DNA of 64,000 nucleotides. It comes from Escherichia coli. GTDB lineage: Bacteria > Pseudomonadota > Gammaproteobacteria > Enterobacterales > Enterobacteriaceae. Within the stretch, counting starts at the first letter, position 1, and every line of letters starts with the position of its first letter. A program made the translations under genes and the position numbers. The notes beneath the pieces are model-generated. The model did not search any database and was not told the DNA's origin. It was given only the letters and a program-made list of their open reading frames with translations. This document shows positions 1 through 64,000 of this stretch, in pieces. Location of the stretch: assembly GCF_022846255.1 (NCBI RefSeq), contig NZ_AP025682.1. One strand, 5' to 3'.

Positions 1-1
1 C

Positions 2-775
2 CGGACCAGCAACGAGCTGCGTAAACAGGGCGTTTTTATCTCCGGCAGTGGTGTCCGTTCTGCCTAGTTACGCCATAACCTTGAGAATTTCAAAAAACGT
101 CTGAAAGCACTGGAAGAAAAAGTAGCCCGTGATGGCATTGAGCTAACTGACAGCCAGATCGCAGCACTGGAGCGTAAAGCCAGTGATGACGAGGTCTGTG
201 GCGAAATCGAAACGGCTCATCCGGGATATCTGGGTTCGCAGGACACGTTCTATGTAGGCAACCTGAAAGGTGTCGGGCGTATTTATCAGCAGACGTTCGT
301 TGATACGTACTCGAAAGTGGCTCACTGTAAGCTTTACGTCATCAAAACACCGATTACCGCGGCTGACTTACCGAATGATCGTGTACTGCCGTTTTATGCG
401 TCTCAGGGCCTGCCGATGCTGAGAATACTGACCGACAGAGGCACAGAGTACTGTGGCAAAGTAGAGCAGCATGATTATCAGCTTTATCTGGCAATAAACG
501 ATATAGAACACACGAAAACAAAGGCGATGTCCCCGCAGACCAACGGCATCTGCGAGCGGTTCCATAAAACAATCCTGAACGAATTTTATCAGGTAACGTT
601 CCGTAAAAACTGTACGGCGATCTTGATACATTACAGTCGGATCTTGATGAATGACTGGCTCACTATAATAATGAGCGAACCCATCAGGGAAAAATGTGCA
701 ATGGGCGGACGCCAATGGAAACGTTACTTGATGGAAAGCGCATCTGGGCCGAGAAAAATTTAAGCCAGATGTAAT
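2..775 (+). pseudogene. Decayed DDE (rve integrase-core) transposase, IS481-like; 5' end lies outside the window
   Basis: Frame 2 translation gives an integrase-core-like sequence (…TDRGTEYCGKVEQHDYQLYLAINDIEHTKTKAMSPQTNGICERFHKTILNEFYQ…). It is broken by an in-frame TAG at 65-67, a frameshift near the A-run at ~605-612, and an in-frame TGA near 655; the C-terminus (…NNERTHQGKMCNGRTPMETLLDGKRIWAEKNLSQM*) continues in another frame to the TAA at 773-775. Confidence 0.6.
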
Positions 776-882
776 CTGACAGATACCTGTATAAATAACC
801 GGTAACTGTCAGATCAGGTCTGAGCTAATACAGCTTATTCATGCAAGGCCAGTGAACATAACTGACCTTGTTAATATATTTA

Positions 883-2673
883 TTAAGTAAATAAAAACGC
901 CTCAACCTCTTTTAAAGTCTTTTCTAAAAAACGCAAAGATTCTCTGCAATCATCATCGCTCATTTGAGCTATTTTTTTTGCTAACGGGATCTTTCGTTTT
1001 TTGGGTATAAGATACTCAATCTTAATTGAGTAGTCTTTGTCTTTTAAATTATCAGAGAGTTTCATTTCTGATTGAATTAACTCATTAACTTTTTCTGGTG
1101 TAAGCATTTCATTTAAATTAGCTCTTCTTTCAAGATTATTTTCTTCTAACTCTTCTTTCCATATTGCAATAGGATAATTGGACTCTAAAACCCCTGGTAT
1201 TTTATAACCATCTTTTTTTGCACTGAGAACATCTTGCGTTGGTTTTAATGTAAAGCATTTAACTGATTTACCAATATCTTGAATATCACCAAGTTCTTTT
1301 TTGACATTTATACCATCTTTATCTGCATCTACAATGCCAACACATTTATATTTGTTTTGATGATGTTTATGGATATGATAATAAGCTTTTAACATGTCAC
1401 AAACATAGTTTGTTCCTGCGCCAAAATCTTTTGTAATTACCTCAATGTCATTCATCCTTTCTGGTATGAAAACTTGTATCGCCCTTTCAATTATAATTTT
1501 ATCGCTGGCTCCCTCTACGTACATTACAGCTTTTTCATCACCAAGTTTACCAACGGATTCAATATTTTCTATACGAGATTTCACCTCATCAATATAGGGT
1601 GAAAGCAATTCCATAACCCCCATTCTGTCATCAAGCAGTGCATATTTATCATCACAAGAGGTTACATCAGTCAAGTCTTTCTCAATAAAAATGCAATTAA
1701 CAGATCTATCTTGTTTTGAGAGATTATAAAATGCAGGAGAATGTGTAGTTATAAATAATTGTGATACAGGATCTGGCACGAAAGTTTTAAACTGTATGGC
1801 AAGCTTGATTGATGACGTTAACTCAAGGTTATTTTCTGGCTCTTCATAGCCCCATATAAATGTATACGGTGGGTTGCCTCTTGCCTGTAGTGTTTTTGTT
1901 TTCTCAGCAATATATTTTAATATTAATGGAATGTGGCGAGCTTTGATTCCATCACCTCGTTCATTAAGAGATATTTTCATTTCATTTAGAAAGTCTAAAT
2001 TCCCAAATAAATTACTTAGATCTCTAGGAAGCGAAAGTTCAGAGTTAAAACCAAGAGATTCGTTAATCTCTTTTGTTAACTCATGAAGATTCTCAGCTAT
2101 ACTCTTCTCAAATGCTTTGCTTGAATCGCTAAAATTCTCATTGAACACAGCATTTACAACAAAATATATTTCACTCCTTAATTTTGCAATATACCCTTTA
2201 TCCTTAATTGCAGGAATATAAACATATTTTACATTATTAAGTAACTGTCTTATATTTGAACGAGCTGGAATTTCTTGCTTTTCTGTTCGTCGACCGCCTC
2301 TAGGGCCACTATATGATTTAATCCCAAGTATACTCTCATCATAAAATCCACCTGAGCGCCATGACTTCGTCCATTCAATTAAATTTCCATTTGTTGCATG
2401 ATAACTAGATGGAATATCAAGAAGTAATTTAATTTTTATCTCTCTAGCTTTTTTAGAATATTTTTTTGCCGCATAAATATTATAGTCAGTTGAAAAATCA
2501 AAAGATTCTCCTGGATTTGTTTGCGAATTAAAGAAGAGGTTTAAAGCTCTTAATATATTTGATTTACCAGCATCATTATTACCAACAATAATCTGTAGTC
2601 GCGCACTATCAATAACTATTTTCTGAATTGATCGAAAATTCGTGATTTCAATTCTTCGAATACTAACCGGCAT
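883..2673 (-). CDS. OLD-family ABC-ATPase/Toprim nuclease (class-1 OLD-like, GajA-like or fused PARIS AriAB-like), ~596 aa
   Basis: N-terminal Walker A (IVGNNDAGKSNILRALNLFF), Walker B/D-loop-like FIWGYEEPENNLE and H-loop-like QLFITTHSPAF; C-terminal Toprim-like motifs (MYVEGASDKIIIE, GIVDADKDG). Start placed at the ATG at 2673 (M37 of the track ORF 883..2781), which has a GAGG Shine-Dalgarno ~8 nt upstream. GC about 30%, well below the core genome. Confidence 0.75.
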   Translation of the reverse strand: MPVSIRRIEITNFRSIQKIVIDSARLQIIVGNNDAGKSNILRALNLFFNSQTNPGESFDFSTDYNIYAAKKYSKKAREIKIKLLLDIPSSYHATNGNLIEWTKSWRSGGFYDESILGIKSYSGPRGGRRTEKQEIPARSNIRQLLNNVKYVYIPAIKDKGYIAKLRSEIYFVVNAVFNENFSDSSKAFEKSIAENLHELTKEINESLGFNSELSLPRDLSNLFGNLDFLNEMKISLNERGDGIKARHIPLILKYIAEKTKTLQARGNPPYTFIWGYEEPENNLELTSSIKLAIQFKTFVPDPVSQLFITTHSPAFYNLSKQDRSVNCIFIEKDLTDVTSCDDKYALLDDRMGVMELLSPYIDEVKSRIENIESVGKLGDEKAVMYVEGASDKIIIERAIQVFIPERMNDIEVITKDFGAGTNYVCDMLKAYYHIHKHHQNKYKCVGIVDADKDGINVKKELGDIQDIGKSVKCFTLKPTQDVLSAKKDGYKIPGVLESNYPIAIWKEELEENNLERRANLNEMLTPEKVNELIQSEMKLSDNLKDKDYSIKIEYLIPKKRKIPLAKKIAQMSDDDCRESLRFLEKTLKEVEAFLFT

Positions 2674-2807
2674 AAAAACCTCATCGTAACGCCTGTTTAT
2701 ATTTATAGCTGATAAAATAACACAACCACAATGAAAGTGAATAGTGAATTGCCACAAGTTTAACAAACACCTCAAGATCATTTAAAATGACTTAAAGAGA
2801 GGCTCCC

Positions 2808-3125
2808 ATGAGCAGTAAGCGTTAACTCGCAGAGTTTAAAATTAAAGCAGTCAAACAGATTGTTGAACATGGTTATTCTGTTTCCCTGCGTTGCAACACA
2901 TCTGTGTAAGTTCACTCTTTAGTGTACAAGCCATGAGCGTCAGTCGTTCCTGAAATAACACGACCATCGCGGTAACTGCCACTATAATGCGGTTACAGAA
3001 AGCTTTTTCCAGTTACTGAAGTCTGAACGGATAAAGAAAAAATCTTCAGCCCCCTGATCTCATCGTGTTATTCACAACAATCCACTCCTGAAATGGCCGT
3101 GAATACAATTTATCAAGGCTAGTGG
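2808..3125 (+). mobile_element. IS3-family transposase orfA remnant with multiple stops
   Basis: Translation MSSKR*LAEFKIKAVKQIVEHGYSVSLRCNTSV* resembles the HTH N-terminus of IS3-family OrfA proteins but is interrupted by stops; no ORF of 60 aa or more survives. Confidence 0.35.
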
Positions 3126-3257
3126 TCACTTTTCCTATTATGATTAGTGAAAACATAAAGTGCGGAAACGAATGAAAATGCACTGTATTATTTAAAGACA
3201 TCATCCAACGCCCTTACCGTGGTATACACTCAGGCACCAGATGCTGTTTTACAGGGT

Positions 3258-3989
3258 TCACCTGCCATCCAGAAGACGCCCCGGCCCACGACTGCAACCA
3301 TAATTACGTTGCCCGGAACCGTCATGCTGCTTCGTCTCATACTTCACGAGATAACTGGCTCTGTTCTGGGCTTTCTGCATCGCTTCCACATCACCACGCT
3401 TGATCCAGAGAACAGCGGCTTCACCCGGCTTTTTGTCTGAAGCCTTCCTGGTTTCAGAACATCCACCCGACAAAGGCGTATCATCGGAAGAAGGGCGAGC
3501 ATCAGATGATGTCGGTTTACGGAAAGGCGTCCGCCTGGAAAAATGAACCAGTCCATTACCCTGCCAGGGCTCAAGATGCAGAGCGCTACACCATGCCAGT
3601 TGTATCAGCGTCGCCAGCGAAGAAGGAACGGTGAAATCCCCTGGCGAGCACCAGGTATCTTTGTTGAGCAGTAATATCACGTGATAATGTTTCCTGCCTT
3701 TTTCCTTGCCAAACTCCCGACACCAGAAATAACGCAGAGTGGTTGCACGCACACGCTTGTTGGCACGTCGTTTATGTCGCTGGTAAGCCTGAATTTTTGC
3801 TTTCAGGGATGCAAAAAAACGAGAAATCACCGCTGAATCTAAATCGGTATCCATGATGGTGGCAGGCATATACTCAGGGAAACGTAAATCCACCCGGATT
3901 AACGAGACGGCACGGTGTTGCGCCAGGGCACTGTTGAGAATACTTTCAAAACGGGATAACCAGTAAGCATTGTGTATTGGTTGATTCAT
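3258..3989 (-). CDS. YagK/YfjJ-family (inovirus Gp2-like) prophage protein
   Basis: 243-aa ORF whose N-terminal half (MNQPIHNAYWLSRFESILNSALAQHRAVSLIRVDLRFPEYMP…RYFWCREFGKEKGRKHYHVILLLNKDTW…) resembles YagK/YfjJ proteins of CP4-type cryptic prophages; GGAG Shine-Dalgarno ~9 nt upstream of the ATG at 3989. The Arg/Ser/Gly-rich C-terminal tail may be read-through. Confidence 0.6.
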   Translation of the reverse strand: MNQPIHNAYWLSRFESILNSALAQHRAVSLIRVDLRFPEYMPATIMDTDLDSAVISRFFASLKAKIQAYQRHKRRANKRVRATTLRYFWCREFGKEKGRKHYHVILLLNKDTWCSPGDFTVPSSLATLIQLAWCSALHLEPWQGNGLVHFSRRTPFRKPTSSDARPSSDDTPLSGGCSETRKASDKKPGEAAVLWIKRGDVEAMQKAQNRASYLVKYETKQHDGSGQRNYGCSRGPGRLLDGR

Positions 3990-5503
3990 GATGAGAGATC
4001 TCCGTTGATTTGGATTGACTTCACATCATTAATCACCGCGGTAAAACTTTACGGCATCCGGCATTGAGCAATGCTACAACTCTCTGATTAAGAGTGATTG
4101 AAACGGAACAAACCATCCCGGAACGAAAAGATAATTCTACACGCAGGGTAAAAACACTCAAGAACAGCGAATGGATTTAAAAACGACATGGACAACGAGA
4201 AAAGTCAGAAGGGAAAAGGATCCACAGAACATTCGAACAAAACACCAGAAACGCAACCAGAACGCTTCCTGGTAATGCAAATCAACAACAACCCCAAAAC
4301 CTACAGCTTAATCACACAACTCAATCACGGATGCGAATGACACGTTTAAAACCTGTTTACAGATAAACCCCGCCACAAGAACAAAAATCACCAACATCAG
4401 AATCGATTTTCTCATCCTGAAAAAGTTACGTTTCACTACGCACCATAAAAACGATTAACCATCGATAACGTAAACCTTATCTGAATCAAAAACACCAAAA
4501 CCGTTCATCACACTTTCGCAATGCAAGAAGAAACCTCATGACAAAAAGAATGACCTTACACGGAAAAGAAAACGTCAGGAATCGTTAATGCCTCAATCTG
4601 ATTGTTATCAAAACATCCAGAAAGTCGTTTAACAGAATCGTCGTAAGCACATCGAAAAAAACGTCAGATTACTTCAGGAAAGTTCGGGTTGATTTAGCGT
4701 AAAGATACTTTTCTCATGCTAACGTCGAAACTCGAAATCTCAGGAAAGGTTAAACGTAACATCAGTAAAATCGAATAGCAGATTGATTGCTGAAGCAGAA
4801 AGGTTTTACAGCAGCATTAAACTGATTTAGTTAACGTAAAGATTTACTAAACTGGATGTGTATAGCAATGCTTAACGAAAACACTTGTAGAAGTGTTTAT
4901 GAAAATACGTGTATAAGACTTACTGAAATGCTTAGTAAAAATACTTAGTAAAATACGTGTATATAGTATCATACCGACATTAGCAACATTCTCAGACACT
5001 CATGCAGACTGAATGTTGATTACCCGTTTTCACATCAGGCATGGTTCTTTACTGACCAAAAAACAAACTGGTTTACTCTTGAATTATTTTCTCTACCTCA
5101 GAAAACATGGTCTCAGGAATCTGCTATGGTTTCATAGTTTCTGTTGTTCCTTTCATAAAAGTTATAAGTCATTGTCATAATCATACGATAATCACTTTAT
5201 GTTAGTTTTTACTGTCACACGCTACTGACTTTTTCAGTCATTGCCAGAAAGGGGCTCTTTTTACTTCCATTTCACCACTCAACAAATGCAAAACTTGTCC
5301 AGTAAAGCGGACCACCTCTTGCTCACAAGCAACGAATCATCTCCAGGAACAGCCCTCAAACATTGCAGAAACAAAAACAACAAAACCCTCATTATCACTG
5401 ATGTTCGGAAAATTTCCCGGAACAAAAAAAACGAAATCAAAATGAGACTCATTATCATGGATGTAGTCAAAAAGACGTTATGGTGGCTTTCAGTTAAATG
5501 GTA
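3990..5503. other. ORF-free, strongly A-rich / T-poor tract (+ strand) with short direct and inverted repeats
   Basis: No credible ORF of 60 aa or more in any frame over ~1.5 kb; extreme A-over-T skew on the + strand; imperfect tandem units around 4860-4975 (repeated aatacgtgtata and gcttaNNNaaaa motifs) and an inverted repeat aacacttgtagaagtgtt. Confidence 0.4.
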
Positions 5504-6634
5504 CTATTTCTCATAAATCCACTTAACTTTTTTTACTGATTCATCCCAGATAACCACTTTATCAGTAAAAAATGAATTATATAGATTGACGAGTTTTTCT
5601 GTTTCAGTTATTCCCAATGTATTATGTATCAGTTGTAGATATGCTTTTATCCAGATTTCTTTACCCTCCCTCCACTTATCTATAAAACTTTCCAGCTTAC
5701 TTAATCGTTGATTTATAAAAAACGAATCAATATCATGAAAAAGCTCAACAAGAAAACAGCACGAGACAATCTCAACAAAAAACAAATTCTCCTTAAAAGT
5801 ATTATAAAACCTTATCAACACATAACGAAAAACACCTCCTGTTAATCTTTCCTGTTCATAAAACAACAAACCAAAAACAGGAGGAAATCTTTTAACCACA
5901 CCACTTTTAATCCAGTAAGGATGATGATTAGTCTTTACTGGCAGTGAATAAAAGAACAATTCGGTTTCTCTTTTCCCACCACAAACAGACAAAACTGTCT
6001 TATAAAGACTTTTTGAATCATTATGTCCTGATACCCCAGACGAATTAGCAGAGTATTTTCTTTTTACTTTTTGCCTTAATGGAGCTGGAAGAATAATAAA
6101 ACGGGATGGCAGATAACAATCGCTTTCAGAAGACCGGCATTCGCACACATGAAGATTTATATTTACATCCGGACAATTCAAAAACCACACAGAATAATTA
6201 TCGCACCGTTTGCAATATGAAACCCATGAATAAATTGCATAAAGTTCAGAAAGCGCATCTAACTCTGCTTTTGAATTAAATGTGATACCGTTTCTTCGAA
6301 TTCTCGTTTCCAGCGTTCTCCATGCCGGGGTTTTCAGTATCTCACGAACTTTTTTATTAAGTTCAGCCAGAGATGGTCCCTGCTCCTGTTTATGTTTCGT
6401 CCTGCTGTTAATGATTTCTCTTTCTTTTACTAATTTCCTCTTTCTTTTTGGTCCTTCTACCTTTCTTGGCAATGCTTCATTTAATCTGTGAACAGGATTT
6501 TGCTCTCTTCTTTTTTTGAGCTCACAAAACCTCTCATAATGTTTTCTGCACAGTCTTTTCTCCACTGCCATTTTTACTGAGAAAACCTGATTGTTACAAT
6601 TTTTTCTGACACATTTGTTTTTACGTCCGGTCAT
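5504..6634 (-). CDS. Hypothetical protein, 376 aa, basic Cys-rich N-terminus (possible zinc-binding/nucleic-acid-binding); function unknown
   Basis: Long ORF at about 35% GC. N-terminus MTGRKNKCVRKNCNN…CRKHYERFCELKKRR and a second Cys cluster YCKRCDNYSVWFLNCPDVNINLHVCECRSSESDC. No family recognised by eye. Confidence 0.6.
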   Translation of the reverse strand: MTGRKNKCVRKNCNNQVFSVKMAVEKRLCRKHYERFCELKKRREQNPVHRLNEALPRKVEGPKRKRKLVKEREIINSRTKHKQEQGPSLAELNKKVREILKTPAWRTLETRIRRNGITFNSKAELDALSELYAIYSWVSYCKRCDNYSVWFLNCPDVNINLHVCECRSSESDCYLPSRFIILPAPLRQKVKRKYSANSSGVSGHNDSKSLYKTVLSVCGGKRETELFFYSLPVKTNHHPYWIKSGVVKRFPPVFGLLFYEQERLTGGVFRYVLIRFYNTFKENLFFVEIVSCCFLVELFHDIDSFFINQRLSKLESFIDKWREGKEIWIKAYLQLIHNTLGITETEKLVNLYNSFFTDKVVIWDESVKKVKWIYEK

Positions 6635-6818
6635 CCTCTCATCTCCTGAAACAGCAGTATGTCATTAGTTCCCGTTCTGAAAAACTGACGCCATACTCCA
6701 TTACACTTTAACAATAATGTCCGTAATTCAGACATTCCATCATTTTTCACGCCCATATTACCTGAATGATAAACCGGATTAGTGTGATCCGGTTCAGTGA
6801 AATCAACAGGATACCGGT

Positions 6819-7703
6819 ATGTCATTCAGCCATTCTTCCCTCTCCGCACAAGTGAAATCATATCTGACGTTTCTTCCTGAAGAAATTCGTCAGAAAATTC
6901 TTGAACATCTCCACAGCGTTATTCATTACGAACCCGTGATTGGCATTATGGGTAAATCCGGCACCGGCAAAAGTAGCCTGTGTAATGCTATTTTTCAGTC
7001 CCATATCTGTGCCACGCATCCCCTGAACGGCTGCACCCGCCAGGCTCATCGTCTTACCCTGCAGATCGGTGAACGCAGAATGACGCTGGTCGATCTGCCC
7101 GGCATTGGAGAGACGCCGCAACATGATCAGGAATACCGGGCGCTTTACCGTCAGTTACTGCCGGAAGTGGATTTGATTATCTGGATCCTGCGGGCAGATG
7201 AACGCGCATATGCCGCCGACATTACCATGCATCAGTTTTTACTGAATGAAGGCGCAGATCCCTCGCGTTTTCTGTTTGTTCTCAGCCATGCCGATCGCGT
7301 GTTTCCTGCTGAAGAATGGAATGCCACAGAAAAATGCCCGTCCCGTCAGCAGGCGCTCTCACTGGCGACGGTGACAGCCCGGGTGGCAACCCTGTTCCCT
7401 TCATCATTTCCGGTACTCTCCGTTGCTGCACCTGTCGGCTGGAACCTTCCGGCGTTTGTGTCGCTGATGATCCACGCACTGCCACCACAGGCAACCAGCG
7501 CGGTGTATTCACATATCCGGGGAGAAAACCGCTCTGAACAGGCCCAGAAACACGCACAACAGACTTTTGGTGAAACCATCGGGAAAAGTTTTGACGTCGC
7601 CGTTGCCCGTTTCAGTTTTCCGGCCTGGATGTTACAGCTTCTGCGTAAAGCCCGGGACCGCATTATCCACCTGCTGATCACACTGTGGGAGCGTCTGTTC
7701 TGA
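6819..7703 (+). CDS. YfjP/YkfA/YeeP-family GTPase (CP4-type prophage)
   Basis: P-loop GIMGKSGTGKSSLCNAIF and G3-like DLPGIGE motifs; 294 aa. Confidence 0.8.
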   Translation: MSFSHSSLSAQVKSYLTFLPEEIRQKILEHLHSVIHYEPVIGIMGKSGTGKSSLCNAIFQSHICATHPLNGCTRQAHRLTLQIGERRMTLVDLPGIGETPQHDQEYRALYRQLLPEVDLIIWILRADERAYAADITMHQFLLNEGADPSRFLFVLSHADRVFPAEEWNATEKCPSRQQALSLATVTARVATLFPSSFPVLSVAAPVGWNLPAFVSLMIHALPPQATSAVYSHIRGENRSEQAQKHAQQTFGETIGKSFDVAVARFSFPAWMLQLLRKARDRIIHLLITLWERLF

Positions 7704-7905
7704 CACACTCACGCCGACAGGATGTGTCGCTGGATTAACGAGCATTCTTCTTTTTATGAAATCATGCTTAAAAATCAGATAATTAAAAGAATATTTTTTC
7801 TGCTGCATTTTATTCCTGATTATCCGGATGCGACACATCCTTTCAACATCATGATGCATAATAACATCATGAAATAAAAGATGTTTTCTTACGGAGTGCA
7901 CATCT

Positions 7906-8586
7906 ATGTCTGATAATCGTTCCCGGCATGATCGCCTGGCGGTTCGCTTATCACTCATTATCAGCCGACTGATGGCCGGAGAATCTCTGTCACTAAAAAC
8001 ACTGTCAGATGAATTTGGCGTTACAGAACGTACTTTACAGCGCGATTTTCATCAGCGTCTGGTTCACCTGGATTTAGAGTACAGAAATGGCAGGTACAGC
8101 CTCAGACGACAGAGCAGCCCAGGTGCGATCCCTGAAATGCTTTCTTTTATACAGAATACCGGGATCGCACGGATACTTCCGCTCCGGAACGGACGACTGA
8201 TAACCTGTCTTACCGACAACCAGGAGCCCTCTCCCTGCCTTATCTGGCTACCGGCGCCGGATATCACTGCAACGTTCCCCGAGTGTTTCTCGCAACTCAT
8301 CCTGGCAATAAGACAGTGTATCCACATCTCTCTGATGACTGAGCGATGGTATCCGTCACTGGAGCCCTGCCGGCTCATTTATTACAGCGGTAGCTGGTAT
8401 CTGATCGCGTTACAGAAGGGAAAACTGCAGGTCTTTCCTCTGGCAGATATCAAATCAGTCAGCCTGACATCAGAACGGTTTGAACGGAGAGGCCACATCC
8501 ACAGTCTGGTCGCTGAAGAGCGTTTTATCTCCGCCCTGCCACATTTCTCTTTCATCCATAAACTTATCAACACCTTTAACCTGTGA
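7906..8586 (+). CDS. YfjR-like transcriptional regulator (HTH + WYL-like domain)
   Basis: 226-aa ORF with an N-terminal HTH-like segment (LKTLSDEFGVTERTLQRDFHQ); sits in the conserved position after the GTPase gene. Confidence 0.65.
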   Translation: MSDNRSRHDRLAVRLSLIISRLMAGESLSLKTLSDEFGVTERTLQRDFHQRLVHLDLEYRNGRYSLRRQSSPGAIPEMLSFIQNTGIARILPLRNGRLITCLTDNQEPSPCLIWLPAPDITATFPECFSQLILAIRQCIHISLMTERWYPSLEPCRLIYYSGSWYLIALQKGKLQVFPLADIKSVSLTSERFERRGHIHSLVAEERFISALPHFSFIHKLINTFNL

Positions 8587-8733
8587 TCGCCGGCCTGCCA
8601 AAGCCGTCCCGACAGGTATGGAGACAATATGTTGAACAGAAAACTAAATATACGGCTACGTCATTCCCTGAACAGTCACTGCATACCTTCCGTCATTATC
8701 AATAACACCGTACGTTCATTTCAGAGGTCAGTC

Positions 8734-9411
8734 ATGAATACCAGAGCTCTTTTTCCCCTGCTGTTCACTGTGGCATCATTCTCCGCCTCCGCCGGCAACT
8801 GGGCTGTCAAAAACGGCTGGTGTCAGACCATGACGGAAGATGGTCAGGCGCTGGTAATGCTGAAAAATGGCACGATTGGTATTACCGGCCTGATGCAGGG
8901 ATGCCCGAATGGCGTACAGACGCTCCTGGGCAGCCGTATCAGTATTAACGGTAACCTGATCCCCACATCACAAATGTGTAATCAGCAGACGGGATTCAGG
9001 GCTGTTGAGGTGGAAATCGGACAGGCGCCGGAAATGGTCAAAAAAGCCGTTCACTCCATAGCAGAGCGTGATGTGTCCGTTTTACAGGCATTTGGTGTAC
9101 GAATGGAATTCACCCGCGGTGATATGCTGAAGGTCTGTCCGAAATTTGTCACATCACTTGCCGGTTTTTCCCCGAAACAGACGACCACTATTAATAAAGA
9201 TTCCGTCCTGCAGGCTGCCCGGCAGGCATACGCCCGGGAATATGACGAGGAAACAACAGAAACCGCTGATTTTGGCTCTTACGAAGTAAAAGGCAATAAG
9301 GTTGAGTTTGAAGTATTCAATCCTGAAGACCGTGCGTACGACAAAGTGACCGTCACGGTTGGTGCTGACGGTAATGCCACCGGCGCCAGCGTTGAATTTA
9401 TCGGAAAATAG
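8734..9411 (+). CDS. Secreted/periplasmic hypothetical protein with signal peptide
   Basis: Start placed at M36 of the track [24 protein letters not shown], a signal-peptide-like N-terminus. Confidence 0.6.
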
Positions 9412-9416
9412 CCGGT

Positions 9417-9650
9417 ATGTCGGACTGCCACCCTGTTTTATTGCCCGAAGGCCCTTTCTCACGCGAACAGGCGGTTGCCGTCACAACAGCTTACCGCAAT
9501 GTGCTTATTGAAGATGACCAGGGAACGCATTTCCGGCTGGTTATCCGCAATGCCGAAGGGCAGCTACGCTGGCGGTGCTGGAATTTTGAACCTGATGCCG
9601 GAAAACAGCTAAATTCGTATCTCGCCAGTGAGGGAATTCTCAGGCAATAA
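9417..9650 (+). CDS. Small conserved prophage protein (DUF905-like)
   Basis: 77-aa ORF tightly packed between neighbours on the same strand. Confidence 0.5.
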
Positions 9651-9739
9651 ACGTCTTCATTTCATCCATCAGGCCGCGTCTTCTCCGGGAGACGCGGCCT
9701 TTTCGTTTATACCGCTAATTCATTCATAAGGAGCAAAGT

Positions 9740-10558
9740 ATGCAATTAGCCAGTCGTTTTGGTCATGTAAATCAGATCCGTCGGGAGCGCCCACTGACAC
9801 GCGAAGAACTGATGTACCACGTCCCGAGTATTTTTGGAGAAGACCGGCACACCTCCCGCAGTGAACGGTATGCGTACATTCCCACCATCACCGTCCTGGA
9901 AAATCTGCAGCGGGAAGGCTTTCAGCCGTTCTTCGCCTGCCAGACCCGTGTGCGCGACCAGAGCCGCCGGGAATATACCAAACATATGCTGCGTCTGCGG
10001 CGGGCCGGACAGATAACCGGTCAGCATGTGCCTGAAATTATTCTGCTCAACTCCCATGACGGTTCATCCAGCTACCAGATGTTACCCGGATATTTTCGTG
10101 CCATCTGCACCAATGGCTTGGTCTGCGGTCAGTCGCTGGGAGAAGTCCGGGTGCCCCACCGGGGAAACGTGGTGGACAGGGTGATTGAAGGTGCTTACGA
10201 AGTGGTGGGCGTGTTTGACCGGATTGAGGAAAAGCGTGATGCCATGCAGTCGCTGGTCCTGCCGCCACCGGCACGCCAGGCGCTGGCACAGGCGGCGCTG
10301 ACTTACCGTTATGGTGATGAACATCAGCCCGTCACCACTACCGACATTCTGACGCCACGACGCCGGGAGGATTACGGTAAGGACCTGTGGAGTGCTTATC
10401 AGACCATCCAGGAAAATATGCTGAAAGGCGGGATTTCCGGTCGCAGTGCCAGAGGAAAACGTATCCATACCCGGGCCATTCGCAGCATCGATACCGACAT
10501 TAAGCTCAACCGGGCGTTGTGGGTGATGGCAGAAACGCTGCTGGAGAGCATGCGCTGA
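9740..10558 (+). CDS. DUF932 family protein (YfjQ/YafZ-like)
   Basis: 272-aa ORF; MQLASRFGHVNQIRRERPLTREELMYHVPSIFGEDRHTSRSERYAYIPTITVLENLQREGFQPFFACQT… is typical of YafZ/YfjQ. Confidence 0.8.
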   Translation: MQLASRFGHVNQIRRERPLTREELMYHVPSIFGEDRHTSRSERYAYIPTITVLENLQREGFQPFFACQTRVRDQSRREYTKHMLRLRRAGQITGQHVPEIILLNSHDGSSSYQMLPGYFRAICTNGLVCGQSLGEVRVPHRGNVVDRVIEGAYEVVGVFDRIEEKRDAMQSLVLPPPARQALAQAALTYRYGDEHQPVTTTDILTPRRREDYGKDLWSAYQTIQENMLKGGISGRSARGKRIHTRAIRSIDTDIKLNRALWVMAETLLESMR

Positions 10559-10649
10559 TGCTGTTTCCCTGAAAGTGCAGCCCTGACTCACGTCTGTACC
10601 AGTCCCCAGGCATTCTTCCATTCATTTACTTTTTATAAGGAATCATCTC

Positions 10650-11135
10650 ATGACAACCTTTTCGCATAGCTCCACCACACCTTCTGTTTCCGTAACTACT
10701 GCATCAGGGAATAACCAGTCTCAACTGGTTGCCACTCCCGTCCCTGATGAACAGCGCATCAGCTTCTGGCCGCAGCACTTTGGCCTCATTCCACAGTGGG
10801 TGACCCTGGAGCCCCGTGTCTTCGGCTGGATGGACCGTCTGTGTGAAGACTACTGCGGGGGTATCTGGAATCTGTACACCCTGAACAACGGTGGCGCATT
10901 TATAGCACCTGAACCGGATGAAGATGATGGAGAAACCTGGATACTGTTCAATGCCATGAACGGTAACCGCGCTGAAATGAGCCCGGAAGCTGCCGGCATT
11001 GCCGCCTGTCTGATGGCGTACAGCCATCATGCCTGTCGTACGGAGTGTTATGCCATGACGGTCCACTATTACCGGCTGCGGGATTACGCCCTGCAACATC
11101 CGGAATGCAGCGCCATTATGCGCATCATTGACTGA
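10650..11135 (+). CDS. Antirestriction protein (ArdB/KlcA-like; YfjX/YeeS-neighbour family)
   Basis: 161-aa ORF with the conserved …WPQHFGLIPQWVTLEPRVFGWMDRLCEDYCGGIWNLYTLNNGGAFIAPE… pattern. Confidence 0.8.
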   Translation: MTTFSHSSTTPSVSVTTASGNNQSQLVATPVPDEQRISFWPQHFGLIPQWVTLEPRVFGWMDRLCEDYCGGIWNLYTLNNGGAFIAPEPDEDDGETWILFNAMNGNRAEMSPEAAGIAACLMAYSHHACRTECYAMTVHYYRLRDYALQHPECSAIMRIID

Positions 11136-11149
11136 AAGGGGCCGGAACA

Positions 11150-11626
11150 ATGCAACAGATTTCCTTTCTGCCCGGAGAAATGACGCCCGGTGAGCGCAGC
11201 CTCATTCAGCGGGCCCTGAAAACCCTGGACCGCCATCTTCATGAACCCGGCGTGGCCTTCACCTCCACGCATGCGGCACGGGAATGGCTGATTCTGAACA
11301 TGGCGGGACTGGAGCGTGAAGAATTCCGGGTGCTGTATCTGAACAACCAGAATCAGCTGATTGCCGGTGAAACCCTCTTCACCGGCACCATCAACCGCAC
11401 GGAAGTCCATCCCCGGGAAGTGATTAAACGCGCCCTGTATCACAATGCCGCTGCCGTGGTGCTGGCACACAATCACCCGTCCGGTGAAGTCACACCCAGT
11501 AAGGCAGACCGGCTTATCACCGAACGTCTGGTACAGGCACTGGCCCTGGTGGATATCCGGGTGCCGGACCATCTGATAGTCGGTGGCAACCAGGTTTTCT
11601 CCTTTGCGGAACACGGTCTGCTTTAA
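11150..11626 (+). CDS. RadC-like JAB-domain protein (YeeS/YfjY/YkfG family)
   Basis: JAMM motif HNHPSGEVTPSKAD in a 158-aa ORF. Confidence 0.85.
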   Translation: MQQISFLPGEMTPGERSLIQRALKTLDRHLHEPGVAFTSTHAAREWLILNMAGLEREEFRVLYLNNQNQLIAGETLFTGTINRTEVHPREVIKRALYHNAAAVVLAHNHPSGEVTPSKADRLITERLVQALALVDIRVPDHLIVGGNQVFSFAEHGLL

Positions 11627-11688
11627 CCCGTCACAACTACATCACACTTGTTTTCACTTTTATCTTCTGTCTTCAGAGGTATCCCATC

Positions 11689-11910
11689 ATGAAAATTATC
11701 ACCCGTGGTGAAGCCATGCGTATTCACCAACAGCATCCTGCATCCCGTCTTTTTCCGTTCTGTACCGGTAAGTACCGCTGGCACGGCAGCGCTGAAGCGT
11801 ATACCGGTCGTGAAGTGCAGGATATTCCCGGCGTTCTTGCCGTGTTTGCTGAACGCCGTAAGGACAGTTTTGGCCCGTATGTCCGGCTGATGAGCGTCAC
11901 TCTGAACTGA
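11689..11910 (+). CDS. DUF987 protein (YeeT-like)
   Basis: 73-aa ORF MKIITRGEAMRIHQQHPASRLFPFCTGKYRWHGSAEAYTGREVQDIPGVLAVFAERRKDSFGPYVRLMSVTLN. Confidence 0.75.
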   Translation: MKIITRGEAMRIHQQHPASRLFPFCTGKYRWHGSAEAYTGREVQDIPGVLAVFAERRKDSFGPYVRLMSVTLN

Positions 11911-11989
11911 GTCAGGAAGGGCATTCAGAAGAGCAGAATTATCGCCACCACCGGACCATTCTTAACCAATTTTCTGTGAGGATTTTATT

Positions 11990-12358
11990 GTGTCAGACAC
12001 ATTCTCCGGGACAACGCATCCCGATGACAATCACGACCGCCCCTGGTGGGGGCTGCCCTGTACCGTGACACCTTGTTTTGGCGCCCGTCTGGTGCAGGAG
12101 GGTAACCGGTTGCATTACCTTGCCGACCGCGCCGATATCAGAGGCCGGTTCAGCGACGCGGATGCGTACCATCTGGACCAGGCCTTTCCGCTGCTGATGA
12201 AACAACTGGAGCTCATGCTCACCAGCGGTGAACTGAATCCCCGCCATCAGCATACCGTCACGCTGTATGCAAAAGGGCTGACCTGCGAAGCCGACACCCT
12301 CGGCAGTTGTGGCTACGTTTATATGGCTGTTTATCCGACGCCCGAAACGAAAAAGTAA
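11990..12358 (+). CDS. Type IV antitoxin of the CbeA/YeeU family
   Basis: 122-aa ORF immediately upstream of a CbtA-like gene; …WGLPCTVTPCFGARLVQEGNRLHYLADRA… matches the YeeU/CbeA pattern. Confidence 0.85.
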   Translation: MSDTFSGTTHPDDNHDRPWWGLPCTVTPCFGARLVQEGNRLHYLADRADIRGRFSDADAYHLDQAFPLLMKQLELMLTSGELNPRHQHTVTLYAKGLTCEADTLGSCGYVYMAVYPTPETKK

Positions 12359-12447
12359 ACCACCGGAATAATCGTCTGTTCCGGCCTGGTGCTTTCACCA
12401 CGCCACTTTTCCATTTTTCATCTCTGCATATCAGGAAAATCTTCAGT

Positions 12448-12825
12448 ATGAAAACATTACCTGTATTACCCGGGCAGGCGGCCAGTTCACGCCCGTCTCC
12501 GGTTGAAATCTGGCAGACACTGCTCACCCGACTGCTGGACCAGCATTACGGCCTTACGCTGAATGACACACCGTTCGCTGATGAACGTGTGATTGAGCAG
12601 CATATTGAGACAGGCATTTCACTGTGCGATGCGGTGAACTTTCTCGTTGAAAAATACACACTGGTACGTACCGACCAGCCAGGATTCAGCGCCTGTACCC
12701 GTTCTCAGTTAATAAACAGTATTGATATCCTCCGGGCCCGCCGGGCAACCGGCCTGATGGCCCGCGACAATTACAGAACGGTAAATAACATTACCCTGGG
12801 TAAACATCCGGGGGCGAAACAATGA
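12448..12825 (+). CDS. Type IV toxin of the CbtA/YeeV family
   Basis: Start at M48 of the track ORF; MKTLPVLPGQAASSRPSPVEIWQTLLTRLLDQHYGLTLNDTPFADERVIEQHIETGISLCDAVNFLVEKYTLVRTDQPGF…. Confidence 0.85.
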   Translation: MKTLPVLPGQAASSRPSPVEIWQTLLTRLLDQHYGLTLNDTPFADERVIEQHIETGISLCDAVNFLVEKYTLVRTDQPGFSACTRSQLINSIDILRARRATGLMARDNYRTVNNITLGKHPGAKQ

Positions 12826-13310
12826 AACTGGCCCTGACGCTGGAAGCCGACAGCATTAACGTGCAGGCACTGAACATGGGGCGCATTGTCGTTGACGTCG
12901 ATGGTGTTACTCTCGCTTAACTGATTAACGTGGTCTGCGATAACGGTTACTCCCTTCGTGTTGTTGATGAATCTGACCGGACATCAGCAGAGCGCACGCC
13001 ACCATCTGCGGCCCTTACCGGCATACGCTGCAGTACCGCGCATATCACGGCAAAGGACAACGCCTGGCTGTACTCGCTGTCACATCAGACGAATGGCACC
13101 GGCGAATCAGAATGGATTCATTTTACAGGTAGCGGATATCTGTTACGTACCGGTGCGTGGTCGTACCCGGTTCTGCGGCTTAAACGCCTGGGGCTGTCCA
13201 GAACGTTCCGCCGTCTGGTTGTCACACTCATCCGGCGTTATGGCGTCAGTCTCATTCATCTGGATGCCAGTGCCGGATGTCTGCCGGGTTTACCCACTTT
13301 CGACTGGTAA
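12822..13310 (+). pseudogene. YeeW-like prophage gene interrupted by an in-frame TAA
   Basis: ATG at 12822 overlaps the cbtA-like stop (ATGA). Frame 0 reads MKLALTLEADSINVQALNMGRIVVDVDGVTLA, then TAA at 12918-12920, then continues in the same frame (LINVVCDNGYSLRVVDESDR… to the stop at 13308-13310). Confidence 0.5.
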
Positions 13311-13326
13311 TCCGGAAATTCACAAC

Positions 13327-13524
13327 ATGAAATCATTAACCACGGAAACCGCACTGGATATTCTGATTGCGTGGCTGCAGGACAATATCGACTGCGAATC
13401 GGGAATTATCTTTGACAACGATGAGGATAGAACGGATTCGGCAGCACTGTTGCCCTGTATCGAACAGGCCAGGGAGGATATCCGTATCCTGCGCCAGTTG
13501 CAGCTTCTGCAACAGAACCGGTGA
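13327..13524 (+). CDS. Small hypothetical prophage protein (65 aa)
   Basis: ATG-initiated ORF MKSLTTETALDILIAWLQDNIDCESGIIFDNDEDRTDSAALLPCIEQAREDIRILRQLQLLQQNR; corresponds to the C-terminal part of the track ORF 12958..13524. Confidence 0.45.
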   Translation: MKSLTTETALDILIAWLQDNIDCESGIIFDNDEDRTDSAALLPCIEQAREDIRILRQLQLLQQNR

Positions 13525-13608
13525 GTCTTACTCACCAGACTTCATTCCACTGACGCCAGCCTGAACAGGGCTGGCGTTTTCATTTATCTGCAAAAAGGAA
13601 TATCGATT

Positions 13609-14451
13609 ATGTCTGAAATCACAGCCCCCCGTCCGGAAGTGGTCAACGGGCATACGGACGTTATCTGCTCAACCAGTATCCGCCACATTCTGGCTGTACG
13701 AAAGAGTACGCTGCTGCAAATCGACACACTTACCCGGCAACTGGCTGAAATCTCAGCAATGACAGAAAGCATTGGCGGTAAAACCGCACTGGACTGGGCG
13801 ATGAAACAGGATTTTCGCTGCGGCTGCTGGCTCATGGAGAAAACTGAAACGGCAATGAAAGCCATCACCCGAAACCTTGACCGTGAAATCTGGCGTGACC
13901 TGATGCAACGCTCCGGGATGCTGTCATTAATGGATGCGCAGACCCGTGATACATGGTACCGGTCACTGGAGTACAATAATTTTCCGGAAATCAGTGAAGC
14001 GAACATTCTGAGCACATTTGAACAACTGCACCAGAATAAGGATGAGGTGTTTGAGCGAGGGGTGATCAACGTCTTCAGGGGACTGAGCTGGGATTACAAA
14101 ACCAACTCACCCTGTAAATTTGGCAGTAAAATTATCGTCAACAACCTGGTGAGGTGGGACCGGTGGGGGTTTCATCTTATCACCGGGCAACAGACTGACC
14201 GACTCGTCGACCTGGAAAGAATGCTACATCTGTTCAGCGGCAAACCGATCCCCGACAACCGGGAAAACATCACTATTCGTCTGGATGGTCACATCCAGTC
14301 CGTTCAGGGTAAAGAGCGCTATGAAGACGAGATGTTCATCATTAAATACTTTAAGAAGGGATCTGCACACATCACTTTCAAAAGGCTGGAACTGATTGAC
14401 AGAATTAACGATATAATAGCCAGGTACTTTCCTTCTGTGCTCTCAGCCTGA
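13609..14451 (+). CDS. DUF4942-family protein (terminal gene of CP4-like elements)
   Basis: 280-aa ORF at the island end, just inside the tRNA-derived repeat. Confidence 0.7.
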   Translation: MSEITAPRPEVVNGHTDVICSTSIRHILAVRKSTLLQIDTLTRQLAEISAMTESIGGKTALDWAMKQDFRCGCWLMEKTETAMKAITRNLDREIWRDLMQRSGMLSLMDAQTRDTWYRSLEYNNFPEISEANILSTFEQLHQNKDEVFERGVINVFRGLSWDYKTNSPCKFGSKIIVNNLVRWDRWGFHLITGQQTDRLVDLERMLHLFSGKPIPDNRENITIRLDGHIQSVQGKERYEDEMFIIKYFKKGSAHITFKRLELIDRINDIIARYFPSVLSA

Positions 14452-14561
14452 TCCCGAGTGTGATTCCCTTTCGATATCAAAAGGGACTGCGGGTATAATT
14501 GAGGGTACATTTTTAATCAAACCAAACAAATTGTATTAATATCAATATGATAAAAGAAATT

Positions 14562-14583
14562 TTCGATTCCGAGTCCGGCACCA
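14562..14583 (+). repeat. tRNA-Phe (pheU) 3'-end copy; island attachment-site direct repeat (right boundary)
   Basis: ttcgattccgagtccggcacca matches the 3' end of E. coli tRNA-Phe (TTCGATTCCGAGTCCGGGCACCA, recalled) with one G missing; the upstream sequence does not continue the tRNA. Confidence 0.7.
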
Positions 14584-14592
14584 AATTCATAT

Positions 14593-14622
14593 AAACGGAC
14601 CTCCACGGAGGTCCGTTTTTCG
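14593..14622 (+). terminator. Rho-independent terminator-like hairpin downstream of the tRNA-derived repeat
   Basis: ggacctcc-ac-ggaggtcc stem followed by gttttt. Confidence 0.6.
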
Positions 14623-15199
14623 TTTCAGGACGCCACGATTTAAGCGTCCTGCCGCCAAATCAATTCTACCGAACTCAACCAGATTCTCCCCACATCACCA
14701 GCAATTTACGGGCATATTCCAATTCGGGAAAATTTGTTTCTGAGCTATAGCGCTGACTGACGTGAAATGTCGTGCGGCCCCGTGATGCTGTTGAACGTCA
14801 AATGACGTCATCAGGAGCGTAACGCACCCATAAAGCACAACATCGGGCAGAACGCCAACTGATGAGATTTTCTGAATAAGAACAAAGAGAAATGTATCAG
14901 TCCGTTTGCTCATGCAAAGACTAACAATCCATTAAAATAGTAAGCGCTCCGGACAATTTTTCATGGATTATTTTCTGAACATTTTTCTTTGGCAAAGATG
15001 ATGAATTTTGATGGTAAGGAAAATTACTTCTGGTTCTCAGTAAAATCCTTTCGTAATACTATGTAATCAAGAAGTTTATGGCGGGTAAAAATAACGTCCT
15101 ACATTCACCAATAATATGTAAATAAACCCATCTATAGATGGAAAAAATAGGTTATGGCAATTATCATTGCATCATTCCCTTTTCGAATGAGTTTCTATT

Positions 15200-16738
15200 A
15201 TGCAACAACCTGTAGTTCGCGTTGGCGAATGGCTTGTTACTCCGTCCATAAACCAAATTAGCCGCAATGGGCGTCAACTTACCCTTGAGCCGAGATTAAT
15301 CGATCTTCTGGTTTTCTTTGCTCAACACAGTGGCGAAGTACTTAGCAGGGATGAACTTATCGATAATGTCTGGAAGAGAAGTATTGTCACCAATCACGTT
15401 GTGACGCAGAGTATCTCAGAACTACGTAAGTCATTAAAAGATAATGATGAAGATAGTCCTGTCTATATCGCTACTGTACCAAAGCGCGGCTATAAATTAA
15501 TGGTGCCGGTTATCTGGTACAGCGAAGAAGAGGGAGAGGAAATAATGCTATCTTCGCCTCCCCCTATACCAGAGGCGGTTCCTGCCACAGATTCTCCCTC
15601 CCACAGTCTTAACATTCAAAACACCACAACGCCACCTGAACAATCCCCAGTTAAAAGCAAACGATTCACTACCTTTTGGGTATGGTTTTTTTTCCTGTTG
15701 TCGTTAGGTATCTGTGTCGCACTGGTAGCGTTTTCAAGTCTTGAAACACGTCTTCCTATGAGTAAATCGCGCATTTTGCTCAATCCACGCGATATTGACA
15801 TTAATATGGTTAATAAGAGTTGTAACAGCTGGAGTTCTCCGTATCAGCTCTCTTACGCGATAGGCGTGGGTGATTTGGTGGCGACATCACTTAACACCTT
15901 CTCCACCTTTATGGTGCATGACAAAATCAACTACAACATTGATGAACCGAGCAGTTCCGGTAAAACATTATCTATTGCGTTTGTTAATCAGCGCCAATAC
16001 CGTGCTCAACAATGCTTTATGTCGGTAAAATTGGTAGACAATGCAGATGGTTCAACCATGCTGGATAAACGTTATGTCATCACTAACGGTAATCAGCTGG
16101 CGATTCAAAATGATTTGCTCCAGAGTTTATCAAAAGCGTTAAACCAACCGTGGCCACAACGAATGCAGGAGATGCTCCAGCAAATTTTGCCGCATCGTGG
16201 TGCGTTATTAACTAATTTTTATCAGGCACATGATTATTTACTGCATGGTGATGATAAATCATTGGATCGTGCCAGTGAATTATTAGGTGAGATTGTTCAA
16301 TCATCCCCAGAATTTACCTACGCGAGAGCAGAAAAAGCATTAGTTGATATCGTGCGCCATTCTCAACATCCTTTAGACGAAAAACAATTAGCAGCACTGA
16401 ACACAGAAATAGATAACATTGTTACACTACCGGAATTGAACAACTTGTCCATTATATATCAAATAAAAGCGGTCAGTGCCCTGGTAAAAGGTAAAACAGA
16501 TGAGTCTTATCAGGCGATAAATACTGGCATTGATCTTGAAATGTCCTGGCTAAATTATGTGTTGCTTGGCAAGGTTTATGAAATGAAGGGGATGAACCGG
16601 GAAGCAGCTGATGCATATCTCACCGCCTTTAATTTACGCCCAGGGGCAAACACCCTTTACTGGATTGAAAATGGTATATTCCAGACTTCTGTTCCTTATG
16701 TTGTACCTTATCTCGACAAATTTCTCGCTTCAGAATAA
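15200..16738 (+). CDS. cadC: CadC, membrane-integrated ToxR-like activator of the cadBA operon
   Basis: 512 aa; N-terminal winged-helix segment (MQQPVVRVGEWLVTPSINQISRNGRQLTLEPRLIDLLVFFAQHSGEVLSRDELIDNVW), transmembrane segment and periplasmic sensor; upstream of cadBA. Confidence 0.95.
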   Translation: MQQPVVRVGEWLVTPSINQISRNGRQLTLEPRLIDLLVFFAQHSGEVLSRDELIDNVWKRSIVTNHVVTQSISELRKSLKDNDEDSPVYIATVPKRGYKLMVPVIWYSEEEGEEIMLSSPPPIPEAVPATDSPSHSLNIQNTTTPPEQSPVKSKRFTTFWVWFFFLLSLGICVALVAFSSLETRLPMSKSRILLNPRDIDINMVNKSCNSWSSPYQLSYAIGVGDLVATSLNTFSTFMVHDKINYNIDEPSSSGKTLSIAFVNQRQYRAQQCFMSVKLVDNADGSTMLDKRYVITNGNQLAIQNDLLQSLSKALNQPWPQRMQEMLQQILPHRGALLTNFYQAHDYLLHGDDKSLDRASELLGEIVQSSPEFTYARAEKALVDIVRHSQHPLDEKQLAALNTEIDNIVTLPELNNLSIIYQIKAVSALVKGKTDESYQAINTGIDLEMSWLNYVLLGKVYEMKGMNREAADAYLTAFNLRPGANTLYWIENGIFQTSVPYVVPYLDKFLASE

Positions 16739-17103
16739 GTAACTCCCGGGTTGATTCATGCTCGGGAATATTTGTTGTTGAGTTTTTGTATGTTCCCGTT
16801 GGTATAATATGTTGCGGCAATTTATTTGCCGCATAATTTTTATTACATAAATTTAACCAGAAGATGTCACATAACACATTGTAAATATTGAATGTTTATC
16901 TTTTCATGATATCAACTTGCGATCCTGATGTGTTAATAAAAAACCTCAAGTTCTCACTTACAGAAACTTTTGTGTTATTTCACCTAATCTTTAGGATTAA
17001 TCCTTTTTTCGTGAGTAATCTTAGCGCCAGTTTGGTCTGGTCAGGAAATAGTTATACATCATGACCCGGACTCCAAATTCAAAAATGAAATTAGGAGAAG
17101 AGC
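16739..17103 (+). promoter_or_regulatory. cadBA promoter region (Pcad) with CadC-binding sites expected
   Basis: AT-rich intergenic region between cadC and cadB; position assigned from established knowledge of Pcad, individual sites not resolved. Confidence 0.5.
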
Positions 17104-18438
17104 ATGAGTTCTGCCAAGAAGATCGGGCTATTTGCCTGTACCGGTGTTGTTGCCGGTAATATGATGGGGAGCGGTATTGCATTATTACCTGCGAACCTAG
17201 CAAGTATCGGTGGTATTGCTATCTGGGGTTGGATTATCTCTATTATTGGTGCAATGTCGCTGGCATATGTATATGCCCGACTGGCAACAAAAAACCCGCA
17301 ACAAGGTGGCCCAATTGCGTATGCCGGAGAAATTTCTCCTGCATTTGGTTTTCAGACAGGTGTTCTTTATTACCATGCTAACTGGATTGGTAACCTGGCA
17401 ATTGGTATTACCGCTGTATCTTATCTTTCCACCTTCTTCCCAGTATTAAATGATCCTGTTCCGGCGGGTATCGCCTGTATTGCTATCGTCTGGGTATTTA
17501 CCTTTGTAAATATGCTCGGCGGTACCTGGGTAAGCCGTTTAACCACTATTGGTCTGGTGCTGGTTCTTATTCCTGTGGTGATGACTGCTATTGTTGGCTG
17601 GCATTGGTTTGATGCAGCAACTTATGCAGCTAACTGGAATACTGCGGATACCACTGATGGTCATGCGATCATTAAAAGTATTCTGCTCTGCCTGTGGGCC
17701 TTCGTGGGTGTTGAATCCGCAGCAGTAAGTACTGGTATGGTTAAAAACCCGAAACGTACCGTTCCGCTGGCAACCATGCTGGGTACTGGTTTAGCAGGTA
17801 TTGTTTACATCGCTGCGACTCAGGTGCTTTCCGGTATGTATCCGTCTTCTGTAATGGCGGCTTCCGGTGCTCCATTTGCAATCAGTGCTTCAACTATCCT
17901 CGGTAACTGGGCTGCGCCGCTGGTTTCTGCATTCACCGCCTTTGCGTGCCTGACTTCTCTGGGCTCCTGGATGATGTTGGTAGGCCAGGCAGGTGTACGT
18001 GCCGCTAACGACGGTAACTTCCCGAAAGTTTATGGTGAAGTCGACAGCAACGGTATTCCGAAAAAAGGTCTGCTGCTGGCTGCAGTGAAAATGACTGCCC
18101 TGATGATCCTCATCACTCTGATGAACTCTGCCGGTGGTAAAGCATCTGACCTGTTCGGTGAACTGACCGGTATCGCAGTACTGCTGACTATGCTGCCGTA
18201 CTTCTACTCTTGCGTTGACCTGATTCGTTTTGAAGGCGTTAACATCCGCAACTTTGTCAGCCTGATCTGCTCTGTACTGGGTTGCGTGTTCTGCTTCATC
18301 GCGCTGATGGGCGCAAGCTCCTTCGAGCTGGCAGGTACCTTCATCGTCAGCCTGATTATCCTGATGTTCTACGCTCGCAAAATGCACGAGCGCCAGAGCC
18401 ACTCAATGGATAACCACACAGCGTCTAACGCACATTAA
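17104..18438 (+). CDS. cadB: Lysine/cadaverine antiporter
   Basis: 444-aa polytopic membrane protein of the APC family, directly upstream of cadA. Confidence 0.95.
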   Translation: MSSAKKIGLFACTGVVAGNMMGSGIALLPANLASIGGIAIWGWIISIIGAMSLAYVYARLATKNPQQGGPIAYAGEISPAFGFQTGVLYYHANWIGNLAIGITAVSYLSTFFPVLNDPVPAGIACIAIVWVFTFVNMLGGTWVSRLTTIGLVLVLIPVVMTAIVGWHWFDAATYAANWNTADTTDGHAIIKSILLCLWAFVGVESAAVSTGMVKNPKRTVPLATMLGTGLAGIVYIAATQVLSGMYPSSVMAASGAPFAISASTILGNWAAPLVSAFTAFACLTSLGSWMMLVGQAGVRAANDGNFPKVYGEVDSNGIPKKGLLLAAVKMTALMILITLMNSAGGKASDLFGELTGIAVLLTMLPYFYSCVDLIRFEGVNIRNFVSLICSVLGCVFCFIALMGASSFELAGTFIVSLIILMFYARKMHERQSHSMDNHTASNAH

Positions 18439-18517
18439 TTAAAAGTATTTTCCGAGGCTCCTCCTTTCATTTTGTCCCATGTGTTGGGAGGGGCCTTTTT
18501 TACCTGGAGATATGACT

Positions 18518-20665
18518 ATGAACGTTATTGCAATATTGAATCACATGGGGGTTTATTTTAAAGAAGAACCCATCCGTGAACTTCATCGCGCGCTTGAACG
18601 TCTGAACTTCCAGATTGTTTACCCGAACGACCGTGACGACTTATTAAAACTGATCGAAAACAATGCGCGTCTGTGCGGCGTTATTTTTGACTGGGATAAA
18701 TATAATCTCGAGCTGTGCGAAGAAATTAGCAAAATGAACGAGAACCTGCCGTTGTACGCGTTCGCTAATACGTATTCCACTCTCGATGTAAGCCTGAATG
18801 ACCTGCGTTTACAGATTAGCTTCTTTGAATATGCGCTGGGTGCTGCTGATGATATTGCTAACAAGATCAAGCAGACCACTGACGAATATATCAACACTAT
18901 TCTGCCTCCGCTGACCAAAGCACTGTTTAAATATGTTCGTGAAGGTAAATATACTTTCTGTACTCCTGGTCACATGGGTGGTACTGCATTCCAGAAAAGC
19001 CCGGTAGGTAGCCTGTTCTATGATTTCTTTGGTCCGAACACCATGAAATCTGATATTTCCATTTCAGTATCTGAATTGGGTTCTCTGCTGGATCACAGTG
19101 GTCCACACAAAGAAGCAGAACAGTATATCGCTCGCGTCTTTAACGCAGACCGCAGCTACATGGTGACCAACGGTACTTCCACTGCGAACAAAATTGTTGG
19201 TATGTACTCTGCTCCGGCAGGCAGCACCATTCTGATTGACCGTAACTGCCACAAATCGCTGACCCACCTGATGATGATGAGCGATGTTACGCCAATCTAT
19301 TTCCGCCCGACCCGTAACGCTTACGGTATTCTTGGTGGTATCCCACAGAGTGAATTCCAGCACGCTACCATTGCTAAGCGCGTGAAAGAAACACCAAACG
19401 CAACCTGGCCGGTACATGCTGTAATTACCAACTCTACCTATGATGGTCTGCTGTACAACACCGACTTCATCAAGAAAACACTGGATGTGAAATCCATCCA
19501 CTTTGACTCCGCGTGGGTGCCTTACACCAACTTCTCACCGATTTACGAAGGTAAATGCGGTATGAGCGGTGGCCGTGTAGAAGGGAAAGTGATTTACGAA
19601 ACCCAGTCTACTCACAAACTGCTGGCGGCGTTCTCTCAGGCTTCCATGATCCACGTTAAAGGTGACGTAAACGAAGAAACCTTTAACGAAGCCTACATGA
19701 TGCACACCACCACCTCTCCGCACTACGGTATCGTGGCGTCCACTGAAACCGCTGCGGCGATGATGAAAGGCAATGCAGGTAAACGTCTGATCAATGGTTC
19801 CATTGAACGTGCGATCAAATTCCGTAAAGAGATCAAACGTCTGAGAACGGAATCTGATGGCTGGTTCTTTGATGTATGGCAGCCGGATCATATCGATACG
19901 ACTGAATGCTGGCCGCTGCGTTCTGACAGCACCTGGCACGGCTTCAAAAACATCGATAACGAGCACATGTATCTTGACCCGATCAAAGTCACCCTGCTGA
20001 CTCCGGGGATGGAAAAAGACGGCACCATGAGCGACTTTGGTATTCCGGCCAGCATCGTGGCGAAATACCTCGACGAACATGGCATCGTTGTTGAGAAAAC
20101 CGGTCCGTATAACCTGCTGTTCCTGTTCAGCATCGGTATCGATAAGACCAAAGCACTGAGCCTGCTGCGTGCTCTGACTGACTTCAAACGTGCGTTCGAT
20201 CTGAACCTGCGTGTGAAAAACATGCTGCCGTCTCTGTATCGTGAAGATCCTGAATTCTATGAAAACATGCGTATTCAGGAACTGGCTCAGAATATCCACA
20301 AACTGATTGTTCACCACAATCTGCCGGATCTGATGTATCGCGCATTTGAAGTTCTGCCGACTATGGTAATGACTCCGTATGCTGCGTTCCAGAAAGAGCT
20401 GCACGGTATGACCGAAGAAGTTTACCTCGACGAAATGGTAGGTCGTATTAACGCCAATATGATCCTTCCGTATCCGCCGGGAGTTCCTCTGGTAATGCCG
20501 GGTGAAATGATCACCGAAGAAAGCCGTCCGGTTCTGGAGTTCCTGCAGATGCTGTGTGAAATCGGCGCTCACTATCCGGGCTTTGAAACCGATATTCACG
20601 GTGCATACCGTCAGGCTGATGGCCGCTATACCGTTAAAGTATTGAAAGAAGAAAGCAAAAAATAA
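18518..20665 (+). CDS. cadA: Inducible lysine decarboxylase
   Basis: 715 aa from the ATG at M14 of the track ORF (MNVIAILNHMGVYFKEEP…); PLP-fold decarboxylase with the STHKLL motif. Confidence 0.95.
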   Translation: MNVIAILNHMGVYFKEEPIRELHRALERLNFQIVYPNDRDDLLKLIENNARLCGVIFDWDKYNLELCEEISKMNENLPLYAFANTYSTLDVSLNDLRLQISFFEYALGAADDIANKIKQTTDEYINTILPPLTKALFKYVREGKYTFCTPGHMGGTAFQKSPVGSLFYDFFGPNTMKSDISISVSELGSLLDHSGPHKEAEQYIARVFNADRSYMVTNGTSTANKIVGMYSAPAGSTILIDRNCHKSLTHLMMMSDVTPIYFRPTRNAYGILGGIPQSEFQHATIAKRVKETPNATWPVHAVITNSTYDGLLYNTDFIKKTLDVKSIHFDSAWVPYTNFSPIYEGKCGMSGGRVEGKVIYETQSTHKLLAAFSQASMIHVKGDVNEETFNEAYMMHTTTSPHYGIVASTETAAAMMKGNAGKRLINGSIERAIKFRKEIKRLRTESDGWFFDVWQPDHIDTTECWPLRSDSTWHGFKNIDNEHMYLDPIKVTLLTPGMEKDGTMSDFGIPASIVAKYLDEHGIVVEKTGPYNLLFLFSIGIDKTKALSLLRALTDFKRAFDLNLRVKNMLPSLYREDPEFYENMRIQELAQNIHKLIVHHNLPDLMYRAFEVLPTMVMTPYAAFQKELHGMTEEVYLDEMVGRINANMILPYPPGVPLVMPGEMITEESRPVLEFLQMLCEIGAHYPGFETDIHGAYRQADGRYTVKVLKEESKK

Positions 20666-20678
20666 TTAGCTCGTACAA

Positions 20679-20707
20679 GGGAAGTGGCTTGCCACTTCCC
20701 TTTTTTG
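20679..20707 (+). terminator. Rho-independent terminator after cadA
   Basis: gggaagtggc-tt-gccacttccc hairpin followed by tttttt. Confidence 0.7.
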
Positions 20708-20723
20708 CTCATAAGGAGAACAC

Positions 20724-22181
20724 ATGAAAACACCCTCACAGCCGCGCGCGATATACTATATCGTGGCGATCCAAATCTGGGAGTACTTCAGTTTTTACGG
20801 CATGCGTGCCTTACTCATTCTCTATCTCACCCATCAGCTTGGTTTTGATGATAACCATGCCATCAGCCTGTTCAGCGCATATGCTTCTCTGGTTTACGTT
20901 ACCCCTATTCTCGGCGGCTGGCTTGCCGACCGCCTGCTCGGCAACCGCACTGCAGTGATTGCCGGCGCGCTGTTAATGACCCTTGGCCATGTGGTGCTGG
21001 GCATTGATACAAATTCAACCTTTAGCCTGTATCTGGCGCTGGCAATCATTATTTGTGGCTACGGTTTATTCAAATCAAACATCAGCTGTTTGCTTGGCGA
21101 GCTCTACGACGAGAACGATCATCGACGTGATGGCGGTTTTTCGCTGCTATATGCTGCGGGCAATATCGGTTCTATCGCCGCGCCCATCGCCTGCGGCCTG
21201 GCTGCTCAGTGGTATGGATGGCATGTTGGCTTTGCCCTTGCGGGAGGCGGCATGTTTATCGGTTTGTTGATTTTCTTAAGTGGTCATCGTCATTTCCAGT
21301 CCACGCGTAGTATGGATAAAAAAGCGCTCACTAGCGTCAAATTTGCCTTACCAGTATGGAGCTGGTTAGTGGTGATGCTCTGTTTAGCCCCAGTATTTTT
21401 TACCCTGCTGCTGGAGAACGACTGGTCCGGATATTTGCTGGCGATCGTTTGCCTCATTGCCGCACAAATCATTGCCCGCATGATGATCAAATTCCCCGAA
21501 CACCGCCGTGCTCTTTGGCAAATTGTATTGTTGATGTTTGTCGGGACGTTGTTCTGGGTACTGGCACAACAGGGCGGCAGTACCATCAGCTTGTTTATCG
21601 ATCGCTTTGTGAATCGTCAGGCATTCAATATTGAAGTACCTACAGCACTATTCCAGTCGGTGAATGCCATTGCGGTGATGCTCGCTGGGGTTGTTCTGGC
21701 CTGGCTGGCGTCGCCAGAAAGCCGCGGCAATTCAGCATTGCGCGTCTGGCTGAAGTTTGCCTTTGGCTTACTGCTGATGGCTTGTGGCTTTATGTTGCTG
21801 GCATTTGATGCCCGACATGCAGCGGCTGGCGGTCAAGCGTCAATGGGCGTGATGATATCCGGGCTGGCGCTAATGGGCTTTGCTGAACTCTTTATTGACC
21901 CGGTGGCGATTGCGCAAATCACGCGTCTGAAAATGTCTGGCGTATTAACTGGTATTTATATGCTGGCAACAGGCGCAGTCGCCAACTGGCTGGCAGGCGT
22001 CGTGGCACAGCAGACGACAGAGTCGCAAATTAGCGGTATGGCAATTGCCGCTTACCAGCGATTCTTTTCTCAGATGGGAGAGTGGACGTTGGCTTGTGTC
22101 GCGATCATCGTGGTATTGGCCTTTGCTACCCGTTTTCTGTTTAGCACGCCGACGAATATGATACAGGAGAGCAACGATTAA
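20724..22181 (+). CDS. dtpC: Dipeptide/tripeptide:H+ symporter (POT family)
   Basis: 485-aa membrane protein with the POT signature region (…[26 protein letters not shown]…). Confidence 0.9.
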
Positions 22182-22417
22182 CTGTCGTAAAAACAATTGG
22201 TTATGAATAAATTAACTTTCAGTTTATCACACTAGCAAATCGAGATTAATAAGTCATTTAAACCATTTTTATGGTTATTTATTAGTGATATCAACTTGAG
22301 GTAAACGTTAGTTTCGATAAGATAAACTGAGTTATTAATAGTCGAGGCAGATAATACAGTGTACCGATCTGTCTCTTTATCTACGCTAAATTGAAAGCTG
22401 GATTTAGAGGAACCAAA

Positions 22418-23935
22418 ATGTCTGAACGAGAAACACGGGGAGCCAATGAGGCTATTGATTTTAACGATGAACTGAGAAATCGCCGCGAAAAACTGGCGGC
22501 ACTACGTCAGCAAGGTGTGGCGTTTCCCAATGATTTTCGCCGCGACCATACCTCTGACCAGTTGCACGAAGAGTTTGATGCGAAGGATAACCAGGAACTG
22601 GAATCCTTAAACATTGAAGTCTCGGTTGCTGGCCGAATGATGACCCGTCGTATTATGGGGAAAGCCTCCTTTGTAACGTTGCAGGATGTCGGTGGCCGTA
22701 TTCAACTGTACGTTGCAAGAGATAGCCTGCCAGAAGGTGTTTATAACGATCAGTTTAAAAAATGGGATCTGGGTGACATTATCGGTGCCTGCGGTACGCT
22801 GTTTAAGACGCAAACGGGTGAGCTTTCCATTCACTGTACTGAGCTGCGCCTGCTGACTAAAGCACTACGTCCTTTACCAGATAAATTCCATGGTCTGCAG
22901 GATCAGGAAGTCCGTTATCGTCAACGTTATCTGGACCTCATCGCTAACGATAAATCCCGTCAAACGTTTGTTGTCCGTTCAAAAATTCTGGCCGCTATCC
23001 GTCAGTTCATGGTCGCACGCGGCTTTATGGAAGTAGAAACCCCGATGATGCAGGTAATTCCAGGTGGGGCATCTGCTCGCCCGTTTATTACCCATCATAA
23101 CGCTCTGGATTTAGATATGTACCTGCGTATCGCGCCGGAGCTGTATCTGAAACGTCTGGTTGTAGGCGGTTTTGAACGGGTATTCGAAATCAACCGTAAC
23201 TTCCGTAATGAAGGTATTTCTGTTCGCCATAATCCTGAGTTCACAATGATGGAACTCTACATGGCATATGCGGATTACCACGATTTGATTGAACTGACGG
23301 AGTCACTGTTCCGCACCCTGGCACAAGAGGTACTGGGTACCACTAAAGTCACTTATGGCGAGCATGTGTTTGATTTCGGCAAACCGTTTGAAAAACTCAC
23401 CATGCGCGAAGCAATCAAAAAATATCGTCCAGAAACCGATATGGCGGATCTGGATAATTTTGATGCTGCTAAAGCATTAGCTGAATCTATCGGTATTACG
23501 GTAGAGAAAAGCTGGGGGCTGGGACGTATTGTTACGGAGATCTTTGATGAAGTGGCAGAAGCACATCTGATTCAGCCAACCTTTATTACGGAATATCCGG
23601 CAGAAGTGTCCCCGCTGGCGCGCCGTAATGATGTTAACCCGGAAATCACCGACCGTTTTGAATTCTTCATCGGTGGTCGTGAAATTGGTAATGGTTTTAG
23701 CGAATTAAACGACGCAGAAGATCAGGCTGAACGTTTCCAGGAACAGGTTAACGCTAAAGCTGCAGGTGACGACGAAGCCATGTTCTATGACGAAGATTAC
23801 GTGACTGCGCTGGAATATGGCCTGCCGCCAACCGCTGGTCTGGGTATTGGTATCGACCGAATGATTATGCTGTTTACAAACAGTCATACTATTCGCGACG
23901 TTATTCTCTTCCCGGCGATGCGCCCACTGAAATAA
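22418..23935 (+). CDS. lysU: Lysyl-tRNA synthetase, inducible isoform
   Basis: 505 aa from M10 of the track ORF ([33 protein letters not shown]…); class II aaRS motifs. Confidence 0.9.
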
Positions 23936-24053
23936 ATTTCACTTTAATGAACGAAGCAGTCAGGCGACTGCTTCGTTCGTCATTCCGCAAATCCAGTTTT
24001 GAGGAGAGACGCTTCGTTTCAAGATAACCAGCGGGTCCACTCAACTACAGCTC

Positions 24054-24227
24054 CTAAAAGAGAGAAAAAAGTAATGCCACAGGCAGACTCATTGGCCAGG
24101 TTATTCCGACCAGAAATGCACTAAGTAAACGAATATGTGTTTTCTCATGTGAGATAAACCAGATAATGACAAAGGATATGTTCACACCAATCACATAAAA
24201 AATTAATATTTTAGAGAATAGTGCCAT
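24054..24227 (-). CDS. ghoT: Type V toxin GhoT (small membrane toxin, 57 aa)
   Basis: Hand-translated minus-strand ORF MALFSKILIFYVIGVNISFVIIWFISHEKTHIRLLSAFLVGITWPMSLPVALLFSLF, immediately downstream of ghoS; below the 60-aa track cutoff. Coordinates hand-derived, ±1 nt possible. Confidence 0.8.
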   Translation of the reverse strand: MALFSKILIFYVIGVNISFVIIWFISHEKTHIRLLSAFLVGITWPMSLPVALLFSLF

Positions 24228-24254
24228 TTTTTATGTTCTTCTTATCCTTCCTGG

Positions 24255-24551
24255 CTACTTGTAAAACTGACGGAAATAGTCATCAACGGTCATAATGCTG
24301 AGGTCAAAATCAATATCCGGTAAGTCTAAGCATTTGAGCCTGATTAAATCTTCGATTTCACTTGCGGCTAACGATGTCGTTATTGCGAAGGAGTTTTCAT
24401 TCAGTTGTCGTGGTATCCCATATTCATCAGCCACGATAGAGGAGAAATTCATATCATACATCAATGATCTTAACCTTAAGAACACTGAGGAATAAGATGA
24501 TGGATAATCAAAAGAAACAACATAAGTATTGAACTTGTTTTTACCTTCCAT
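24255..24551 (-). CDS. ghoS: Type V antitoxin GhoS (RNase cleaving ghoT mRNA)
   Basis: 98-aa ORF MEGKNKFNTYVVSFDYPSSYSSVFLRLRSLMYDMNFSSIVADEYGIPRQLNENSFAITTSLAASEIEDLIRLKCLDLPDIDFDLSIMTVDDYFRQFYK. Confidence 0.85.
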   Translation of the reverse strand: MEGKNKFNTYVVSFDYPSSYSSVFLRLRSLMYDMNFSSIVADEYGIPRQLNENSFAITTSLAASEIEDLIRLKCLDLPDIDFDLSIMTVDDYFRQFYK

Positions 24552-24778
24552 AATATGACTCCTATCAATATTGAACGCTCTGGGGACGCAAAACTTATTA
24601 ACCCCGAATGATGATTCTCATATAGGAGATATTCTTTTTTTTTGCTCAGTAAAGGGGATGACTTGGGACAAAAAAACGCTCTCTCTGACCATTCTTTGTG
24701 CATCCCCCTACCCTTCAGATGCTCTCCTGCATCACACCGCGGAGAGCATGAAAAATATCGTGACTCTGTACTCTCCCA

Positions 24779-25051
24779 TCAACTGCGAATATCATCATAC
24801 TCCCGTGTTTTATCAAATTCGTGTTTCGCAAATGGGCATAGTGGGATAATTTTTCGTTTTTCCCGACGCATTTTTTCCACGACTTTCGCAACCAGCTGTT
24901 TACCAATCCCTTGCCCTTTCAGGCTTTCATCGACATCGGTATGTTCGATAATCGCTAAATTCTCTCCGGTCGGCACAAAGACAATTTCAGCGATTTGCTT
25001 GCCTTGTTCGTCATTAATGTAAAATTTATTGTGGCCTTCGCGTATTTCCAT
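24779..25051 (-). CDS. yjdJ: GNAT-like small protein YjdJ
   Basis: 90-aa ORF with the GNAT-like QGIGKQLV motif. Confidence 0.8.
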
Positions 25052-25062
25052 TTTACCCTCGC

Positions 25063-25293
25063 TTATTTATGACGGTATTTCAGCGCGCCACTCGGGCACG
25101 TATCAATCACTTTAACCACAGTGGCAACGTCGACTTCATCCGGCATGATTCACGGCTTTCGTTTGAGATTAAATAACTTGCCGTTGCCACGTACGCAATT
25201 GCCAGAATGCTGACATATCGCAGTATTGAAATAGACATCGATCTTTTCGCCGGTATAACAGCGATAACCCCCGTCCAGTAGCGCCCGATCCAT
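25063..25293 (-). pseudogene. yjdI: yjdI (DUF1271 Cys-rich protein) interrupted by an in-frame TGA at codon 48
   Basis: Minus-strand frame from the ATG at 25293 reads MDRALLDGGYRCYTGEKIDVYFNTAICQHSGNCVRGNGKLFNLKRKP, then TGA at 25152..25150, then [28 protein letters not shown] to the TAA at 25063-25065. 47 + 1 + 28 = 76 codons; the track has no ORF of 60 aa or more in this frame. Confidence 0.6.
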
Positions 25294-25473
25294 GACCTTC
25301 CCTCTCTCATCAGTATGATTATCGCTATAAGCATAGCCCCGGAATCTTCATACAGCACTGGCAGTTTCCGTTGCCAGAATCTCTTCCCCTATATAGCCAA
25401 TCATTCTTACTCCCTTTGAATTACCCGCCTCATCAGAGATAATGCTTAAGAAATTTGTCACACAAGGAAGCTG

Positions 25474-27105
25474 ATGAGACATTCATTGCCCTACCGTATG
25501 TTACGCAAACGTCCGATGAAATTGAGTACCACTGTGATCTTAATGGTCAGCGCGGTACTGTTCTCGGTGCTATTGGTGGTGCATCTGATTTACTTCTCGC
25601 AAATCAGTGATATGACGCGAGACGGGCTAGCTAACAAGGCTCTGGCAGTAGCGCGTACCCTCGCCGACTCGCCGGAAATCCGTCAGGGCTTGCAGAAAAA
25701 ACCGCAGGAGAGTGGAATCCAGGCCATCGCGGAAGCCGTGCGCAAACGCAACGATCTGCTGTTTATTGTCGTTACCGATATGCACAGTCTTCGCTACTCG
25801 CATCCTGAAGCCCAGCGTATTGGTCAGCCATTTAAAGGTGATGACATCCTTAAAGCGCTGAATGGCGAAGAAAATGTCGCTATCAATCGCGGTTTTCTGG
25901 CGCAGGCTTTACGCGTATTTACCCCCATCTACGATGAAAATCATAAACAAATTGGCGTAGTGGCGATCGGCCTTGAGTTAAGCCGCGTGACCCAACAGAT
26001 CAATGACAGTCGCTGGAGCATTATCTGGTCGGTACTATTTGGCATGCTGGTCGGACTGATCGGCACCTGCATTCTGGTTAACGTACTGAAAAAAATCCTT
26101 TTCGGCCTGGAACCCTACGAAATCTCCACACTGTTTGAGCAACGCCAGGCCATGTTGCAGTCCATCAAAGAAGGCGTCGTTGCCGTGGACGATCGCGGCG
26201 AGGTCACGCTGATCAACGATGCCGCACAAGAATTGCTGAATTACCGTAAGTCGCAGGACGATGAGAAACTGTCGACGCTAAGCCACTCGTGGTCACAAGT
26301 GGTAGATGTCTCGGAAGTGTTACGCGACGGAACCCCACGCCGCGACGAAGAGATTACGATTAAAGACCGACTATTACTGATCAACACCGTTCCGGTGCGC
26401 AGTAATGGCGTTATCATCGGTGCCATTTCAACCTTCAGGGACAAAACTGAAGTACGTAAACTGATGCAGCGACTCGACGGTCTGGTCAACTATGCTGACG
26501 CACTTCGTGAACGATCCCACGAATTTATGAATAAATTGCATGTGATTCTCGGATTATTGCATCTGAAGAGTTATAAGCAGTTGGAAGATTACATTCTCAA
26601 AACAGCCAATAACTATCAGGAAGAGATTGGCTCTCTGCTGGGTAAGATCAAATCTCCGGTTATCGCTGGTTTTTTAATCAGCAAGATTAACCGCGCGACC
26701 GATTTAGGCCATACGCTGATTTTAAACAGTGAAAGCCAGCTGCCAGACAGCGGTAGTGAGGATCAGGTCGCGACGCTGATTACCACGTTGGGAAATCTGA
26801 TAGAAAACGCGCTGGAGGCATTAGGGCCGGAACCCGGTGGCGAAATTAGCGTAACATTGCACTACCGTCACGGCTGGCTGCACTGCGAAGTTAACGATGA
26901 TGGACCGGGGATCGCACCCGACAAAATCGATCACATTTTTGACAAAGGTGTCTCGACAAAAGGAAGCGAGCGAGGCGTCGGTTTAGCACTTGTCAAACAA
27001 CAGGTAGAAAATCTCGGCGGCAGCATCGCCGTGGAATCGGAACCCGGGATTTTCACACAATTTTTTGTCCAGATACCCTGGGACGGGGAGAGGTCGAACA
27101 GATGA
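25474..27105 (+). CDS. dcuS: C4-dicarboxylate sensor histidine kinase
   Basis: 543 aa; two transmembrane segments, periplasmic sensor, PAS and HATPase_c motifs (DDGPGIAPD). Confidence 0.95.
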   Translation: MRHSLPYRMLRKRPMKLSTTVILMVSAVLFSVLLVVHLIYFSQISDMTRDGLANKALAVARTLADSPEIRQGLQKKPQESGIQAIAEAVRKRNDLLFIVVTDMHSLRYSHPEAQRIGQPFKGDDILKALNGEENVAINRGFLAQALRVFTPIYDENHKQIGVVAIGLELSRVTQQINDSRWSIIWSVLFGMLVGLIGTCILVNVLKKILFGLEPYEISTLFEQRQAMLQSIKEGVVAVDDRGEVTLINDAAQELLNYRKSQDDEKLSTLSHSWSQVVDVSEVLRDGTPRRDEEITIKDRLLLINTVPVRSNGVIIGAISTFRDKTEVRKLMQRLDGLVNYADALRERSHEFMNKLHVILGLLHLKSYKQLEDYILKTANNYQEEIGSLLGKIKSPVIAGFLISKINRATDLGHTLILNSESQLPDSGSEDQVATLITTLGNLIENALEALGPEPGGEISVTLHYRHGWLHCEVNDDGPGIAPDKIDHIFDKGVSTKGSERGVGLALVKQQVENLGGSIAVESEPGIFTQFFVQIPWDGERSNR

Positions 27106-27821
27106 TCAATGTATTAATTATCGATGATGACGCAATGGTCGCGGAGCTGAATCGCCGATACGTGGCACAAATCCCGGGCTTTCAATGCTGTGGAACGGCT
27201 TCGACGCTGGAGAAAGCCAAAGAGATTATCTTCAATAGCGATACGCCTATCGACCTGATATTGCTAGATATCTATATGCAAAAAGAGAACGGGCTCGATT
27301 TACTGCCTGTCCTGCATAACGCGCGTTGCAAAAGTGATGTGATTGTCATCTCCTCCGCTGCCGATGCAGTAACCATTAAAGATTCGCTGCATTACGGTGT
27401 TGTGGATTACCTGATCAAACCCTTCCAGGCTTCCCGCTTTGAAGAGGCGCTCACCGGCTGGCGGCAAAAGAAAATGGCGCTGGAAAAACATCAGTATTAT
27501 GACCAGGCCGAGCTTGATCAGCTAATCCACGGCAGCAGCTCCAACGAGCAGGATCCTCGTCGCTTGCCAAAAGGCTTAACGCCGCAGACGTTACGCACGC
27601 TGTGCCAGTGGATTGACGCGCATCAGGACTATGAGTTTTCAACCGACGAGCTGGCTAACGAGGTTAACATCTCGCGTGTTTCCTGCCGTAAATACCTTAT
27701 CTGGCTGGTCAACTGCCACATATTGTTCACCAGTATCCATTATGGCGTCACGGGGCGTCCGGTTTACCGTTACCGTATTCAGGCAGAACACTACTCACTA
27801 CTGAAACAATATTGCCAATAA
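27102..27821 (+). CDS. dcuR: C4-dicarboxylate response regulator
   Basis: 239 aa, CitB-family receiver domain; start overlaps the dcuS stop. Confidence 0.95.
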   Translation: MINVLIIDDDAMVAELNRRYVAQIPGFQCCGTASTLEKAKEIIFNSDTPIDLILLDIYMQKENGLDLLPVLHNARCKSDVIVISSAADAVTIKDSLHYGVVDYLIKPFQASRFEEALTGWRQKKMALEKHQYYDQAELDQLIHGSSSNEQDPRRLPKGLTPQTLRTLCQWIDAHQDYEFSTDELANEVNISRVSCRKYLIWLVNCHILFTSIHYGVTGRPVYRYRIQAEHYSLLKQYCQ

Positions 27822-28391
27822 CGGATCGCTGGTTATCTGTAAGTAATAATTATTACCGTAATGCAAAATCCCCCTGGCACAAGTTACATCGTTCATCAGT
27901 AAAACTTGTGCCAGATCAAATATAATTATCCCTCCATCATCGCTAAAAATTAATATCTCTTCAGATGAACGGTGTTTTTAATTTCAAAACGCTAACAAAA
28001 GTTAATTAACTATTATGTCACCCACATTATGTGTATTTTTACCCACAAATGGGTAGATCAGATTAATCTATAAACCTAATGATACCTGCCCTGAGAACAA
28101 AAAACAGACCGATAAATATCAATAAGATAACAGCAAACAAAACATTAACATCTGCGCTGTACAAACTATAAACCCATCGCCAGAGAGTCTTTCTCTCTGA
28201 AAAAGCCGCTTATCACAGTGCATAAATTTGCCGCTGCTTTAATCAGCCAATATTCACTGTGAGGTATTTGCTCAAGCCGGTAACGACCAAACGGATATTT
28301 AGTCAGGCTCTGAAAACAGTTCATACAAAACAGAACGTGACTGTGATCTATTCAGCAAAAATTTAAATAGGATTATCGCGAGGGTTCACAC

Positions 28392-29732
28392 ATGTTATTT
28401 ACTATCCAACTTATCATAATACTGATATGTCTGTTTTATGGTGCCAGAAAGGGGGGTATCGCGCTGGGTTTATTAGGCGGTATCGGTCTGGTCATTCTGG
28501 TCTTCGTCTTCCACCTTCAGCCAGGTAAACCACCGGTTGATGTCATGCTGGTTATCATTGCGGTGGTGGCGGCATCGGCGACCTTGCAAGCTTCGGGCGG
28601 TCTTGATGTCATGCTGCAAATTGCCGAGAAGCTGCTGCGTCGCAACCCGAAATATGTCTCAATTGTCGCGCCGTTTGTGACCTGTACGCTGACCATTCTT
28701 TGCGGTACGGGTCATGTGGTTTACACCATTCTGCCGATCATCTACGACGTTGCTATTAAGAACAACATCCGTCCGGAACGTCCGATGGCGGCAAGTTCTA
28801 TCGGTGCACAGATGGGGATTATCGCCAGTCCGGTGTCGGTTGCGGTCGTATCTTTGGTTGCGATGCTGGGTAATGTCACCTTTGATGGTCGCCATCTTGA
28901 GTTCCTCGACCTGCTGGCAATCACCATTCCATCGACGTTAATCGGTATCCTGGCGATCGGTATCTTCAGCTGGTTCCGCGGTAAAGATCTGGATAAAGAC
29001 GAAGAGTTCCAAAAATTCATCTCCGTACCGGAAAACCGTGAGTATGTTTACGGTGATACCGCGACGCTGCTGGATAAAAAACTGCCGAAAAGCAACTGGC
29101 TGGCAATGTGGATCTTCCTCGGGGCAATCGCTGTAGTCGCCCTTCTTGGTGCTGATTCGGACCTGCGTCCATCCTTCGGCGGCAAACCGCTGTCGATGGT
29201 ACTGGTTATTCAGATGTTTATGCTGCTGACCGGGGCGCTGATTATTATCCTGACCAAAACCAATCCCGCGTCTATCTCAAAAAACGAAGTCTTCCGTTCC
29301 GGTATGATCGCCATCGTGGCGGTGTACGGTATCGCATGGATGGCTGAAACCATGTTCGGTGCGCATATGTCTGAAATTCAGGGCGTACTGGGTGAAATGG
29401 TGAAAGAGTATCCGTGGGCCTATGCCATTGTTCTGCTGCTGGTTTCCAAGTTTGTAAACTCTCAGGCTGCGGCGCTGGCGGCGATTGTTCCGGTCGCGCT
29501 GGCGATCGGCGTTGACCCCGCTTACATCGTGGCTTCAGCACCGGCTTGCTACGGTTATTACATCCTGCCGACTTATCCGAGCGATCTGGCAGCGATTCAG
29601 TTTGACCGTTCCGGCACCACCCACATCGGTCGCTTCGTCATCAACCACAGCTTTATTCTGCCGGGGTTGATTGGTGTGAGCGTATCGTGCGTCTTCGGCT
29701 GGATCTTCGCCGCGATGTACGGGTTCTTATAA
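28392..29732 (+). CDS. dcuB: Anaerobic C4-dicarboxylate antiporter
   Basis: 446-aa polytopic membrane protein of the DcuA/DcuB family. Confidence 0.95.
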
Positions 29733-29809
29733 ATGCACTTTGCGTGCCGCCCGTGACTACGCGGCACGCCATTTTCGAATAACAAATACAGAGTTACAGG
29801 CTGGAAGCT

Positions 29810-31456
29810 ATGTCAAACAAACCCTTTATCTACCAGGCACCTTTCCCGATGGGGAAAGACAATACCGAATACTATCTACTCACTTCCGATTACGTTAGCG
29901 TTGCCGACTTCGACGGCGAAACCATCCTGAAAGTGGAACCAGAAGCCCTGACCCTGCTGGCGCAGCAAGCCTTTCACGATGCTTCTTTCATGCTCCGCCC
30001 GGCACACCAGAAACAGGTTGCGGCTATTCTTCACGATCCAGAAGCCAGCGAAAACGACAAGTACGTGGCGCTGCAATTCTTAAGAAACTCCGAAATCGCC
30101 GCCAAAGGCGTGCTGCCGACCTGCCAGGATACCGGCACCGCGATCATCGTCGGTAAAAAAGGTCAGCGCGTGTGGACCGGTGGCGGTGATGAAGAAGCAC
30201 TGTCGAAAGGTGTCTATAACACCTATATCGAAGATAACCTGCGCTATTCACAGAACGCGCCGCTGGACATGTATAAAGAGGTCAACACCGGCACGAACCT
30301 GCCTGCGCAAATCGACCTGTATGCGGTAGATGGCGATGAGTACAAATTCCTCTGTGTCGCTAAAGGCGGCGGCTCTGCCAACAAAACGTATCTCTACCAG
30401 GAAACCAAAGCCCTGCTGACGCCCGGCAAACTGAAAAACTTCCTCGTCGAGAAAATGCGTACCCTCGGTACTGCGGCCTGCCCGCCGTACCATATCGCGT
30501 TTGTGATTGGCGGTACGTCTGCGGAAACCAACCTGAAAACCGTCAAGTTAGCAAGCGCTCACTATTACGATGAACTGCCGACGGAAGGGAACGAACATGG
30601 TCAGGCGTTCCGCGATATCCAGCTGGAACAGGAACTGCTGGAAGAGGCCCAGAAACTCGGTCTTGGCGCGCAGTTTGGCGGTAAATACTTCGCGCACGAC
30701 ATCCGCGTTATCCGTCTGCCACGTCACGGCGCATCCTGCCCGGTAGGCATGGGCGTTTCCTGCTCCGCAGACCGTAATATCAAAGCGAAAATTAACCGCG
30801 AAGGTATCTGGATCGAAAAACTGGAACACAATCCAGGCCAGTACATTCCAGAAGAACTGCGTCAGGCAGGTGAAGGCGAAGCAGTGAAAGTCGACCTTAA
30901 CCGCCCGATGAAAGAGATCCTTGCCCAGCTTTCGCAATACCCGGTATCCACCCGCTTGTCGCTCACCGGCACCATTATCGTGGGTCGCGATATTGCACAC
31001 GCCAAGCTGAAAGAGCTGATTGACGCCGGTAAAGAACTGCCGCAGTACATCAAAGATCACCCGATCTACTACGCGGGTCCGGCGAAAACGCCTGCCGGTT
31101 ATCCATCAGGTTCACTTGGCCCAACCACCGCAGGTCGTATGGACTCCTACGTGGATCTGCTGCAATCCCACGGCGGCAGCATGATCATGCTGGCGAAAGG
31201 TAATCGCAGTCAGCAGGTTACCGACGCGTGCCATAAACACGGCGGCTTCTACCTCGGTAGCATCGGCGGTCCGGCGGCGGTACTGGCGCAGCAGAGCATC
31301 AAGCATCTGGAATGCGTCGCTTATCCGGAGCTGGGTATGGAAGCTATCTGGAAAATCGAAGTAGAAGATTTCCCGGCGTTTATCCTGGTCGATGACAAAG
31401 GTAACGACTTCTTCCAGCAGATCGTCAACAAACAGTGCGCGAACTGCACTAAGTAA
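29810..31456 (+). CDS. fumB: Class I fumarate hydratase (anaerobic)
   Basis: 548 aa, Fe-S fumarase family. Confidence 0.95.
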
Positions 31457-31578
31457 CCTCTTCGGCCCAGCGCCTGGCAGCATGCTGCCAGGTGATCCCC
31501 CTGGGCCACCTCTTTTGCGATTGTAATTTCACGCTTACTGGTCAATAGTCAGTATTTTCCCTGACTTGCGAACTCACC

Positions 31579-32229
31579 ATGACCCGCACACTCAAGCCGT
31601 TAATTCTTAACACCGGCGCACTGGCGCTAACGTTAATCCTGATTTATACCGGCATTTCGGCCCATGACAAACTCACCTGGCTGATGGAAGTGACACCGGT
31701 GATTATTGTCGTGCCGCTACTGCTTGCCACCGCTAAACGTTATCCGTTAACGCCGCTGCTTTATACGCTCATTTTCTTTCACGCCATCATCCTGATGGTC
31801 GGCGGGCAATACACCTACGCGAAAGTCCCCGTTGGTTTTGAGGTGCAGGAATGGCTGGGGTTGAGCCGTAATCCGTATGACAAACTGGGGCATTTTTTCC
31901 AGGGGCTGGTGCCTGCACTGGTGGCACGAGAGATCCTCGTGCGCGGGATGTACGTTCGCGGGCGTAAAATGGTGGCGTTTCTGGTCTGTTGTGTCGCGCT
32001 GGCGATAAGCGCGATGTATGAGTTAATCGAGTGGTGGGCAGCGCTGGCAATGGGCCAGGGCGCAGATGATTTTCTCGGTACTCAAGGCGACCCGTGGGAT
32101 ACGCAATCCGATATGTTCTGCGCACTACTGGGCGCATTAACGACGGTGATATTCCTCGCCCGCTTTCATTGCCGCCAGCTACGGCGCTTTGGCTTAATCA
32201 CCAGAGCGCCGGAAGCGATTACCCCTTAA
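31579..32229 (+). CDS. yjdF: Inner membrane protein YjdF
   Basis: 216-aa multi-TM ORF; its stop overlaps the melA stop on the opposite strand (TTAA at 32226-32229). Confidence 0.85.
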   Translation: MTRTLKPLILNTGALALTLILIYTGISAHDKLTWLMEVTPVIIVVPLLLATAKRYPLTPLLYTLIFFHAIILMVGGQYTYAKVPVGFEVQEWLGLSRNPYDKLGHFFQGLVPALVAREILVRGMYVRGRKMVAFLVCCVALAISAMYELIEWWAALAMGQGADDFLGTQGDPWDTQSDMFCALLGALTTVIFLARFHCRQLRRFGLITRAPEAITP

Positions 32230-33581
32230 CGGTGCAACCAGCCTGGCAGCCAGTCGCCGTGGGCGGCAATCAGGTCGTCAACAAGAGCATATATTTCGTC
32301 AATGCCCAGCACGGCGGCAGTATGCGGGTCCATCATCGCGGCGTGGTAAACACGGTCGCGGTTTTCCGTAAGAATGGCTTCGGTCAGCAGCGTCTGTACG
32401 TTGATGTTGGTTTGCATCAGAGCGGCCAGATGCGAAGGTAGCGTACCGACTTTGGTCGGCTGAATGCCATTAGCATCAACCAGACAGGCTACTTCCACGC
32501 AACATCCTTGTGGCAGGTTATCAATCAATCCATCGTTACGGACGTTGCCGTAAATCACACTCGGCTCGCCAGTCCAGATAGCGTTCATGATTGTGCTGGC
32601 ATATTCCCGTGACGGTTTAATATCAATCCGGGAGGCGTTCTTATACTCCTCCAGCTCTTTATGCCAGTTCGCCAGCTGCTCGACGCAGCGTTTCGGGTAC
32701 TCATCCAGCGGTACTTTATAACGCTCAATCAAATCCTCACGACCTGGCTTAATAAACCACGGCGTGTACTCAGCAAAATGTTCTGACGATTCCGTGACGA
32801 AGTAGCCCAGCTTTTTGAACATTTCGTAGCGCACAATATTCTGGCAGCGAGTATTGCCATGAATATTCGGCTTCGGTGCCTGCCCTGCTTCATAAGCCGC
32901 CAGCAGTTCCGGGTAGAGATTCACGTAACTGCCGTCGGCGGTTTTGCGCTCCAGTTCCAGGTAAAACGCCATATGGTTGATACCTGCGCAACGGTAACGC
33001 AGCGTAGCCGGATCGATATTGAGGTCACGCGCCAGCTCTTCCGCCGTTCCCTGCACCGAATGGCACAGCCCTACCTGCTTGATATGCGGATAGCGGGCAT
33101 ACATCGCCCAGGTATTCATCGCCATTGGGTTAACGTAGTTGAGCATGGTGGCATCGGGGCAGACTTCCGTCATGTCCTCGCAAATTTGCCACAGGTGCGG
33201 AATGGTACGTAGCGCGCGCATAATACCGCCCGGCCCCAACGTATCGGCAATGGTTTGTTCCAGACCATGCCGCTTACAGACCTCGAAATCAGTCACCGTG
33301 CAAGGTTCATAACCGCCAATCTGAAATGCCACCACCACAAAATCAGCATCCTGTAAGGCTTCTTTCTGTTGGGTGTGGCAGGTGATTTTGCCGCTGGCCC
33401 CTGCTGAATCCATCAGCTTACGCACCACAATGTGCGACTCTTCCAGGCGGGTGGGATCAATGTCCATCAGGGCAATATGCGCCGTTTTCAGCGCCTCGCG
33501 ATGGAACACATCACCAAGAATATTTTTAACGAAAATCGTCGAACCAGCGCCGATAAATGTAATTTTAGGTGCAGACATCAT
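32226..33581 (-). CDS. melA: Alpha-galactosidase (GH4, NAD/Mn-dependent)
   Basis: 451 aa; GH4 N-terminal Rossmann motif KITFIGAGSTIF. Confidence 0.95.
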   Translation of the reverse strand: MMSAPKITFIGAGSTIFVKNILGDVFHREALKTAHIALMDIDPTRLEESHIVVRKLMDSAGASGKITCHTQQKEALQDADFVVVAFQIGGYEPCTVTDFEVCKRHGLEQTIADTLGPGGIMRALRTIPHLWQICEDMTEVCPDATMLNYVNPMAMNTWAMYARYPHIKQVGLCHSVQGTAEELARDLNIDPATLRYRCAGINHMAFYLELERKTADGSYVNLYPELLAAYEAGQAPKPNIHGNTRCQNIVRYEMFKKLGYFVTESSEHFAEYTPWFIKPGREDLIERYKVPLDEYPKRCVEQLANWHKELEEYKNASRIDIKPSREYASTIMNAIWTGEPSVIYGNVRNDGLIDNLPQGCCVEVACLVDANGIQPTKVGTLPSHLAALMQTNINVQTLLTEAILTENRDRVYHAAMMDPHTAAVLGIDEIYALVDDLIAAHGDWLPGWLHR

Positions 33582-33863
33582 GCAGATCTCCTGGCTTGCT
33601 TGAATGACTTCATCATGGCAGGCGATATCGCAGAAAACCTCCGGTTTCCCGGTTGAGCATTCCCAAAAACTCAGATCCTAAGTGGCACATCAATAGATCT
33701 GAGTTTATGGGAATAAATTACCTGAAAAGCTGAATAATCGACCCCAGTCTTCTCATCCGCTCTCCTCGCACCTCCAGGGAGAGAAATAAAACCGTGCGCC
33801 TGTTCGCAGTCATCCTCCCTCACTCCTGCCATAATTCTGATATTCCAGGAAAGAGAGTCATCC
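33582..33863. promoter_or_regulatory. Divergent melR / melA promoter region
   Basis: Intergenic region between divergently transcribed melA and melR; MelR and CRP sites expected from established knowledge, not individually resolved. Confidence 0.5.
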
Positions 33864-34772
33864 ATGAATACAGATACGTTTATGTGCAGCAGCGACGAAA
33901 AGCAGACCCGTAGCCCACTGTCGCTGTATTCAGAATACCAGCGGATGGAAATTGAGTTTCGCGCACCGCATATCATGCCCACCAGCCACTGGCATGGTCA
34001 GGTCGAAGTGAATGTGCCTTTCGATGGCGATGTGGAATACCTGATCAACAATGAAAAAGTGAATATCAATCAGGGTCATATCACGCTGTTCTGGGCCTGT
34101 ACACCGCACCAACTAACAGATACCGGAACCTGTCAGAGCATGGCGATTTTTAATCTGCCGATGCATCTGTTTCTCTCCTGGCCGCTGGATAAAGACCTGA
34201 TTAACCACGTTACTCACGGCATGGTGATCAAATCACTGGCGACACAGCAACTTAGCCCGTTTGAAGTGCGCCGCTGGCAGCAGGAATTAAACAGTCCGAA
34301 CGAGCAAATTCGCCAGCTCGCCATTGATGAAATTGGCCTGATGCTCAAGCGATTTAGCCTCTCTGGCTGGGAACCGATTCTGGTCAATAAAACCTCGCGC
34401 ACACACAAAAACAGCGTCTCGCGCCATGCGCAATTTTATGTCAGCCAGATGCTGGGCTTTATTGCCGAAAACTATGATCAGGCGCTGACCATCAACGATG
34501 TGGCTGAGCACGTCAAACTTAACGCCAACTATGCAATGGGGATATTCCAGCGGGTCATGCAATTGACGATGAAACAGTACATAACCGCGATGCGCATCAA
34601 CCACGTTCGCGCGTTACTGAGCGATACCGATAAAAGTATTCTCGATATTGCCCTGACGGCAGGCTTTCGTTCGAGTAGCCGTTTTTACAGCACGTTCGGC
34701 AAATATGTCGACATGTCGCCGCAACAATACCGCAAACTTAGCCAACAGCGCCGCCAGACGTTTCCCGGCTAA
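33864..34772 (+). CDS. melR: AraC-family melibiose operon activator
   Basis: 302 aa with a C-terminal AraC-type HTH. Confidence 0.95.
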   Translation: MNTDTFMCSSDEKQTRSPLSLYSEYQRMEIEFRAPHIMPTSHWHGQVEVNVPFDGDVEYLINNEKVNINQGHITLFWACTPHQLTDTGTCQSMAIFNLPMHLFLSWPLDKDLINHVTHGMVIKSLATQQLSPFEVRRWQQELNSPNEQIRQLAIDEIGLMLKRFSLSGWEPILVNKTSRTHKNSVSRHAQFYVSQMLGFIAENYDQALTINDVAEHVKLNANYAMGIFQRVMQLTMKQYITAMRINHVRALLSDTDKSILDIALTAGFRSSSRFYSTFGKYVDMSPQQYRKLSQQRRQTFPG

Positions 34773-34970
34773 AGACGATATCAGTATCAGCCAAAAAAAT
34801 AGTTTAGCCGTCGATAATAAGCAGTGAAAATAATTTAAAATAATCACATAACGTGTTGTTTATAAAAATAAATATTTCAAAAATGTTTGTTTTTCACGCG
34901 CTTTACAGCCCGAAAAGGCCGGAAGATACTTGCCCGCAACGAAGATTCCTTCATAACCGGGTAAGCAATG

Positions 34971-37238
34971 ATGAAAGTATTAATTGTTGAAAGCGAGTTT
35001 CTCCATCAAGACACCTGGGTCGGTAACGCCGTTGAGCGTCTGGCAGATGCTTTAAGCCAGCAAAATGTTACCGTGATTAAATCCACCTCCTTTGATGATG
35101 GTTTTGCCATTCTCTCTTCAAACGAAGCCATTGACTGCCTGATGTTCAGCTATCAAATGGAACATCCGGACGAACATCAAAACGTCAGACAATTGATCGG
35201 TAAGCTTCATGAGCGCCAACAAAACGTGCCGGTCTTCCTGTTGGGCGATCGGGAAAAAGCCCTCGCCGCAATGGACCGGGATCTGCTGGAGCTTGTCGAT
35301 GAATTCGCCTGGATTCTGGAAGATACTGCCGACTTTATCGCCGGACGCGCCGTTGCCGCGATGACCCGCTACCGCCAGCAGCTGTTGCCGCCACTGTTCA
35401 GCGCGCTGATGAAATATAGCGACATCCATGAATATTCCTGGGCAGCGCCAGGCCACCAGGGCGGCGTTGGTTTTACTAAAACACCCGCCGGACGTTTCTA
35501 CCATGACTACTATGGTGAAAATCTGTTCCGCACCGACATGGGCATCGAACGCACTTCCCTCGGTTCTTTGCTTGACCATACTGGCGCATTTGGCGAAAGC
35601 GAAAAATATGCCGCACGCGTATTTGGTGCCGATCGCTCCTGGTCGGTAGTCGTCGGTACTTCCGGCTCTAACCGCACCATCATGCAGGCTTGCATGACCG
35701 ATAACGATGTCGTGGTCGTTGACCGTAACTGCCATAAATCCATCGAACAAGGCTTGATGCTGACAGGCGCGAAACCGGTCTACATGGTGCCAAGCCGCAA
35801 CCGCTACGGCATTATCGGGCCAATCTATCCGCAGGAAATGCAACCTGAAACCTTGCAGAAGAAAATCAGTGAAAGCCCGCTGACCAAAGACAAAGCCGGG
35901 CAAAAACCGTCTTACTGCGTGGTGACCAACTGCACCTATGACGGCGTGTGTTATAACGCTAGAGAAGCACAGGATCTGCTGGAAAAAACCTCCGATCGTC
36001 TGCACTTTGACGAAGCCTGGTACGGCTATGCACGTTTCAACCCGATCTATGCCGATCACTATGCCATGCGCGGCGAACCTGGCGATCACAACGGTCCTAC
36101 CGTTTTCGCCACCCACTCCACCCACAAACTGCTGAATGCGCTGTCCCAGGCCTCTTATATTCATGTACGTGAAGGTCGTGGGGCGATTAACTTCTCCCGC
36201 TTCAACCAGGCCTACATGATGCATGCCACCACCTCCCCGCTGTATGCCATCTGCGCATCCAACGACGTGGCGGTGTCGATGATGGACGGCAACAGCGGCC
36301 TGTCACTGACCCAGGAAGTGATCGACGAAGCGGTTGATTTCCGTCAGGCGATGGCGCGGCTATATAAAGAGTTCACCGCTGACGGTAGCTGGTTCTTCAA
36401 ACCGTGGAACAAAGAAGTCGTCACCGACCCACAAACCGGCAAAACCTATGACTTTGCTGACGCACCAACCAAACTGCTGACCACCGTTCAGGACTGCTGG
36501 GTCATGCATCCGGGCGAAAGCTGGCACGGCTTCAAAGATATTCCGGATAACTGGAGTATGCTCGACCCAATTAAAGTCAGCATCCTTGCTCCGGGAATGG
36601 GTGAAGATGGTGAACTGGAAGAAACCGGTGTTCCGGCGGCGCTGGTCACTGCCTGGCTTGGTCGCCACGGCATTGTGCCTACCCGCACCACTGACTTCCA
36701 AATTATGTTCCTGTTCTCTATGGGCGTAACCCGTGGGAAATGGGGGACTCTGGTTAACACCCTTTGCTCCTTCAAACGCCACTATGACGCCAACACACCG
36801 CTGGCGCAGGTGATGCCGGAACTTGTTGAACAATATCCTGACACTTACGCGAACATGGGGATTCACGATCTGGGTGACACCATGTTTGCCTGGCTGAAAG
36901 AAAACAACCCTGGCGCACGGTTGAACGAAGCCTATTCCGGCCTGCCGGTGGCGGAAATCACCCCGCGTGAAGCGTACAACGCGATTGTCGACAACAATGT
37001 CGAACTGGTATCCATTGAAAACCTGCCAGGACGCATCGCGGCAAACTCAGTTATCCCGTATCCGCCAGGAATCCCGATGCTGCTGTCTGGTGAAAACTTC
37101 GGCGATAAAAACAGTCCGCAAGTAAGTTATTTACGCTCGCTGCAATCCTGGGACCATCATTTCCCTGGATTTGAACACGAAACAGAAGGGACAGAAATTA
37201 TTGATGGTATTTACCACGTTATGTGTGTGAAAGCGTAA
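34971..37238 (+). CDS. adiA: Biodegradative arginine decarboxylase
   Basis: 755 aa from the second ATG (MKVLIVESEFLHQDTW…); paralogous to CadA, with the STHKLL PLP-lysine motif. Confidence 0.95.
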   Translation: MKVLIVESEFLHQDTWVGNAVERLADALSQQNVTVIKSTSFDDGFAILSSNEAIDCLMFSYQMEHPDEHQNVRQLIGKLHERQQNVPVFLLGDREKALAAMDRDLLELVDEFAWILEDTADFIAGRAVAAMTRYRQQLLPPLFSALMKYSDIHEYSWAAPGHQGGVGFTKTPAGRFYHDYYGENLFRTDMGIERTSLGSLLDHTGAFGESEKYAARVFGADRSWSVVVGTSGSNRTIMQACMTDNDVVVVDRNCHKSIEQGLMLTGAKPVYMVPSRNRYGIIGPIYPQEMQPETLQKKISESPLTKDKAGQKPSYCVVTNCTYDGVCYNAREAQDLLEKTSDRLHFDEAWYGYARFNPIYADHYAMRGEPGDHNGPTVFATHSTHKLLNALSQASYIHVREGRGAINFSRFNQAYMMHATTSPLYAICASNDVAVSMMDGNSGLSLTQEVIDEAVDFRQAMARLYKEFTADGSWFFKPWNKEVVTDPQTGKTYDFADAPTKLLTTVQDCWVMHPGESWHGFKDIPDNWSMLDPIKVSILAPGMGEDGELEETGVPAALVTAWLGRHGIVPTRTTDFQIMFLFSMGVTRGKWGTLVNTLCSFKRHYDANTPLAQVMPELVEQYPDTYANMGIHDLGDTMFAWLKENNPGARLNEAYSGLPVAEITPREAYNAIVDNNVELVSIENLPGRIAANSVIPYPPGIPMLLSGENFGDKNSPQVSYLRSLQSWDHHFPGFEHETEGTEIIDGIYHVMCVKA

Positions 37239-37573
37239 CCACTATTCCGCTGAAGGCGTAATTGTTAAATAACATTACGCCGCCTGGCTTGAGGCCTTTT
37301 AAGTATGGCAACGTTTTCATAAAAATTGCTGCAAACAAAAAATGTCATGCTTTTTGCGCGGTCCCACCCCGCGCTTTTTTTTGCCTGTTATTTATCCTTT
37401 TTTTAGCCTGTAAAAAAATATGTACATGAGAAATTACTATAAAAATTTGTAATATTAGTAAAACTCGTTATTTTTATGCATGTTTATATTCATCATACAA
37501 TTATATAACCATTTCCCGGTATCGCTTTGCTTTAGCGAGAACTGGTCTTTTATTCGCACTCAGGAGTACATGT

Positions 37574-38335
37574 ATGAGGATTTGCAGCGACCAACCTTGT
37601 ATTGTTTTATTGACTGAAAAAGATGTCTGGATAAGGGTGAATGGGAAAGAACCTATTAGCCTTAAAGCTAACCATATGGCGTTATTAAATTGTGAAAATA
37701 ATATTATCGACGTCTCCTCTCTTAATAACACTTTGGTTGCTCATATTAGTCACGACATCATCAAAGATTACCTCCGGTTTCTGAATAAAGATCTCTCGCA
37801 AATACCAGTATGGCAACGTAGCGCTACGCCCATCCTCACCCTGCCATGCCTGACGCCAGACGTCTTTCGCGTTGCCGCGCAACATAGCATGATGCCCGCT
37901 GAAACTGAGTCAGAAAAGGAACGAACACGTGCATTATTATTCACTGTGCTATCCCGTTTTCTCGACAGTAAAAAATTCCTTTCACTAATGATGTATATGT
38001 TACGTAATTGTGTAAGTGACAGCGTTTATCAAATTATTGAAAGCGATATCCACAAAGACTGGAATCTTAGTATGGTAGCCAGTTGTTTATGTCTTAGCCC
38101 AAGTCTGTTAAAGAAAAAGCTGAAAAGCGAAAACACCAGTTATAGCCAAATAATCACCACCTGCCGCATGCGTTATGCCGTAAATGAATTAATGATGGAC
38201 GGTAAAAATATCTCTCAGGTATCACAGTCCTGCGGCTACAACAGTACGTCGTACTTTATTTCTGTCTTTAAAGACTTCTACGGTATGACGCCGCTGCATT
38301 ATGTTAGTCAGCACAGAGAACGCACTGTCGCCTGA
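37574..38335 (+). CDS. adiY: AraC-family regulator of arginine-dependent acid resistance
   Basis: 253 aa, C-terminal AraC HTH, between adiA and adiC. Confidence 0.9.
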   Translation: MRICSDQPCIVLLTEKDVWIRVNGKEPISLKANHMALLNCENNIIDVSSLNNTLVAHISHDIIKDYLRFLNKDLSQIPVWQRSATPILTLPCLTPDVFRVAAQHSMMPAETESEKERTRALLFTVLSRFLDSKKFLSLMMYMLRNCVSDSVYQIIESDIHKDWNLSMVASCLCLSPSLLKKKLKSENTSYSQIITTCRMRYAVNELMMDGKNISQVSQSCGYNSTSYFISVFKDFYGMTPLHYVSQHRERTVA

Positions 38336-38471
38336 TTTTTAACCTTAACGAAGAGCTATATTAATAACGGCATCAGCGATAACCCGGCCGATAATAATTC
38401 AACTATCGAATGCAGGCGTATGATATGACGTAATTTATTGTCACGAAGCTCGCCTTCGCAGGAGTTTAATT

Positions 38472-39809
38472 ATGTCTTCGGATGCTGATGCTCACAAAGT
38501 GGGCTTAATCCCCGTCACCCTGATGGTGTCGGGGAATATTATGGGGTCAGGTGTTTTTCTGTTACCTGCAAACCTGGCCTCCACTGGCGGGATTGCCATT
38601 TATGGATGGTTGGTGACGATTATCGGTGCGCTGGGGCTCTCGATGGTATACGCCAAAATGTCGTTCCTCGACCCAAGTCCTGGTGGTTCTTACGCTTACG
38701 CCCGCCGCTGCTTTGGCCCGTTTCTCGGTTATCAAACCAACGTCCTCTACTGGCTGGCCTGCTGGATCGGCAATATCGCCATGGTGGTCATTGGCGTAGG
38801 ATATTTAAGTTACTTCTTCCCGATTCTGAAAGATCCACTGGTATTAACCATTACCTGCGTCGTGGTGCTATGGATCTTCGTCCTGCTGAATATTGTCGGT
38901 CCGAAAATGATCACCCGCGTGCAGGCCGTTGCCACCGTGCTGGCGCTGATCCCCATCGTCGGGATTGCCGTATTTGGCTGGTTCTGGTTCCGTGGTGAAA
39001 CCTATATGGCGGCATGGAACGTCAGCGGCCTGGGCACCTTCGGCGCGATTCAAAGTACCCTTAACGTTACGCTGTGGTCGTTCATCGGTGTGGAAAGTGC
39101 CTCCGTTGCCGCTGGTGTGGTGAAAAACCCGAAACGCAACGTCCCTATCGCCACCATTGGTGGGGTATTGATTGCCGCCGTTTGCTATGTACTCTCCACC
39201 ACCGCGATTATGGGGATGATCCCTAATGCCGCACTGCGCGTTTCTGCCTCGCCATTCGGTGATGCCGCACGGATGGCGTTGGGTGACACCGCCGGGGCCA
39301 TTGTTTCCTTCTGCGCAGCTGCGGGTTGCTTAGGTTCACTGGGCGGCTGGACGTTGCTGGCGGGTCAAACGGCGAAAGCCGCTGCCGATGACGGACTGTT
39401 CCCACCGATTTTTGCCCGTGTAAATAAAGCGGGTACGCCAGTGGCGGGGCTGATTATCGTCGGTATTTTGATGACCATCTTCCAGCTCAGTAGCATTTCG
39501 CCAAACGCGACCAAAGAGTTCGGTCTGGTTTCTTCCGTCTCGGTCATCTTTACACTGGTGCCATATCTTTACACCTGTGCGGCGTTACTGCTGCTCGGCC
39601 ACGGTCACTTTGGTAAAGCACGCCCGGCATATCTGGCAGTTACTACCATTGCCTTCCTCTACTGCATCTGGGCCGTGGTGGGGTCCGGGACGAAAGAGGT
39701 TATGTGGTCATTTGTCACCCTGATGGTCATCACCGCCATGTATGCGCTGAATTACAACCGGCTGCATAAAAACCCGTATCCCTTAGATGCACCAATAAGC
39801 AAAGATTAA
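38472..39809 (+). CDS. adiC: Arginine/agmatine antiporter
   Basis: 445-aa APC-family transporter, paralogous to CadB. Confidence 0.95.
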
Positions 39810-39832
39810 TTCCCCTTAATCCAGCAAACATA

Positions 39833-39872
39833 AAAGCCAACCTTAAGAACTTAAGGTTGGCTTAATTTTGCT
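39833..39872 (+). terminator. Rho-independent terminator after adiC
   Basis: aaagccaaccttaag-aa-cttaaggttggctt hairpin followed by aattttg. Confidence 0.7.
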
Positions 39873-39912
39873 TTGCGAGCATATGCGCACTTTGTTCGAT
39901 GGAAACACCGTG

Positions 39913-41556
39913 ATGTTGAAGCGCCTACTAAAAAGACCCTCTTTGAATTTACTCGCCTGGCTATTGTTAGCCGCTTTTTATATCTCTATCTGCCTGAATA
40001 TTGCCTTTTTTAAACAGGTGTTGCAGGCGCTGCCGCTGGACTCGCTGCATAACGTACTGGTTTTCTTGTCGATGCCGGTCGTCGCCTTCAGCGTGATTAA
40101 TATTGTCCTGACACTAAGCTCTTTCTTGTGGCTTAATCGACCGCTGGCCTGCCTGTTTATTCTGGTTGGCGCGGCTGCACAATATTTCATAATGACTTAC
40201 GGCATCGTCATCGACCGCTCGATGATTGCCAATATTATTGATACCACTCCGGCAGAAAGTTATGCGTTGATGACGCCGCAAATGTTATTAACGCTGGGAT
40301 TCAGCGGCGTGCTTGCTGCGCTGATTGCCTGCTGGATTAAAATCAAACCAGCCACCTCGCGCCTGCGCAGTGTTCTTTTCCGTGGAGCCAATATTCTGGT
40401 TTCTGTACTGCTGATTTTGCTGGTCGCCGCACTGTTTTATAAAGACTACGCCTCGTTGTTTCGCAATAACAAAGAGCTGGTGAAATCCTTAAGCCCCTCT
40501 AACAGCATTGTTGCCAGCTGGTCATGGTACTCCCATCAGCGACTGGCAAATCTGCCGCTGGTGCGAATTGGTGAAGACGCGCACCGCAACCCGTTAATGC
40601 AGAACGAAAAACGTAAAAATTTGACCATCCTGATTGTCGGCGAAACCTCGCGGGCGGAGAACTTCTCCCTCAACGGCTACCCGCGTGAAACTAACCCGCG
40701 GCTGGCAAAAGATAACGTGGTCTATTTTCCTAATACCGCATCTTGCGGCACGGCAACGGCAGTTTCAGTACCGTGCATGTTCTCGGATATGCCGCGTGAG
40801 CACTACAAAGAAGAGCTGGCACAGCACCAGGAAGGCGTGCTGGATATCATTCAGCGAGCGGGCATCAACGTGCTGTGGAATGACAACGATGGCGGCTGTA
40901 AAGGCGTTTGCGATCGCGTACCTCACCAGAACGTCACCGCGCTGAACCTGCCTGGTCAGTGCATCAACGGCGAGTGCTATGATGAAGTACTGTTCCACGG
41001 GCTGGAAGATTACATCAATAACCTGCAGGGTGATGGCGTGATTGTCTTACACACCATCGGCAGCCACGGCCCGACCTATTACAACCGCTATCCGCCGCAG
41101 TTCAGGAAATTTACCCCAACCTGCGACACTAACGAGATCCAGACCTGTACCCAAGAGCAACTGGTGAACACTTACGACAACACGCTGGTTTACGTCGACT
41201 ATATTGTTGATAAAGCGATTAATCTGCTGAAAGAACATCAGGATAAATTTACCACCAGCCTGGTTTATCTTTCTGACCACGGTGAATCGTTAGGTGAAAA
41301 TGGCATCTATCTGCACGGTCTGCCTTATGCCATCGCCCCGGATAGCCAAAAACAGGTGCCGATGCTGCTGTGGCTGTCGGAGGATTATCAAAAACGGTAT
41401 CAGGTTGACCAGAACTGCCTGCAAAAACAGGCGCAAACGCAACACTATTCACAAGACAATTTATTCTCAACCTTATTGGGCCTGACTGGCGTTGAGACGA
41501 AGTATTACCAGGCTGCGGATGATATTCTGCAAACTTGCAGGAGAGTGAGTGAATGA
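39913..41556 (+). CDS. eptA: Lipid A phosphoethanolamine transferase
   Basis: 547 aa from M16 of the track ORF ([18 protein letters not shown]…); sulfatase-like C-terminal domain; stop overlaps the basR start. Confidence 0.95.
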
Positions 41557-42221
41557 AAATTCTGATTGTTGAAGACGATACGCTGTTATTGCAGGGATTG
41601 ATTCTGGCGGCGCAAACCGAAGGCTACGCGTGCGATGGCGTGACAACCGCGCGGATGGCGGAACAAAGCCTTGAGGCCGGTCATTACAGCCTGGTGGTAC
41701 TGGATTTAGGGTTACCCGACGAAGATGGACTGCATTTTCTCGCCCGTATCCGGCAGAAAAAATACACCCTGCCGGTACTGATCCTCACCGCTCGCGATAC
41801 GCTGACCGACAAAATCGCCGGGCTGGATGTCGGTGCCGATGACTATCTGGTGAAGCCTTTTGCGCTGGAAGAGTTACACGCCCGTATCCGCGCCCTGCTA
41901 CGACGCCATAATAATCAGGGCGAAAGTGAGCTGATTGTTGGCAATCTGACGCTGAATATGGGTCGCCGTCAGGTATGGATGGGCGGTGAAGAGTTGATTC
42001 TGACGCCCAAAGAATATGCTCTGCTGTCACGGTTAATGCTCAAAGCAGGCAGCCCGGTGCATCGGGAAATTCTCTACAACGACATCTATAACTGGGACAA
42101 TGAACCCTCGACCAACACCCTGGAAGTGCATATCCACAATCTGCGCGACAAAGTGGGCAAAGCCCGTATCCGCACCGTGCGCGGATTTGGCTATATGCTG
42201 GTCGCAAATGAGGAAAACTAA
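41553..42221 (+). CDS. basR: Response regulator BasR/PmrA (OmpR family)
   Basis: 222 aa; receiver domain plus winged-helix. Confidence 0.95.
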
Positions 42222-42230
42222 TTGAATCTG

Positions 42231-43322
42231 ATGCGTTTTCTGCGCCGACCAATATCGCTGCGCCAACGGCTGATATTGACCATCGGGGCCATTTTGTTGG
42301 TGTTTGAGCTGATCAGCGTCTTCTGGCTATGGCATGAAAGTACCGAGCAGATTCAGCTGTTTGAGCAGGCGCTACGCGACAATCGTAACAACGATCGCCA
42401 CATCATGCGTGAGATCCGCGAGGCGGTCGCCAGCCTGATTGTCCCCGGCGTCTTTATGGTCAGCCTGACGCTATTTATCTGCTATCAGGCGGTACGCCGC
42501 ATCACCCGCCCGCTGGCGGAGCTGCAAAAAGAGCTGGAAGCGCGCACCGCCGACAACTTAACGCCCATTGCCATTCACAGCGCCACCCTCGAAATCGAAG
42601 CGGTGGTTTCGGCGTTAAACGATCTGGTCAGTCGCCTGACCAGCACGCTGGATAACGAAAGGTTGTTTACCGCTGACGTCGCGCACGAACTGCGAACGCC
42701 ACTGGCGGGGGTGCGTTTGCATCTGGAACTGCTGGCGAAAACGCATCACATTGATGTAGCACCGTTAGTGGCACGACTTGATCAGATGATGGAGAGCGTC
42801 TCCCAGCTGCTGCAACTGGCGCGTGCCGGACAGTCATTTTCTTCCGGTAATTATCAACATGTAAAACTGCTGGAAGATGTCATTCTCCCCTCGTATGACG
42901 AACTTAGTACCATGCTCGACCAGCGCCAGCAAACCCTGCTATTGCCAGAGAGCGCCGCCGACATCACCGTTCAGGGTGATGCAACCCTGCTGCGGATGTT
43001 ATTGCGAAACCTGGTAGAAAACGCCCATCGTTATAGCCCACAAGGCAGCAACATTATGATTAAGCTGCAAGAAGATGGCGGAGCGGTCATGGCCGTTGAA
43101 GATGAAGGGCCGGGTATTGATGAGAGTAAATGCGGGGAGTTGAGTAAAGCGTTTGTACGAATGGACAGCCGTTATGGCGGAATTGGTCTGGGGTTAAGTA
43201 TTGTCAGCCGCATTACACAGTTGCATCACGGGCAGTTTTTCCTGCAAAACCGGCAAGAGACTTCCGGCACGCGGGCCTGGATACGGCTGAAAAAAGATCA
43301 GTACGTGGCAAACCAGATATAA
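42231..43322 (+). CDS. basS: Sensor histidine kinase BasS/PmrB
   Basis: 363 aa from the ATG (MRFLRRPISL…); an in-frame TTG at 42222 is an alternative start; H-box VAHELRTPL. Confidence 0.9.
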   Translation: MRFLRRPISLRQRLILTIGAILLVFELISVFWLWHESTEQIQLFEQALRDNRNNDRHIMREIREAVASLIVPGVFMVSLTLFICYQAVRRITRPLAELQKELEARTADNLTPIAIHSATLEIEAVVSALNDLVSRLTSTLDNERLFTADVAHELRTPLAGVRLHLELLAKTHHIDVAPLVARLDQMMESVSQLLQLARAGQSFSSGNYQHVKLLEDVILPSYDELSTMLDQRQQTLLLPESAADITVQGDATLLRMLLRNLVENAHRYSPQGSNIMIKLQEDGGAVMAVEDEGPGIDESKCGELSKAFVRMDSRYGGIGLGLSIVSRITQLHHGQFFLQNRQETSGTRAWIRLKKDQYVANQI

Positions 43323-43387
43323 AGAAAGCTGCTGACCACCAGCACGCTGAACACGGTAGTTAAACTTTCATAAACACGGTTTTTCAT
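43298..43387 (-). CDS. pmrR: Small membrane regulator PmrR (29 aa)
   Basis: Hand-translated MKNRVYESLTTVFSVLVVSSFLYIWFATY on the minus strand, overlapping the basS 3' end; coordinates hand-derived. Confidence 0.7.
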   Translation of the reverse strand: MKNRVYESLTTVFSVLVVSSFLYIWFATY

Positions 43388-43498
43388 TGCACTCTCCTCC
43401 GTTAACCTGGAGGAGAGTATGCGCGTCAGAGATTAAGTGAACCTTAAGAGTTCAATTGACCTGATAAGACAGCGTCACATCAGGCCATCCGTTTCAGC

Positions 43499-45001
43499 TT
43501 ATTCATCAATTCGCGGATGTTGCTGCACCAGGCGGGTACGTTTCGCCTGCAAATCGGCAATCTCGTGGTCAATATCATCGATTTTCTGCTCGATATTATC
43601 GTAATGCTCGACGAGAATTTCCTTCGCTTCCTGTATATCTGACGCCGCTGGTGTCGCACCTTTCAACGGTCGATTCGCCGTCTCTTTCATGGTTACGCCG
43701 GTGATTAAACCAACCACCGCCACTACCATCAGGTAATAGGCAGGCATCATCAGATTCTGCGAGCTTTCGACCAGCCAGGCCGCCAGCGTTGGCGTCAGAC
43801 CGGCAACCAGCACCGAAATATTAAATGCCGCCGCCAGCGCGCTGTAACGGATATGCGTCGGGAACATCGCAGGCAAGGTAGAAGCCATAACGCCCGTAAA
43901 GCAGTTAAGGATCACCGCCAGCATCAATAAGCCGGCAAAAATCAGGCCGATGACGTTACTGTTAATCAGAATAAACGCCGGGATCGCCAACACAAACAGT
44001 GCAACACTACCAAGAAGCACAAACGGACGACGGCCAAAACGGTCACTCAGCAAGCCCATCACCGGTTGAACAAACAGCATACCGATCATAATGGCGATAA
44101 TAATCAGCACCCCGTGGTCTTCGGAGTAATGCAGGTTATGCGACAAATAACTCGGCATATAGGTCAGCAACATGTAGTAAGTCACGTTGGTGGCAATTAC
44201 CAGACCAATACATGTCAACAGGCTGCGCCAGTGTTTGGTGGCAATCTCTTTAAACGAGACTTTCGGGCCATCCTGCAAACCTTCGCGGTCGCCCTGTTCC
44301 AGTTTATCGACATGCTGCTGGAACGCCGGAGTCTCTTCCAGCGCATGGCGCAGGTAAAGCCCGATAATCCCTAACGGCAGAGCGATAAAGAACGGAATAC
44401 GCCAGCCCCAATCGAGGAAGTTCTCTTCGCCGACAATGGTCGAAATTAACACCACTACGCCAGCTCCCAGCACAAACCCGGCAATAGAACCAAAGTCCAG
44501 CCAGCTGCCCATAAAGCCACGTTTACGGTCAGGGGAGTATTCCGCAACAAATATTGACGCCCCGGTATATTCACCGCCGACCGAGAAACCTTGTGCCATC
44601 TTACAGATCAACAGCAGAATCGGTGCCCAAATACCAATCGTGTCGTAGGACGGTATTAAGCCAATACAGAACGTACTGATCGACATAATCACAATAGTGA
44701 TAGCGAGGATCTTCTGGCGACCATATTTATCGCCCAACATACCAAAGAAGAGCCCGCCAAGCGGTCGAATCAGAAAGGGAACGGAGAAAGTGGCGAGTGC
44801 AGCAACCATCTGCACGCTGGGGTCAGCCCCCGGGAAAAAAACTTTACCTAATGCGTAAGCAACAAAACCATAAACACCAAAATCGAACCATTCCATTGCA
44901 TTACCCAGTGATGCTGCGGTAATGGCTTTACGCAGTTTACCGTCATCAATAATGGTGACATCACGAAGGGTAATCGGTTTTACTTTTTTCCTTTTCAGCA
45001 T
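43499..45001 (-). CDS. proP: Proline/glycine-betaine:H+ symporter (MFS osmosensor)
   Basis: 500 aa from M12 of the track ORF (MLKRKKVKPITLRDVTIIDDGKL…); C-terminal coiled-coil tail. Confidence 0.95.
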   Translation of the reverse strand: MLKRKKVKPITLRDVTIIDDGKLRKAITAASLGNAMEWFDFGVYGFVAYALGKVFFPGADPSVQMVAALATFSVPFLIRPLGGLFFGMLGDKYGRQKILAITIVIMSISTFCIGLIPSYDTIGIWAPILLLICKMAQGFSVGGEYTGASIFVAEYSPDRKRGFMGSWLDFGSIAGFVLGAGVVVLISTIVGEENFLDWGWRIPFFIALPLGIIGLYLRHALEETPAFQQHVDKLEQGDREGLQDGPKVSFKEIATKHWRSLLTCIGLVIATNVTYYMLLTYMPSYLSHNLHYSEDHGVLIIIAIMIGMLFVQPVMGLLSDRFGRRPFVLLGSVALFVLAIPAFILINSNVIGLIFAGLLMLAVILNCFTGVMASTLPAMFPTHIRYSALAAAFNISVLVAGLTPTLAAWLVESSQNLMMPAYYLMVVAVVGLITGVTMKETANRPLKGATPAASDIQEAKEILVEHYDNIEQKIDDIDHEIADLQAKRTRLVQQHPRIDE

Positions 45002-45264
45002 AGCTTTCCTCGCAGAGTTGGCCCATTTCCGCAAACGCCAGAAAAATCAGCGCGACGGCCGCAAAAGGGGAGCGGGAATTGCAGGATGCAATCTCTGTAA
45101 CAAGCGTAGCGGGTTTGCTTACACCCTCCGGTTAAGGAATGTACAATCAAACCAGTTGACGCCTGAATTGGGCAGTTAATGACCTTTTTACCCTACCAGT
45201 GTTTAAATTTGTGATCAACTTCACACATGTATTTCGTTTAGGACTCATTGGTGTAACTGATTAT

Positions 45265-46143
45265 TTACACCAAATTTACAGAGAAGATTTCCTCGACCAT
45301 TGCCCCCGCCAGACGCTGCGCTGAACAGAGTCGTGGCATCCCCAGCGCGACAGTTTGCCAACGTTGGGTCACTGACCAGCAAACGGGTTGTTTATCTGCC
45401 GTGGTCCACTTTCCCAGCCAACTTAAAAAATCAGCATGATCCCCGCCCGTCGGAATGGTCGAAGAGGCAAACCACTGATGGTAATAGTGACGCGTGGTCG
45501 GGGCCGCATTGATACTCTCTGCCAGATGTTGTGTCGCTTTCACGCGCAAATCACCCAGCAACAACGCCACCGCTTGCGGGCTTCCCAGACGAAAGGCATC
45601 GCCAAATGCACCCCAGCGCAACTCCTCCAGAACGATAAAACAGCGCCCAGGCAACGACCAGGCGTTATACGCCCCAGCACGCCAGCGGGTAAAAATTTGC
45701 TCGCTCTGATCACCTGCCTGCACCAGTAGGCCTCGTTGCGTTAACGCCTTTTCCTTCCAGCGACAACGGGCTGAAAACCACTCATACAAGGCGGCTATTT
45801 GCTGGGGGAGCTCAGGGAAAGCAGAGTGCTGGCGGTGATCCATTTTTTGCAGCAGCGCCAGATGTTGCGCGATCTGCGTCAGCGCCAGATGACCGGGATC
45901 CAGCATCGACGCCAGTTTTTCCACCAATGTCAGACGCAGGCTAAGCGGCGCATTTAACATCCCGCCGTTCGTCCATGCCTGAAGCTGCACACGCGCAAGA
46001 AGTTCCTGCATCAGTCGTTCACGAAACTGCTGCTGATGGGCTTGTGGATGGCGGGCATCATCGCCCTGCGCCAGATCCACTAAAAAGCGCGGATGAACCG
46101 ACTCCAGCACGCGACCGGGGCCGTCCAGTAACGTCTTGGTCAA
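45265..46143 (-). CDS. yjcZ: Uncharacterized protein YjcZ
   Basis: 292-aa ORF immediately downstream of, and overlapping, crfC/yjdA. Confidence 0.8.
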   Translation of the reverse strand: MTKTLLDGPGRVLESVHPRFLVDLAQGDDARHPQAHQQQFRERLMQELLARVQLQAWTNGGMLNAPLSLRLTLVEKLASMLDPGHLALTQIAQHLALLQKMDHRQHSAFPELPQQIAALYEWFSARCRWKEKALTQRGLLVQAGDQSEQIFTRWRAGAYNAWSLPGRCFIVLEELRWGAFGDAFRLGSPQAVALLLGDLRVKATQHLAESINAAPTTRHYYHQWFASSTIPTGGDHADFLSWLGKWTTADKQPVCWSVTQRWQTVALGMPRLCSAQRLAGAMVEEIFSVNLV

Positions 46144-48368
46144 TATCGTTCTGCCGTGAAAAGTGTTTGAATATCATCGCGTAACAGCTGAGCGTCGGTG
46201 CAAATCCAGCTGTGAGTCATCACAGCCTGCTGCAATTGCTGCTGCATCAGCCTGACCACCGATTCATTTTGTTGACGCAGAGCCAGGCTTTCGCGTAAAC
46301 GCGTCTGTAATTCCGTCAAACATGAAGCGAACTCAGCGAAAAAAGTATTCATGCCTGCCGTAACAGATTCATCGACCTGCTCTGCCAGAACTTTAGCCAT
46401 TTGTTGGCAATAAAGATCGACTTCTGCGCTTAATGCTCGTTGCAACACACTGTAATCAACCGTCTCTGTCGGGGATTTCTCATTTCCCCGTCCCCAGTCG
46501 GGCTGATTCAACCAGCGCGAAAAAGTCTCACGCACAACGCCTAAACGCGTGCTCTGCTCGTCCGTTGCTTCCTGGCGCGAAATGACTTCACTGAACAGCT
46601 GGCGAGTGTTGAAGTGGGGAACTGCGCCGTGAAAAACAGGAAAATGAAACCCAGGACGAAACCCTGACTCGCTCAATTCCATTTTGATTTGTTGCTCAAT
46701 GGGGCGAATAACATCGGTTAACACCCGGCAAAGGGTAGATTCCAGCTCGGCAAAACGCAGCGTAAAGTCGCGACAGATGGTGTTCTGCGCCGTCTGTAAC
46801 AGTGTCTCACAGCGGGTACGAATCTCGCTTAACGGCTCCGAATCATCCTGAAACAACGCGGCTAACTGTGCATTCAGCGCATCTTGCTGTTGACGCAGAA
46901 AGTGGTTGGCGGAGGTCAGGGCCAGCTCGATTTCATGTTTAATCTCGCCGCTCACCTGCGCCTGATTGAGTTGAAATAGCTGCAAACTTTCTTCGACCTG
47001 ATGGATATTTTGCCGCAATTGTTCACAAGCGACGTTTAACCCGTGCGCACGAAAATCCAGGTATTCCCGCGCCTGCTGCGCGTAATTCAACAGTTTATGC
47101 ACGGCAGATCGCAGAGCATACAACGAGGCGTTAGCGTAAGCGGCATGAAGCAACGCCTGAATTGGCTGGGCGAACAGCGAATCTTCCCACAACTGATCGG
47201 CAGCATGACGAATATGTTCGAGGTCAGCCAGATCGGCATGACGCCAGCGCCTGCCGAGCGCGGCATGGGCAAAATCTTCCACCCAGCGTTGTTGTTGGGG
47301 GTCCGGCAGTCTGCCGCTGCTAGCTAACTCATGGCGAGCCCGATTCGCCAGATAGCCCCACATCGAAGATACCGGAAATATCTGCCCTGGCGTAACGCAG
47401 CCTTTCATCAACGTCCCGGAAATCAGCGCCCGCACCTGTTCGGCGTCGTCACTGTTACGATCCTGTTGATCGAACTTATTGACCAGCACATACAGCGGCA
47501 CCGATTGCCCCACCGCCAAAATCGCCTCACGGACCTCTTCATCGGAGATCGATTTCAGTTGCGTATAATCCAGCACCGCCAGTACCGCCGAGGCGCGTGC
47601 CAGCTGCTGGTTAAGCATTTTTTGCAGATGCGGTTGCCCGGCTTCATTTGGCCCGGGGGTATCCAGTAACGTCAATTGACCGGGATAACTCTCCAGCCCC
47701 GCCAGATGGACAAACTCCACTTCAATCACGGGAATATGCTCAATGGCGGCGTAAGCAGAAAAAGGAAAATCGACGTCCAGCGCCTTCGCCAGTCGCACCA
47801 AATCATTCAAACTTTTCAGACAATGAAAAATAGGCTGGGCACCCAGATAATATTTTTCGAAAGCGACGCCATTTTCGATCCGCTGCATAAGCGCACGCAT
47901 ATCTTTATCTATTTCCAGCACATCGGTCAGATGCTTAATATCGCAATCACGCAGGCGCTGTTGTAATTTTTGAATTAAACAATCGATTGGCGCGACATGT
48001 GAAAAATGCAGTACCGGTTCCTTTTGCCCGGGCGTATGGCGAATAAGCGTCGGCAGCGCAGTCATTGGGCGATTACGATTAGGCAAAACCTCCGTACCAA
48101 CAATGGCATTAATGGTGGTTGATTTCCCTGCTTTCATGGTACCGACAATCGCCAGCACCATTTCCAGTCGGGAAATTTTACGCAACTCATTATTCAGCAT
48201 CGCGTGACGTTCGGCGATATTAGGCTGACTCCAGGGTAAAGCCAGTTGTGGCGCATCGTCTCCTGGGACAGAGAGAGGCATTTTTTCCAGTAACTGCAAC
48301 TGTTGGCGAGAAAGCTGTAACAGGCGTTCAGCCTCCTGACTTAACTCATACAGGGTCTGTGTGTACAT
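46140..48368 (-). CDS. crfC: Dynamin-like GTPase CrfC (YjdA)
   Basis: 742 aa; dynamin-type GTPase motif GTMKAGKSTTINAIVG near the N-terminus. Confidence 0.9.
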   Translation of the reverse strand: MYTQTLYELSQEAERLLQLSRQQLQLLEKMPLSVPGDDAPQLALPWSQPNIAERHAMLNNELRKISRLEMVLAIVGTMKAGKSTTINAIVGTEVLPNRNRPMTALPTLIRHTPGQKEPVLHFSHVAPIDCLIQKLQQRLRDCDIKHLTDVLEIDKDMRALMQRIENGVAFEKYYLGAQPIFHCLKSLNDLVRLAKALDVDFPFSAYAAIEHIPVIEVEFVHLAGLESYPGQLTLLDTPGPNEAGQPHLQKMLNQQLARASAVLAVLDYTQLKSISDEEVREAILAVGQSVPLYVLVNKFDQQDRNSDDAEQVRALISGTLMKGCVTPGQIFPVSSMWGYLANRARHELASSGRLPDPQQQRWVEDFAHAALGRRWRHADLADLEHIRHAADQLWEDSLFAQPIQALLHAAYANASLYALRSAVHKLLNYAQQAREYLDFRAHGLNVACEQLRQNIHQVEESLQLFQLNQAQVSGEIKHEIELALTSANHFLRQQQDALNAQLAALFQDDSEPLSEIRTRCETLLQTAQNTICRDFTLRFAELESTLCRVLTDVIRPIEQQIKMELSESGFRPGFHFPVFHGAVPHFNTRQLFSEVISRQEATDEQSTRLGVVRETFSRWLNQPDWGRGNEKSPTETVDYSVLQRALSAEVDLYCQQMAKVLAEQVDESVTAGMNTFFAEFASCLTELQTRLRESLALRQQNESVVRLMQQQLQQAVMTHSWICTDAQLLRDDIQTLFTAERY

Positions 48369-48769
48369 AGAAAATTCTTCCTTAAAGCAAATTTTGTTAC
48401 TTTTATTTAGCCAGATTGTTTTTGAGTTCTGTTTTCGGCTTTTATAATTACTGCAAGAAATAATTTTATATTTAGAGTGTTGTTTTTTATTAGAATAAAT
48501 AATGTCTTCCGATACGTTTAAAACGTCAGAAAGATAAAAATATCATTTGAATTAAAAAAAGAACAAGTAGAGCATTAACCTTATCTTAAATAATAAATGG
48601 AGGCAAAAAGATTATTTTCTTTTTGCGTTTCCTTTCAAATGAAAACGATCGTCGTCTAAAATCAGCAGTACCCCCGACAAACTCAGGGATTTTGTGTATA
48701 ATTGCGGCCTTTTTCGGCAATCTGCCGTTTTTTGGCGCTTTTGCCCTGCTGACTTTTGAGGAAATCCAC

Positions 48770-49105
48770 ATGTCATTACCACACTGCCCAAAATGCAACT
48801 CCGAATACACCTACGAAGATAACGGCATGTACATCTGCCCGGAATGTGCCTACGAATGGAACGACGCAGAACCTGCACAGGAAAGCGACGAGCTGATCGT
48901 TAAAGATGCTAACGGCAATCTGCTGGCTGACGGCGACAGCGTTACCATCATTAAAGATCTGAAGGTGAAAGGTAGCTCTTCGATGCTGAAAATTGGCACC
49001 AAAGTGAAAAACATCCGCCTGGTTGAAGGCGACCATAACATCGATTGCAAAATCGACGGTTTTGGTCCGATGAAACTGAAATCTGAGTTTGTGAAAAAGA
49101 ACTGA
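48770..49105 (+). CDS. phnA: PhnA, zinc-ribbon protein
   Basis: 111 aa from M50 of the track ORF; two CxxC pairs (CPKCNSEY…CPECAYEW). Confidence 0.9.
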
Positions 49106-49120
49106 TTGTATTGTGATCGG

Positions 49121-49199
49121 TAAGCCGGATAAGGCGCTCGCGCCGCATCCGGCAACGATGCCGACAGCCTGATGCGACGCTGACCGCGTCTTATCAGGC
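49121..49199. repeat. REP (repetitive extragenic palindrome) elements
   Basis: gccggataaggcgctcgcgccgcatccggca and an inverted partner; canonical E. coli REP motifs. Confidence 0.7.
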
Positions 49200-49264
49200 T
49201 TCCCTCTCATCTGTATAAATTTCGAACTACACTTAACTGGCTTCTCTTAACTGAGGTCACCATC

Positions 49265-49708
49265 ATGCCGTTAAGTCCCTACCTCTCTTTTGCCGGTAAC
49301 TGTGCCGACGCAATTGCTTATTATCAACGTACGTTGGGCGCTGAACTGCTCTATAAAATCAGCTTCGGCGAAATGCCAAAATCAGCGCAGGACAGCGCCG
49401 AGAACTGCCCTTCCGGAATGCAATTTCCCGATACCGCCATCGCCCACGCCAATGTGCGCATTGCCGGAAGCGATATCATGATGAGCGATGCTATACCGTC
49501 AGGAAAAGCCAGCTACTCCGGCTTTACGCTGGTGCTCGATTCGCAACAGGTCGAAGAAGGAAAACGCTGGTTTGACAACCTTGCCGCTAACGGAAAAATC
49601 GAAATGGCCTGGCAGGAAACTTTCTGGGCGCATGGCTTCGGCAAAGTCACCGATAAATTTGGCGTACCGTGGATGATTAATGTCGTCAAACAACAACCAA
49701 CGCACTAA
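49265..49708 (+). CDS. phnB: PhnB (glyoxalase/bleomycin-resistance fold)
   Basis: 147-aa ORF between phnA and phnC. Confidence 0.9.
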   Translation: MPLSPYLSFAGNCADAIAYYQRTLGAELLYKISFGEMPKSAQDSAENCPSGMQFPDTAIAHANVRIAGSDIMMSDAIPSGKASYSGFTLVLDSQQVEEGKRWFDNLAANGKIEMAWQETFWAHGFGKVTDKFGVPWMINVVKQQPTH

Positions 49709-49840
49709 CCCGCCGGGAGGGCCGCCCTCCCGCACTGTCATCGAATTCCCGTTAACTCTTCATCTGTTAGTCACTTTTAATTAACCAAATCGTCACAATA
49801 ATCCGCCACGATGGAGCCACTTTTTTAGGGAGGCTGCATC

Positions 49841-50629
49841 ATGCAAACGATTATCCGTGTCGAGAAGCTCGCCAAAACCTTCAATCAGCATCAGGCGCTG
49901 CACGCGGTTGATCTGAACATTCATCACGGTGAAATGGTGGCTCTGCTTGGGCCGTCGGGTTCCGGCAAATCCACCCTTTTACGTCACTTAAGCGGTTTGA
50001 TTACCGGCGATAAATCTGCCGGTAGCCATATCGAGCTGCTGGGCCGCACAGTCCAGCGCGAAGGCCGCCTGGCCCGCGATATCCGCAAAAGCCGCGCCAA
50101 CACCGGCTACATCTTCCAACAATTCAACCTGGTGAATCGCCTGAGCGTACTGGAGAACGTGCTGATTGGCGCGCTCGGCAGCACGCCATTCTGGCGCACC
50201 TGTTTTAGCTACTTCACCCGCGAGCAGAAACAGCGCGCGTTACAGGCGCTGACCCGCGTTGGCATGGTGCACTTTGCCCATCAGCGCGTTTCCACACTCT
50301 CCGGCGGCCAGCAACAGCGTGTGGCGATTGCCCGCGCGCTGATGCAGCAGGCGAAGGTGATTCTGGCCGATGAACCCATCGCCTCGCTGGACCCGGAATC
50401 AGCGCGCATCGTGATGGACACCCTGCGCGACATCAACCAGAACGACGGCATTACCGTGGTCGTCACGCTGCATCAGGTGGATTACGCCCTGCGCTACTGC
50501 GAACGCATCGTCGCCCTGCGCCAGGGGCACGTCTTCTACGACGGCAGCAGCCAACAGTTTGATAACGAACGTTTTGACCATCTCTACCGCAGCATTAACC
50601 GCGTCGAAGAGAACGCGAAAGCTGCCTGA
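49841..50629 (+). CDS. phnC: Phosphonate ABC transporter ATPase
   Basis: 262 aa; Walker [10 protein letters not shown] and ABC signature LSGGQQQR. Confidence 0.95.
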
Positions 50630-50653
50630 CATCCCCATCATTGAGGAAAACGA

Positions 50654-51670
50654 ATGAACGCTAAGATAATTGCCTCGCTGGCCTTCACCAGCATGTTCAG
50701 CCTCAGCACCCTGTTAAGCCCGGCGCACGCCGAAGAGCAGGAAAAGGCGCTGAATTTCGGCATTATTTCAACGGAATCACAGCAAAACCTGAAACCGCAA
50801 TGGACGCCGTTCTTACAGGATATGGAAAAGAAGCTGGGCGTGAAAGTGAACGCCTTCTTTGCCCCGGACTACGCGGGCATTATCCAGGGAATGCGTTTTA
50901 ATAAAGTGGATATCGCCTGGTACGGCAACCTGTCGGCAATGGAAGCGGTGGATCGCGCCAACGGTCAGGTCTTCGCCCAGACGGTCGCGGCAGATGGATC
51001 GCCGGGTTACTGGAGCGTGTTGATCGTCAACAAAGATAGTCCGATCAACAACCTGAACGATCTGCTGGCGAAGCGGAAAGATCTCACCTTCGGCAATGGC
51101 GATCCTAACTCTACCTCCGGCTTCCTCGTCCCCGGTTACTACGTCTTCGCTAAAAACAATATCTCCGCCAGCGACTTTAAGCGCACCGTCAACGCCGGGC
51201 ATGAAACCAACGCCCTCGCCGTCGCTAACAAGCAAGTGGATGTCGCCACCAACAACACCGAAAACCTCGACAAGCTGAAAACCTCCGCGCCGGAGAAGCT
51301 GAAAGAACTGAAGGTGATCTGGAAATCACCGCTGATCCCTGGCGATCCGATCGTCTGGCGCAAAAATCTTTCCGAAACCACTAAAGACAAGATCTACGAC
51401 TTCTTTATGAATTACGGCAAAACGCCGGAAGAGAAAGCGGTGCTGGAACGCCTGGGCTGGGCCCCGTTCCGCGCCTCCAGCGACCTGCAACTGGTGCCGA
51501 TTCGCCAGCTCGCACTGTTTAAAGAGATGCAAAGCGTGAAGGACAACAAAGGGCTGAACGAACAGGACAAGCTGGCAAAAACCACTGCCATTCAGGTGCA
51601 ACTGGATGATTTGGACCGCCTGAACAACGCGTTAAGCGCAATGAGTTCGGTGAGTAAAGCGGTGCAGTAA
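50654..51670 (+). CDS. phnD: Phosphonate ABC transporter periplasmic binding protein
   Basis: 338 aa with a signal peptide. Confidence 0.95.
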
Positions 51671-51671
51671 A

Positions 51672-51762
51672 TCGTAGGTCGGATAAGACGCCCGGCGTCG
51701 CATCCGACAATGTGCAGACGTTGATGCCGGATGCGGTGCAAGCACCTTATCCGGCCTACAGA
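51672..51762. repeat. REP elements between phnD and phnE
   Basis: aggtcggataagacgcccggcgtcgcatccgaca … gatgccggatgcggtgcaagcaccttatccggcctaca. Confidence 0.7.
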
Positions 51763-51774
51763 CCGGAGCCAAAC

Positions 51775-52554
51775 ATGCAAACCATCACCATCGCCCCACC
51801 CAAGCGCAGCTGGTTCTCGCTTCTGAGCTGGGCCGTTGTTATCGCCGTGCTGGTCGTCTCGTGGCAGGGCGCGGAAATGGCCCCGCTTACGCTGATTAAA
51901 GATGGCGGCAACATGGCGACGTTCGCCGCCGACTTCTTCCCGCCCGATTTCAGCCAGTGGCAGGATTACCTCACCGAAATGGCCGTCACGCTGCAAATCG
52001 CCGTCTGGGGCACCGCGCTGGCGGTGGTTCTCTCCATCCCCTTCGGCCTGATGAGCGCTGAAAACCTGGTACCGTGGTGGGTCTACCAACCTGTACGCCG
52101 CCTGATGGACGCCTGCCGCGCCATTAACGAAATGGTCTTCGCCATGCTGTTCGTGGTCGCCGTCGGCCTCGGCCCGTTCGCTGGCGTGCTGGCGCTGTTT
52201 ATCCACACCACCGGCGTACTTTCCAAACTGCTTTCCGAAGCGGTAGAAGCGATTGAACCCGGCCCGGTGGAGGGCATTCGCGCCACTGGTGCCAACAAGC
52301 TGGAAGAGATCCTCTACGGCGTACTACCGCAGGTCATGCCGCTGCTGATTTCCTACTCTCTCTATCGCTTCGAATCCAACGTCCGCTCGGCGACCGTCGT
52401 CGGTATGGTTGGCGCGGGCGGAATTGGCGTCACGCTGTGGGAAGCGATTCGCGGTTTCCAGTTCCAGCAAACCTGCGCCCTGATGGTGCTCATCATCGTC
52501 ACGGTCAGCCTGCTGGATTTCCTCTCTCAACGGTTGCGTAAGCACTTTATCTGA
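51775..52554 (+). CDS. phnE: Phosphonate ABC transporter permease (intact)
   Basis: 259 aa from M22 of the track ORF ([13 protein letters not shown]…); uninterrupted reading frame. Confidence 0.9.
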
Positions 52555-52574
52555 TAAGCGAGGCATTGATATCT

Positions 52575-53300
52575 ATGCACTTGTCTACACATCCGACCAG
52601 CTACCCAACACGCTATCAGGAGATAGCCGCAAAACTTGAGCAGGAGCTTCGTCAACACTACCGCTGCGGCGACTATCTTCCCGCCGAGCAGCAACTGGCG
52701 GCGCGCTTTGAGGTGAACCGCCACACCCTGCGCCGCGCCATCGACCAACTGGTGGAAAAAGGCTGGGTACAGCGCCGTCAGGGCGTCGGCGTACTGGTGC
52801 TGATGCGCCCGTTCGATTACCCGCTCAATGCCCAGGCGCGTTTTAGCCAGAACCTGCTGGACCAGGGCAGCCATCCCACCAGCGAAAAATTGCTATCGGT
52901 GCTGCGCCCCGCCTCCGGTCACGTCGCTGACGCGCTGGGGATAACCGAGGGGGAGAACGTTATCCACCTGCGCACCCTGCGTCGGGTCAACGGCGTCGCG
53001 CTCTGTTTAATCGACCACTACTTTGCGGACCTCACCCTCTGGCCGACGCTTCAATGCTTTGACAGCGGTTCGCTACACGATTTTCTGCGCGAGCAAACGG
53101 GGATTACGCTACGACGCAGTCAGACGCGGATCAGCGCCCGCCGCGCCCAGGCCAAAGAGTGCCAGCGTCTTGAAATTCCGAATATGTCGCCGCTGCTGTG
53201 CGTGCGCACCCTTAACCACCGTGACGGTGAAAGCAGCCCGGCGGAATACTCCGTCAGCCTGACACGCGCCGACATGATTGAATTCACTATGGAGCACTGA
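52575..53300 (+). CDS. phnF: GntR-family repressor of the phn operon
   Basis: 241 aa from M4 of the track ORF; HTH plus UTRA domain. Confidence 0.9.
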   Translation: MHLSTHPTSYPTRYQEIAAKLEQELRQHYRCGDYLPAEQQLAARFEVNRHTLRRAIDQLVEKGWVQRRQGVGVLVLMRPFDYPLNAQARFSQNLLDQGSHPTSEKLLSVLRPASGHVADALGITEGENVIHLRTLRRVNGVALCLIDHYFADLTLWPTLQCFDSGSLHDFLREQTGITLRRSQTRISARRAQAKECQRLEIPNMSPLLCVRTLNHRDGESSPAEYSVSLTRADMIEFTMEH

Positions 53301-53753
53301 ATGCACGCAGATACCGCGACCCGCCAGCACTGGATGTCCGTGCTGGCGCACAGCCAACCGGCTGAACTGGCAGCCCGCCTGAACGCGCTGAACATCACCG
53401 CCGACTATGAAGTAATCCGCGCCGCTGAAACCGGCCTGGTGCAGATTCAGGCGCGGATGGGTGGCACCGGCGAACGCTTTTTTGCTGGCGACGCCACGCT
53501 CACCCGCGCCGCCGTACGCCTGACTGACGGCACGCTCGGCTACAGCTGGGTGCTGGGGCGCGACAAACAGCACGCCGAACGCTGCGCGCTGATCGACGCG
53601 CTGATGCAGCAAACCCGCCATTTTCAAAACTTATCAGAAACTCTTATTGCCCCGCTGAACGCTGACCGTATGGCACGCATTGCCGCACGCCAGGCCGAAG
53701 TAAACGCCAGCCGGGTCGACTTCTTTACGATGGTTCGCGGAGATAACGCATGA
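53301..53753 (+). CDS. phnG: C-P lyase core complex subunit PhnG
   Basis: 150 aa; position and translationally coupled arrangement within phnGHIJ. Confidence 0.95.
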
Positions 53754-54334
53754 CCCTGGAAACCGCTTTTATGCTTCCCGTGCAGGATGCCCAGCACAGT
53801 TTTCGTCGCCTGTTAAAGGCCATGAGCGAGCCGGGCGTGATTGTCGCCCTGCATCAGCTCAAACGCGGCTGGCAGCCGCTGAATATCGCCACCACCAGCG
53901 TGCTGCTGACGCTGGCCGATAACGACACGCCGGTGTGGCTTTCTGCGCCATTAAGTAACGATATCGTCAGCCAGAGCCTGCGTTTTCATACCAACGCGCC
54001 GCTGGTCAATCAGCCGGAACTGGCGACCTTCGCGGTAACGGATGAGGCGATTTCCAGCGAACAGCTTAACGCCCTTTCCAGCGGCACCGCTGTTGCGCCA
54101 GAAGCGGGCGCGACGCTGATTTTACAGGTCGTCAGCCTGAGCGGCGGGCGCATGCTGCGCCTTACTGGCGCGGGTATTGCCGAAGAACGAATGATCGCCC
54201 CGCAGCTGCCGGAGTGCATTCTGCACGAACTTACCGAGCGCCCGCACCCGTTCCCGCTCGGCATCGACCTGATCCTGACCTGCGGCGAGCGCCTGCTGGC
54301 TATCCCGCGAACCACTCATGTGGAGGTGTGCTGA
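53750..54334 (+). CDS. phnH: C-P lyase core complex subunit PhnH
   Basis: 194 aa; start overlaps the phnG stop. Confidence 0.95.
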
Positions 54335-55398
54335 TGTACGTTGCCGTGAAAGGGGGCGAGAAGGCGATCGACGCCGCCCACGCCCTGCAAGAGAGCCGAC
54401 GCCGGGGCAATACCGATTTGCCTGAACTGAGCGTCGCCCAGATTGAACAGCAGCTTAATCTTGCAGTAGATCGCGTGATGACCGAAGGCGGCATTGCCGA
54501 CCGCGAACTGGCGGCGCTGGCGCTGAAACAGGCCAGCGGCGATAACGTCGAAGCGATTTTCCTGCTACGCGCCTACCGCACCACGCTGGCGAAGCTTGCG
54601 GTGAGCGAGCCGCTCGACACCACGGAGATGCGTCTCGAACGGCGTATTTCAGCGGTTTATAAAGATATTCCCGGCGGCCAGCTGCTTGGCCCAACCTACG
54701 ACTACACCCATCGCCTGCTCAATTTCACCCTGCTGGCAAACGGCGAAGCGCCGACGCTGACCACCGCCGACAGCGAACAACAGCCGTCGCCGCACGTTTT
54801 CAGCCTGCTGGCGCGTCAGGGGCTGGCGAAGTTTGAAGAAGATAGCGGCGCACAGCCGGACGACATCACCCGCACGCCGCCGGTTTACCCCTGCTCACGC
54901 TCCTCCCGCCTGCAACAATTAATGCGCGGCGACGAAGGCTATTTGCTGGCGCTGGCCTACTCCACCCAGCGTGGTTACGGACGCAATCATCCGTTCGCAG
55001 GCGAAATCCGCAGCGGCTATATCGACGTGTCGATTGTGCCGGAAGAGCTGGGATTTGCGGTGAACGTCGGCGAACTGCTGATGACCGAATGTGAAATGGT
55101 CAACGGTTTTATCGACCCGCCGGATGAGCCGCCGCACTTCACGCGCGGCTACGGGCTGGTGTTCGGCATGAGCGAGCGCAAAGCGATGGCGATGGCGCTG
55201 GTTGACCGCGCTCTACAAGCCCCGGAGTACGGCGAGCACGCGACAGGCCCGGCGCAGGATGAAGAGTTCGTGCTGGCGCATGCCGACAACGTCGAAGCCG
55301 CAGGCTTTGTCTCGCACCTTAAACTCCCGCACTACGTCGATTTCCAGGCCGAACTGGAGCTACTCAAACGTCTGCAACAGGAGCAGAACCATGGCTAA
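54334..55398 (+). CDS. phnI: C-P lyase core complex subunit PhnI
   Basis: 354 aa from M41 of the track ORF ([13 protein letters not shown]…); ATG overlaps the phnH TGA. Confidence 0.95.
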   Translation: MYVAVKGGEKAIDAAHALQESRRRGNTDLPELSVAQIEQQLNLAVDRVMTEGGIADRELAALALKQASGDNVEAIFLLRAYRTTLAKLAVSEPLDTTEMRLERRISAVYKDIPGGQLLGPTYDYTHRLLNFTLLANGEAPTLTTADSEQQPSPHVFSLLARQGLAKFEEDSGAQPDDITRTPPVYPCSRSSRLQQLMRGDEGYLLALAYSTQRGYGRNHPFAGEIRSGYIDVSIVPEELGFAVNVGELLMTECEMVNGFIDPPDEPPHFTRGYGLVFGMSERKAMAMALVDRALQAPEYGEHATGPAQDEEFVLAHADNVEAAGFVSHLKLPHYVDFQAELELLKRLQQEQNHG

Positions 55399-56236
55399 TC
55401 TGAGCGGCTACAACTTTGCCTACCTCGACGAGCAGACCAAACGCATGATCCGCCGCGCCATCTTAAAAGCGGTGGCGATCCCCGGTTATCAGGTGCCGTT
55501 TGGCGGGCGCGAGATGCCGATGCCGTACGGCTGGGGAACTGGTGGTATCCAGCTTACCGCCAGCGTGATTGGCGAAAGCGATGTGCTGAAGGTGATTGAC
55601 CAGGGCGCGGACGACACCACCAACGCGGTGTCGATCCGTAACTTCTTTAAGCGCGTGACCGGGGTAAACACTACCGAACGCACGGACGATGCGACGCTTA
55701 TCCAGACGCGCCATCGCATCCCCGAAACGCCGCTCACCGAAGATCAGATCATTATTTTCCAGGTGCCGATCCCCGAACCGCTGCGCTTTATCGAGCCGCG
55801 CGAAACGGAAACCCGCACCATGCACGCGCTGGAGGAGTACGGCGTGATGCAGGTGAAACTGTATGAAGATATCGCCCGCTTCGGTCATATCGCCACCACC
55901 TATGCCTATCCGGTGAAGGTGAACGGGCGCTACGTGATGGACCCGTCGCCGATCCCGAAATTCGATAACCCGAAAATGGACATGATGCCCGCCCTGCAGC
56001 TGTTCGGCGCAGGGCGCGAGAAGCGCATCTATGCGGTGCCGCCGTTTACCCGCGTGGAAAGTCTCGATTTCGACGATCACCCGTTCACCGTTCAGCAGTG
56101 GGATGAGCCATGCGCCATCTGCGGATCGACCCACAGCTATCTCGACGAAGTGGTGCTGGATGACGCCGGAAACCGCATGTTTGTCTGCTCCGATACCGAT
56201 TATTGCCGCCAACAGAGCGAGGCAAAAAACCAATGA
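55391..56236 (+). CDS. phnJ: C-P lyase catalytic subunit PhnJ (radical SAM-like, 4 Cys)
   Basis: 281 aa from M64 of the track ORF (MANLSGYNFAYLDEQTKRMIRR…); C-terminal Cys cluster CAICGSTHSYLDEVV…CSDTDYC. Confidence 0.95.
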   Translation: MANLSGYNFAYLDEQTKRMIRRAILKAVAIPGYQVPFGGREMPMPYGWGTGGIQLTASVIGESDVLKVIDQGADDTTNAVSIRNFFKRVTGVNTTERTDDATLIQTRHRIPETPLTEDQIIIFQVPIPEPLRFIEPRETETRTMHALEEYGVMQVKLYEDIARFGHIATTYAYPVKVNGRYVMDPSPIPKFDNPKMDMMPALQLFGAGREKRIYAVPPFTRVESLDFDDHPFTVQQWDEPCAICGSTHSYLDEVVLDDAGNRMFVCSDTDYCRQQSEAKNQ

Positions 56237-56991
56237 ATCAACCGTTACTTTCGGTCAATAACCTGACCCACCTTTACGCGCCGGGCAAAGGCTTTAGCGA
56301 TGTCTCTTTTGATTTATGGCCGGGGGAAGTGCTGGGCATCGTCGGGGAATCCGGCTCCGGGAAGACCACGCTGCTGAAGTCGATCTCCGCGCGCCTGACG
56401 CCGCAGCAGGGGGAAATTCGCTATGAAAACCGTTCCCTCTATGGCATGAGCGAGGCCGACCGCCGTCGCCTGCTGCGCACCGAATGGGGCGTGGTGCATC
56501 AGCATCCACTCGACGGCCTGCGCCGCCAGGTGTCGGCAGGCGGCAATATCGGCGAGCGGCTGATGGCGACCGGGGCGCGTCATTACGGCGATATTCGTGC
56601 CACCGCGCAGAAGTGGCTGGAAGAGGTGGAAATTCCCGCCAACCGGATCGACGACCTGCCGACCACCTTTTCCGGCGGTATGCAGCAGCGTTTGCAGATT
56701 GCCCGCAACCTGGTGACGCATCCGAAGCTGGTATTTATGGACGAGCCAACCGGCGGGCTGGATGTATCTGTGCAGGCGCGCCTGCTCGACCTGCTGCGCG
56801 GCCTGGTGGTGGAGCTGAACCTGGCGGTGGTGATTGTCACCCACGATTTAGGCGTCGCCCGCCTGCTGGCGGACCGTTTGCTGGTGATGAAGCAGGGGCA
56901 AGTAGTGGAGAGTGGGTTAACCGACCGCGTGCTCGACGACCCGCATCACCCGTATACCCAGCTGCTGGTGTCATCTGTTTTGCAGAATTGA
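56233..56991 (+). CDS. phnK: C-P lyase-associated ABC-type ATPase PhnK
   Basis: 252 aa from M11 of the track ORF; Walker [10 protein letters not shown]. Confidence 0.95.
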
Positions 56992-56992
56992 G

Positions 56993-57082
<90 letters not shown>

Positions 57083-57101
57083 CCGAACCACGAGGCGAAA
57101 A

Positions 57102-57782
57102 ATGATTAACGTACAAAACGTCAGTAAAACCTTCATCCTGCATCAGCAAAACGGCGTGCGCCTGCCCGTATTACAACGTGCCTCGCTCACCGTCAACGCA
57201 GGCGAATGCGTGGTGCTTCACGGCCACTCCGGCAGCGGAAAATCAACCCTGCTGCGCTCGCTGTACGCCAACTATCTGCCCGACGAAGGGCAAATCCAGA
57301 TCAAACACGGTGAGGAATGGGTAGACCTGGTCACCGCGCCAGCCCGCAAAGTGGTGGAGATCCGCAAAACCACCATCGGCTGGGTGAGCCAGTTTCTGCG
57401 CGTCATCCCGCGTATTTCGGCACTGGAAGTGGTGATGCAGCCTCTGCTCGATACCGGCGTACCGCGTGAAGCCTGCGCCGCTAAAGCCGCCCGATTACTG
57501 ACGCGCCTGAACGTGCCTGAACGCCTGTGGCACCTGGCACCATCGACCTTCTCCGGCGGCGAACAGCAGCGCGTCAACATCGCCCGTGGCTTTATCGTCG
57601 ACTATCCGATTCTGCTGCTGGATGAACCCACCGCCTCGCTGGACGCTAAAAACAGCGCCGCGGTGGTGGAATTAATTCGCGAAGCCAAAGCCCGTGGCGC
57701 GGCCATCGTCGGTATCTTCCATGACGAAGCCGTACGCAATGACGTCGCCGACCGCCTGCACCCAATGGGAGTCTCTTCATGA
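57102..57782 (+). CDS. phnL: C-P lyase-associated ABC-type ATPase PhnL
   Basis: 226 aa ([51 protein letters not shown]…); in frame within the longer track ORF 56484..57782, whose N-terminal extension is spurious. Confidence 0.95.
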
Positions 57783-58915
57783 TTATCAATAACGTCAAAC
57801 TGGTGCTGGAAAACGAAGTGGTGCACGGTTCACTGGAAGTACAGGATGGCAAAATTCGCGCCTTTGCCGAAAGCCAGAGCCGCCAGCCGGAAGCGATGGA
57901 CGGCGAAGGTGGCTGGCTGCTGCCGGGGCTGATTGAGCTGCATACCGATAATCTGGATAAATTCTTCACCCCGCGTCCAAAAGTGGACTGGCCCGCCCAC
58001 TCGGCAATGAGTAGCCACGACGCGCTGATGGTGGCGAGCGGCATCACCACCGTGCTGGACGCGGTGGCGATTGGCGACGTGCGCGACGGCGGCGATCGGC
58101 TGGAGAATCTGGAGAAGATGATCAACGCCATCGAAGAGACGCAGAAACGCGGCGTCAACCGCGCCGAGCACCGCCTGCACCTGCGCTGCGAACTGCCGCA
58201 CCACACCACGTTGCCGCTGTTTGAAAAACTGGTGCAGCGCGAACCGGTGACGCTGGTATCGCTGATGGACCACTCGCCAGGCCAGCGCCAGTTCGCCAAT
58301 CGCGAGAAGTATCGCGAATATTATCAGGGCAAATATTCCCTCACCGATGCGCAGATGCAGCAGTACGAAGAGGAACAGCTGGCGCTTGCCGCACGCTGGT
58401 CACAGCCTAATCGCGAAACTATCGCCGCAATGTGCCGCGCGCGACACATTGCCCTCGCCAGCCACGATGACGCCACGCACGCCCACGTTGCCGAATCCCA
58501 CCAGCTTGGCAGCGTGATCGCCGAATTTCCCACCACGTTCGAAGCGGCAGAAGCCTCGCGCAAGCATGGCATGAACGTGCTGATGGGCGCGCCGAATATC
58601 GTGCGCGGCGGTTCGCACTCCGGCAACGTGGCGGCCAGTGAACTGGCGCAGCTTGGCCTGCTGGATATCCTCTCTTCCGATTACTACCCCGCCAGCCTGC
58701 TCGATGCGGCATTTCGCGTCGCCGATGACGAGATCAACCGCTTTACGCTGCCGCAGGCGGTGAAGCTGGTGACTAAAAATCCGGCGCAGGCGCTTAATCT
58801 TCAGGATCGCGGGGTGATTGGCGAGGGCAAACGCGCCGACCTGGTGCTGGCGCATCGCAAGGGCAACCACATTCATATCGACCACGTCTGGCGTCAGGGT
58901 AAAAGGGTGTTCTGA
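57779..58915 (+). CDS. phnM: PhnM, amidohydrolase-fold RPnTP diphosphatase
   Basis: 378-aa amidohydrolase-like ORF. Confidence 0.95.
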
Positions 58916-59472
58916 TGACGGGAAAACTGATTTGGTTAATGGGGGCCTCTGGCTCCGGAAAAGACAGTCTGTTGACGGAACTCCGCCAGCGGGAACAAAC
59001 TCAGCTACTGGTAGCGCATCGCTACATCACGCGTGATGCCAGCGCCGGAAGTGAAAATCATATCGCCTTAAGCGAGCGGGAGTTTTTTACCCGCGCGGGG
59101 CAAAATCTGTTGGCCCTGAGCTGGCATGCTAATGGTTTGTATTACGGTGTCGGCATTGAGATCGACCTCTGGCTGCACGCCGGATTCGACGTCGTGGTTA
59201 ACGGCTCACGCGCCCACCTGCCGCAGGCGCGGGCGCGTTATCAATCGGCGCTGCTGCCCATCTGTTTACAGGTTTCGCCGGAGATCCTGCGCCAGCGCCT
59301 GGAAAACCGTGGCCGCGAAAACGCCAGTGAAATTAATGCCCGGCTGGCGCGCGCCGCCCGCTATACTCCTCAGGATTGCCATACACTCAATAATGACGGC
59401 AGCCTGCGCCAGTCGGTCGACACGCTGCTGACGCTGATTCATCAGAAGGAGAAACACCATGCCTGCTTGTGA
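58915..59472 (+). CDS. phnN: Ribose 1,5-bisphosphokinase PhnN
   Basis: 185 aa; P-loop [10 protein letters not shown]. Confidence 0.95.
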
Positions 59473-59893
59473 ACTTCGCCCGGCAACGCAGTACGACACC
59501 GACGCGGTTTACGCGCTGATTTGTGAGCTAAAACAAGCGGAGTTTGACCACCAGGCGTTTCGCGTGGGCTTTAACGCCAACCTGCGCGACCCGAACATGC
59601 GCTACCATCTGGCGCTGTTGGATGGCGAGGTTGTCGGCATGATCGGCCTGCATTTGCAGTTTCATCTGCATCATGTCAACTGGATCGGCGAAATTCAGGA
59701 ACTGGTGGTGATGCCGCAGGCGCGCGGTCTGAACGTCGGCAGTAAATTACTGGCATGGGCAGAAGAAGAAGCCCGCCAGGCTGGGGCCGAAATGATCGAG
59801 CTTTCCACCAACGTGAAGCGCCACGACGCGCACCGTTTTTACCTGCGTGAAGGCTACGAGCAGAGCCACTTCCGCTTCACCAAGGAGCTGTAA
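59459..59893 (+). CDS. phnO: Aminoalkylphosphonate N-acetyltransferase PhnO (GNAT)
   Basis: 144-aa GNAT fold. Confidence 0.95.
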
Positions 59894-59894
59894 T

Positions 59895-60653
59895 ATGAGC
59901 CTGACCCTCACGCTCACCGGCACCGGCTGCGCACAGGGCGTTCCGGCATGGGGCTGCGAGTGCGTAGCCTGCGCCAGAGCGCGGCGCTCACCGCAGTATC
60001 GCCGCCAGCCGTGCAGCGGCGTAGTGAAGTTTAACGAGGCGATCACCCTGATCGACGCCGGGCTGCACGATCTCGCCGATCGCTGGTCGCCCGGATCGTT
60101 CCAGCAGTTTTTACTGACGCACTACCATATGGATCACGTCCAGGGGCTGTTTCCGCTGCGCTGGGGCGTGGGCAATCAGATCCCGGTCTACGGTCCACCG
60201 GATGAGCAGGGCTGCGACGATCTGTTTAAACATCCGGGCCTGCTTGATTTCAGCCACACGGTGGAGCCGTTTGTGGTGTTTGATTTGCAGGGGTTGCAGG
60301 TCACGCCGCTGCCGCTTAACCATTCGAAACTCACTTTCGGCTATTTACTGGAAACGGCGCACAGCCGGGTGGCGTGGCTATCTGACACCGCAGGCCTGCC
60401 GGAAAAAACGCTGAAATTTTTACGCAATAATCAGCCGCAGGTAATGGTGATTGATTGCAGCCACCCGCCGCGCGAGGATGCACCGCGTAATCACTGTGAT
60501 TTAAATACCGTGCTGGCGCTGAATGAGGTTATCCGCTCGCCGCGCGTGATTCTGACCCATATCAGCCACCGGTTTGATGCGTGGCTGATGGAAAACGCGC
60601 TACCATCGGGGTTTGAGGCGGGGTTTGATGGGATGGAGATTGAGGTGGCGTGA
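59895..60653 (+). CDS. phnP: Phosphodiesterase PhnP (metallo-beta-lactamase fold)
   Basis: 252 aa from M17 of the track ORF; HxHxDH motif ([10 protein letters not shown]). Confidence 0.95.
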
Positions 60654-60680
60654 GGGAAAATACCCGCGCCGGCCCCTATA

Positions 60681-61010
60681 TCAACGCCCATACTCATCTT
60701 CCATTCTCCGCTCTTCATCTTCCAGTTGCCGACGCTCCTGATCAAGCTGGCGCTGGCGATCGTCCAGCTGCCTGCGGCGATCTTCAAACTGGCGGCGGCG
60801 GTCATCATATTGTCTGCGCCGATCGTCGCTCACTTCACGCTGCCAGCCGTCGTCGCGCGAATCTTCATAGTCTCGCCCACGGTCAGGGTTATAAGCGTCG
60901 TTAATCGCCTGCTGAATATTGCCAATGGTGTCGTCGATAATATCGGCCTGGGCCGGAACGGTGGACAGCGTGAGCAGGGTGAATAAAAGAAATAGCGGAA
61001 AGCGTTTCAT
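60681..61010 (-). CDS. yjdP: Secreted low-complexity protein YjdP
   Basis: 109 aa; signal peptide followed by an Arg/Asp/Gln-rich repetitive region. Confidence 0.85.
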   Translation of the reverse strand: MKRFPLFLLFTLLTLSTVPAQADIIDDTIGNIQQAINDAYNPDRGRDYEDSRDDGWQREVSDDRRRQYDDRRRQFEDRRRQLDDRQRQLDQERRQLEDEERRMEDEYGR

Positions 61011-61078
61011 TAGCCAACCTCAAAAAGAAACTCTATCCACATTAGTCATTACTCATCCATGCAAGTAGTGGATGAATC

Positions 61079-61528
61079 TCAATTTCTCCGCTGCTCTATT
61101 GCCGTAATCGCCTCCACGCGTTGTTGATGACGACCGCCTTCGTACTGTGCGCCCAGCCACGCATCGACAATCATTTTTGCCAGTTCGAGGCCAACCACTC
61201 GTGAACCAAAAGCCAGCACGTTGGTATCGTTATGCTGCCGCGAAAGTTGCGCGGAATAAGGTTCGCTACAAACGACCGCGCGAATTCCGGCAAACTTGTT
61301 CGCCGCTATCGAAATACCGACGCCAGTGCCACAAATCAAAATCCCGCCATCAGCCTCTCCGCCAGCAACGGCCAGTGCGACTTGACTGGCGTAATGCGGA
61401 TAATCAGTACGCTCTGACGACCAGGTTCCTTTATCAATCACTTCAACGCCACGCTCAACTAAATGTGCCACTATTTCATGTTTTAAAATGAAACCGACAT
61501 GATCACAGCCAAATGCAATCTTTTTCAT
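61079..61528 (-). CDS. rpiB: Ribose-5-phosphate / allose-6-phosphate isomerase B
   Basis: 149 aa, RpiB/LacAB family (MKKIAFGCDHVGF…). Confidence 0.95.
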   Translation of the reverse strand: MKKIAFGCDHVGFILKHEIVAHLVERGVEVIDKGTWSSERTDYPHYASQVALAVAGGEADGGILICGTGVGISIAANKFAGIRAVVCSEPYSAQLSRQHNDTNVLAFGSRVVGLELAKMIVDAWLGAQYEGGRHQQRVEAITAIEQRRN

Positions 61529-61886
61529 TCATCTTCCCCGCCCGTGCAAAACTTCACAATCAAAAAACATTTGTGATGTAAATGAATTAAAAACATCCAA
61601 AATCGATGAAATCCGCCTTCCCGATCTGTTTTACAGAGTTACATCTGGCAGCGCAATAGCGTTAAAGACACTCACTATCCAGCAACATCTATCATCTAAT
61701 AAACCAGGAAGACAAATAACATCATGTTTTTAAAGTGATTAAATGAAATAAAATTTTAAGCTACTCTCCATTATTCACAACAAAACAAACTTTATAAATT
61801 TTATTTTTTTGTGAAGTTACCAGCATCTTTTCTGTTCTTGCTGTGGTGATATAGTGGCGTCTTCAATTCAAGGACAAGAGAACGTG

Positions 61887-62777
61887 ATGAGCCAGTCAGA
61901 GTTTGATTCAGCGCTTCCGAACGGTATCGGGTTAGCGCCTTACCTGCGAATGAAGCAGGAAGGAATGACAGAAAACGAAAGCCGCATCGTGGAGTGGTTA
62001 CTCAAACCCGGTAACCTGAGTTGTGCACCCGCAATTAAAGATGTCGCAGAAGCTCTGGCGGTATCTGAAGCGATGATCGTTAAGGTATCAAAGCTGCTGG
62101 GGTTTAGCGGCTTTCGTAACTTACGCAGTGCGCTGGAAGATTATTTTTCTCAGTCAGAACAAGTATTGCCTTCCGAGTTGGCTTTTGATGAAGCGCCGCA
62201 GGATGTGGTGAATAAGGTATTTAACATCACTTTACGCACCATTATGGAAGGTCAGTCGATCGTCAACGTTGATGAGATCCACCGTGCCGCCCGCTTTTTC
62301 TATCAGGCCAGACAGCGGGATTTGTACGGTGCCGGAGGATCAAATGCTATCTGTGCTGATGTACAGCACAAGTTTTTGCGCATTGGCGTACGCTGCCAGG
62401 CCTATCCGGACGCTCACATCATGATGATGTCTGCTTCGTTGTTACAGGAAGGAGATGTGGTGCTGGTGGTGACTCATTCCGGGCGGACCAGTGATGTAAA
62501 AGCGGCTGTAGAACTGGCAAAAAAGAACGGGGCAAAGATTATTTGTATAACGCATAGCTATCATTCACCAATAGCGAAGCTGGCCGATTATATTATTTGC
62601 TCACCGGCCCCGGAAACACCGTTATTAGGTCGTAATGCCTCGGCAAGAATATTACAACTGACTTTGCTGGACGCGTTTTTTGTCTCTGTCGCCCAGCTCA
62701 ACATTGAACAAGCTAATATTAATATGCAAAAAACCGGCGCAATTGTTGATTTCTTCTCACCAGGCGCGCTGAAATAA
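61887..62777 (+). CDS. alsR: RpiR-family repressor of rpiB and the als operon
   Basis: 296 aa from M12 of the track ORF; HTH_6 plus SIS domain. Confidence 0.9.
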   Translation: MSQSEFDSALPNGIGLAPYLRMKQEGMTENESRIVEWLLKPGNLSCAPAIKDVAEALAVSEAMIVKVSKLLGFSGFRNLRSALEDYFSQSEQVLPSELAFDEAPQDVVNKVFNITLRTIMEGQSIVNVDEIHRAARFFYQARQRDLYGAGGSNAICADVQHKFLRIGVRCQAYPDAHIMMMSASLLQEGDVVLVVTHSGRTSDVKAAVELAKKNGAKIICITHSYHSPIAKLADYIICSPAPETPLLGRNASARILQLTLLDAFFVSVAQLNIEQANINMQKTGAIVDFFSPGALK

Positions 62778-62835
62778 GAAAAAGGTAATTCCGCCATCGC
62801 GGAGTTACCTCTCCCCTTACCGTGAGAACATGATT

Positions 62836-63771
62836 ATGAATAAATATCTGAAATATTTCAGCGGCACACTCGTGGGCTTAATGTTGTCAACCAGCGCTTT
62901 TGCTGCCGCCGAATATGCCGTCGTATTGAAAACACTCTCCAATCCATTTTGGGTAGATATGAAAAAAGGCATTGAAGATGAAGCAAAAACGCTGGGCGTC
63001 AGCGTTGATATTTTTGCCTCTCCTTCAGAAGGCGATTTTCAATCTCAATTGCAGTTATTTGAAGATCTCAGTAATAAAAATTACAAAGGTATCGCCTTCG
63101 CACCATTATCCTCAGTGAACCTGGTCATGCCTGTTGCCCGCGCATGGAAAAAAGGCATTTATCTGGTCAATCTCGATGAAAAAATCGACATGGATAATCT
63201 GAAAAAAGCAGGCGGTAATGTGGAAGGTTTTGTCACCACCGATAATGTTGCCGTCGGGGCGAAAGGCGCGTCATTCATTATTGACAAGCTGGGTGCCGAA
63301 GGGGGTGAAGTCGCAATCATTGAGGGTAAAGCCGGTAACGCCTCCGGTGAAGCGCGTCGTAATGGTGCCACCGAAGCCTTCAAAAAAGCAAGCCAGATCA
63401 AGCTTGTCGCCAGCCAGCCTGCCGACTGGGACCGTATTAAAGCACTGGATGTCGCCACTAACGTGTTGCAACGTAATCCGAATATTAAAGCGATCTATTG
63501 CGCGAATGACACGATGGCAATGGGTGTTGCTCAGGCAGTCGCAAACGCTGGAAAAACGGGCAAAGTGTTGGTCGTCGGTACAGATGGCATTCCGGAAGCC
63601 CGCAAAATGGTGGAAGCCGGACAAATGACCGCGACGGTTGCCCAGAACCCGGCGGATATCGGTGCAACGGGTCTGAAGCTGATGGTTGACGCTGAGAAAT
63701 CCGGCAAGGTTATCCCGCTGGATAAAGCACCGGAATTTAAACTGGTCGATTCAATCCTGGTCACTCAATAA
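62836..63771 (+). CDS. alsB: D-allose ABC transporter periplasmic binding protein
   Basis: 311 aa from M3 of the track ORF; signal peptide and sugar-binding-protein fold. Confidence 0.95.
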   Translation: MNKYLKYFSGTLVGLMLSTSAFAAAEYAVVLKTLSNPFWVDMKKGIEDEAKTLGVSVDIFASPSEGDFQSQLQLFEDLSNKNYKGIAFAPLSSVNLVMPVARAWKKGIYLVNLDEKIDMDNLKKAGGNVEGFVTTDNVAVGAKGASFIIDKLGAEGGEVAIIEGKAGNASGEARRNGATEAFKKASQIKLVASQPADWDRIKALDVATNVLQRNPNIKAIYCANDTMAMGVAQAVANAGKTGKVLVVGTDGIPEARKMVEAGQMTATVAQNPADIGATGLKLMVDAEKSGKVIPLDKAPEFKLVDSILVTQ

Positions 63772-63780
63772 AACTGAATG

Positions 63781-63826
63781 ATGCCGGATGATGATGCTAA
63801 TGAAGTGTCTTATCCGGCCAACAAAA
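63781..63826. repeat. REP element between alsB and alsA
   Basis: atgccggatg … cttatccggcc REP-like palindromic unit. Confidence 0.55.
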
Positions 63827-63897
63827 TAACCTGAACGTAGACCTGATAAACGTAGCCATCAGGCAATAATACGATATTTCGTGCAGAGAGGTTATTT

Positions 63898-64000
63898 ATG
63901 GCCACGCCATATATATCGATGGCGGGGATCGGCAAGTCCTTTGGTCCGGTTCACGCATTAAGGTCGGTTAATTTAACGGTTTATCCTGGTGAAATACATG
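63898..64000 (+). CDS. alsA: D-allose ABC transporter ATPase, 5' end only (truncated by the window edge)
   Basis: [34 protein letters not shown]…, an ABC-ATPase N-terminus directly downstream of alsB. Confidence 0.85.

What the first reader, a model, noticed from the sequence alone, without database searches (positions are those of the whole stretch)
24054..24551. GhoS/GhoT type V toxin-antitoxin pair present and apparently intact
The 57-aa GhoT toxin is below the ORF-track cutoff and would be missed by length-filtered annotation; I recovered it by hand translation. GhoS and GhoT are adjacent on the minus strand in the expected order. This is established biology, noted for completeness.
Basis: established knowledge. 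Interest (0 to 1): 0.2.

Follow-up and report, generated by a model that had tools for sequence, protein, structure and literature searches.

The report
Intact ghoS-ghoT toxin-antitoxin pair
This is the ordinary, intact chromosomal ghoS-ghoT (type V toxin-antitoxin) gene pair found in about 98% of complete E. coli genomes, with the toxin identical to K-12 and the antitoxin differing by one common natural amino-acid change, so it is already known biology.

Summary
On the minus strand, ghoS (24551..24255, 98 aa) is followed after a 27-nt spacer by ghoT (24227..24054, 57 aa). Both have an ATG start and a stop, with no frameshift or truncation.

- **GhoT:** 100% identical to K-12 GhoT.
- **GhoS:** 97/98 identical to K-12 GhoS (PDB 2LLZ). 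The one change is N85S (A->G at window 24298).
- **The Ser85 allele:** it is not private. An allele-specific 37-mer occurs in 1027 of 5426 complete E. coli genomes; the K-12 37-mer occurs in 3284.
- **Family membership:** Pfam places both proteins far above threshold (PF11080 GhoS, E=1.1e-40; PF10753 GhoT/OrtT, E=8.9e-26).
- **Distribution and context:** the 781-bp locus matches 5338 of 5426 genomes, where RefSeq annotates it as ghoS/ghoT. The neighbourhood dcuRS-yjdI-yjdJ-ghoS-ghoT-lysU-dtpC is colinear with K-12.
- **Published sequence features retained:** GhoS R28, L25 and M31; GhoT F38 and two hydrophobic segments; three 5'-GCU sites (MqsR targets) in ghoS and none in ghoT.

Activity cannot be tested here. 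The only point beyond the textbook is that residue 85 was among four repeatedly substituted in toxic GhoS variants from laboratory mutagenesis; no effect of the natural N85S is known.

Verdict: already known, low interest.

The parts
24255..24551 (-). ghoS (yjdK): type V antitoxin, a sequence-specific endoribonuclease; 98 aa. It is the Ser85 allele (N85S relative to K-12, codon 85 position 2 at window 24298).
   Evidence: ORF. Pfam PF11080, E=1.1e-40, 138 bits against a 21-bit cut-off. 97/98 identical to PDB 2LLZ 'yjdK', E=4e-61. Same protein as ChlosBP-23-1 GhoS, RefSeq WP_001312331.1. Allele frequency.
24228..24254 (-). 27-nt ghoS-ghoT spacer (CCAGGAAGGATAAGAAGAACATAAAAA), purine-rich, holding the presumed ghoT ribosome-binding region.
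   Evidence: Sequence read. No differences from K-12 or ChlosBP-23-1 in this stretch. The ribosome-binding role is inferred.
24054..24227 (-). ghoT (yjdO): type V toxin, a 57-aa hydrophobic inner-membrane peptide.
   Evidence: ORF. Pfam PF10753, E=8.9e-26, 90.4 bits against a 22.1-bit cut-off. 57/57 identical to K-12 GhoT, WP_001173343.1. Two hydrophobic segments in the Kyte-Doolittle profile, F38 retained, no GCT triplet.
24552..24778 (-). yjdJ-ghoS intergenic region (227 nt), presumed to hold the ghoST promoter and the ghoS Shine-Dalgarno sequence (AGGAG, 9 nt before the ATG).
   Evidence: Sequence. The consensus scan found no sigma-70-like site inside this interval on the minus strand; the one minus-strand hit, 24816..24788, lies inside yjdJ. 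The promoter is therefore not located. Differences from K-12: 4 SNPs and a 1-nt indel in an A-run at 24643.
23949..23978 (.). 13-bp perfect hairpin (GAACGAAGCAGUC-GCCU-GACUGCUUCGUUC) between the convergent ghoT and lysU genes; a probable shared or bidirectional transcription terminator.
   Evidence: Fold: the 127-nt region has MFE -41.8 kcal/mol, z=-4.0, and 0 of 200 shuffles fold as well. It lies 14 nt after the lysU stop (23935) and 76 nt after the ghoT stop codon. It did not meet the T-run criterion of the terminator scan, so the terminator role is inferred.

Best explanation
This is the chromosomal ghoST operon of Escherichia coli, the founding type V toxin-antitoxin system, intact at its usual position between yjdJ and lysU. 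According to the published model, ghoS and ghoT are co-transcribed. GhoS, an endoribonuclease described as a structural homologue of Cas2, cleaves ghoT mRNA so that the toxin is not made. When the type II toxin MqsR (a 5'-GCU-specific RNase) is active, it destroys the ghoS part of the message, which has GCU sites, and spares ghoT, which has none. GhoT is then translated, inserts into the inner membrane, lowers proton-motive force and ATP, and slows growth ('ghost' or persister-like cells). Shown here: gene identity, intactness, synteny, retention of the residues and motifs the model depends on, and population frequency. Inferred from the literature on K-12: all biochemical steps.
For: ORFs and order are shown. 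Pfam GhoS E=1.1e-40 and GhoT_OrtT E=8.9e-26. GhoS is 97/98 identical to the solved K-12 YjdK/GhoS structure 2LLZ. GhoT is 57/57 identical to K-12, and no indels occur in either coding sequence. The 781-bp locus is present in 5338 of 5426 complete E. coli genomes and RefSeq annotates it as ghoS/ghoT. 6.8 kb of context, dcuR-dcuS-yjdI-yjdJ-ghoS-ghoT-lysU(lysS)-dtpC, is colinear at 98.2% identity with K-12 MC4100 and 99.8% with strain ChlosBP-23-1. GhoS R28, named the most important residue for its endoribonuclease activity, and L25/M31 are unchanged (sequence; PMC4010927). GhoT F38, whose F38R change abolishes toxicity, is kept, and two hydrophobic segments are present (PMC4344625). There are three GCT triplets in ghoS and none in ghoT, against about 2.1 expected from ghoT's composition. 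This matches the published statement that ghoT mRNA lacks 5'-GCU (PMC4344625, PMC4905990, PMC3905216). The mechanism is summarised in PMC8230891 and PMC8309996.
Against: Nothing in the sequence argues against it. Four caveats remain. (1) GhoS carries N85S, and residue N85 was one of four positions repeatedly substituted in growth-inhibiting GhoS variants from random mutagenesis (PMC4010927); which substitutions were found there could not be checked because the supplement is not held. (2) No promoter was located by the consensus scan in the yjdJ-ghoS spacer, so expression is assumed by orthology. (3) The 64-kb window contains no mqsRA, so the upstream regulator's presence in this strain is unknown. 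(4) The two primary papers (PMC3514572, PMC3620836) are not held, so the mechanism is cited from secondary sources.
Confidence: 0.97

Rival explanations
1. The pair is intact in sequence, but the natural GhoS N85S allele changes the antitoxin's activity or substrate range (for example, weaker control of ghoT or broader RNA cleavage), so the module behaves differently from K-12.
For: N85S is the only protein difference from K-12. N85 is one of four residues (D15, M31, E43, N85) repeatedly substituted among the 10 slowest-growing GhoS variants in a mutagenesis screen, and the authors suggest these may be important for controlling GhoS activity (PMC4010927).
Against: The exact Ser85 37-mer occurs in 1027 of 5426 complete genomes, about 19%, always single copy and together with an intact locus. 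A harmful, self-toxic allele would not be expected to persist at that frequency. Asn to Ser is conservative. The toxic phenotype was demonstrated for L25I and M31L, not for N85 changes alone. The key catalytic residue R28 is unchanged.
Confidence: 0.05
2. The 57-aa ORF is an OrtT-like orphan toxin paralogue or a chance small ORF rather than true ghoT.
For: Pfam PF10753 covers both GhoT and OrtT. Very short hydrophobic ORFs can arise by chance in AT-rich DNA.
Against: It is 57/57 identical to K-12 GhoT, whereas OrtT is only 63% identical to GhoT (PMC4344625). It sits 27 nt downstream of ghoS at the syntenic position. It lacks the two GCU sites reported for ortT. The Pfam E-value of 8.9e-26 excludes chance.
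Confidence: 0.01
3. The genes are present, but the chromosomal module has little or no physiological role under natural expression. On this view, the toxin-antitoxin behaviour is largely an over-expression phenotype.
For: Most of the published GhoT/GhoS evidence read here relies on plasmid over-expression. The role of the proposed upstream regulator MqsRA in stress response has been reassessed, going by the title of PMC6918082. That paper does not itself discuss ghoST.
Against: The locus is kept intact in about 98% of complete E. coli genomes. In this strain, changes in the two coding sequences relative to K-12 are 4 synonymous to 1 non-synonymous, which is consistent with purifying selection on both ORFs. 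This reading concerns physiology, not the identity of the feature.
Confidence: 0.2

Closest known systems
E. coli K-12 GhoS/GhoT (yjdK/yjdO, b4128/b4559), type V toxin-antitoxin system (Wang et al. 2012, Nat Chem Biol 8:855; GhoS structure PDB 2LLZ)
   Same: Same genes at the same chromosomal position, with the same order, spacing and lengths (98 aa and 57 aa). GhoT is identical and GhoS is 97/98 identical. The GCU-site asymmetry is the same: 3 in ghoS, 0 in ghoT.
   Different: GhoS has N85S. There are 13 nucleotide differences over 781 bp, including a 1-nt indel in the upstream intergenic A-run. None disrupts an ORF.
E. coli ChlosBP-23-1 ghoST (NZ_CP048603.1; GhoS WP_001312331.1)
   Same: 99.9% identical over the 781-bp locus and 99.8% over 6.8 kb. 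The GhoS (Ser85) and GhoT proteins are identical.
   Different: One synonymous SNP in ghoS codon 88 (window 24288, C against A), not seen in the other two sequences compared.
OrtT (YdcX), orphan GhoT-like toxin of E. coli
   Same: Same Pfam family (PF10753), same length (57 aa), and two predicted transmembrane segments with a conserved F38.
   Different: OrtT is 63% identical to GhoT, has no adjacent antitoxin, is not controlled by GhoS, and its mRNA has two GCU sites (PMC4344625). The window ORF is 100% GhoT, adjacent to ghoS, and free of GCU.

Membership tests
GhoS endoribonuclease antitoxin (Pfam PF11080) | Sequence matches the family profile above the curated threshold over its full length | tested here: met
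   138 bits against a 21-bit cut-off, E=1.1e-40, profile positions 6-93 of 94.
GhoS endoribonuclease antitoxin (Pfam PF11080) | Orthology to the structurally solved K-12 protein (YjdK/GhoS, 2LLZ) | tested here: met
   97/98 identical end to end, E=4e-61; the only difference is N85S.
GhoS endoribonuclease antitoxin (Pfam PF11080) | Key catalytic residue R28 and neighbouring L25/M31 in the wild-type state | tested here: met
   The translation reads ...V23 F24 L25 R26 L27 R28 S29 L30 M31... The importance of these residues is stated in PMC4010927.
GhoS endoribonuclease antitoxin (Pfam PF11080) | Specific cleavage of ghoT mRNA | not testable with these tools
   Requires an in vitro RNase assay or in vivo transcript analysis. 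The ghoT coding sequence, which is the substrate, differs from K-12 by one synonymous base.
GhoT/OrtT membrane toxin (Pfam PF10753) | Sequence matches the family profile above the curated threshold; 57 aa | tested here: met
   90.4 bits against a 22.1-bit cut-off, E=8.9e-26, profile positions 1-55 of 55. 57/57 identical to K-12 GhoT.
GhoT/OrtT membrane toxin (Pfam PF10753) | Two hydrophobic (transmembrane) segments and conserved F38 | tested here: met
   The Kyte-Doolittle 15-residue mean is above 1.6 across windows starting at residues 1-13. It dips to about 0 around residues 22-38 (HEKTHIR) and rises to 1.1-1.7 for residues about 31-57. F38 is present: TTT here, TTC in K-12. The published prediction and the F38R loss of toxicity are in PMC4344625.
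GhoT/OrtT membrane toxin (Pfam PF10753) | Membrane damage, ATP loss and growth arrest on expression | not testable with these tools
   Experimental phenotype only. Inferred from 100% identity to the tested K-12 protein.
Type V toxin-antitoxin system (ghoST) | Antitoxin gene immediately upstream of the toxin gene on one strand, at the conserved yjdJ-lysU locus | tested here: met
   ghoS is followed by a 27-nt spacer and then ghoT. The region is colinear with the annotated K-12 and ChlosBP-23-1 loci.
Type V toxin-antitoxin system (ghoST) | ghoT mRNA lacks MqsR 5'-GCU sites while ghoS has them (the basis of the MqsR-to-GhoT cascade) | tested here: met
   There are 3 GCT triplets in ghoS (24431, 24339, 24331) and 0 in ghoT, against about 2.1 expected by composition. 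Literature.
Type V toxin-antitoxin system (ghoST) | Co-transcription of ghoS and ghoT from one promoter | tested here: inconclusive
   No promoter-like site was found in the yjdJ-ghoS spacer on the minus strand and no canonical terminator was scored. A strong hairpin follows ghoT, and there is no hairpin or gap between the two genes. Co-transcription is inferred by orthology.

The most novel reading that the evidence does not exclude
The natural GhoS Ser85 allele is carried by about one in five complete E. coli genomes and lies at a position repeatedly hit in laboratory GhoS variants that became toxic. It could tune the antitoxin's RNase activity or substrate range. If so, lineages with it would have a differently set threshold for GhoT activation or a different set of GhoS-cleaved transcripts.
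Probability: 0.05. Interest if true: 0.25.

Novelty: already known. Interest (0 to 1): 0.05.

Why it matters
It matters little beyond correct annotation. It confirms that a 57-aa toxin gene below a 60-aa ORF filter is real and intact, and that the window is typical E. coli chromosome around lysU and dcuSR. The only mildly useful by-product is the population frequency of the GhoS N85S allele, at a residue previously flagged by mutagenesis. That allele could be tested cheaply if someone studies natural variation in type V antitoxin activity.

Tried and rejected
- **Rfam:** a scan of 23700..25100 at E<=1 found no known RNA family, so there is no evidence for an antisense or type I-like RNA component.
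- **NCBIfam:** no model matches GhoS or GhoT. This reflects library coverage and is not evidence against identity.
- **Promoter/terminator scan:** it did not locate a ghoST promoter in the upstream spacer and scored no canonical intrinsic terminator. The promoter count in the region (4) is not above the shuffle expectation (2.7 +/- 1.9), so those hits were ignored.
- **Second copy in the window:** tblastn of GhoT and GhoS against the whole window found only the locus itself, so there is no OrtT-like paralogue and no second copy.
- **Primary papers and supplement:** the two primary papers (PMC3514572, PMC3620836) and the supplement listing the N85 substitutions are not held. The exact GhoS cleavage site in ghoT mRNA and the identity of the laboratory N85 substitutions therefore could not be compared with this sequence.
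- **Large searches not run:** the capped protein-database, structure-prediction and metagenome searches were deliberately not used, because near-identity to a solved, annotated K-12 protein already settles the question.

Full report
**1. Observation**

Reading the minus strand of 23800..24900 and listing ORFs of at least 20 aa shows two ORFs.
- ORF 24551..24255 is 98 aa with an ATG start: MEGKNKFNTYVVSFDYPSSY...DDYFRQFYK.
- After a 27-nt spacer, ORF 24227..24054 is 57 aa with an ATG start: MALFSKILIFYVIGVNISFVIIWFISHEKTHIRLLSAFLVGITWPMSLPVALLFSLF.

An AGGAG Shine-Dalgarno sequence lies 9 nt before the ghoS ATG, and the ghoS-ghoT spacer is purine-rich.

**2. Identity**

- **Family assignment.** Pfam assigns the 98-aa protein to PF11080 (GhoS; E=1.1e-40, 138 bits against a 21-bit cut-off). 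It assigns the 57-aa protein to PF10753 (Toxin_GhoT_OrtT; E=8.9e-26, 90.4 bits against 22.1). NCBIfam has no model for either.
- **GhoS against K-12.** GhoS aligns end to end with the solved K-12 structure 2LLZ ('yjdK'), 97/98 identical. The single difference is Ser for Asn at residue 85.
- **DNA against K-12.** I aligned the 781-bp locus to the K-12 derivative MC4100 and to the best hit, ChlosBP-23-1. There are 13 differences from K-12.
  - None is an indel inside a coding sequence.
  - ghoS has three synonymous changes (codons 26, 50, 88) and one non-synonymous change (codon 85, N85S, window 24298).
  - ghoT has one synonymous change (codon 38, TTT against TTC, both Phe).
  - GhoT is therefore 57/57 identical to K-12.

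**3. Context and distribution**

- The 781-bp query hits 5338 of 5426 complete E. coli genomes, 5264 of them over at least 80% of the query. In every full-length record listed, RefSeq annotates it as 'type V toxin-antitoxin system endoribonuclease antitoxin GhoS' and 'toxin GhoT'.
- The annotated neighbourhoods in MC4100 and ChlosBP-23-1 are dcuR-dcuS-yjdI-yjdJ-ghoS-ghoT-lysine-tRNA ligase-dtpC. The ligase sits at the lysU position and is labelled lysS. Both 6.8-kb loci align colinearly to window 27720..20940 at 98.2% and 99.8% identity.
- The window's upstream neighbour (24779..25051, minus strand) is the GNAT acetyltransferase YjdJ. The convergent downstream gene (to 23935, plus strand) is the lysine-tRNA ligase.
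- The ghoST region is AT-rich: ghoS is 36% GC and ghoT 34.5%, against 50% for the window.
- No second copy or OrtT-like paralogue occurs in the window, and no Rfam family matches nearby.

**4. Features the published mechanism depends on**

According to the literature read here:
- GhoS is an endoribonuclease that specifically cleaves ghoT mRNA. R28 is its most important catalytic residue, and L25I plus M31L convert it to a toxin (PMC4010927; PMC8230891).
- GhoT is a 57-aa membrane peptide that lowers proton-motive force and ATP (PMC8309996). F38R abolishes its toxicity (PMC4344625).
- MqsR, a GCU-specific RNase, preferentially destroys ghoS mRNA, while ghoT is one of the few E. coli mRNAs without a 5'-GCU site (PMC4905990, PMC3905216, PMC4344625).

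In this window all of these features are kept:
- R28, L25, M31, D15 and E43 of GhoS are wild type.
- F38 of GhoT is kept, and two hydrophobic segments flank the polar HEKTHIR turn.
- ghoS has three GCT triplets (24431, 24339, 24331) and ghoT has none, against about 2.1 expected by composition.

A perfect 13-bp hairpin at 23949..23978 lies between the convergent ghoT and lysU genes (region z=-4.0). It is a plausible shared terminator, although it failed the scan's T-run rule. The promoter was not located. Co-transcription and all biochemical steps are inferred by orthology, not shown here.

**5. The one difference: N85S**

I built allele-specific 37-mer queries in which every 28-nt megablast seed must span the SNP.
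- The Ser85 version occurs in 1027 of 5426 genomes. This is the same number as the genomes at least 99% identical over the whole locus, which suggests a lineage allele.
- The K-12 Asn85 version occurs in 3284 genomes.
- The remaining roughly 1000 genomes have other nearby SNPs, so their residue 85 was not determined.

PMC4010927 reports N85 among four residues (D15, M31, E43, N85) repeatedly substituted in growth-inhibiting GhoS variants. The specific substitutions are in a supplement that is not held. The allele is frequent and the change is conservative, so I rate a functional effect as unlikely (about 5%). It is the only untested point.

**6. Comparison, novelty and verdict**

This is the K-12 ghoST system itself, in a different E. 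coli lineage. Every sequence-level defining feature that could be tested was met. Enzymatic and toxicity features are not testable in silico. One caveat concerns physiology only: the evidence read here rests largely on over-expression, and the role of the proposed regulator MqsRA has been reassessed (title of PMC6918082, which does not itself discuss ghoST).

Novelty: already known. Interest: 0.05. The first reader's observation and interpretation are both correct, and its own low interest score was appropriate.

Noticed in passing
window 24298 (ghoS codon 85): Natural GhoS N85S allele. The exact allele-specific 37-mer is in 1027 of 5426 complete E. coli genomes, against 3284 with the K-12 37-mer. 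Residue N85 was among four positions repeatedly substituted in toxic GhoS variants from random mutagenesis (PMC4010927).
   Followed up: partly
window 23949..23978: Perfect 13-bp stem with a 4-nt loop between the convergent ghoT and lysU genes, 14 nt after the lysU stop. It is probably a shared terminator but lacks a canonical T-run, so the terminator scan missed it.
   Followed up: partly
window about 24000..25000: AT-rich patch covering ghoT, ghoS and the upstream spacer: 38-41% GC in 500-nt windows, ghoS 36%, ghoT 34.5%, against 50% for the whole window. This is compatible with an anciently acquired islet between yjdJ and lysU.
   Followed up: no
window 22391..23935 (+): The mechanical ORF for the lysine-tRNA ligase starts at a TTG (514 aa). 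RefSeq annotates a 505-aa protein in the orthologous loci, which corresponds to the ATG nine codons downstream (about 22418). RefSeq labels this lysU-position gene 'lysS'.
   Followed up: partly
E. coli genome collection: 88 of 5426 complete genomes have no match to the ghoST locus and 74 more have only partial matches. A few genomes have two places, and 3 places are on plasmids.
   Followed up: no
window 24643: One extra A in the poly-A run (9 A here against 8 in K-12) in the yjdJ-ghoS intergenic region, shared with strain ChlosBP-23-1. It lies in the presumed promoter or 5'-UTR region, and its effect on expression is unknown.
   Followed up: no

Follow-up and report, generated by a model that had tools for sequence, protein, structure and literature searches.

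Within the window analysed here, a stretch of 64,000 nucleotides of Escherichia coli DNA, the yjdI gene is interrupted by an in-frame TGA, which raises the question of whether the gene has genuinely been lost, whether the stop is an error of sequencing, or whether it is a signal that the ribosome decodes or bypasses. The frame lies on the minus strand (25293..25063), where translation gives 47 codons, a TGA at 25152..25150, 28 further codons in the same frame and the terminal TAA; the letters around the premature stop are CCG TGA ATC ATG. The whole frame of 76 codons plus TAA (25063..25293), interrupted at codon 48, is thereby divided into an N-terminal ORF of 47 codons plus the premature TGA (25150..25293, minus strand), which keeps Cys27, His29, and Cys33, and a C-terminal remnant of codons 49–76 plus TAA (25063..25149, minus strand), which would go untranslated and holds 11 invariant positions, including Cys66-Pro67. 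Inside the remnant, a 27-codon ORF that lacks a Shine-Dalgarno sequence begins at AUG50 (25063..25146, minus strand; AUG at 25146). ORFs of 47 aa and 27 aa are the only ones listed in this frame, in agreement with the remark in the first-pass annotation that it contains no ORF of 60 aa or more. The coordinates and codon count given there are likewise confirmed by translation, and the length of 76 codons that it gave for YjdI matches the annotation of the intact gene, 231 nt (76 codons plus stop) in both a K-12-derived genome and B2 genomes.

The interrupted gene occupies the orthologous position. The order dcuS, yjdI, yjdJ, ghoS, ghoT, lysU in the window is that of annotated genomes, and yjdI is divergent from dcuSR and followed by yjdJ, ghoS, and ghoT, as in CP039403, KE51, and a K-12 derivative. 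On one side lies dcuS (25474..27105, plus strand); on the other, yjdJ (24779..25051, minus strand) encodes an intact GNAT acetyltransferase of 90 aa, is preceded by a Shine-Dalgarno sequence of its own, and begins 11 nt past the yjdI TAA. The exact YjdJ protein of the window is widespread in public collections. The Shine-Dalgarno sequence of yjdI itself, GAGGGAAGG (25296..25304, minus strand), is intact, with a predicted pairing energy of −9.0 kcal/mol with the 16S rRNA 3′ end, and the truncated ORF should therefore still be translated. Intact yjdI (K-12 b4126, UniProt P0AF59; WP_000373291.1 in CP039403), which carries the RefSeq product name "4Fe-4S mono-cluster protein YjdI", thus resembles the window locus in gene, in position between dcuS and yjdJ, and in frame length, but has TGG instead of TGA at codon 48; the longest product of the window allele is 47 aa and lacks Cys66-Pro67.

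Comparison with the nearest intact allele, found in CP039403 and seven others, reduces the difference to one base: 280 of 281 nt are identical, and the sole change is a G-to-A substitution on the coding strand at alignment column 171 (window position 25150), the third base of codon 48, which turns TGG (Trp48) into TGA. This is exactly the TGG-to-TGA nonsense change in a 76-codon yjdI that the first-pass annotation had proposed. The mutation is read directly from the sequence, and no statistical pattern is involved. The Trp48 codon is also the only tryptophan codon of yjdI. In the complete RefSeq E. coli genomes (n = 5,426), full identity to the window over the 281 nt was found in none of the 5336 that cover the region, and an exact 61-mer centred on the TGA in none of the 4871 to which the 61-mer comparison extends. 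The complete genomes matched carry TGG at codon 48, and tryptophan occupies this position in 16 of 16 orthologues. The absence of the TGA from the complete genomes compared indicates that the stop is derived and rare. An earlier concern, that reference yjdI alleles might carry TGA here as well, falls away, as they carry TGG.

Two incidental effects of the substitution can be read at the same base. With the mutated G, a GATC Dam site (window 25147–25150; gene nt 144–147) loses its first base and becomes AATC. An 83-codon ORF with a GTG start (25107–25358, minus strand) overlaps yjdI in another frame; the G-to-A change replaces Gly by Glu in it and neither opens nor closes it, and we treat it as a chance ORF.

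A single-base difference from the nearest allele, in an allele found in no complete RefSeq genome, could in principle be an error of sequencing or assembly, in which case the true base would be G and yjdI intact. The public collections speak against this. A product identical to the 47 aa is deposited there, e.g., as GenBank GDA54992.1 from E. coli, labelled "hypothetical protein", and a true TGA is present in two accessions that show 100% identity to the window across 6144 nt (L004, DRR322657) and 4061 nt (L005, DRR102846). These two could be the window's own strain or even its read sets, and independence rests on two others, which have the same TGA on distinguishable strain backgrounds: L003 (SRR15128260), with 27 mismatches to the window in 6.1 kb, and L006 (metagenome ERZ929318), with 12 mismatches in 3.3 kb. 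The same base thus recurs in four other assemblies, including two clearly different strains, and a substitution, unlike a homopolymer indel, would be an atypical error; a sequencing error, one of the options left by the first-pass annotation, is very unlikely. The differences among the window, L003, L006, and an intact relative (L001) are scattered and mostly private SNPs, and the TGA, at gene position 144, alone unites the three carriers. Flank divergence among carriers of the window's haplotype group is 0.3–0.45%. This pattern is compatible with a single origin of the TGA followed by divergence, and by these comparisons TGA48 is a real, inherited mutation of a strain lineage.

Several further places that were retrieved were rejected as carriers. 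Six of the ten returned for the 47-aa product (L007–L012) are contigs that end at codon 47–48 without a stop, and they were not counted; the contigs of L015–L019, L024, and the Shigella flexneri places L025–L027 end there too and do not constitute evidence of mutation. Many metagenome and isolate contigs (L007–L012, L015–L019, L024) end within 0–2 nt of yjdI codon 48, which is largely an artefact of exact 47-aa look-ups; ends at ...CCGTG could mark branch points of the assembly graph in samples that contain both TGG and TGA strains.

What the truncation removes can be judged from the protein family. With Trp48 restored, YjdI matches Pfam PF06902 (Fer4_19) at E = 5.4e-30, residues 13–76 covering model positions 1–64 of 64; the 47-aa fragment alone still has a precomputed PF06902 match. 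NCBIfam was discarded as a test of YjdI membership: it holds no specific model, and only PFLE_PFLC was matched, at 15.8 bits against a cut-off of 174. A sequence search of the PDB returned no structure of a YjdI relative at E ≤ 1. The Fer4_19 family is defined by the motif CxHx3Cx32CP with three strictly conserved cysteines, as described in a preprint on a homologous domain (bioRxiv 10.1101/2024.04.03.587993); as cited in the same preprint, E. coli YjdI has been characterised spectroscopically in a PhD thesis. In YjdI, the motif corresponds to Cys27, His29, Cys33, and Cys66-Pro67, and in the window no single translated polypeptide contains it in full, the third ligand Cys66-Pro67 falling after the TGA. 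In an alignment of 16 orthologues (about 14 genera, 63–95% identity, one from Listeria), Pro47-Trp48-Ile49, Pro51-Asp52, Val59, and Cys66-Pro67-Ser-Gly-Ala-Leu-x-Tyr are invariant; of 30 invariant positions in all, 12 fall at codon 48 or beyond it.

Because one cluster ligand and much of the conserved core are missing from the 47-aa product, the natural inference is that it should be non-functional, and with the cluster motif split by the TGA, the locus is best classed as a pseudogene of the Fer4_19 4Fe-4S mono-cluster family and not as a functional member. Genuine pseudogenisation, another of the options considered in the first-pass annotation, is the one that the evidence favours: the allele is derived and is found again in other strains, and the residues that it removes include invariant ones, a cluster ligand among them. 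Very probably, then, TGA48 is a true loss-of-function nonsense allele of yjdI that arose in an ancestor of the lineage and was inherited. The course of events would have begun with a spontaneous G:C-to-A:T transition at the third base of the TGG48 codon in that ancestor, followed by inheritance. Translation would begin as usual, the Shine-Dalgarno sequence and ATG being intact, and would be terminated at codon 48 by release factor 2, yielding a 47-residue peptide that keeps Cys27, His29, and Cys33 but has lost Trp48 and the C-terminal block with Cys66-Pro67. Such a peptide presumably cannot assemble an Fe-S cluster and is probably degraded. A few ribosomes may instead read the UGA with Trp-tRNA(Trp) and produce wild-type YjdI at a low level, in which case the allele may behave as a strong hypomorph instead of a strict null.

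This last point leads to a different reading of the stop, in which decoding of the UGA by Trp-tRNA(Trp) would supply enough wild-type YjdI for the lineage to keep a down-tuned gene. A Pro codon before a stop and an A after it are generally regarded as relatively weak termination contexts, and both are present at TGA48. In E. coli, Trp-tRNA(Trp) and RF2 compete for UGA, and readthrough reflects this competition (PMC10570021); with tryptophan as the original residue, it would yield wild-type YjdI. The allele has also been kept through 0.3–0.45% of flank divergence, with no second lesion in the window, L003, or L006, and this persistence would also fit an allele that retains some function. On the other hand, readthrough is normally a small fraction in wild-type strains, the stop is not conserved, and no stimulatory structure accompanies it; lineages with TAG48, which Trp-tRNA does not read in this way, or with TGA48 plus an IS3 element (see below) point instead to plain dispensability. 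Compared with known leaky UGA alleles of E. coli, the window allele shares a UGA under RF2/Trp-tRNA(Trp) competition (PMC10570021), with the particularity that readthrough here restores the native residue, but it has neither a stimulatory element nor conservation of the stop. A functionally sufficient leak is thus improbable, and we regard leakage at UGA48 as incidental and not as a mechanism. About equally improbable is the broader proposition that TGA48 is a tuned, growth-state-dependent hypomorph that persists in a diversified clade, or that repeated loss of yjdI has been selected.

Programmed recoding at the UGA, by selenocysteine insertion or by evolved readthrough, would require more than an in-frame UGA, which is the only feature in its favour. 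The 76 nt spanning the TGA and the sequence downstream fold no better than shuffled sequence (MFE −19 vs. a shuffle mean of −17.8 kcal/mol, z = −0.44) and thus contain no SECIS-like or other stimulatory structure, and no Rfam family matches the yjdI locus at gathering thresholds. The sequence downstream of the TGA is identical to that of TGG alleles, and the interrupted position is an invariant Trp and not a Cys in homologues. The stop is confined to rare lineages, essentially all E. coli being without it, and a TAG allele is known at the same codon. Bacterial selenoprotein genes of the fdhF type, with a UGA followed by SECIS, accordingly share only the in-frame UGA with the window: no SECIS stem-loop lies 3′ of this UGA, which is unconserved and replaces Trp instead of aligning with Cys. 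Nor are the stop and its context conserved as in programmed readthrough, other lineages having TAG, or TGA with an IS element. In practice, folding, Rfam, the identity to TGG alleles, and the invariant Trp together rule out both selenocysteine insertion and evolved readthrough. The recoding event that the first-pass annotation had entertained is therefore abandoned, given the lack of structure after the TGA, the unconserved stop, and the TAG allele at the same codon.

The letters TGA ATC ATG also offer a potential restart, in which reinitiation at AUG50 would produce a 27-aa peptide that, together with the 47-aa fragment, rebuilds a two-piece Fe-S protein. The in-frame ATG lies 3 nt past the stop, and short stop–start distances can permit reinitiation in bacteria. 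However, the predicted anti-Shine-Dalgarno pairing at AUG50 is only −0.1 kcal/mol, compared with −9.0 kcal/mol at the yjdI start and −8.9 kcal/mol at the yjdJ start. In the normal protein this ATG just encodes Met50, a position occupied by I, A, L, V, or T in orthologues, and the invariant Trp48 and Ile49 would be absent from both pieces. Reinitiation at ATC ATG, as suggested earlier, thus lacks the Shine-Dalgarno support of true starts (about −9 kcal/mol) and is highly improbable.

Stops at codon 48 of yjdI are not confined to the window's lineage. A TGA48 occurs on a haplotype 1.9% diverged from the window (L013), a TAG48 on a K-12-like haplotype (L014, SRR26369445, and 14 similar places), and a further TGA48 on a divergent haplotype that is additionally interrupted from about nt 188 (L020–L023). 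The TAG48 allele resembles that of the window as a nonsense mutation of the Trp codon with a 47-aa product, but it arose by a second-position transition (TGG to TAG) and is not wobble-readable by Trp-tRNA in the same way; its 61-mer has no exact match in the complete E. coli genomes. The L020–L023 allele is present in one complete genome, that of E. coli N96 from a Tibetan pig (NZ_CM169999.1), where yjdI (AC2A8Y_RS22905) is annotated by PGAP as a pseudogene ending after 47 codons and adjoining an IS3-family transposase. N96 thus shares the TGA at codon 48 and the 47 codons with the window, but its divergent yjdI haplotype, the IS3-family element from about nt 188, and the different downstream DNA mark it as an independent event. 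The DNA downstream of yjdI in N96 encodes a hypothetical protein, an HlyD-family protein, and a peptidase-domain ABC transporter and not yjdJ/ghoST (L020–L023, L028). Judged by their haplotypes, the nonsense events at Trp48 are independent and number at least four including the window's, with at least three other backgrounds.

Repeated loss of this kind might reflect adaptation, with inactivation of yjdI being selected in some niches and the disruption in Shigella flexneri forming part of the same trend. Trp48 has been hit by nonsense mutations at least four separate times, on different haplotypes and once together with an additional IS3 insertion, which would fit this view, as would the thousands of S. 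flexneri contigs that end inside yjdI at about nt 138–142. Yet the alleles are very rare: any Trp48 stop of those found here is present in 1 of 5426 complete genomes, and carriers amount to tens of contigs, whereas the intact protein is encoded in more than 1000. Moreover, the recurrence look-up was conditioned on 47-aa products, so that codon 48 is over-sampled. A stop can arise in yjdI through 27 different single-base changes, of which just four are transitions, two of them in codon 48; given the very many E. coli sequenced, repeat hits are expected from mutation alone, without selection. Adaptive loss is therefore unlikely, and we also rejected the notion of a mutational "hot spot" at codon 48, ascertainment through 47-aa look-ups and the mutation spectrum accounting for the recurrence.

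The S. flexneri sequences show a break of their own. A 47-aa "partial" YjdI ending in ...KRKS is listed for S. flexneri in 3251 blocks of the collection, and the contigs shown (L025–L027) all break off inside the gene, a few bases short of codon 48. This points to a junction with a fixed repeat (IS) or to the end-point of a rearrangement.

The yjdI of the window is thus an ordinary pseudogene: a known gene interrupted by a mutation of the commonest spontaneous class. Public collections already contained its 47-aa product, an equivalent allele had been annotated as a pseudogene before, and mechanistically nothing about it is new. The practical consequence concerns annotation, as the locus should read as a yjdI pseudogene and not as a 47-aa hypothetical protein (the label of GDA54992.1), and beyond annotation its importance is small. 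The lineage is a natural knock-down or knock-out of yjdI, which could be of use in finding out what this uncharacterised Fe-S protein does, and the recurrence illustrates that in a small gene the one Trp codon is the site most exposed to nonsense mutation.

The lineage to which the window belongs is poorly represented among the 5,426 complete RefSeq E. coli genomes: at best, identity to them reaches 99.1% for the 13–37 kb segment (B2 strains, e.g., CFT073 and KE51) and 98.4% for 37–61 kb. Upstream of cadC, an island-like block at about 1–14500 contains ORFs collinear with KE51 genes, whose annotations include a GTPase family protein, DUF932, an antirestriction protein, a JAB-domain protein, a YeeU-family antitoxin with a CbtA-family toxin, DUF4942, and an integrase remnant.

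The melibiose:sodium transporter gene melB is cleanly absent from the junction between yjdF (31579..32229, plus strand) and melA (32226..33581, minus strand), at window 32205–32226. The approximately 1.66 kb that lie between the melA stop and yjdF in K-12 have no match anywhere in the window. The B2 strain KE51 is annotated with the same melB-less arrangement; its yjdF is also frameshifted, and yjdF of the window is an open ORF of 216 codons. Two Rfam families score above their gathering thresholds elsewhere in the window: the sRNA STnc630 (43291–43456, minus strand; 182 bits), which adjoins pmrB and proP, and naRNA4/CssrE, present in two copies at 49123–49200 (plus strand) and 51677–51756 (minus strand), with 85.5 and 65.3 bits, respectively.

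Follow-up and report, generated by a model that had tools for sequence, protein, structure and literature searches.

A natural and very probably old deletion allele lacking melB at the mel locus of Escherichia coli

Can a mel locus of Escherichia coli keep its alpha-galactosidase gene melA and its activator gene melR when melB, the gene for the melibiose symporter, is gone, and where does such a locus come from? The question is raised by a 64-kb stretch of DNA, referred to here as the window. In MG1655 the annotated order is fumB-yjdF (209 aa)-melB-melA-melR-adiA, in agreement with the K-12 order of the mel genes and yjdF given in the first-pass annotation of the window. The open reading frames and the sequence of the window place yjdF and melA in convergent orientation with melB missing between them (Table 1), and the absence of melB, the full length of MelA and the overlap of the two stops, all reported in that annotation, were borne out. 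The coding sequences of the two genes share the letters TTAA, their stop codons have 2 nt in common, and the RefSeq annotation of ATCC 11775 and ST648 records the identical 4-nt overlap. Directly downstream of melA, where the complete melR/melAB regulon has the GPH-family Na+/melibiose symporter MelB, melA adjoins yjdF. A tblastn search with K-12 MelB found no MelB-like sequence in the 64-kb window (best E = 0.37, 13 aa). A second copy of melB inside the window was also rejected, as tblastn and blastn with the K-12 segment returned REP-like fragments and chance matches only.

Table 1. Features of the melB-less locus, in window positions
Feature	Position	Strand	Basis
yjdF, DUF2238 inner-membrane protein, 216-aa form	31579..32229	+	ORF; NF007369
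11-bp hairpin, new, across the junction; yjdF CGGCGCTTTGG pairs with filler CCAGAGCGCCG	32182..32211		fold computation
23-nt filler AGAGCGCCGGAAGCGATTACCCC between the two deletion breakpoints	32203..32225		K-12 alignment
Junction-derived YjdF tail RAPEAITP, codons 209-216 and stop	32203..32229	+	translation
TTAA overlap of convergent yjdF and melA	32226..32229		sequence, ORFs, RefSeq annotation of ATCC 11775 and ST648
melA, GH4 alpha-galactosidase, intact, 451 aa	32226..33581	-	ORF; NCBIfam NF011657, E = 8.5e-222
Divergent melA/melR control region	33582..33863		alignment
melR, AraC-family activator, intact, 302 aa, divergent from melA	33864..34772	+	ORF; NCBIfam NF007693 equivalog, E = 2e-190

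Alignment to MG1655, which the first-pass annotation had proposed for defining the endpoints, located both breakpoints. K-12 homology ends at 32202, 6 nt short of where yjdF stops in K-12, and restarts at 32226, the melA stop, with 23 nt standing in place of 1,668 nt. The resulting YjdF ends in FGLITRAPEAITP. Its residues 1-208 correspond to positions 1-208 of the NCBIfam model NF007369 (209 positions; E = 7e-141, 467 bits versus a cutoff of 353), and residues 209-216 lie outside the model. The suspicion that K-12 YjdF is shorter and that the C-terminus is altered here proved correct, as the tail takes the place of the single Gly that ends the 209-aa K-12 protein. Across lineages the tail reads RAPEAITP, RAPEATTP, RAPEAITS, or RAPEALNL. 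The B2-type melB-less allele is identified by its two breakpoints, one behind yjdF codon 208 and the other at the melA stop, by the 23-nt filler, and by a tail of the RAPEAITP type; the B2 strains CFT073, Nissle 1917, ATCC 25922, and ATCC 11775 have the same junction, the 216-aa YjdF, the 4-nt overlap, and intact melA and melR. We propose that one illegitimate-recombination event would have taken out melB together with the REP region between yjdF and melB and the greater part of the melA-melB spacer, fusing yjdF codon 208 to a spacer remnant of roughly 23 nt that adjoins the melA stop. Reading on through the filler, yjdF has gained its new tail and now ends at a TAA overlapping the opposite-strand stop of melA.

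From its sequence, the filler is probably the loop and 3' arm of the ancestral melA-melB spacer hairpin. It contains the 9-mer TTCCGGCGC, which in the K-12 spacer is the 3' arm of a conserved hairpin following melA; no better match exists anywhere in the K-12 segment of 1.67 kb (P about 0.008 versus shuffles). The spacer hairpin after melA is kept in all melB+ genera. The claim of the first-pass annotation that no trace of melB or of the spacer is left thus holds for melB and was probably too strong for the spacer. This origin is less than certain, since a weaker competing match exists to the REP element downstream of yjdF (P about 0.03). If the filler does derive from the spacer, a further ~24 nt beside the melA stop were also lost, and the deletion may therefore have occurred in two steps.

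Read along the melA strand, the new hairpin comes about 15 nt after the melA stop, and it lacks a U-tract. On the minus strand the junction folds with -42.5 kcal/mol (z = -3.05), and none of 200 shuffled sequences was as stable. Covariation gave no support for selection on this structure, as the central pair of the hairpin is simply broken in E. whittamii (L003), SCPM-O-B-8794 (L004), and E. albertii. An intrinsic terminator, defined as a GC-rich hairpin with a U-tract past each stop codon, was not found between the convergent genes, the stable junction hairpin being without a T-run. The terminator scan near the junction gave no terminator-like site downstream of melA, and its sole hit was a weak one on the plus strand inside yjdF (32170-32186).

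The remainder of the locus was compared with the K-12/Salmonella melR/melAB regulon. MelA, which ends in HGDWLPGWLHR, and MelR are essentially identical to their K-12 counterparts (100% after rounding), and both the GH4 enzyme and the divergent AraC-type activator of the complete regulon are present. Their control region holds two conserved inverted 18-mers (33660-33677 and 33696-33713), which are probably MelR sites, as suggested by their conservation and by the published architecture of the melAB promoter. The sequence between and beyond these repeats (about 33680-33800) is strongly diverged, in B2-type sequences only, and positions 33726-33975 differ from K-12 by 14%, compared with 0.4-2.8% in neighbouring coding sequence. 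The window thus resembles the K-12/Salmonella system in the divergent arrangement of melR and melA, in the two proteins, and in the probable operator repeats, but differs from it in lacking melB, the spacer hairpin, and the REP region, and in the heavily diverged promoter between and upstream of the repeats. Strong purifying selection has held melA and melR without melB (dN/dS 0.01-0.05): between melB-less lineages the ratio is 0.011-0.029 for melA, at dS of up to 0.45, and between melB-less species-level lineages it is 0.016-0.047 for melR.

The first-pass annotation had predicted a melibiose-transport defect with alpha-galactosidase retained. As a growth phenotype this prediction was not supported. 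The type strain DSM 30083T (= ATCC 11775), which carries the same junction, is melibiose-positive by OmniLog, API 20E, and growth on M9-melibiose (PMC4334874), and the B2 strain UTI89 needs lacY in order to use melibiose (bioRxiv 10.64898/2025.12.03.691977). Another galactoside carrier, most likely LacY, would import melibiose in melB-less strains; the dependence was demonstrated only in UTI89, the general role of LacY is extrapolated from it, and the lac operon lies outside the 64-kb window. MelA and MelR would remain functional and under selection because melibiose still enters through such a carrier. What was lost is, on the reading we favour, the dedicated Na+-coupled MelB route and not the utilisation of melibiose.

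We then consider how widely the junction occurs. Of 5,426 complete E. coli genomes, 1,264-1,270 have it as a contiguous sequence; among them are CFT073, Nissle 1917, ABU 83972, ATCC 25922, S88, the type strain ATCC 11775, and ST648. The 201-nt junction query matches ATCC 11775 at 100% identity, and the annotation of that strain has the yjdF/melA overlap and no melB. DNA of melB was found in 4,137 genomes, all other than the junction carriers; together with the 1,264 genomes that have the junction and 12 with an E. albertii-type locus these make 5,413, which is every genome with yjdF. The possibility raised in the first-pass annotation that melB lies elsewhere in the genome is therefore not realised in comparable genomes. 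About a quarter of E. coli, namely phylogroup B2 and its relatives, are already known to lack melB naturally: Touchon et al. (2009, PLoS Genet; PMC2617782) list melB among the genes absent in B2 strains, and melibiose degradation genes are negatively associated with B2 (PMC7314097). The former account is a gene-content list and describes neither the junction nor its occurrence outside E. coli. The window itself is about 1% from every complete genome in the collection, so its lineage is not closely represented there; the nearest over 25 kb are the B2 strains S88, ATCC 11775, and ST95, at only 98.9% identity, and the phylotyping markers lie outside the window.

These counts bear on the suggestion, made in the first-pass annotation, of a scarless engineered deletion. 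An engineered melB knockout or an assembly artefact would fit the clean junction and the open reading frames on both sides of it. But 1,264 independent complete genomes, of human, bird, marsupial, and food origin, have the identical junction, as do four other Escherichia species or lineages. The site bears no exogenous scar such as FRT or lox, and the filler is native-like, shared, and diverged along with the lineages that carry it. We consider engineering or artefact to have practically no chance of being the explanation.

The same filler and YjdF tail were found in E. whittamii, SCPM-O-B-8794, and Escherichia sp. E1V33 (L080), which over 11 kb match the window at only 91.6-93.1% identity. 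The filler is also the same in L002 and L089, and a more diverged copy of it is present in E. albertii NCTC 9362 (L093). Beyond the scar, E. albertii has the final ~34 nt of melA, and these lead into a second deletion of 2.5 kb, from melA to melR, which corresponds to window positions 32260-34761. The loss of melB thus came first in that species, and melA and melR were lost later. In Citrobacter and Kluyvera melB sits between melA and yjdF, which is the ancestral enterobacterial arrangement. A search of the literature on cryptic clades and E. albertii returned nothing on the junction or on its presence outside E. coli.

Since the scar is common to E. whittamii, two further Escherichia lineages at species level, and E. 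albertii, the deletion is older than E. coli. A recent, one-time loss inside B2 would agree with the predominance of classical B2 strains among the named carriers and with the gene list of Touchon et al. It is nonetheless very improbable, as identical breakpoints, filler, and tail recur in E. whittamii, SCPM-O-B-8794, E1V33, and E. albertii, which are 7-11% from the window, and ST648, outside B2, has the junction as well. Flanking sequence in those lineages has diverged to a corresponding degree, so the allele did not leave B2 recently. The lineage-specific loss offered in the first-pass annotation fits a natural deletion that is characteristic of B2, but is too narrow, as the event predates E. 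coli and ST648 is also a carrier. We therefore interpret the locus, with high confidence, as a natural and very old deletion allele that is normal in B2, is shared with other Escherichia, and has kept melibiose use. Its anatomy, its distribution, the shared junction, and purifying selection come from this analysis, and the melibiose phenotypes from the literature. Included in this interpretation, under the same confidence, is that the deletion predates the diversification of E. coli and that the allele is shared by descent across Escherichia lineages.

The shared junction could in part reflect old horizontal spread instead of pure vertical descent. The mel locus is a demonstrated site of interspecies DNA exchange: 12 E. 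coli genomes, ML35 and 11 others, carry an E. albertii segment of more than 20 kb at the mel locus, 99.9% identical, and melB itself has been exchanged.

Other natural losses at the locus were compared with this one. The mel-null locus of E. albertii has the same yjdF-filler-melA junction, hence the same deletion event, and differs by the additional 2.5-kb loss, which fits the melibiose-negative phenotype of the species (PMC9830988). In STEC/EPEC O80:H2 the whole mel operon is deleted and a 70-bp insert, '70mel', is present; melibiose is not fermented, and this serves as a phenotypic marker (PMC11945584). That is likewise a natural mel-locus deletion in E. coli, but the entire operon is gone there, whereas here melB alone is gone and melibiose use persists. 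Citrobacter (the C. youngae group; Citrobacter sp. MGH106 and Res13) also keeps melA and melR next to yjdF without melB. Those losses have other breakpoints, an intergenic region of roughly 60-70 nt with a REP or terminator-like hairpin, and a normal YjdF end, and are independent of the Escherichia scar.

How E. coli came to hold both states was approached through divergence around the indel. One account is that the melB-less state is ancestral to the genus Escherichia and was kept in B2 and ST648, and that the textbook melAB of K-12 and most other E. coli carries a melB re-inserted by homologous recombination from a melB+ relative, with a subsequent sweep through phylogroups A, B1, D, and E. 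We give this account an even chance. It agrees with the scar that E. albertii has in common with three or more further Escherichia lineages, and with a MelA scan that found no melA in representatives of other Escherichia species. E. fergusonii, E. marmotae, and E. ruysiae were among those that the scan did not recover; melibiose-negative phenotypes are published, as for E. ruysiae. It also agrees with the diversity of melB, which is unusually uniform in the other E. coli phylogroups and may point to re-acquisition. Identity to K-12 of at least 99% was seen for the melB segment in 4,126 of 4,137 genomes, compared with 1,637 of 5,413 for yjdF and 2,926 of 5,399 for melA. In five melB+ strains the mean dS is 0.025 for melB, 0.045 for melA, and 0.067-0.069 for yjdF and fumB, and the polymorphism/divergence ratio is 0.028 for melB versus 0.07-0.10 for fumB, yjdF, and melA. 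Between K-12 and MOD1-EC7003 the difference is 0.49% for melB and 0% for the spacer but 3.3-4.0% for the flanks (Fisher P = 1.4e-12), and divergence between K-12 and B2 climbs to 9% in the final 143 nt of yjdF beside the indel.

Several observations weigh against re-insertion. No donor was found, K-12 MelB being just 84-87% identical to MelB of Citrobacter, Salmonella, and Kluyvera. The melA side of the indel has no raised divergence (1.2%), the ratio is low for melR too (0.044), and the comparison covers five melB+ strains only. Site patterns near the junction are mostly B2-specific derived changes, with no clear foreign tract in K-12.

The opposite direction of transfer appears less probable, and we put it forward only tentatively: the ancestor of E. 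coli had melB, and the deletion, arising in another Escherichia lineage and spreading anciently, reached the B2/F ancestor by recombination, or the two alleles form a very old polymorphism. Import from another Escherichia is proven at exactly this locus by the E. albertii segment of ML35 and the 11 other genomes. The 3' end of B2 yjdF is 8-9% from K-12, MOD1, and E1V33 alike, as if it came from an unsampled lineage, and the B2 melA-melR intergenic region is likewise aberrant. Yet this history requires several ancient transfers, or a polymorphism maintained over dS of about 0.4-0.5; B2 melA is typical of E. coli (1.2-2.8% from K-12), and the low diversity of melB is left unexplained.

Neither phylogeny nor divergence scans separated regain from import. 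In gene trees of yjdF, melA, melR, and fumB, E. coli with and without melB group together within the melB-less cryptic lineages, with support too weak and sequences too mosaic to polarise or date the indel. A site-pattern scan found no clean block joining B2 and the cryptic lineages against K-12, most fixed differences being derived changes particular to B2, and a gradient in sliding-window divergence was confined to the yjdF side.

That B2 strains lack melB was already known, and the evolutionary history behind it is of moderate interest. The junction should not be taken as a sign of engineering. Metabolic models and phenotype predictions should not call melB-less strains melibiose-negative, given that the type strain grows, apparently through LacY and MelA. 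The junction can also serve as a small, unambiguous marker, one that B2, ST648, and several other Escherichia species have in common. If it is true that melB of the K-12 type was re-acquired, a classic model operon would be a case of gene regain by homologous recombination.

The ORF listing gave the order dcuB, fumB, yjdF, melA, melR and adiA, which is the K-12 order without melB, and no match to K-12 MelB was found across the whole 64-kb window. The first-pass annotation had noticed that melB is missing between yjdF and melA, that MelA is full length, and that the two stop codons overlap in four nucleotides, and all three observations were borne out. MelA and MelR matched NF011657 and NF007693 (NCBIfam), respectively. 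In MG1655, yjdF (209 aa) and melB are separated by a 138-nt intergenic region that contains REP sequence, and melB and melA by a 102-nt spacer. BLAST against this locus defined both endpoints of the deletion, with 23 nt, AGAGCGCCGGAAGCGATTACCCC, in place of 1,668 nt of K-12. The yjdF frame reads through this filler, which adds the tail RAPEAITP and ends at a TAA overlapping the melA stop. K-12 YjdF had been taken to be slightly shorter and the C-terminus suspected to be altered here, correctly on both counts: residues 1-208 matched NF007369, a model of 209 positions, and the last 8 residues therefore lie outside the family.

Coordinates of features at the melB-less mel locus (window positions)
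Feature	Position	Strand	Remarks
yjdF	31579-32229	+	216 aa
Left breakpoint	32202		K-12 yjdF codon 208
Filler	32203-32225		23 nt
Right breakpoint	32226		melA stop
Overlap of yjdF and melA CDSs	32226-32229		TTAA
melA	32226-33581	-	451 aa, C-terminus HGDWLPGWLHR
11-bp junction hairpin	32182-32192 with 32201-32211		z = -3.05 on melA strand
18-bp inverted repeats	33660-33677 and 33696-33713		conserved; probably MelR sites

All sampled genera with melB have a conserved GC hairpin after melA, with the melB ribosome-binding region behind it. The filler, GGGGTAATCGCTTCCGGCGCTCT on the melA strand, has the 9-mer TTCCGGCGC in common with the loop and 3' arm of the K-12 spacer hairpin, GGGGGATTTATTCCGGCGCACACCTCT. 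Because this is its best match in the deleted K-12 segment on both strands (P ~0.008 against shuffles), the filler is probably, though not certainly, a remnant of the melA-melB spacer, and the earlier statement that no trace of the spacer is left is probably slightly wrong. A REP element downstream of yjdF matched the filler more weakly (P ~0.03). Short matches to the K-12 yjdF-melB REP element (83-89% identity) at 56997-57034, 51720-51760 and 49125-49154 are likely to be ordinary copies of REP at other places in the window. The new hairpin across the junction has no U-tract, other lineages do not preserve its central pair, and no terminator-like site is present downstream of melA; we make no functional claim for it.

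A 201-nt junction probe was contiguous in 1,264 of the 5,426 complete E. coli genomes. Its match in ATCC 11775, the type strain, was 100% identical; a 2.3-kb probe detected 1,270 genomes, including CFT073, Nissle 1917, ABU 83972 and ATCC 25922. In the RefSeq annotation of ATCC 11775 and of ST648, the latter a junction carrier outside phylogroup B2, a 651-nt yjdF likewise overlaps melA. A scarless engineered deletion, one of two origins initially proposed, is ruled out by the identical junction in so many genomes, and the melB deletion is natural. The K-12 melB segment was present in 4,137 genomes, and a third arrangement, the junction together with a melA-melR deletion, in 12. Since the three classes sum to 5,413, the exact count of genomes with yjdF, they appear to be mutually exclusive, which argues that junction-bearing genomes have no melB elsewhere. 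Absence of melB is already known at the gene-content level, as melB was among the genes missing from all B2 strains (Touchon et al. 2009, PMC2617782) and melibiose degradation genes were negatively associated with B2 (Touchon et al. 2020, PMC7314097). The melB-less mel locus is not a new kind of system.

The best identity of window 20000-44999 to any complete E. coli genome was 98.9% over 25 kb (B2: S88, ST95, ATCC 11775), so the lineage of the source strain is not closely represented among them; for 2.3 kb around the junction it was 99.3%. The dS of the window melA was 0.036 to ST648 versus 0.082 to ATCC 11775, and the locus is therefore mosaic. In some melB-containing genomes, IS elements provide further, independent routes of disruption: ISEc35 splits melB in strain 3090 (H61), IS1A is annotated inside the melB-segment match of Ec-RL2-1X (H71), and ISApl1 lies inside the melA match of SC516 (H116).

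When one representative genome of each bacterial species was scanned with MelA, the same layout emerged in E. whittamii, 'E. coli' SCPM-O-B-8794 and Escherichia sp. E1V33 (L003, L004 and L080), with breakpoints, filler and YjdF tail identical in kind and 91.6-93.1% identity to the window over 11 kb. Because Citrobacter and Kluyvera keep the arrangement yjdF-melB-melA-melR, the junction is, judged from gene order, a derived character older than the diversification of E. coli. The proposal of a lineage-specific loss thus holds as to natural loss, melB being listed as absent in B2, and fails as to a B2-specific event, since other Escherichia species share the junction. E1V33, about 7% diverged overall, comes within 0.4-1.2% of K-12 in several fumB windows of 250 nt (30310-31560), an indication of recent DNA exchange with E. 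coli.

In 12 'E. coli'-labelled genomes, only the final ~34 nt of melA remain after the yjdF-filler junction; the remainder of melA and almost the whole of melR were taken out by a second deletion of 2.5 kb (window 32260-34761). CP034213.1, E. albertii NCTC 9362 (PMC10673567), has the identical 216-aa YjdF and the same twice-deleted arrangement. As the junction is kept beside the second deletion there, E. albertii lost melB first, by the same event, and melA and melR later; its melibiose-negative phenotype (PMC9830988) fits the melA-melR loss. These 12 complete genomes (H176-H187; also L088), including ML35, D1, 19KM2326N, 14EC007, 14EC017, 14EC047 and 2013C-4991, carry a segment of more than 20 kb, from dcuS to proP, whose identity to the window is 88-89%; as a result they are without melA, melB and melR. 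In ML35 (L090, NZ_CP025747.1, 4479605-4504155), the segment matches E. albertii NCTC 9362 at 99.9% identity across 6.65 kb, while 3,212 E. coli genomes match a test region elsewhere in the chromosome at 99% identity or more. Since ML35 is ordinary E. coli elsewhere, the segment was apparently acquired from E. albertii by recent introgression. Between-species recombination at the mel locus is real.

Five Citrobacter species representatives (L011, L019, L025, L026, L067) likewise have melR-melA followed directly by yjdF. At least two junction types occur among them, and a hairpin of REP or terminator-like character is retained in each; Enterobacteriaceae have therefore repeatedly lost melB while keeping melA. 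In L039-L044 (Raoultella, Klebsiella oxytoca, K. spallanzanii), L065 and L079, melR-melA is present and no MelB homologue lies within 5 kb downstream.

Whether the other E. coli re-acquired melB seems to us evenly balanced. Identity of the melB segment to K-12 reaches 99% or more in 4,126 of 4,137 genomes, compared with 2,926 of 5,399 for melA and 1,637 of 5,413 for yjdF. Mean dS among five melB-containing strains was 0.025 for melB, 0.045 for melA, 0.035 for melR and 0.067-0.069 for yjdF and fumB, and polymorphism relative to divergence from Citrobacter was lowest in melB (0.028 versus 0.07-0.10 for fumB, yjdF and melA). In a comparison of K-12 with MOD1-EC7003, divergence was 0.49% for melB and 0% for the spacer versus 3.3-4.0% for fumB, yjdF and melA (Fisher P = 1.4e-12). 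Approaching the indel from the yjdF side, K-12 and B2 diverge increasingly, from 1.6% to 9.1%. All these comparisons suggest a young melB in E. coli. Caution is called for, however, as the melA side shows no such gradient (1.2%), there is no known donor, the gene trees are mosaic, and site patterns reflect mainly a long B2 branch. That the deletion allele was instead imported into B2/F, or retained as an old polymorphism, we regard as less likely. yjdF (31579-32202) is itself unusually polymorphic in E. coli, with 403 genomes only 90-95% identical to K-12; in O157:H7 it is 96.5% identical versus 99.2% for the adjoining melB.

Melibiose has long been known to be transported by LacY. Among melB-less lineages, melA dN/dS was 0.011-0.029 at dS up to 0.45, and melR dN/dS was 0.016-0.047 between species-level lineages. 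Such low ratios indicate that both genes have been maintained by selection since the deletion, and hence that MelA is still supplied with substrate. DSM 30083T (= ATCC 11775), which bears the junction, gives positive OmniLog reactions with D-melibiose and alpha-methyl-galactoside, tests melibiose-positive in API 20E, and can grow on M9-melibiose (PMC4334874); melibiose growth of UTI89 (B2) needs functional lacY (bioRxiv 10.64898/2025.12.03.691977). The transport defect that had been predicted is therefore limited to the Na+-coupled MelB route and does not extend to growth. The melA/melR loss in E. albertii would make sense if its background offered no effective LacY route.

The melA-melR intergenic region (33680-33800) of B2-type sequences (window, ATCC 11775) is 14-15% diverged from K-12, and further still from the cryptic Escherichia lineages, whereas adjacent coding sequence differs from K-12 by only 0.4-2.8%. 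The stretch between the two 18-bp repeats is altered in B2-type sequences. In K-12 this stretch holds the CRP site, and melA regulation in B2 may differ.

The exact anatomy of the junction, its distribution across Escherichia species, and the possibly secondary melB of K-12-type strains go beyond the literature found by our search, and their relevance is to the evolution of E. coli.

Follow-up and report, generated by a model that had tools for sequence, protein, structure and literature searches.

An in-frame, two-unit phnE and a complete, predicted functional phn operon in an Escherichia coli chromosome that is not of the K-12 type

The phn operon, its junctions and its upstream region

We analysed a stretch of 64,000 nucleotides of an Escherichia coli chromosome (contig NZ_AP025682.1, assembly GCF_022846255.1), referred to here as the window, in which all 14 genes of the phn operon are present, co-oriented and in the canonical order, and without stops or frameshifts (Table 1). 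The products of all 14 pass the curated family cut-offs along almost the entire model; for PhnI and PhnJ, which have no NCBIfam model, the Pfam families served instead. When the other 13 K-12 proteins (PhnC, PhnD, and PhnF through PhnP) were compared with the window using tblastn, each gave a full-length, ungapped match with 95.6–99.6% amino acid identity, and there are no internal stops in any of the corresponding genes. With the 259 codons of phnE, these data bear out the preliminary description of this DNA, in which phnC to phnP were all said to be of the expected length.

Table 1. Positions of the phn genes and associated features in the window. Scores are in bits, with the family cut-off following where there is one.
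Feature	Position	Strand	Evidence
Stretch absent from K-12	1–14561		K-12 homology starts within tRNA-Phe (pheU), in its 3' part, AG100 coordinate 4359047
Single BIME/naRNA4 unit, yjdM–yjdN spacer	49123–49200	+	Rfam RF02564, 85.5
phnC upstream regulatory region	49722–49840	+	119 bp before the ATG, 100% identical to K-12 and B
phnC, ABC transporter ATPase, 262 aa	49841–50629	+	98.5% aa identity to K-12; NF007438, 606 vs 365
phnD, periplasmic phosphonate-binding protein, 338 aa	50654–51670	+	TIGR03431, 376.5 vs 261.1
REP/BIME element, phnD–phnE spacer	51677–51756	-	Rfam RF02564 (naRNA4), 65.3 vs gathering score 59.5
phnE, ABC transporter permease, 259 aa, uninterrupted	51775–52554	+	TIGR01097, 311.5 vs 216.7
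Two tandem 8-bp units GCTGGCGT GCTGGCGC, in-frame ('ON') state of the slippage site	52180–52195	+	Alignment with K-12
phnF, GntR-family repressor, 241 aa	52575–53300	+	NF007486, 515.6 vs 363
phnG, 150 aa	53301–53753	+	TIGR03293, 179.1 vs 89
phnH, 194 aa	53750–54334	+	TIGR03292, 201.2 vs 91.5
phnI, 354 aa, lineage-private D130N	54334–55398	+	Pfam PF05861, 513.9
phnJ, radical-SAM C-P lyase, 281 aa	55391–56236	+	Pfam PF06007, 502.1
phnK, ABC-type ATPase of the lyase complex, 252 aa	56233–56991	+	TIGR02323, 410.5 vs 302.85
phnL, ABC-type ATPase, 226 aa	57102–57782	+	TIGR02324, 371.6 vs 256.3
phnM, triphosphate diphosphatase, 378 aa	57779–58915	+	TIGR02318, 553.6 vs 390.55
phnN, ribose 1,5-bisphosphokinase, 185 aa	58915–59472	+	NF007485, 355.3 vs 153
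phnO, aminoalkylphosphonate N-acetyltransferase, 144 aa	59459–59893	+	NF007530, 310.6 vs 142
phnP, cyclic phosphodiesterase, 252 aa	59895–60653	+	TIGR03307, 429.4 vs 272.25

The gene spacing is that of K-12 save for one base, the phnD–phnE spacer being 104 bp in the window and 105 bp in K-12. Nine of the 13 junctions overlap or abut (F/G 0, G/H -4, H/I -1, I/J -8, J/K -4, L/M -4, M/N -1, N/O -14, and O/P +1), and the other four are spaced by 24 bp (C/D), 104 bp (D/E), 20 bp (E/F) and 110 bp (K/L). Translational coupling, which had been proposed for the operon as a whole, is thus in keeping with the arrangement at nine junctions but not at the four with gaps of 20–110 bp.

In E. coli, PhnCDE import phosphonates (and phosphate) and PhnF is the repressor of the operon. 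Cleavage of the C-P bond, which proceeds by way of ribosyl-phosphonate intermediates, is the task of PhnGHIJKLM together with PhnN and PhnP; aminoalkylphosphonates are acetylated by PhnO, and phosphate starvation induces transcription from the phnC promoter. The region immediately 5' of the phnC ATG is unchanged both from K-12 and from the E. coli B derivative C43(DE3), and contains Pho-box-like repeats with an 11-bp phasing (CTGTTAGTCAC, TTTTAATTAAC and CAAATCGTCAC, at approximately 49764–49796), which we take to be the Pho box reported by Makino 1991. A strict search of the window for the Pho-box consensus (CTGTCATAWAWCTGTCAY, with three or fewer mismatches) gave a single, unrelated match at position 9135 and none upstream of phnC, and the integrity of the promoter is therefore judged from its identity with K-12 and B. 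From this same identity, PhoB control of the phnC promoter would be expected. A generic scan of the operon for promoters and terminators was uninformative, with counts at or below the shuffled expectation, and a 'terminator-like' match at 52179–52194 was rejected as merely the 8-bp repeat within phnE.

phnE is in frame and has two copies of an 8-bp unit

The phnE gene extends from an ATG at 51775 to a TGA ending at 52554, with 259 codons and zero internal stops, so that the single uninterrupted frame described previously is confirmed at exactly those coordinates. A GGAG motif is positioned 6 nt upstream of the ATG. A longer, mechanically defined open reading frame begins with a GTG at 51712, and we discarded this start, which is used by none of the reference record annotations. 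The match of PhnE to the equivalog model TIGR01097 spans model positions 8–251 of 252, Pfam BPD_transp_1 corresponds to residues 88–258, and with a score far above the TIGR01097 cut-off phnE is a genuine gene, a chance reading frame being excluded. The genes for the binding protein (phnD) and the ATPase (phnC) are located directly upstream. PhnE is by these measures a member of the phosphonate ABC permease family, and is predicted to act in phosphonate transport. It is a single residue apart from the PhnE of the E. coli B derivative (L23I, near the N-terminus), and the identical protein is encoded on at least 1000 contigs.

For comparison with K-12 we used substr. AG100, in which phnE is 788 bp and is designated in RefSeq as a "frameshifted" pseudogene. 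The alignment of the window with AG100 phnE contains one gap only, of 8 bp, at ORF positions 406–413. In K-12 there are three 8-bp units in the order GCTGGCGT-GCTGGCGT-GCTGGCGC, whereas the window has two, GCTGGCGT-GCTGGCGC, at 52180–52187 and 52188–52195, and in both the repeat is preceded by TTC and followed by TG. Translation of the K-12 gene is in register up to residue 141, beyond which the frame is lost and a stop follows at codon 190, at the cost of the C-terminal 118 residues of PhnE and, among them, a loop of the permease domain. The 19-residue stretch encoded 3' of the repeat is presumably the EAA-type loop, the cytoplasmic segment through which the permeases of ABC importers contact their ATPase. 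The long form of phnE is present in the K-12 derivatives AG100, J53 and JM109, and inactivation of the K-12 gene by an 8-bp duplication, as the preliminary description had it, is evident in AG100. The arrangement that characterizes the cryptic K-12 phnE (three units, with two copies of GCTGGCGT and one of GCTGGCGC, and a frameshift) is absent from the window, which has two units; the alignment thus also answers the concern that a duplication had been overlooked, as the additional unit is in K-12.

The deletion that reverts K-12 phnE has been described as the removal of GCTGGCGT at ORF positions 407–414 (PMC6469041), and the extra K-12 unit matches it in both sequence and position. Gain and loss of phnE units by replication slippage is ascribed to Iqbal et al. 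2004 in the account given in PMC6469041, and is also described in PMC4759930; in K-12, selection with phosphonate or phosphate limitation yields revertants that have lost the insertion by slippage (PMC6469041, PMC4759930). Because the tandem units are prone to slippage, the in-frame state is a property of the clone that was sequenced, whose descendants could include frameshifted variants.

The phn genes are divergent, mosaic and under purifying selection

Synonymous divergence of the phn genes is unusually high. The per-gene dS is 0.08–0.29 relative to K-12 and reaches 0.36 relative to strain A20, and for 27 flanking genes it is 0.03–0.12, with a median of about 0.06. Comparison of blocks across 49700–60700 shows that the closest relative changes along the operon, with A20 at approximately 99–99.8% identity in 50900–52900, 377323_2f at 100% in 53700–56500, and F11 at 100% in 56500–58100; no close relative was found in this comparison for the segment at about 58100–59300. 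The phn operon is thus a recombination mosaic. The dN/dS ratio is approximately 0.01–0.19 per phn gene (Nei-Gojobori, against five reference strains, for comparisons with measurable dS), and higher ratios arise only between near-identical alleles. As dN/dS is low despite the large synonymous divergence, all 14 phn genes are under purifying selection.

The exact sequence of each of the 14 Phn proteins is found in public E. coli genomes, six of them (PhnD, PhnI, PhnM, PhnN, PhnO and PhnP) being rare alleles present on 2–6 contigs each. The two contigs found to carry the rare PhnD allele are only 97.8–97.9% identical to the window. The accessions of the rare alleles are consecutive (BDH35292–BDH35304), a numbering that implies annotation of phnE by the depositor as an ordinary coding sequence. 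The lineage-private substitutions are A315V in PhnD, D130N in PhnI, S319I in PhnM, T113I and A143E in PhnO, and G12C in PhnP. PhnJ matches its counterpart in the E. coli B derivative at every residue, differs from K-12 at V103L only, and is retained as a whole, including the Fe4S4 cysteines and Gly32 (residue roles from PMC9947105).

These substitutions provide the strongest alternative to a working operon, in which the genes are intact in sequence and function is impaired by lineage-private missense changes, with PhnI D130N as the main candidate and those in PhnM, PhnO, PhnP and PhnD as further ones. PhnI differs from K-12 at positions 26, 98, 130 and 264 only, and D130, which is at the end of the conserved motif LGPT(Y/F)DYT(H/Q)RLLDF, shows no variation among 101 enterobacterial homologues with identities of 85% or more. 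The alleles are rare, and natural E. coli with broken phn genes exist, as illustrated by A20 with its frameshifted phnI. However, the set of homologues with at least 85% identity overstated the conservation of D130, and in a corrected alignment of 117 diverse representatives at 50% identity the column contains D in 90, N in 6, E in 4 and other residues in 17, so that Asn, as in the window, is the commonest alternative. When each change is reverted in silico, the broad-family profile scores count against the window allele by about 1 bit at most (N130D in PhnI +1.1 bits, and I319S in PhnM +0.9 bits), and for two of the changes it is the window residue that is favored (C12G in PhnP -0.8, and I113T in PhnO -3.0, the latter with Pfam GNAT). 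PhnD A315V is outside the family model TIGR03431, which ends at residue 291. Moreover, dN/dS is low throughout, and the known catalytic and metal-binding residues are all untouched: the differences from K-12 miss PhnI His219, His328 and His333, as well as the catalytic and contact residues of PhnK, to which a cryo-EM analysis of the lyase draws attention (PMC9947105). We therefore regard impairment by missense changes as unlikely, although D130N, in a rare lineage, could reduce PhnI activity even though Asn is found in distant homologues.

Copy number of the phnE repeat among E. coli genomes

To survey the repeat, a 131-bp K-12 segment across it was used as a query against 5,426 complete E. 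coli genomes. The three-unit allele was identified in 1,001 records with at least 99% identity over the full query length, corresponding to about 1,000 of 5,392 genomes (~18%). The majority allele has two units (~4,370 of 5,392, or ~81%) and accounts, as 123-bp matches, for essentially all of the remaining records; most isolates have been reported to carry a functional phnE (PMC6469041). A four-unit allele is present in at most 20 records, an upper bound taken from a one-unit query because the identity bands obtained with a four-unit query are confounded by partial local alignments, and 12 of these were verified as 139-bp spans. Its carriers include VR50 (NZ_CP011134.1), which is among those verified, together with poultry and wastewater isolates.

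The three-unit allele is not a K-12 laboratory artefact, since at its frequency of ~18% it occurs in wild isolates. Among 11 evenly sampled three-unit records, 7–8 are isolates from humans, poultry, frog or soil, and strain 300709 (NZ_CP025903.1), from human stool in Mozambique, has a three-unit phnE that is annotated as frameshifted. Only eight records fall within the 95–99% identity band, where three-unit alleles with diverged flanks would be expected. Nearly all frameshifted phnE alleles thus share a single flank haplotype, and the frameshifted state looks to be inherited rather than frequently switched.

The same distribution bears on a second alternative, that the strain is really frameshifted and that the two units in the window reflect a mistake in assembly or sequencing, or a phase variant in the minority. 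Although tandem repeats slip, and genomes with three and with four units exist, a repeat of 16–24 bp is trivially spanned by any read, and two units is the state of the great majority of genomes. Furthermore, three-unit alleles are nearly all embedded in K-12-identical flanks (1001 versus 8), whereas phnE of the window is a divergent allele. An in-frame phnE in the strain itself is much the better account, and we consider an error or minority variant to be very improbable.

The chromosomal background is not that of K-12

The preliminary description took the intact phnE as evidence that the chromosome is not of the MG1655 type. The state of phnE is weak evidence of ancestry, as the 8-bp site slips and reverts readily in K-12 (PMC6469041, PMC4759930), and because K-12 revertants are so easily obtained an in-frame phnE alone cannot exclude a K-12 background. 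The assignment itself stands on other differences, namely a divergence of about 2% in the flanks and 4.7% in phn, a probable island at pheU, and the loss of melB. A K-12 derivative restored to phnE+ by loss of one 8-bp unit, of the kind that arises easily under phosphate limitation (PMC6469041, PMC4759930), is already refuted by the measured divergence and has a negligible probability: apart from the repeat, some 35 positions of phnE differ between the window and K-12 (94.5% identity), identity to K-12 is 95.3% across the operon and ~98% in the flanks, nothing in K-12 corresponds to the first 14.5 kb, and melB is missing.

Among complete E. coli genomes, B2-type strains give the best match to window positions 20000–44000, at 98.9% identity, and the best match to the phn operon reaches only 97.8%. 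The source lineage is absent from the complete E. coli genome collection.

At the left end of the window, the stretch without K-12 homology looks like the distal end of a genomic island inserted at pheU and bounded by a partial tRNA repeat; no complete tRNA was found in the window using ARAGORN. melB is wholly absent, with melA ending at 32226 and the yjdF homology ending at about 32205, and the 1.67 kb that K-12 has here is replaced by ~23 bp, at 32202–32226. The strain should therefore lack the melibiose permease while retaining melA and melR.

Predicted function and relationship to known phn operons

We consider it highly probable that the window derives from a wild-type (non-K-12) E. coli chromosome with the common two-unit, in-frame phnE and a complete phnCDEFGHIJKLMNOP operon that is predicted to be functional. 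The earlier proposal that the 14-gene C-P lyase operon appears functional is upheld at the level of sequence, as a prediction to which a small residual doubt attaches. Reading frames, gene content and gene order are intact, and the promoter is unchanged. The phn products would be expected to be expressed and to carry out transport and catalysis, and the strain would be predicted to grow on phosphonates with no need for a reverting mutation.

The operon is most simply described as a standard functional-type E. coli phn operon, a predicted equivalent of phn(EcoB). It shares with phn(EcoB), and with most natural E. coli, the 14 genes, their order and junctions, and the two 8-bp units in phnE, and with phn(EcoB) in particular the identical PhnJ, a PhnE one residue apart, and an identical region upstream of phnC. 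It differs from these in having 4–7% nucleotide divergence per gene, almost all of it synonymous, in its rare PhnD, PhnI, PhnM, PhnN, PhnO and PhnP alleles, and in its mosaic segments. The phn(EcoK) operon is alike in locus, in gene architecture and in its neighbors (yjdM and yjdN upstream, and yjdP and rpiB downstream), but is cryptic, with three units and a frameshift, whereas in the window the repeat has two units and PhnE is full length. There is also a likeness to phase-variable loci with short repeats, in that the number of units in a tandem repeat within the coding region sets the reading frame. However, in contrast to long homopolymer or tetranucleotide tracts, phnE has only 2–4 units of 8 bp, and switching should be much slower.

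Published work already covers the gene, its repeat and the slippage, and also how rare the K-12 state is, and the locus is an already known and ordinary one. Annotators should record the strain as phosphonate-utilising (predicted) and should not label phnE a pseudogene by analogy with K-12. The K-12 reference is atypical at phnE, yet its frameshift allele is common to ~18% of complete genomes; the status of phnE is accordingly no marker of laboratory ancestry and, being subject to slippage, no stable lineage marker either.

Two by-products of the analysis are mildly unexpected, the occurrence of the frameshifted allele at ~18%, wild isolates included, and the mosaic and divergent nature of the phn operon. 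Taken together, the mosaic, with blocks of 1–3 kb that match different, unrelated strains at 100%, dS values of 0.2–0.36 between alleles, compared with about 0.06 for neighboring genes, and a frameshifted phnE that appears fixed in about one-fifth of genomes might reflect long-term distinct haplotypes or enterobacterial introgression, with lineage-specific switching-off of uptake. We offer this as a conjecture that is rather doubtful at present; if true, the maintenance or introgression of phn haplotypes would amount to more than neutral variation.

Other differences in and around the operon

Several other features of the window and of the comparison strains were recorded. In the A20 operon (L002:11560-12634), in addition to the frameshifted phnI, phnP is longer. 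Many E. coli encode a 329-aa PhnI that has an in-frame deletion of ~25 residues (proteins P0208–P0224).

The yjdI gene (25063–25293, on the minus strand) contains an in-frame TGA at codon 48, which is a Trp codon in K-12, and the 76-aa 4Fe-4S protein is truncated.

The intergenic spacers at both ends of the operon also vary. Upstream, the yjdM–yjdN spacer is 159 bp in the window and 657 bp in K-12, a difference of ~500 bp. In K-12 this spacer contains six tandem units of ~100 bp, and in strain A20 it contains IS1397. We take the K-12 array to be REP325, the source of the nucleoid-associated naRNA4. Downstream, the phnP–yjdP spacer (60654–60680) is 27 bp in the window, 27–34 bp in F11 and 377323_2f, and 146 bp in K-12 and B. 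The K-12 and B spacers have an additional element of ~119 bp, which we presume to be probably a REP element.
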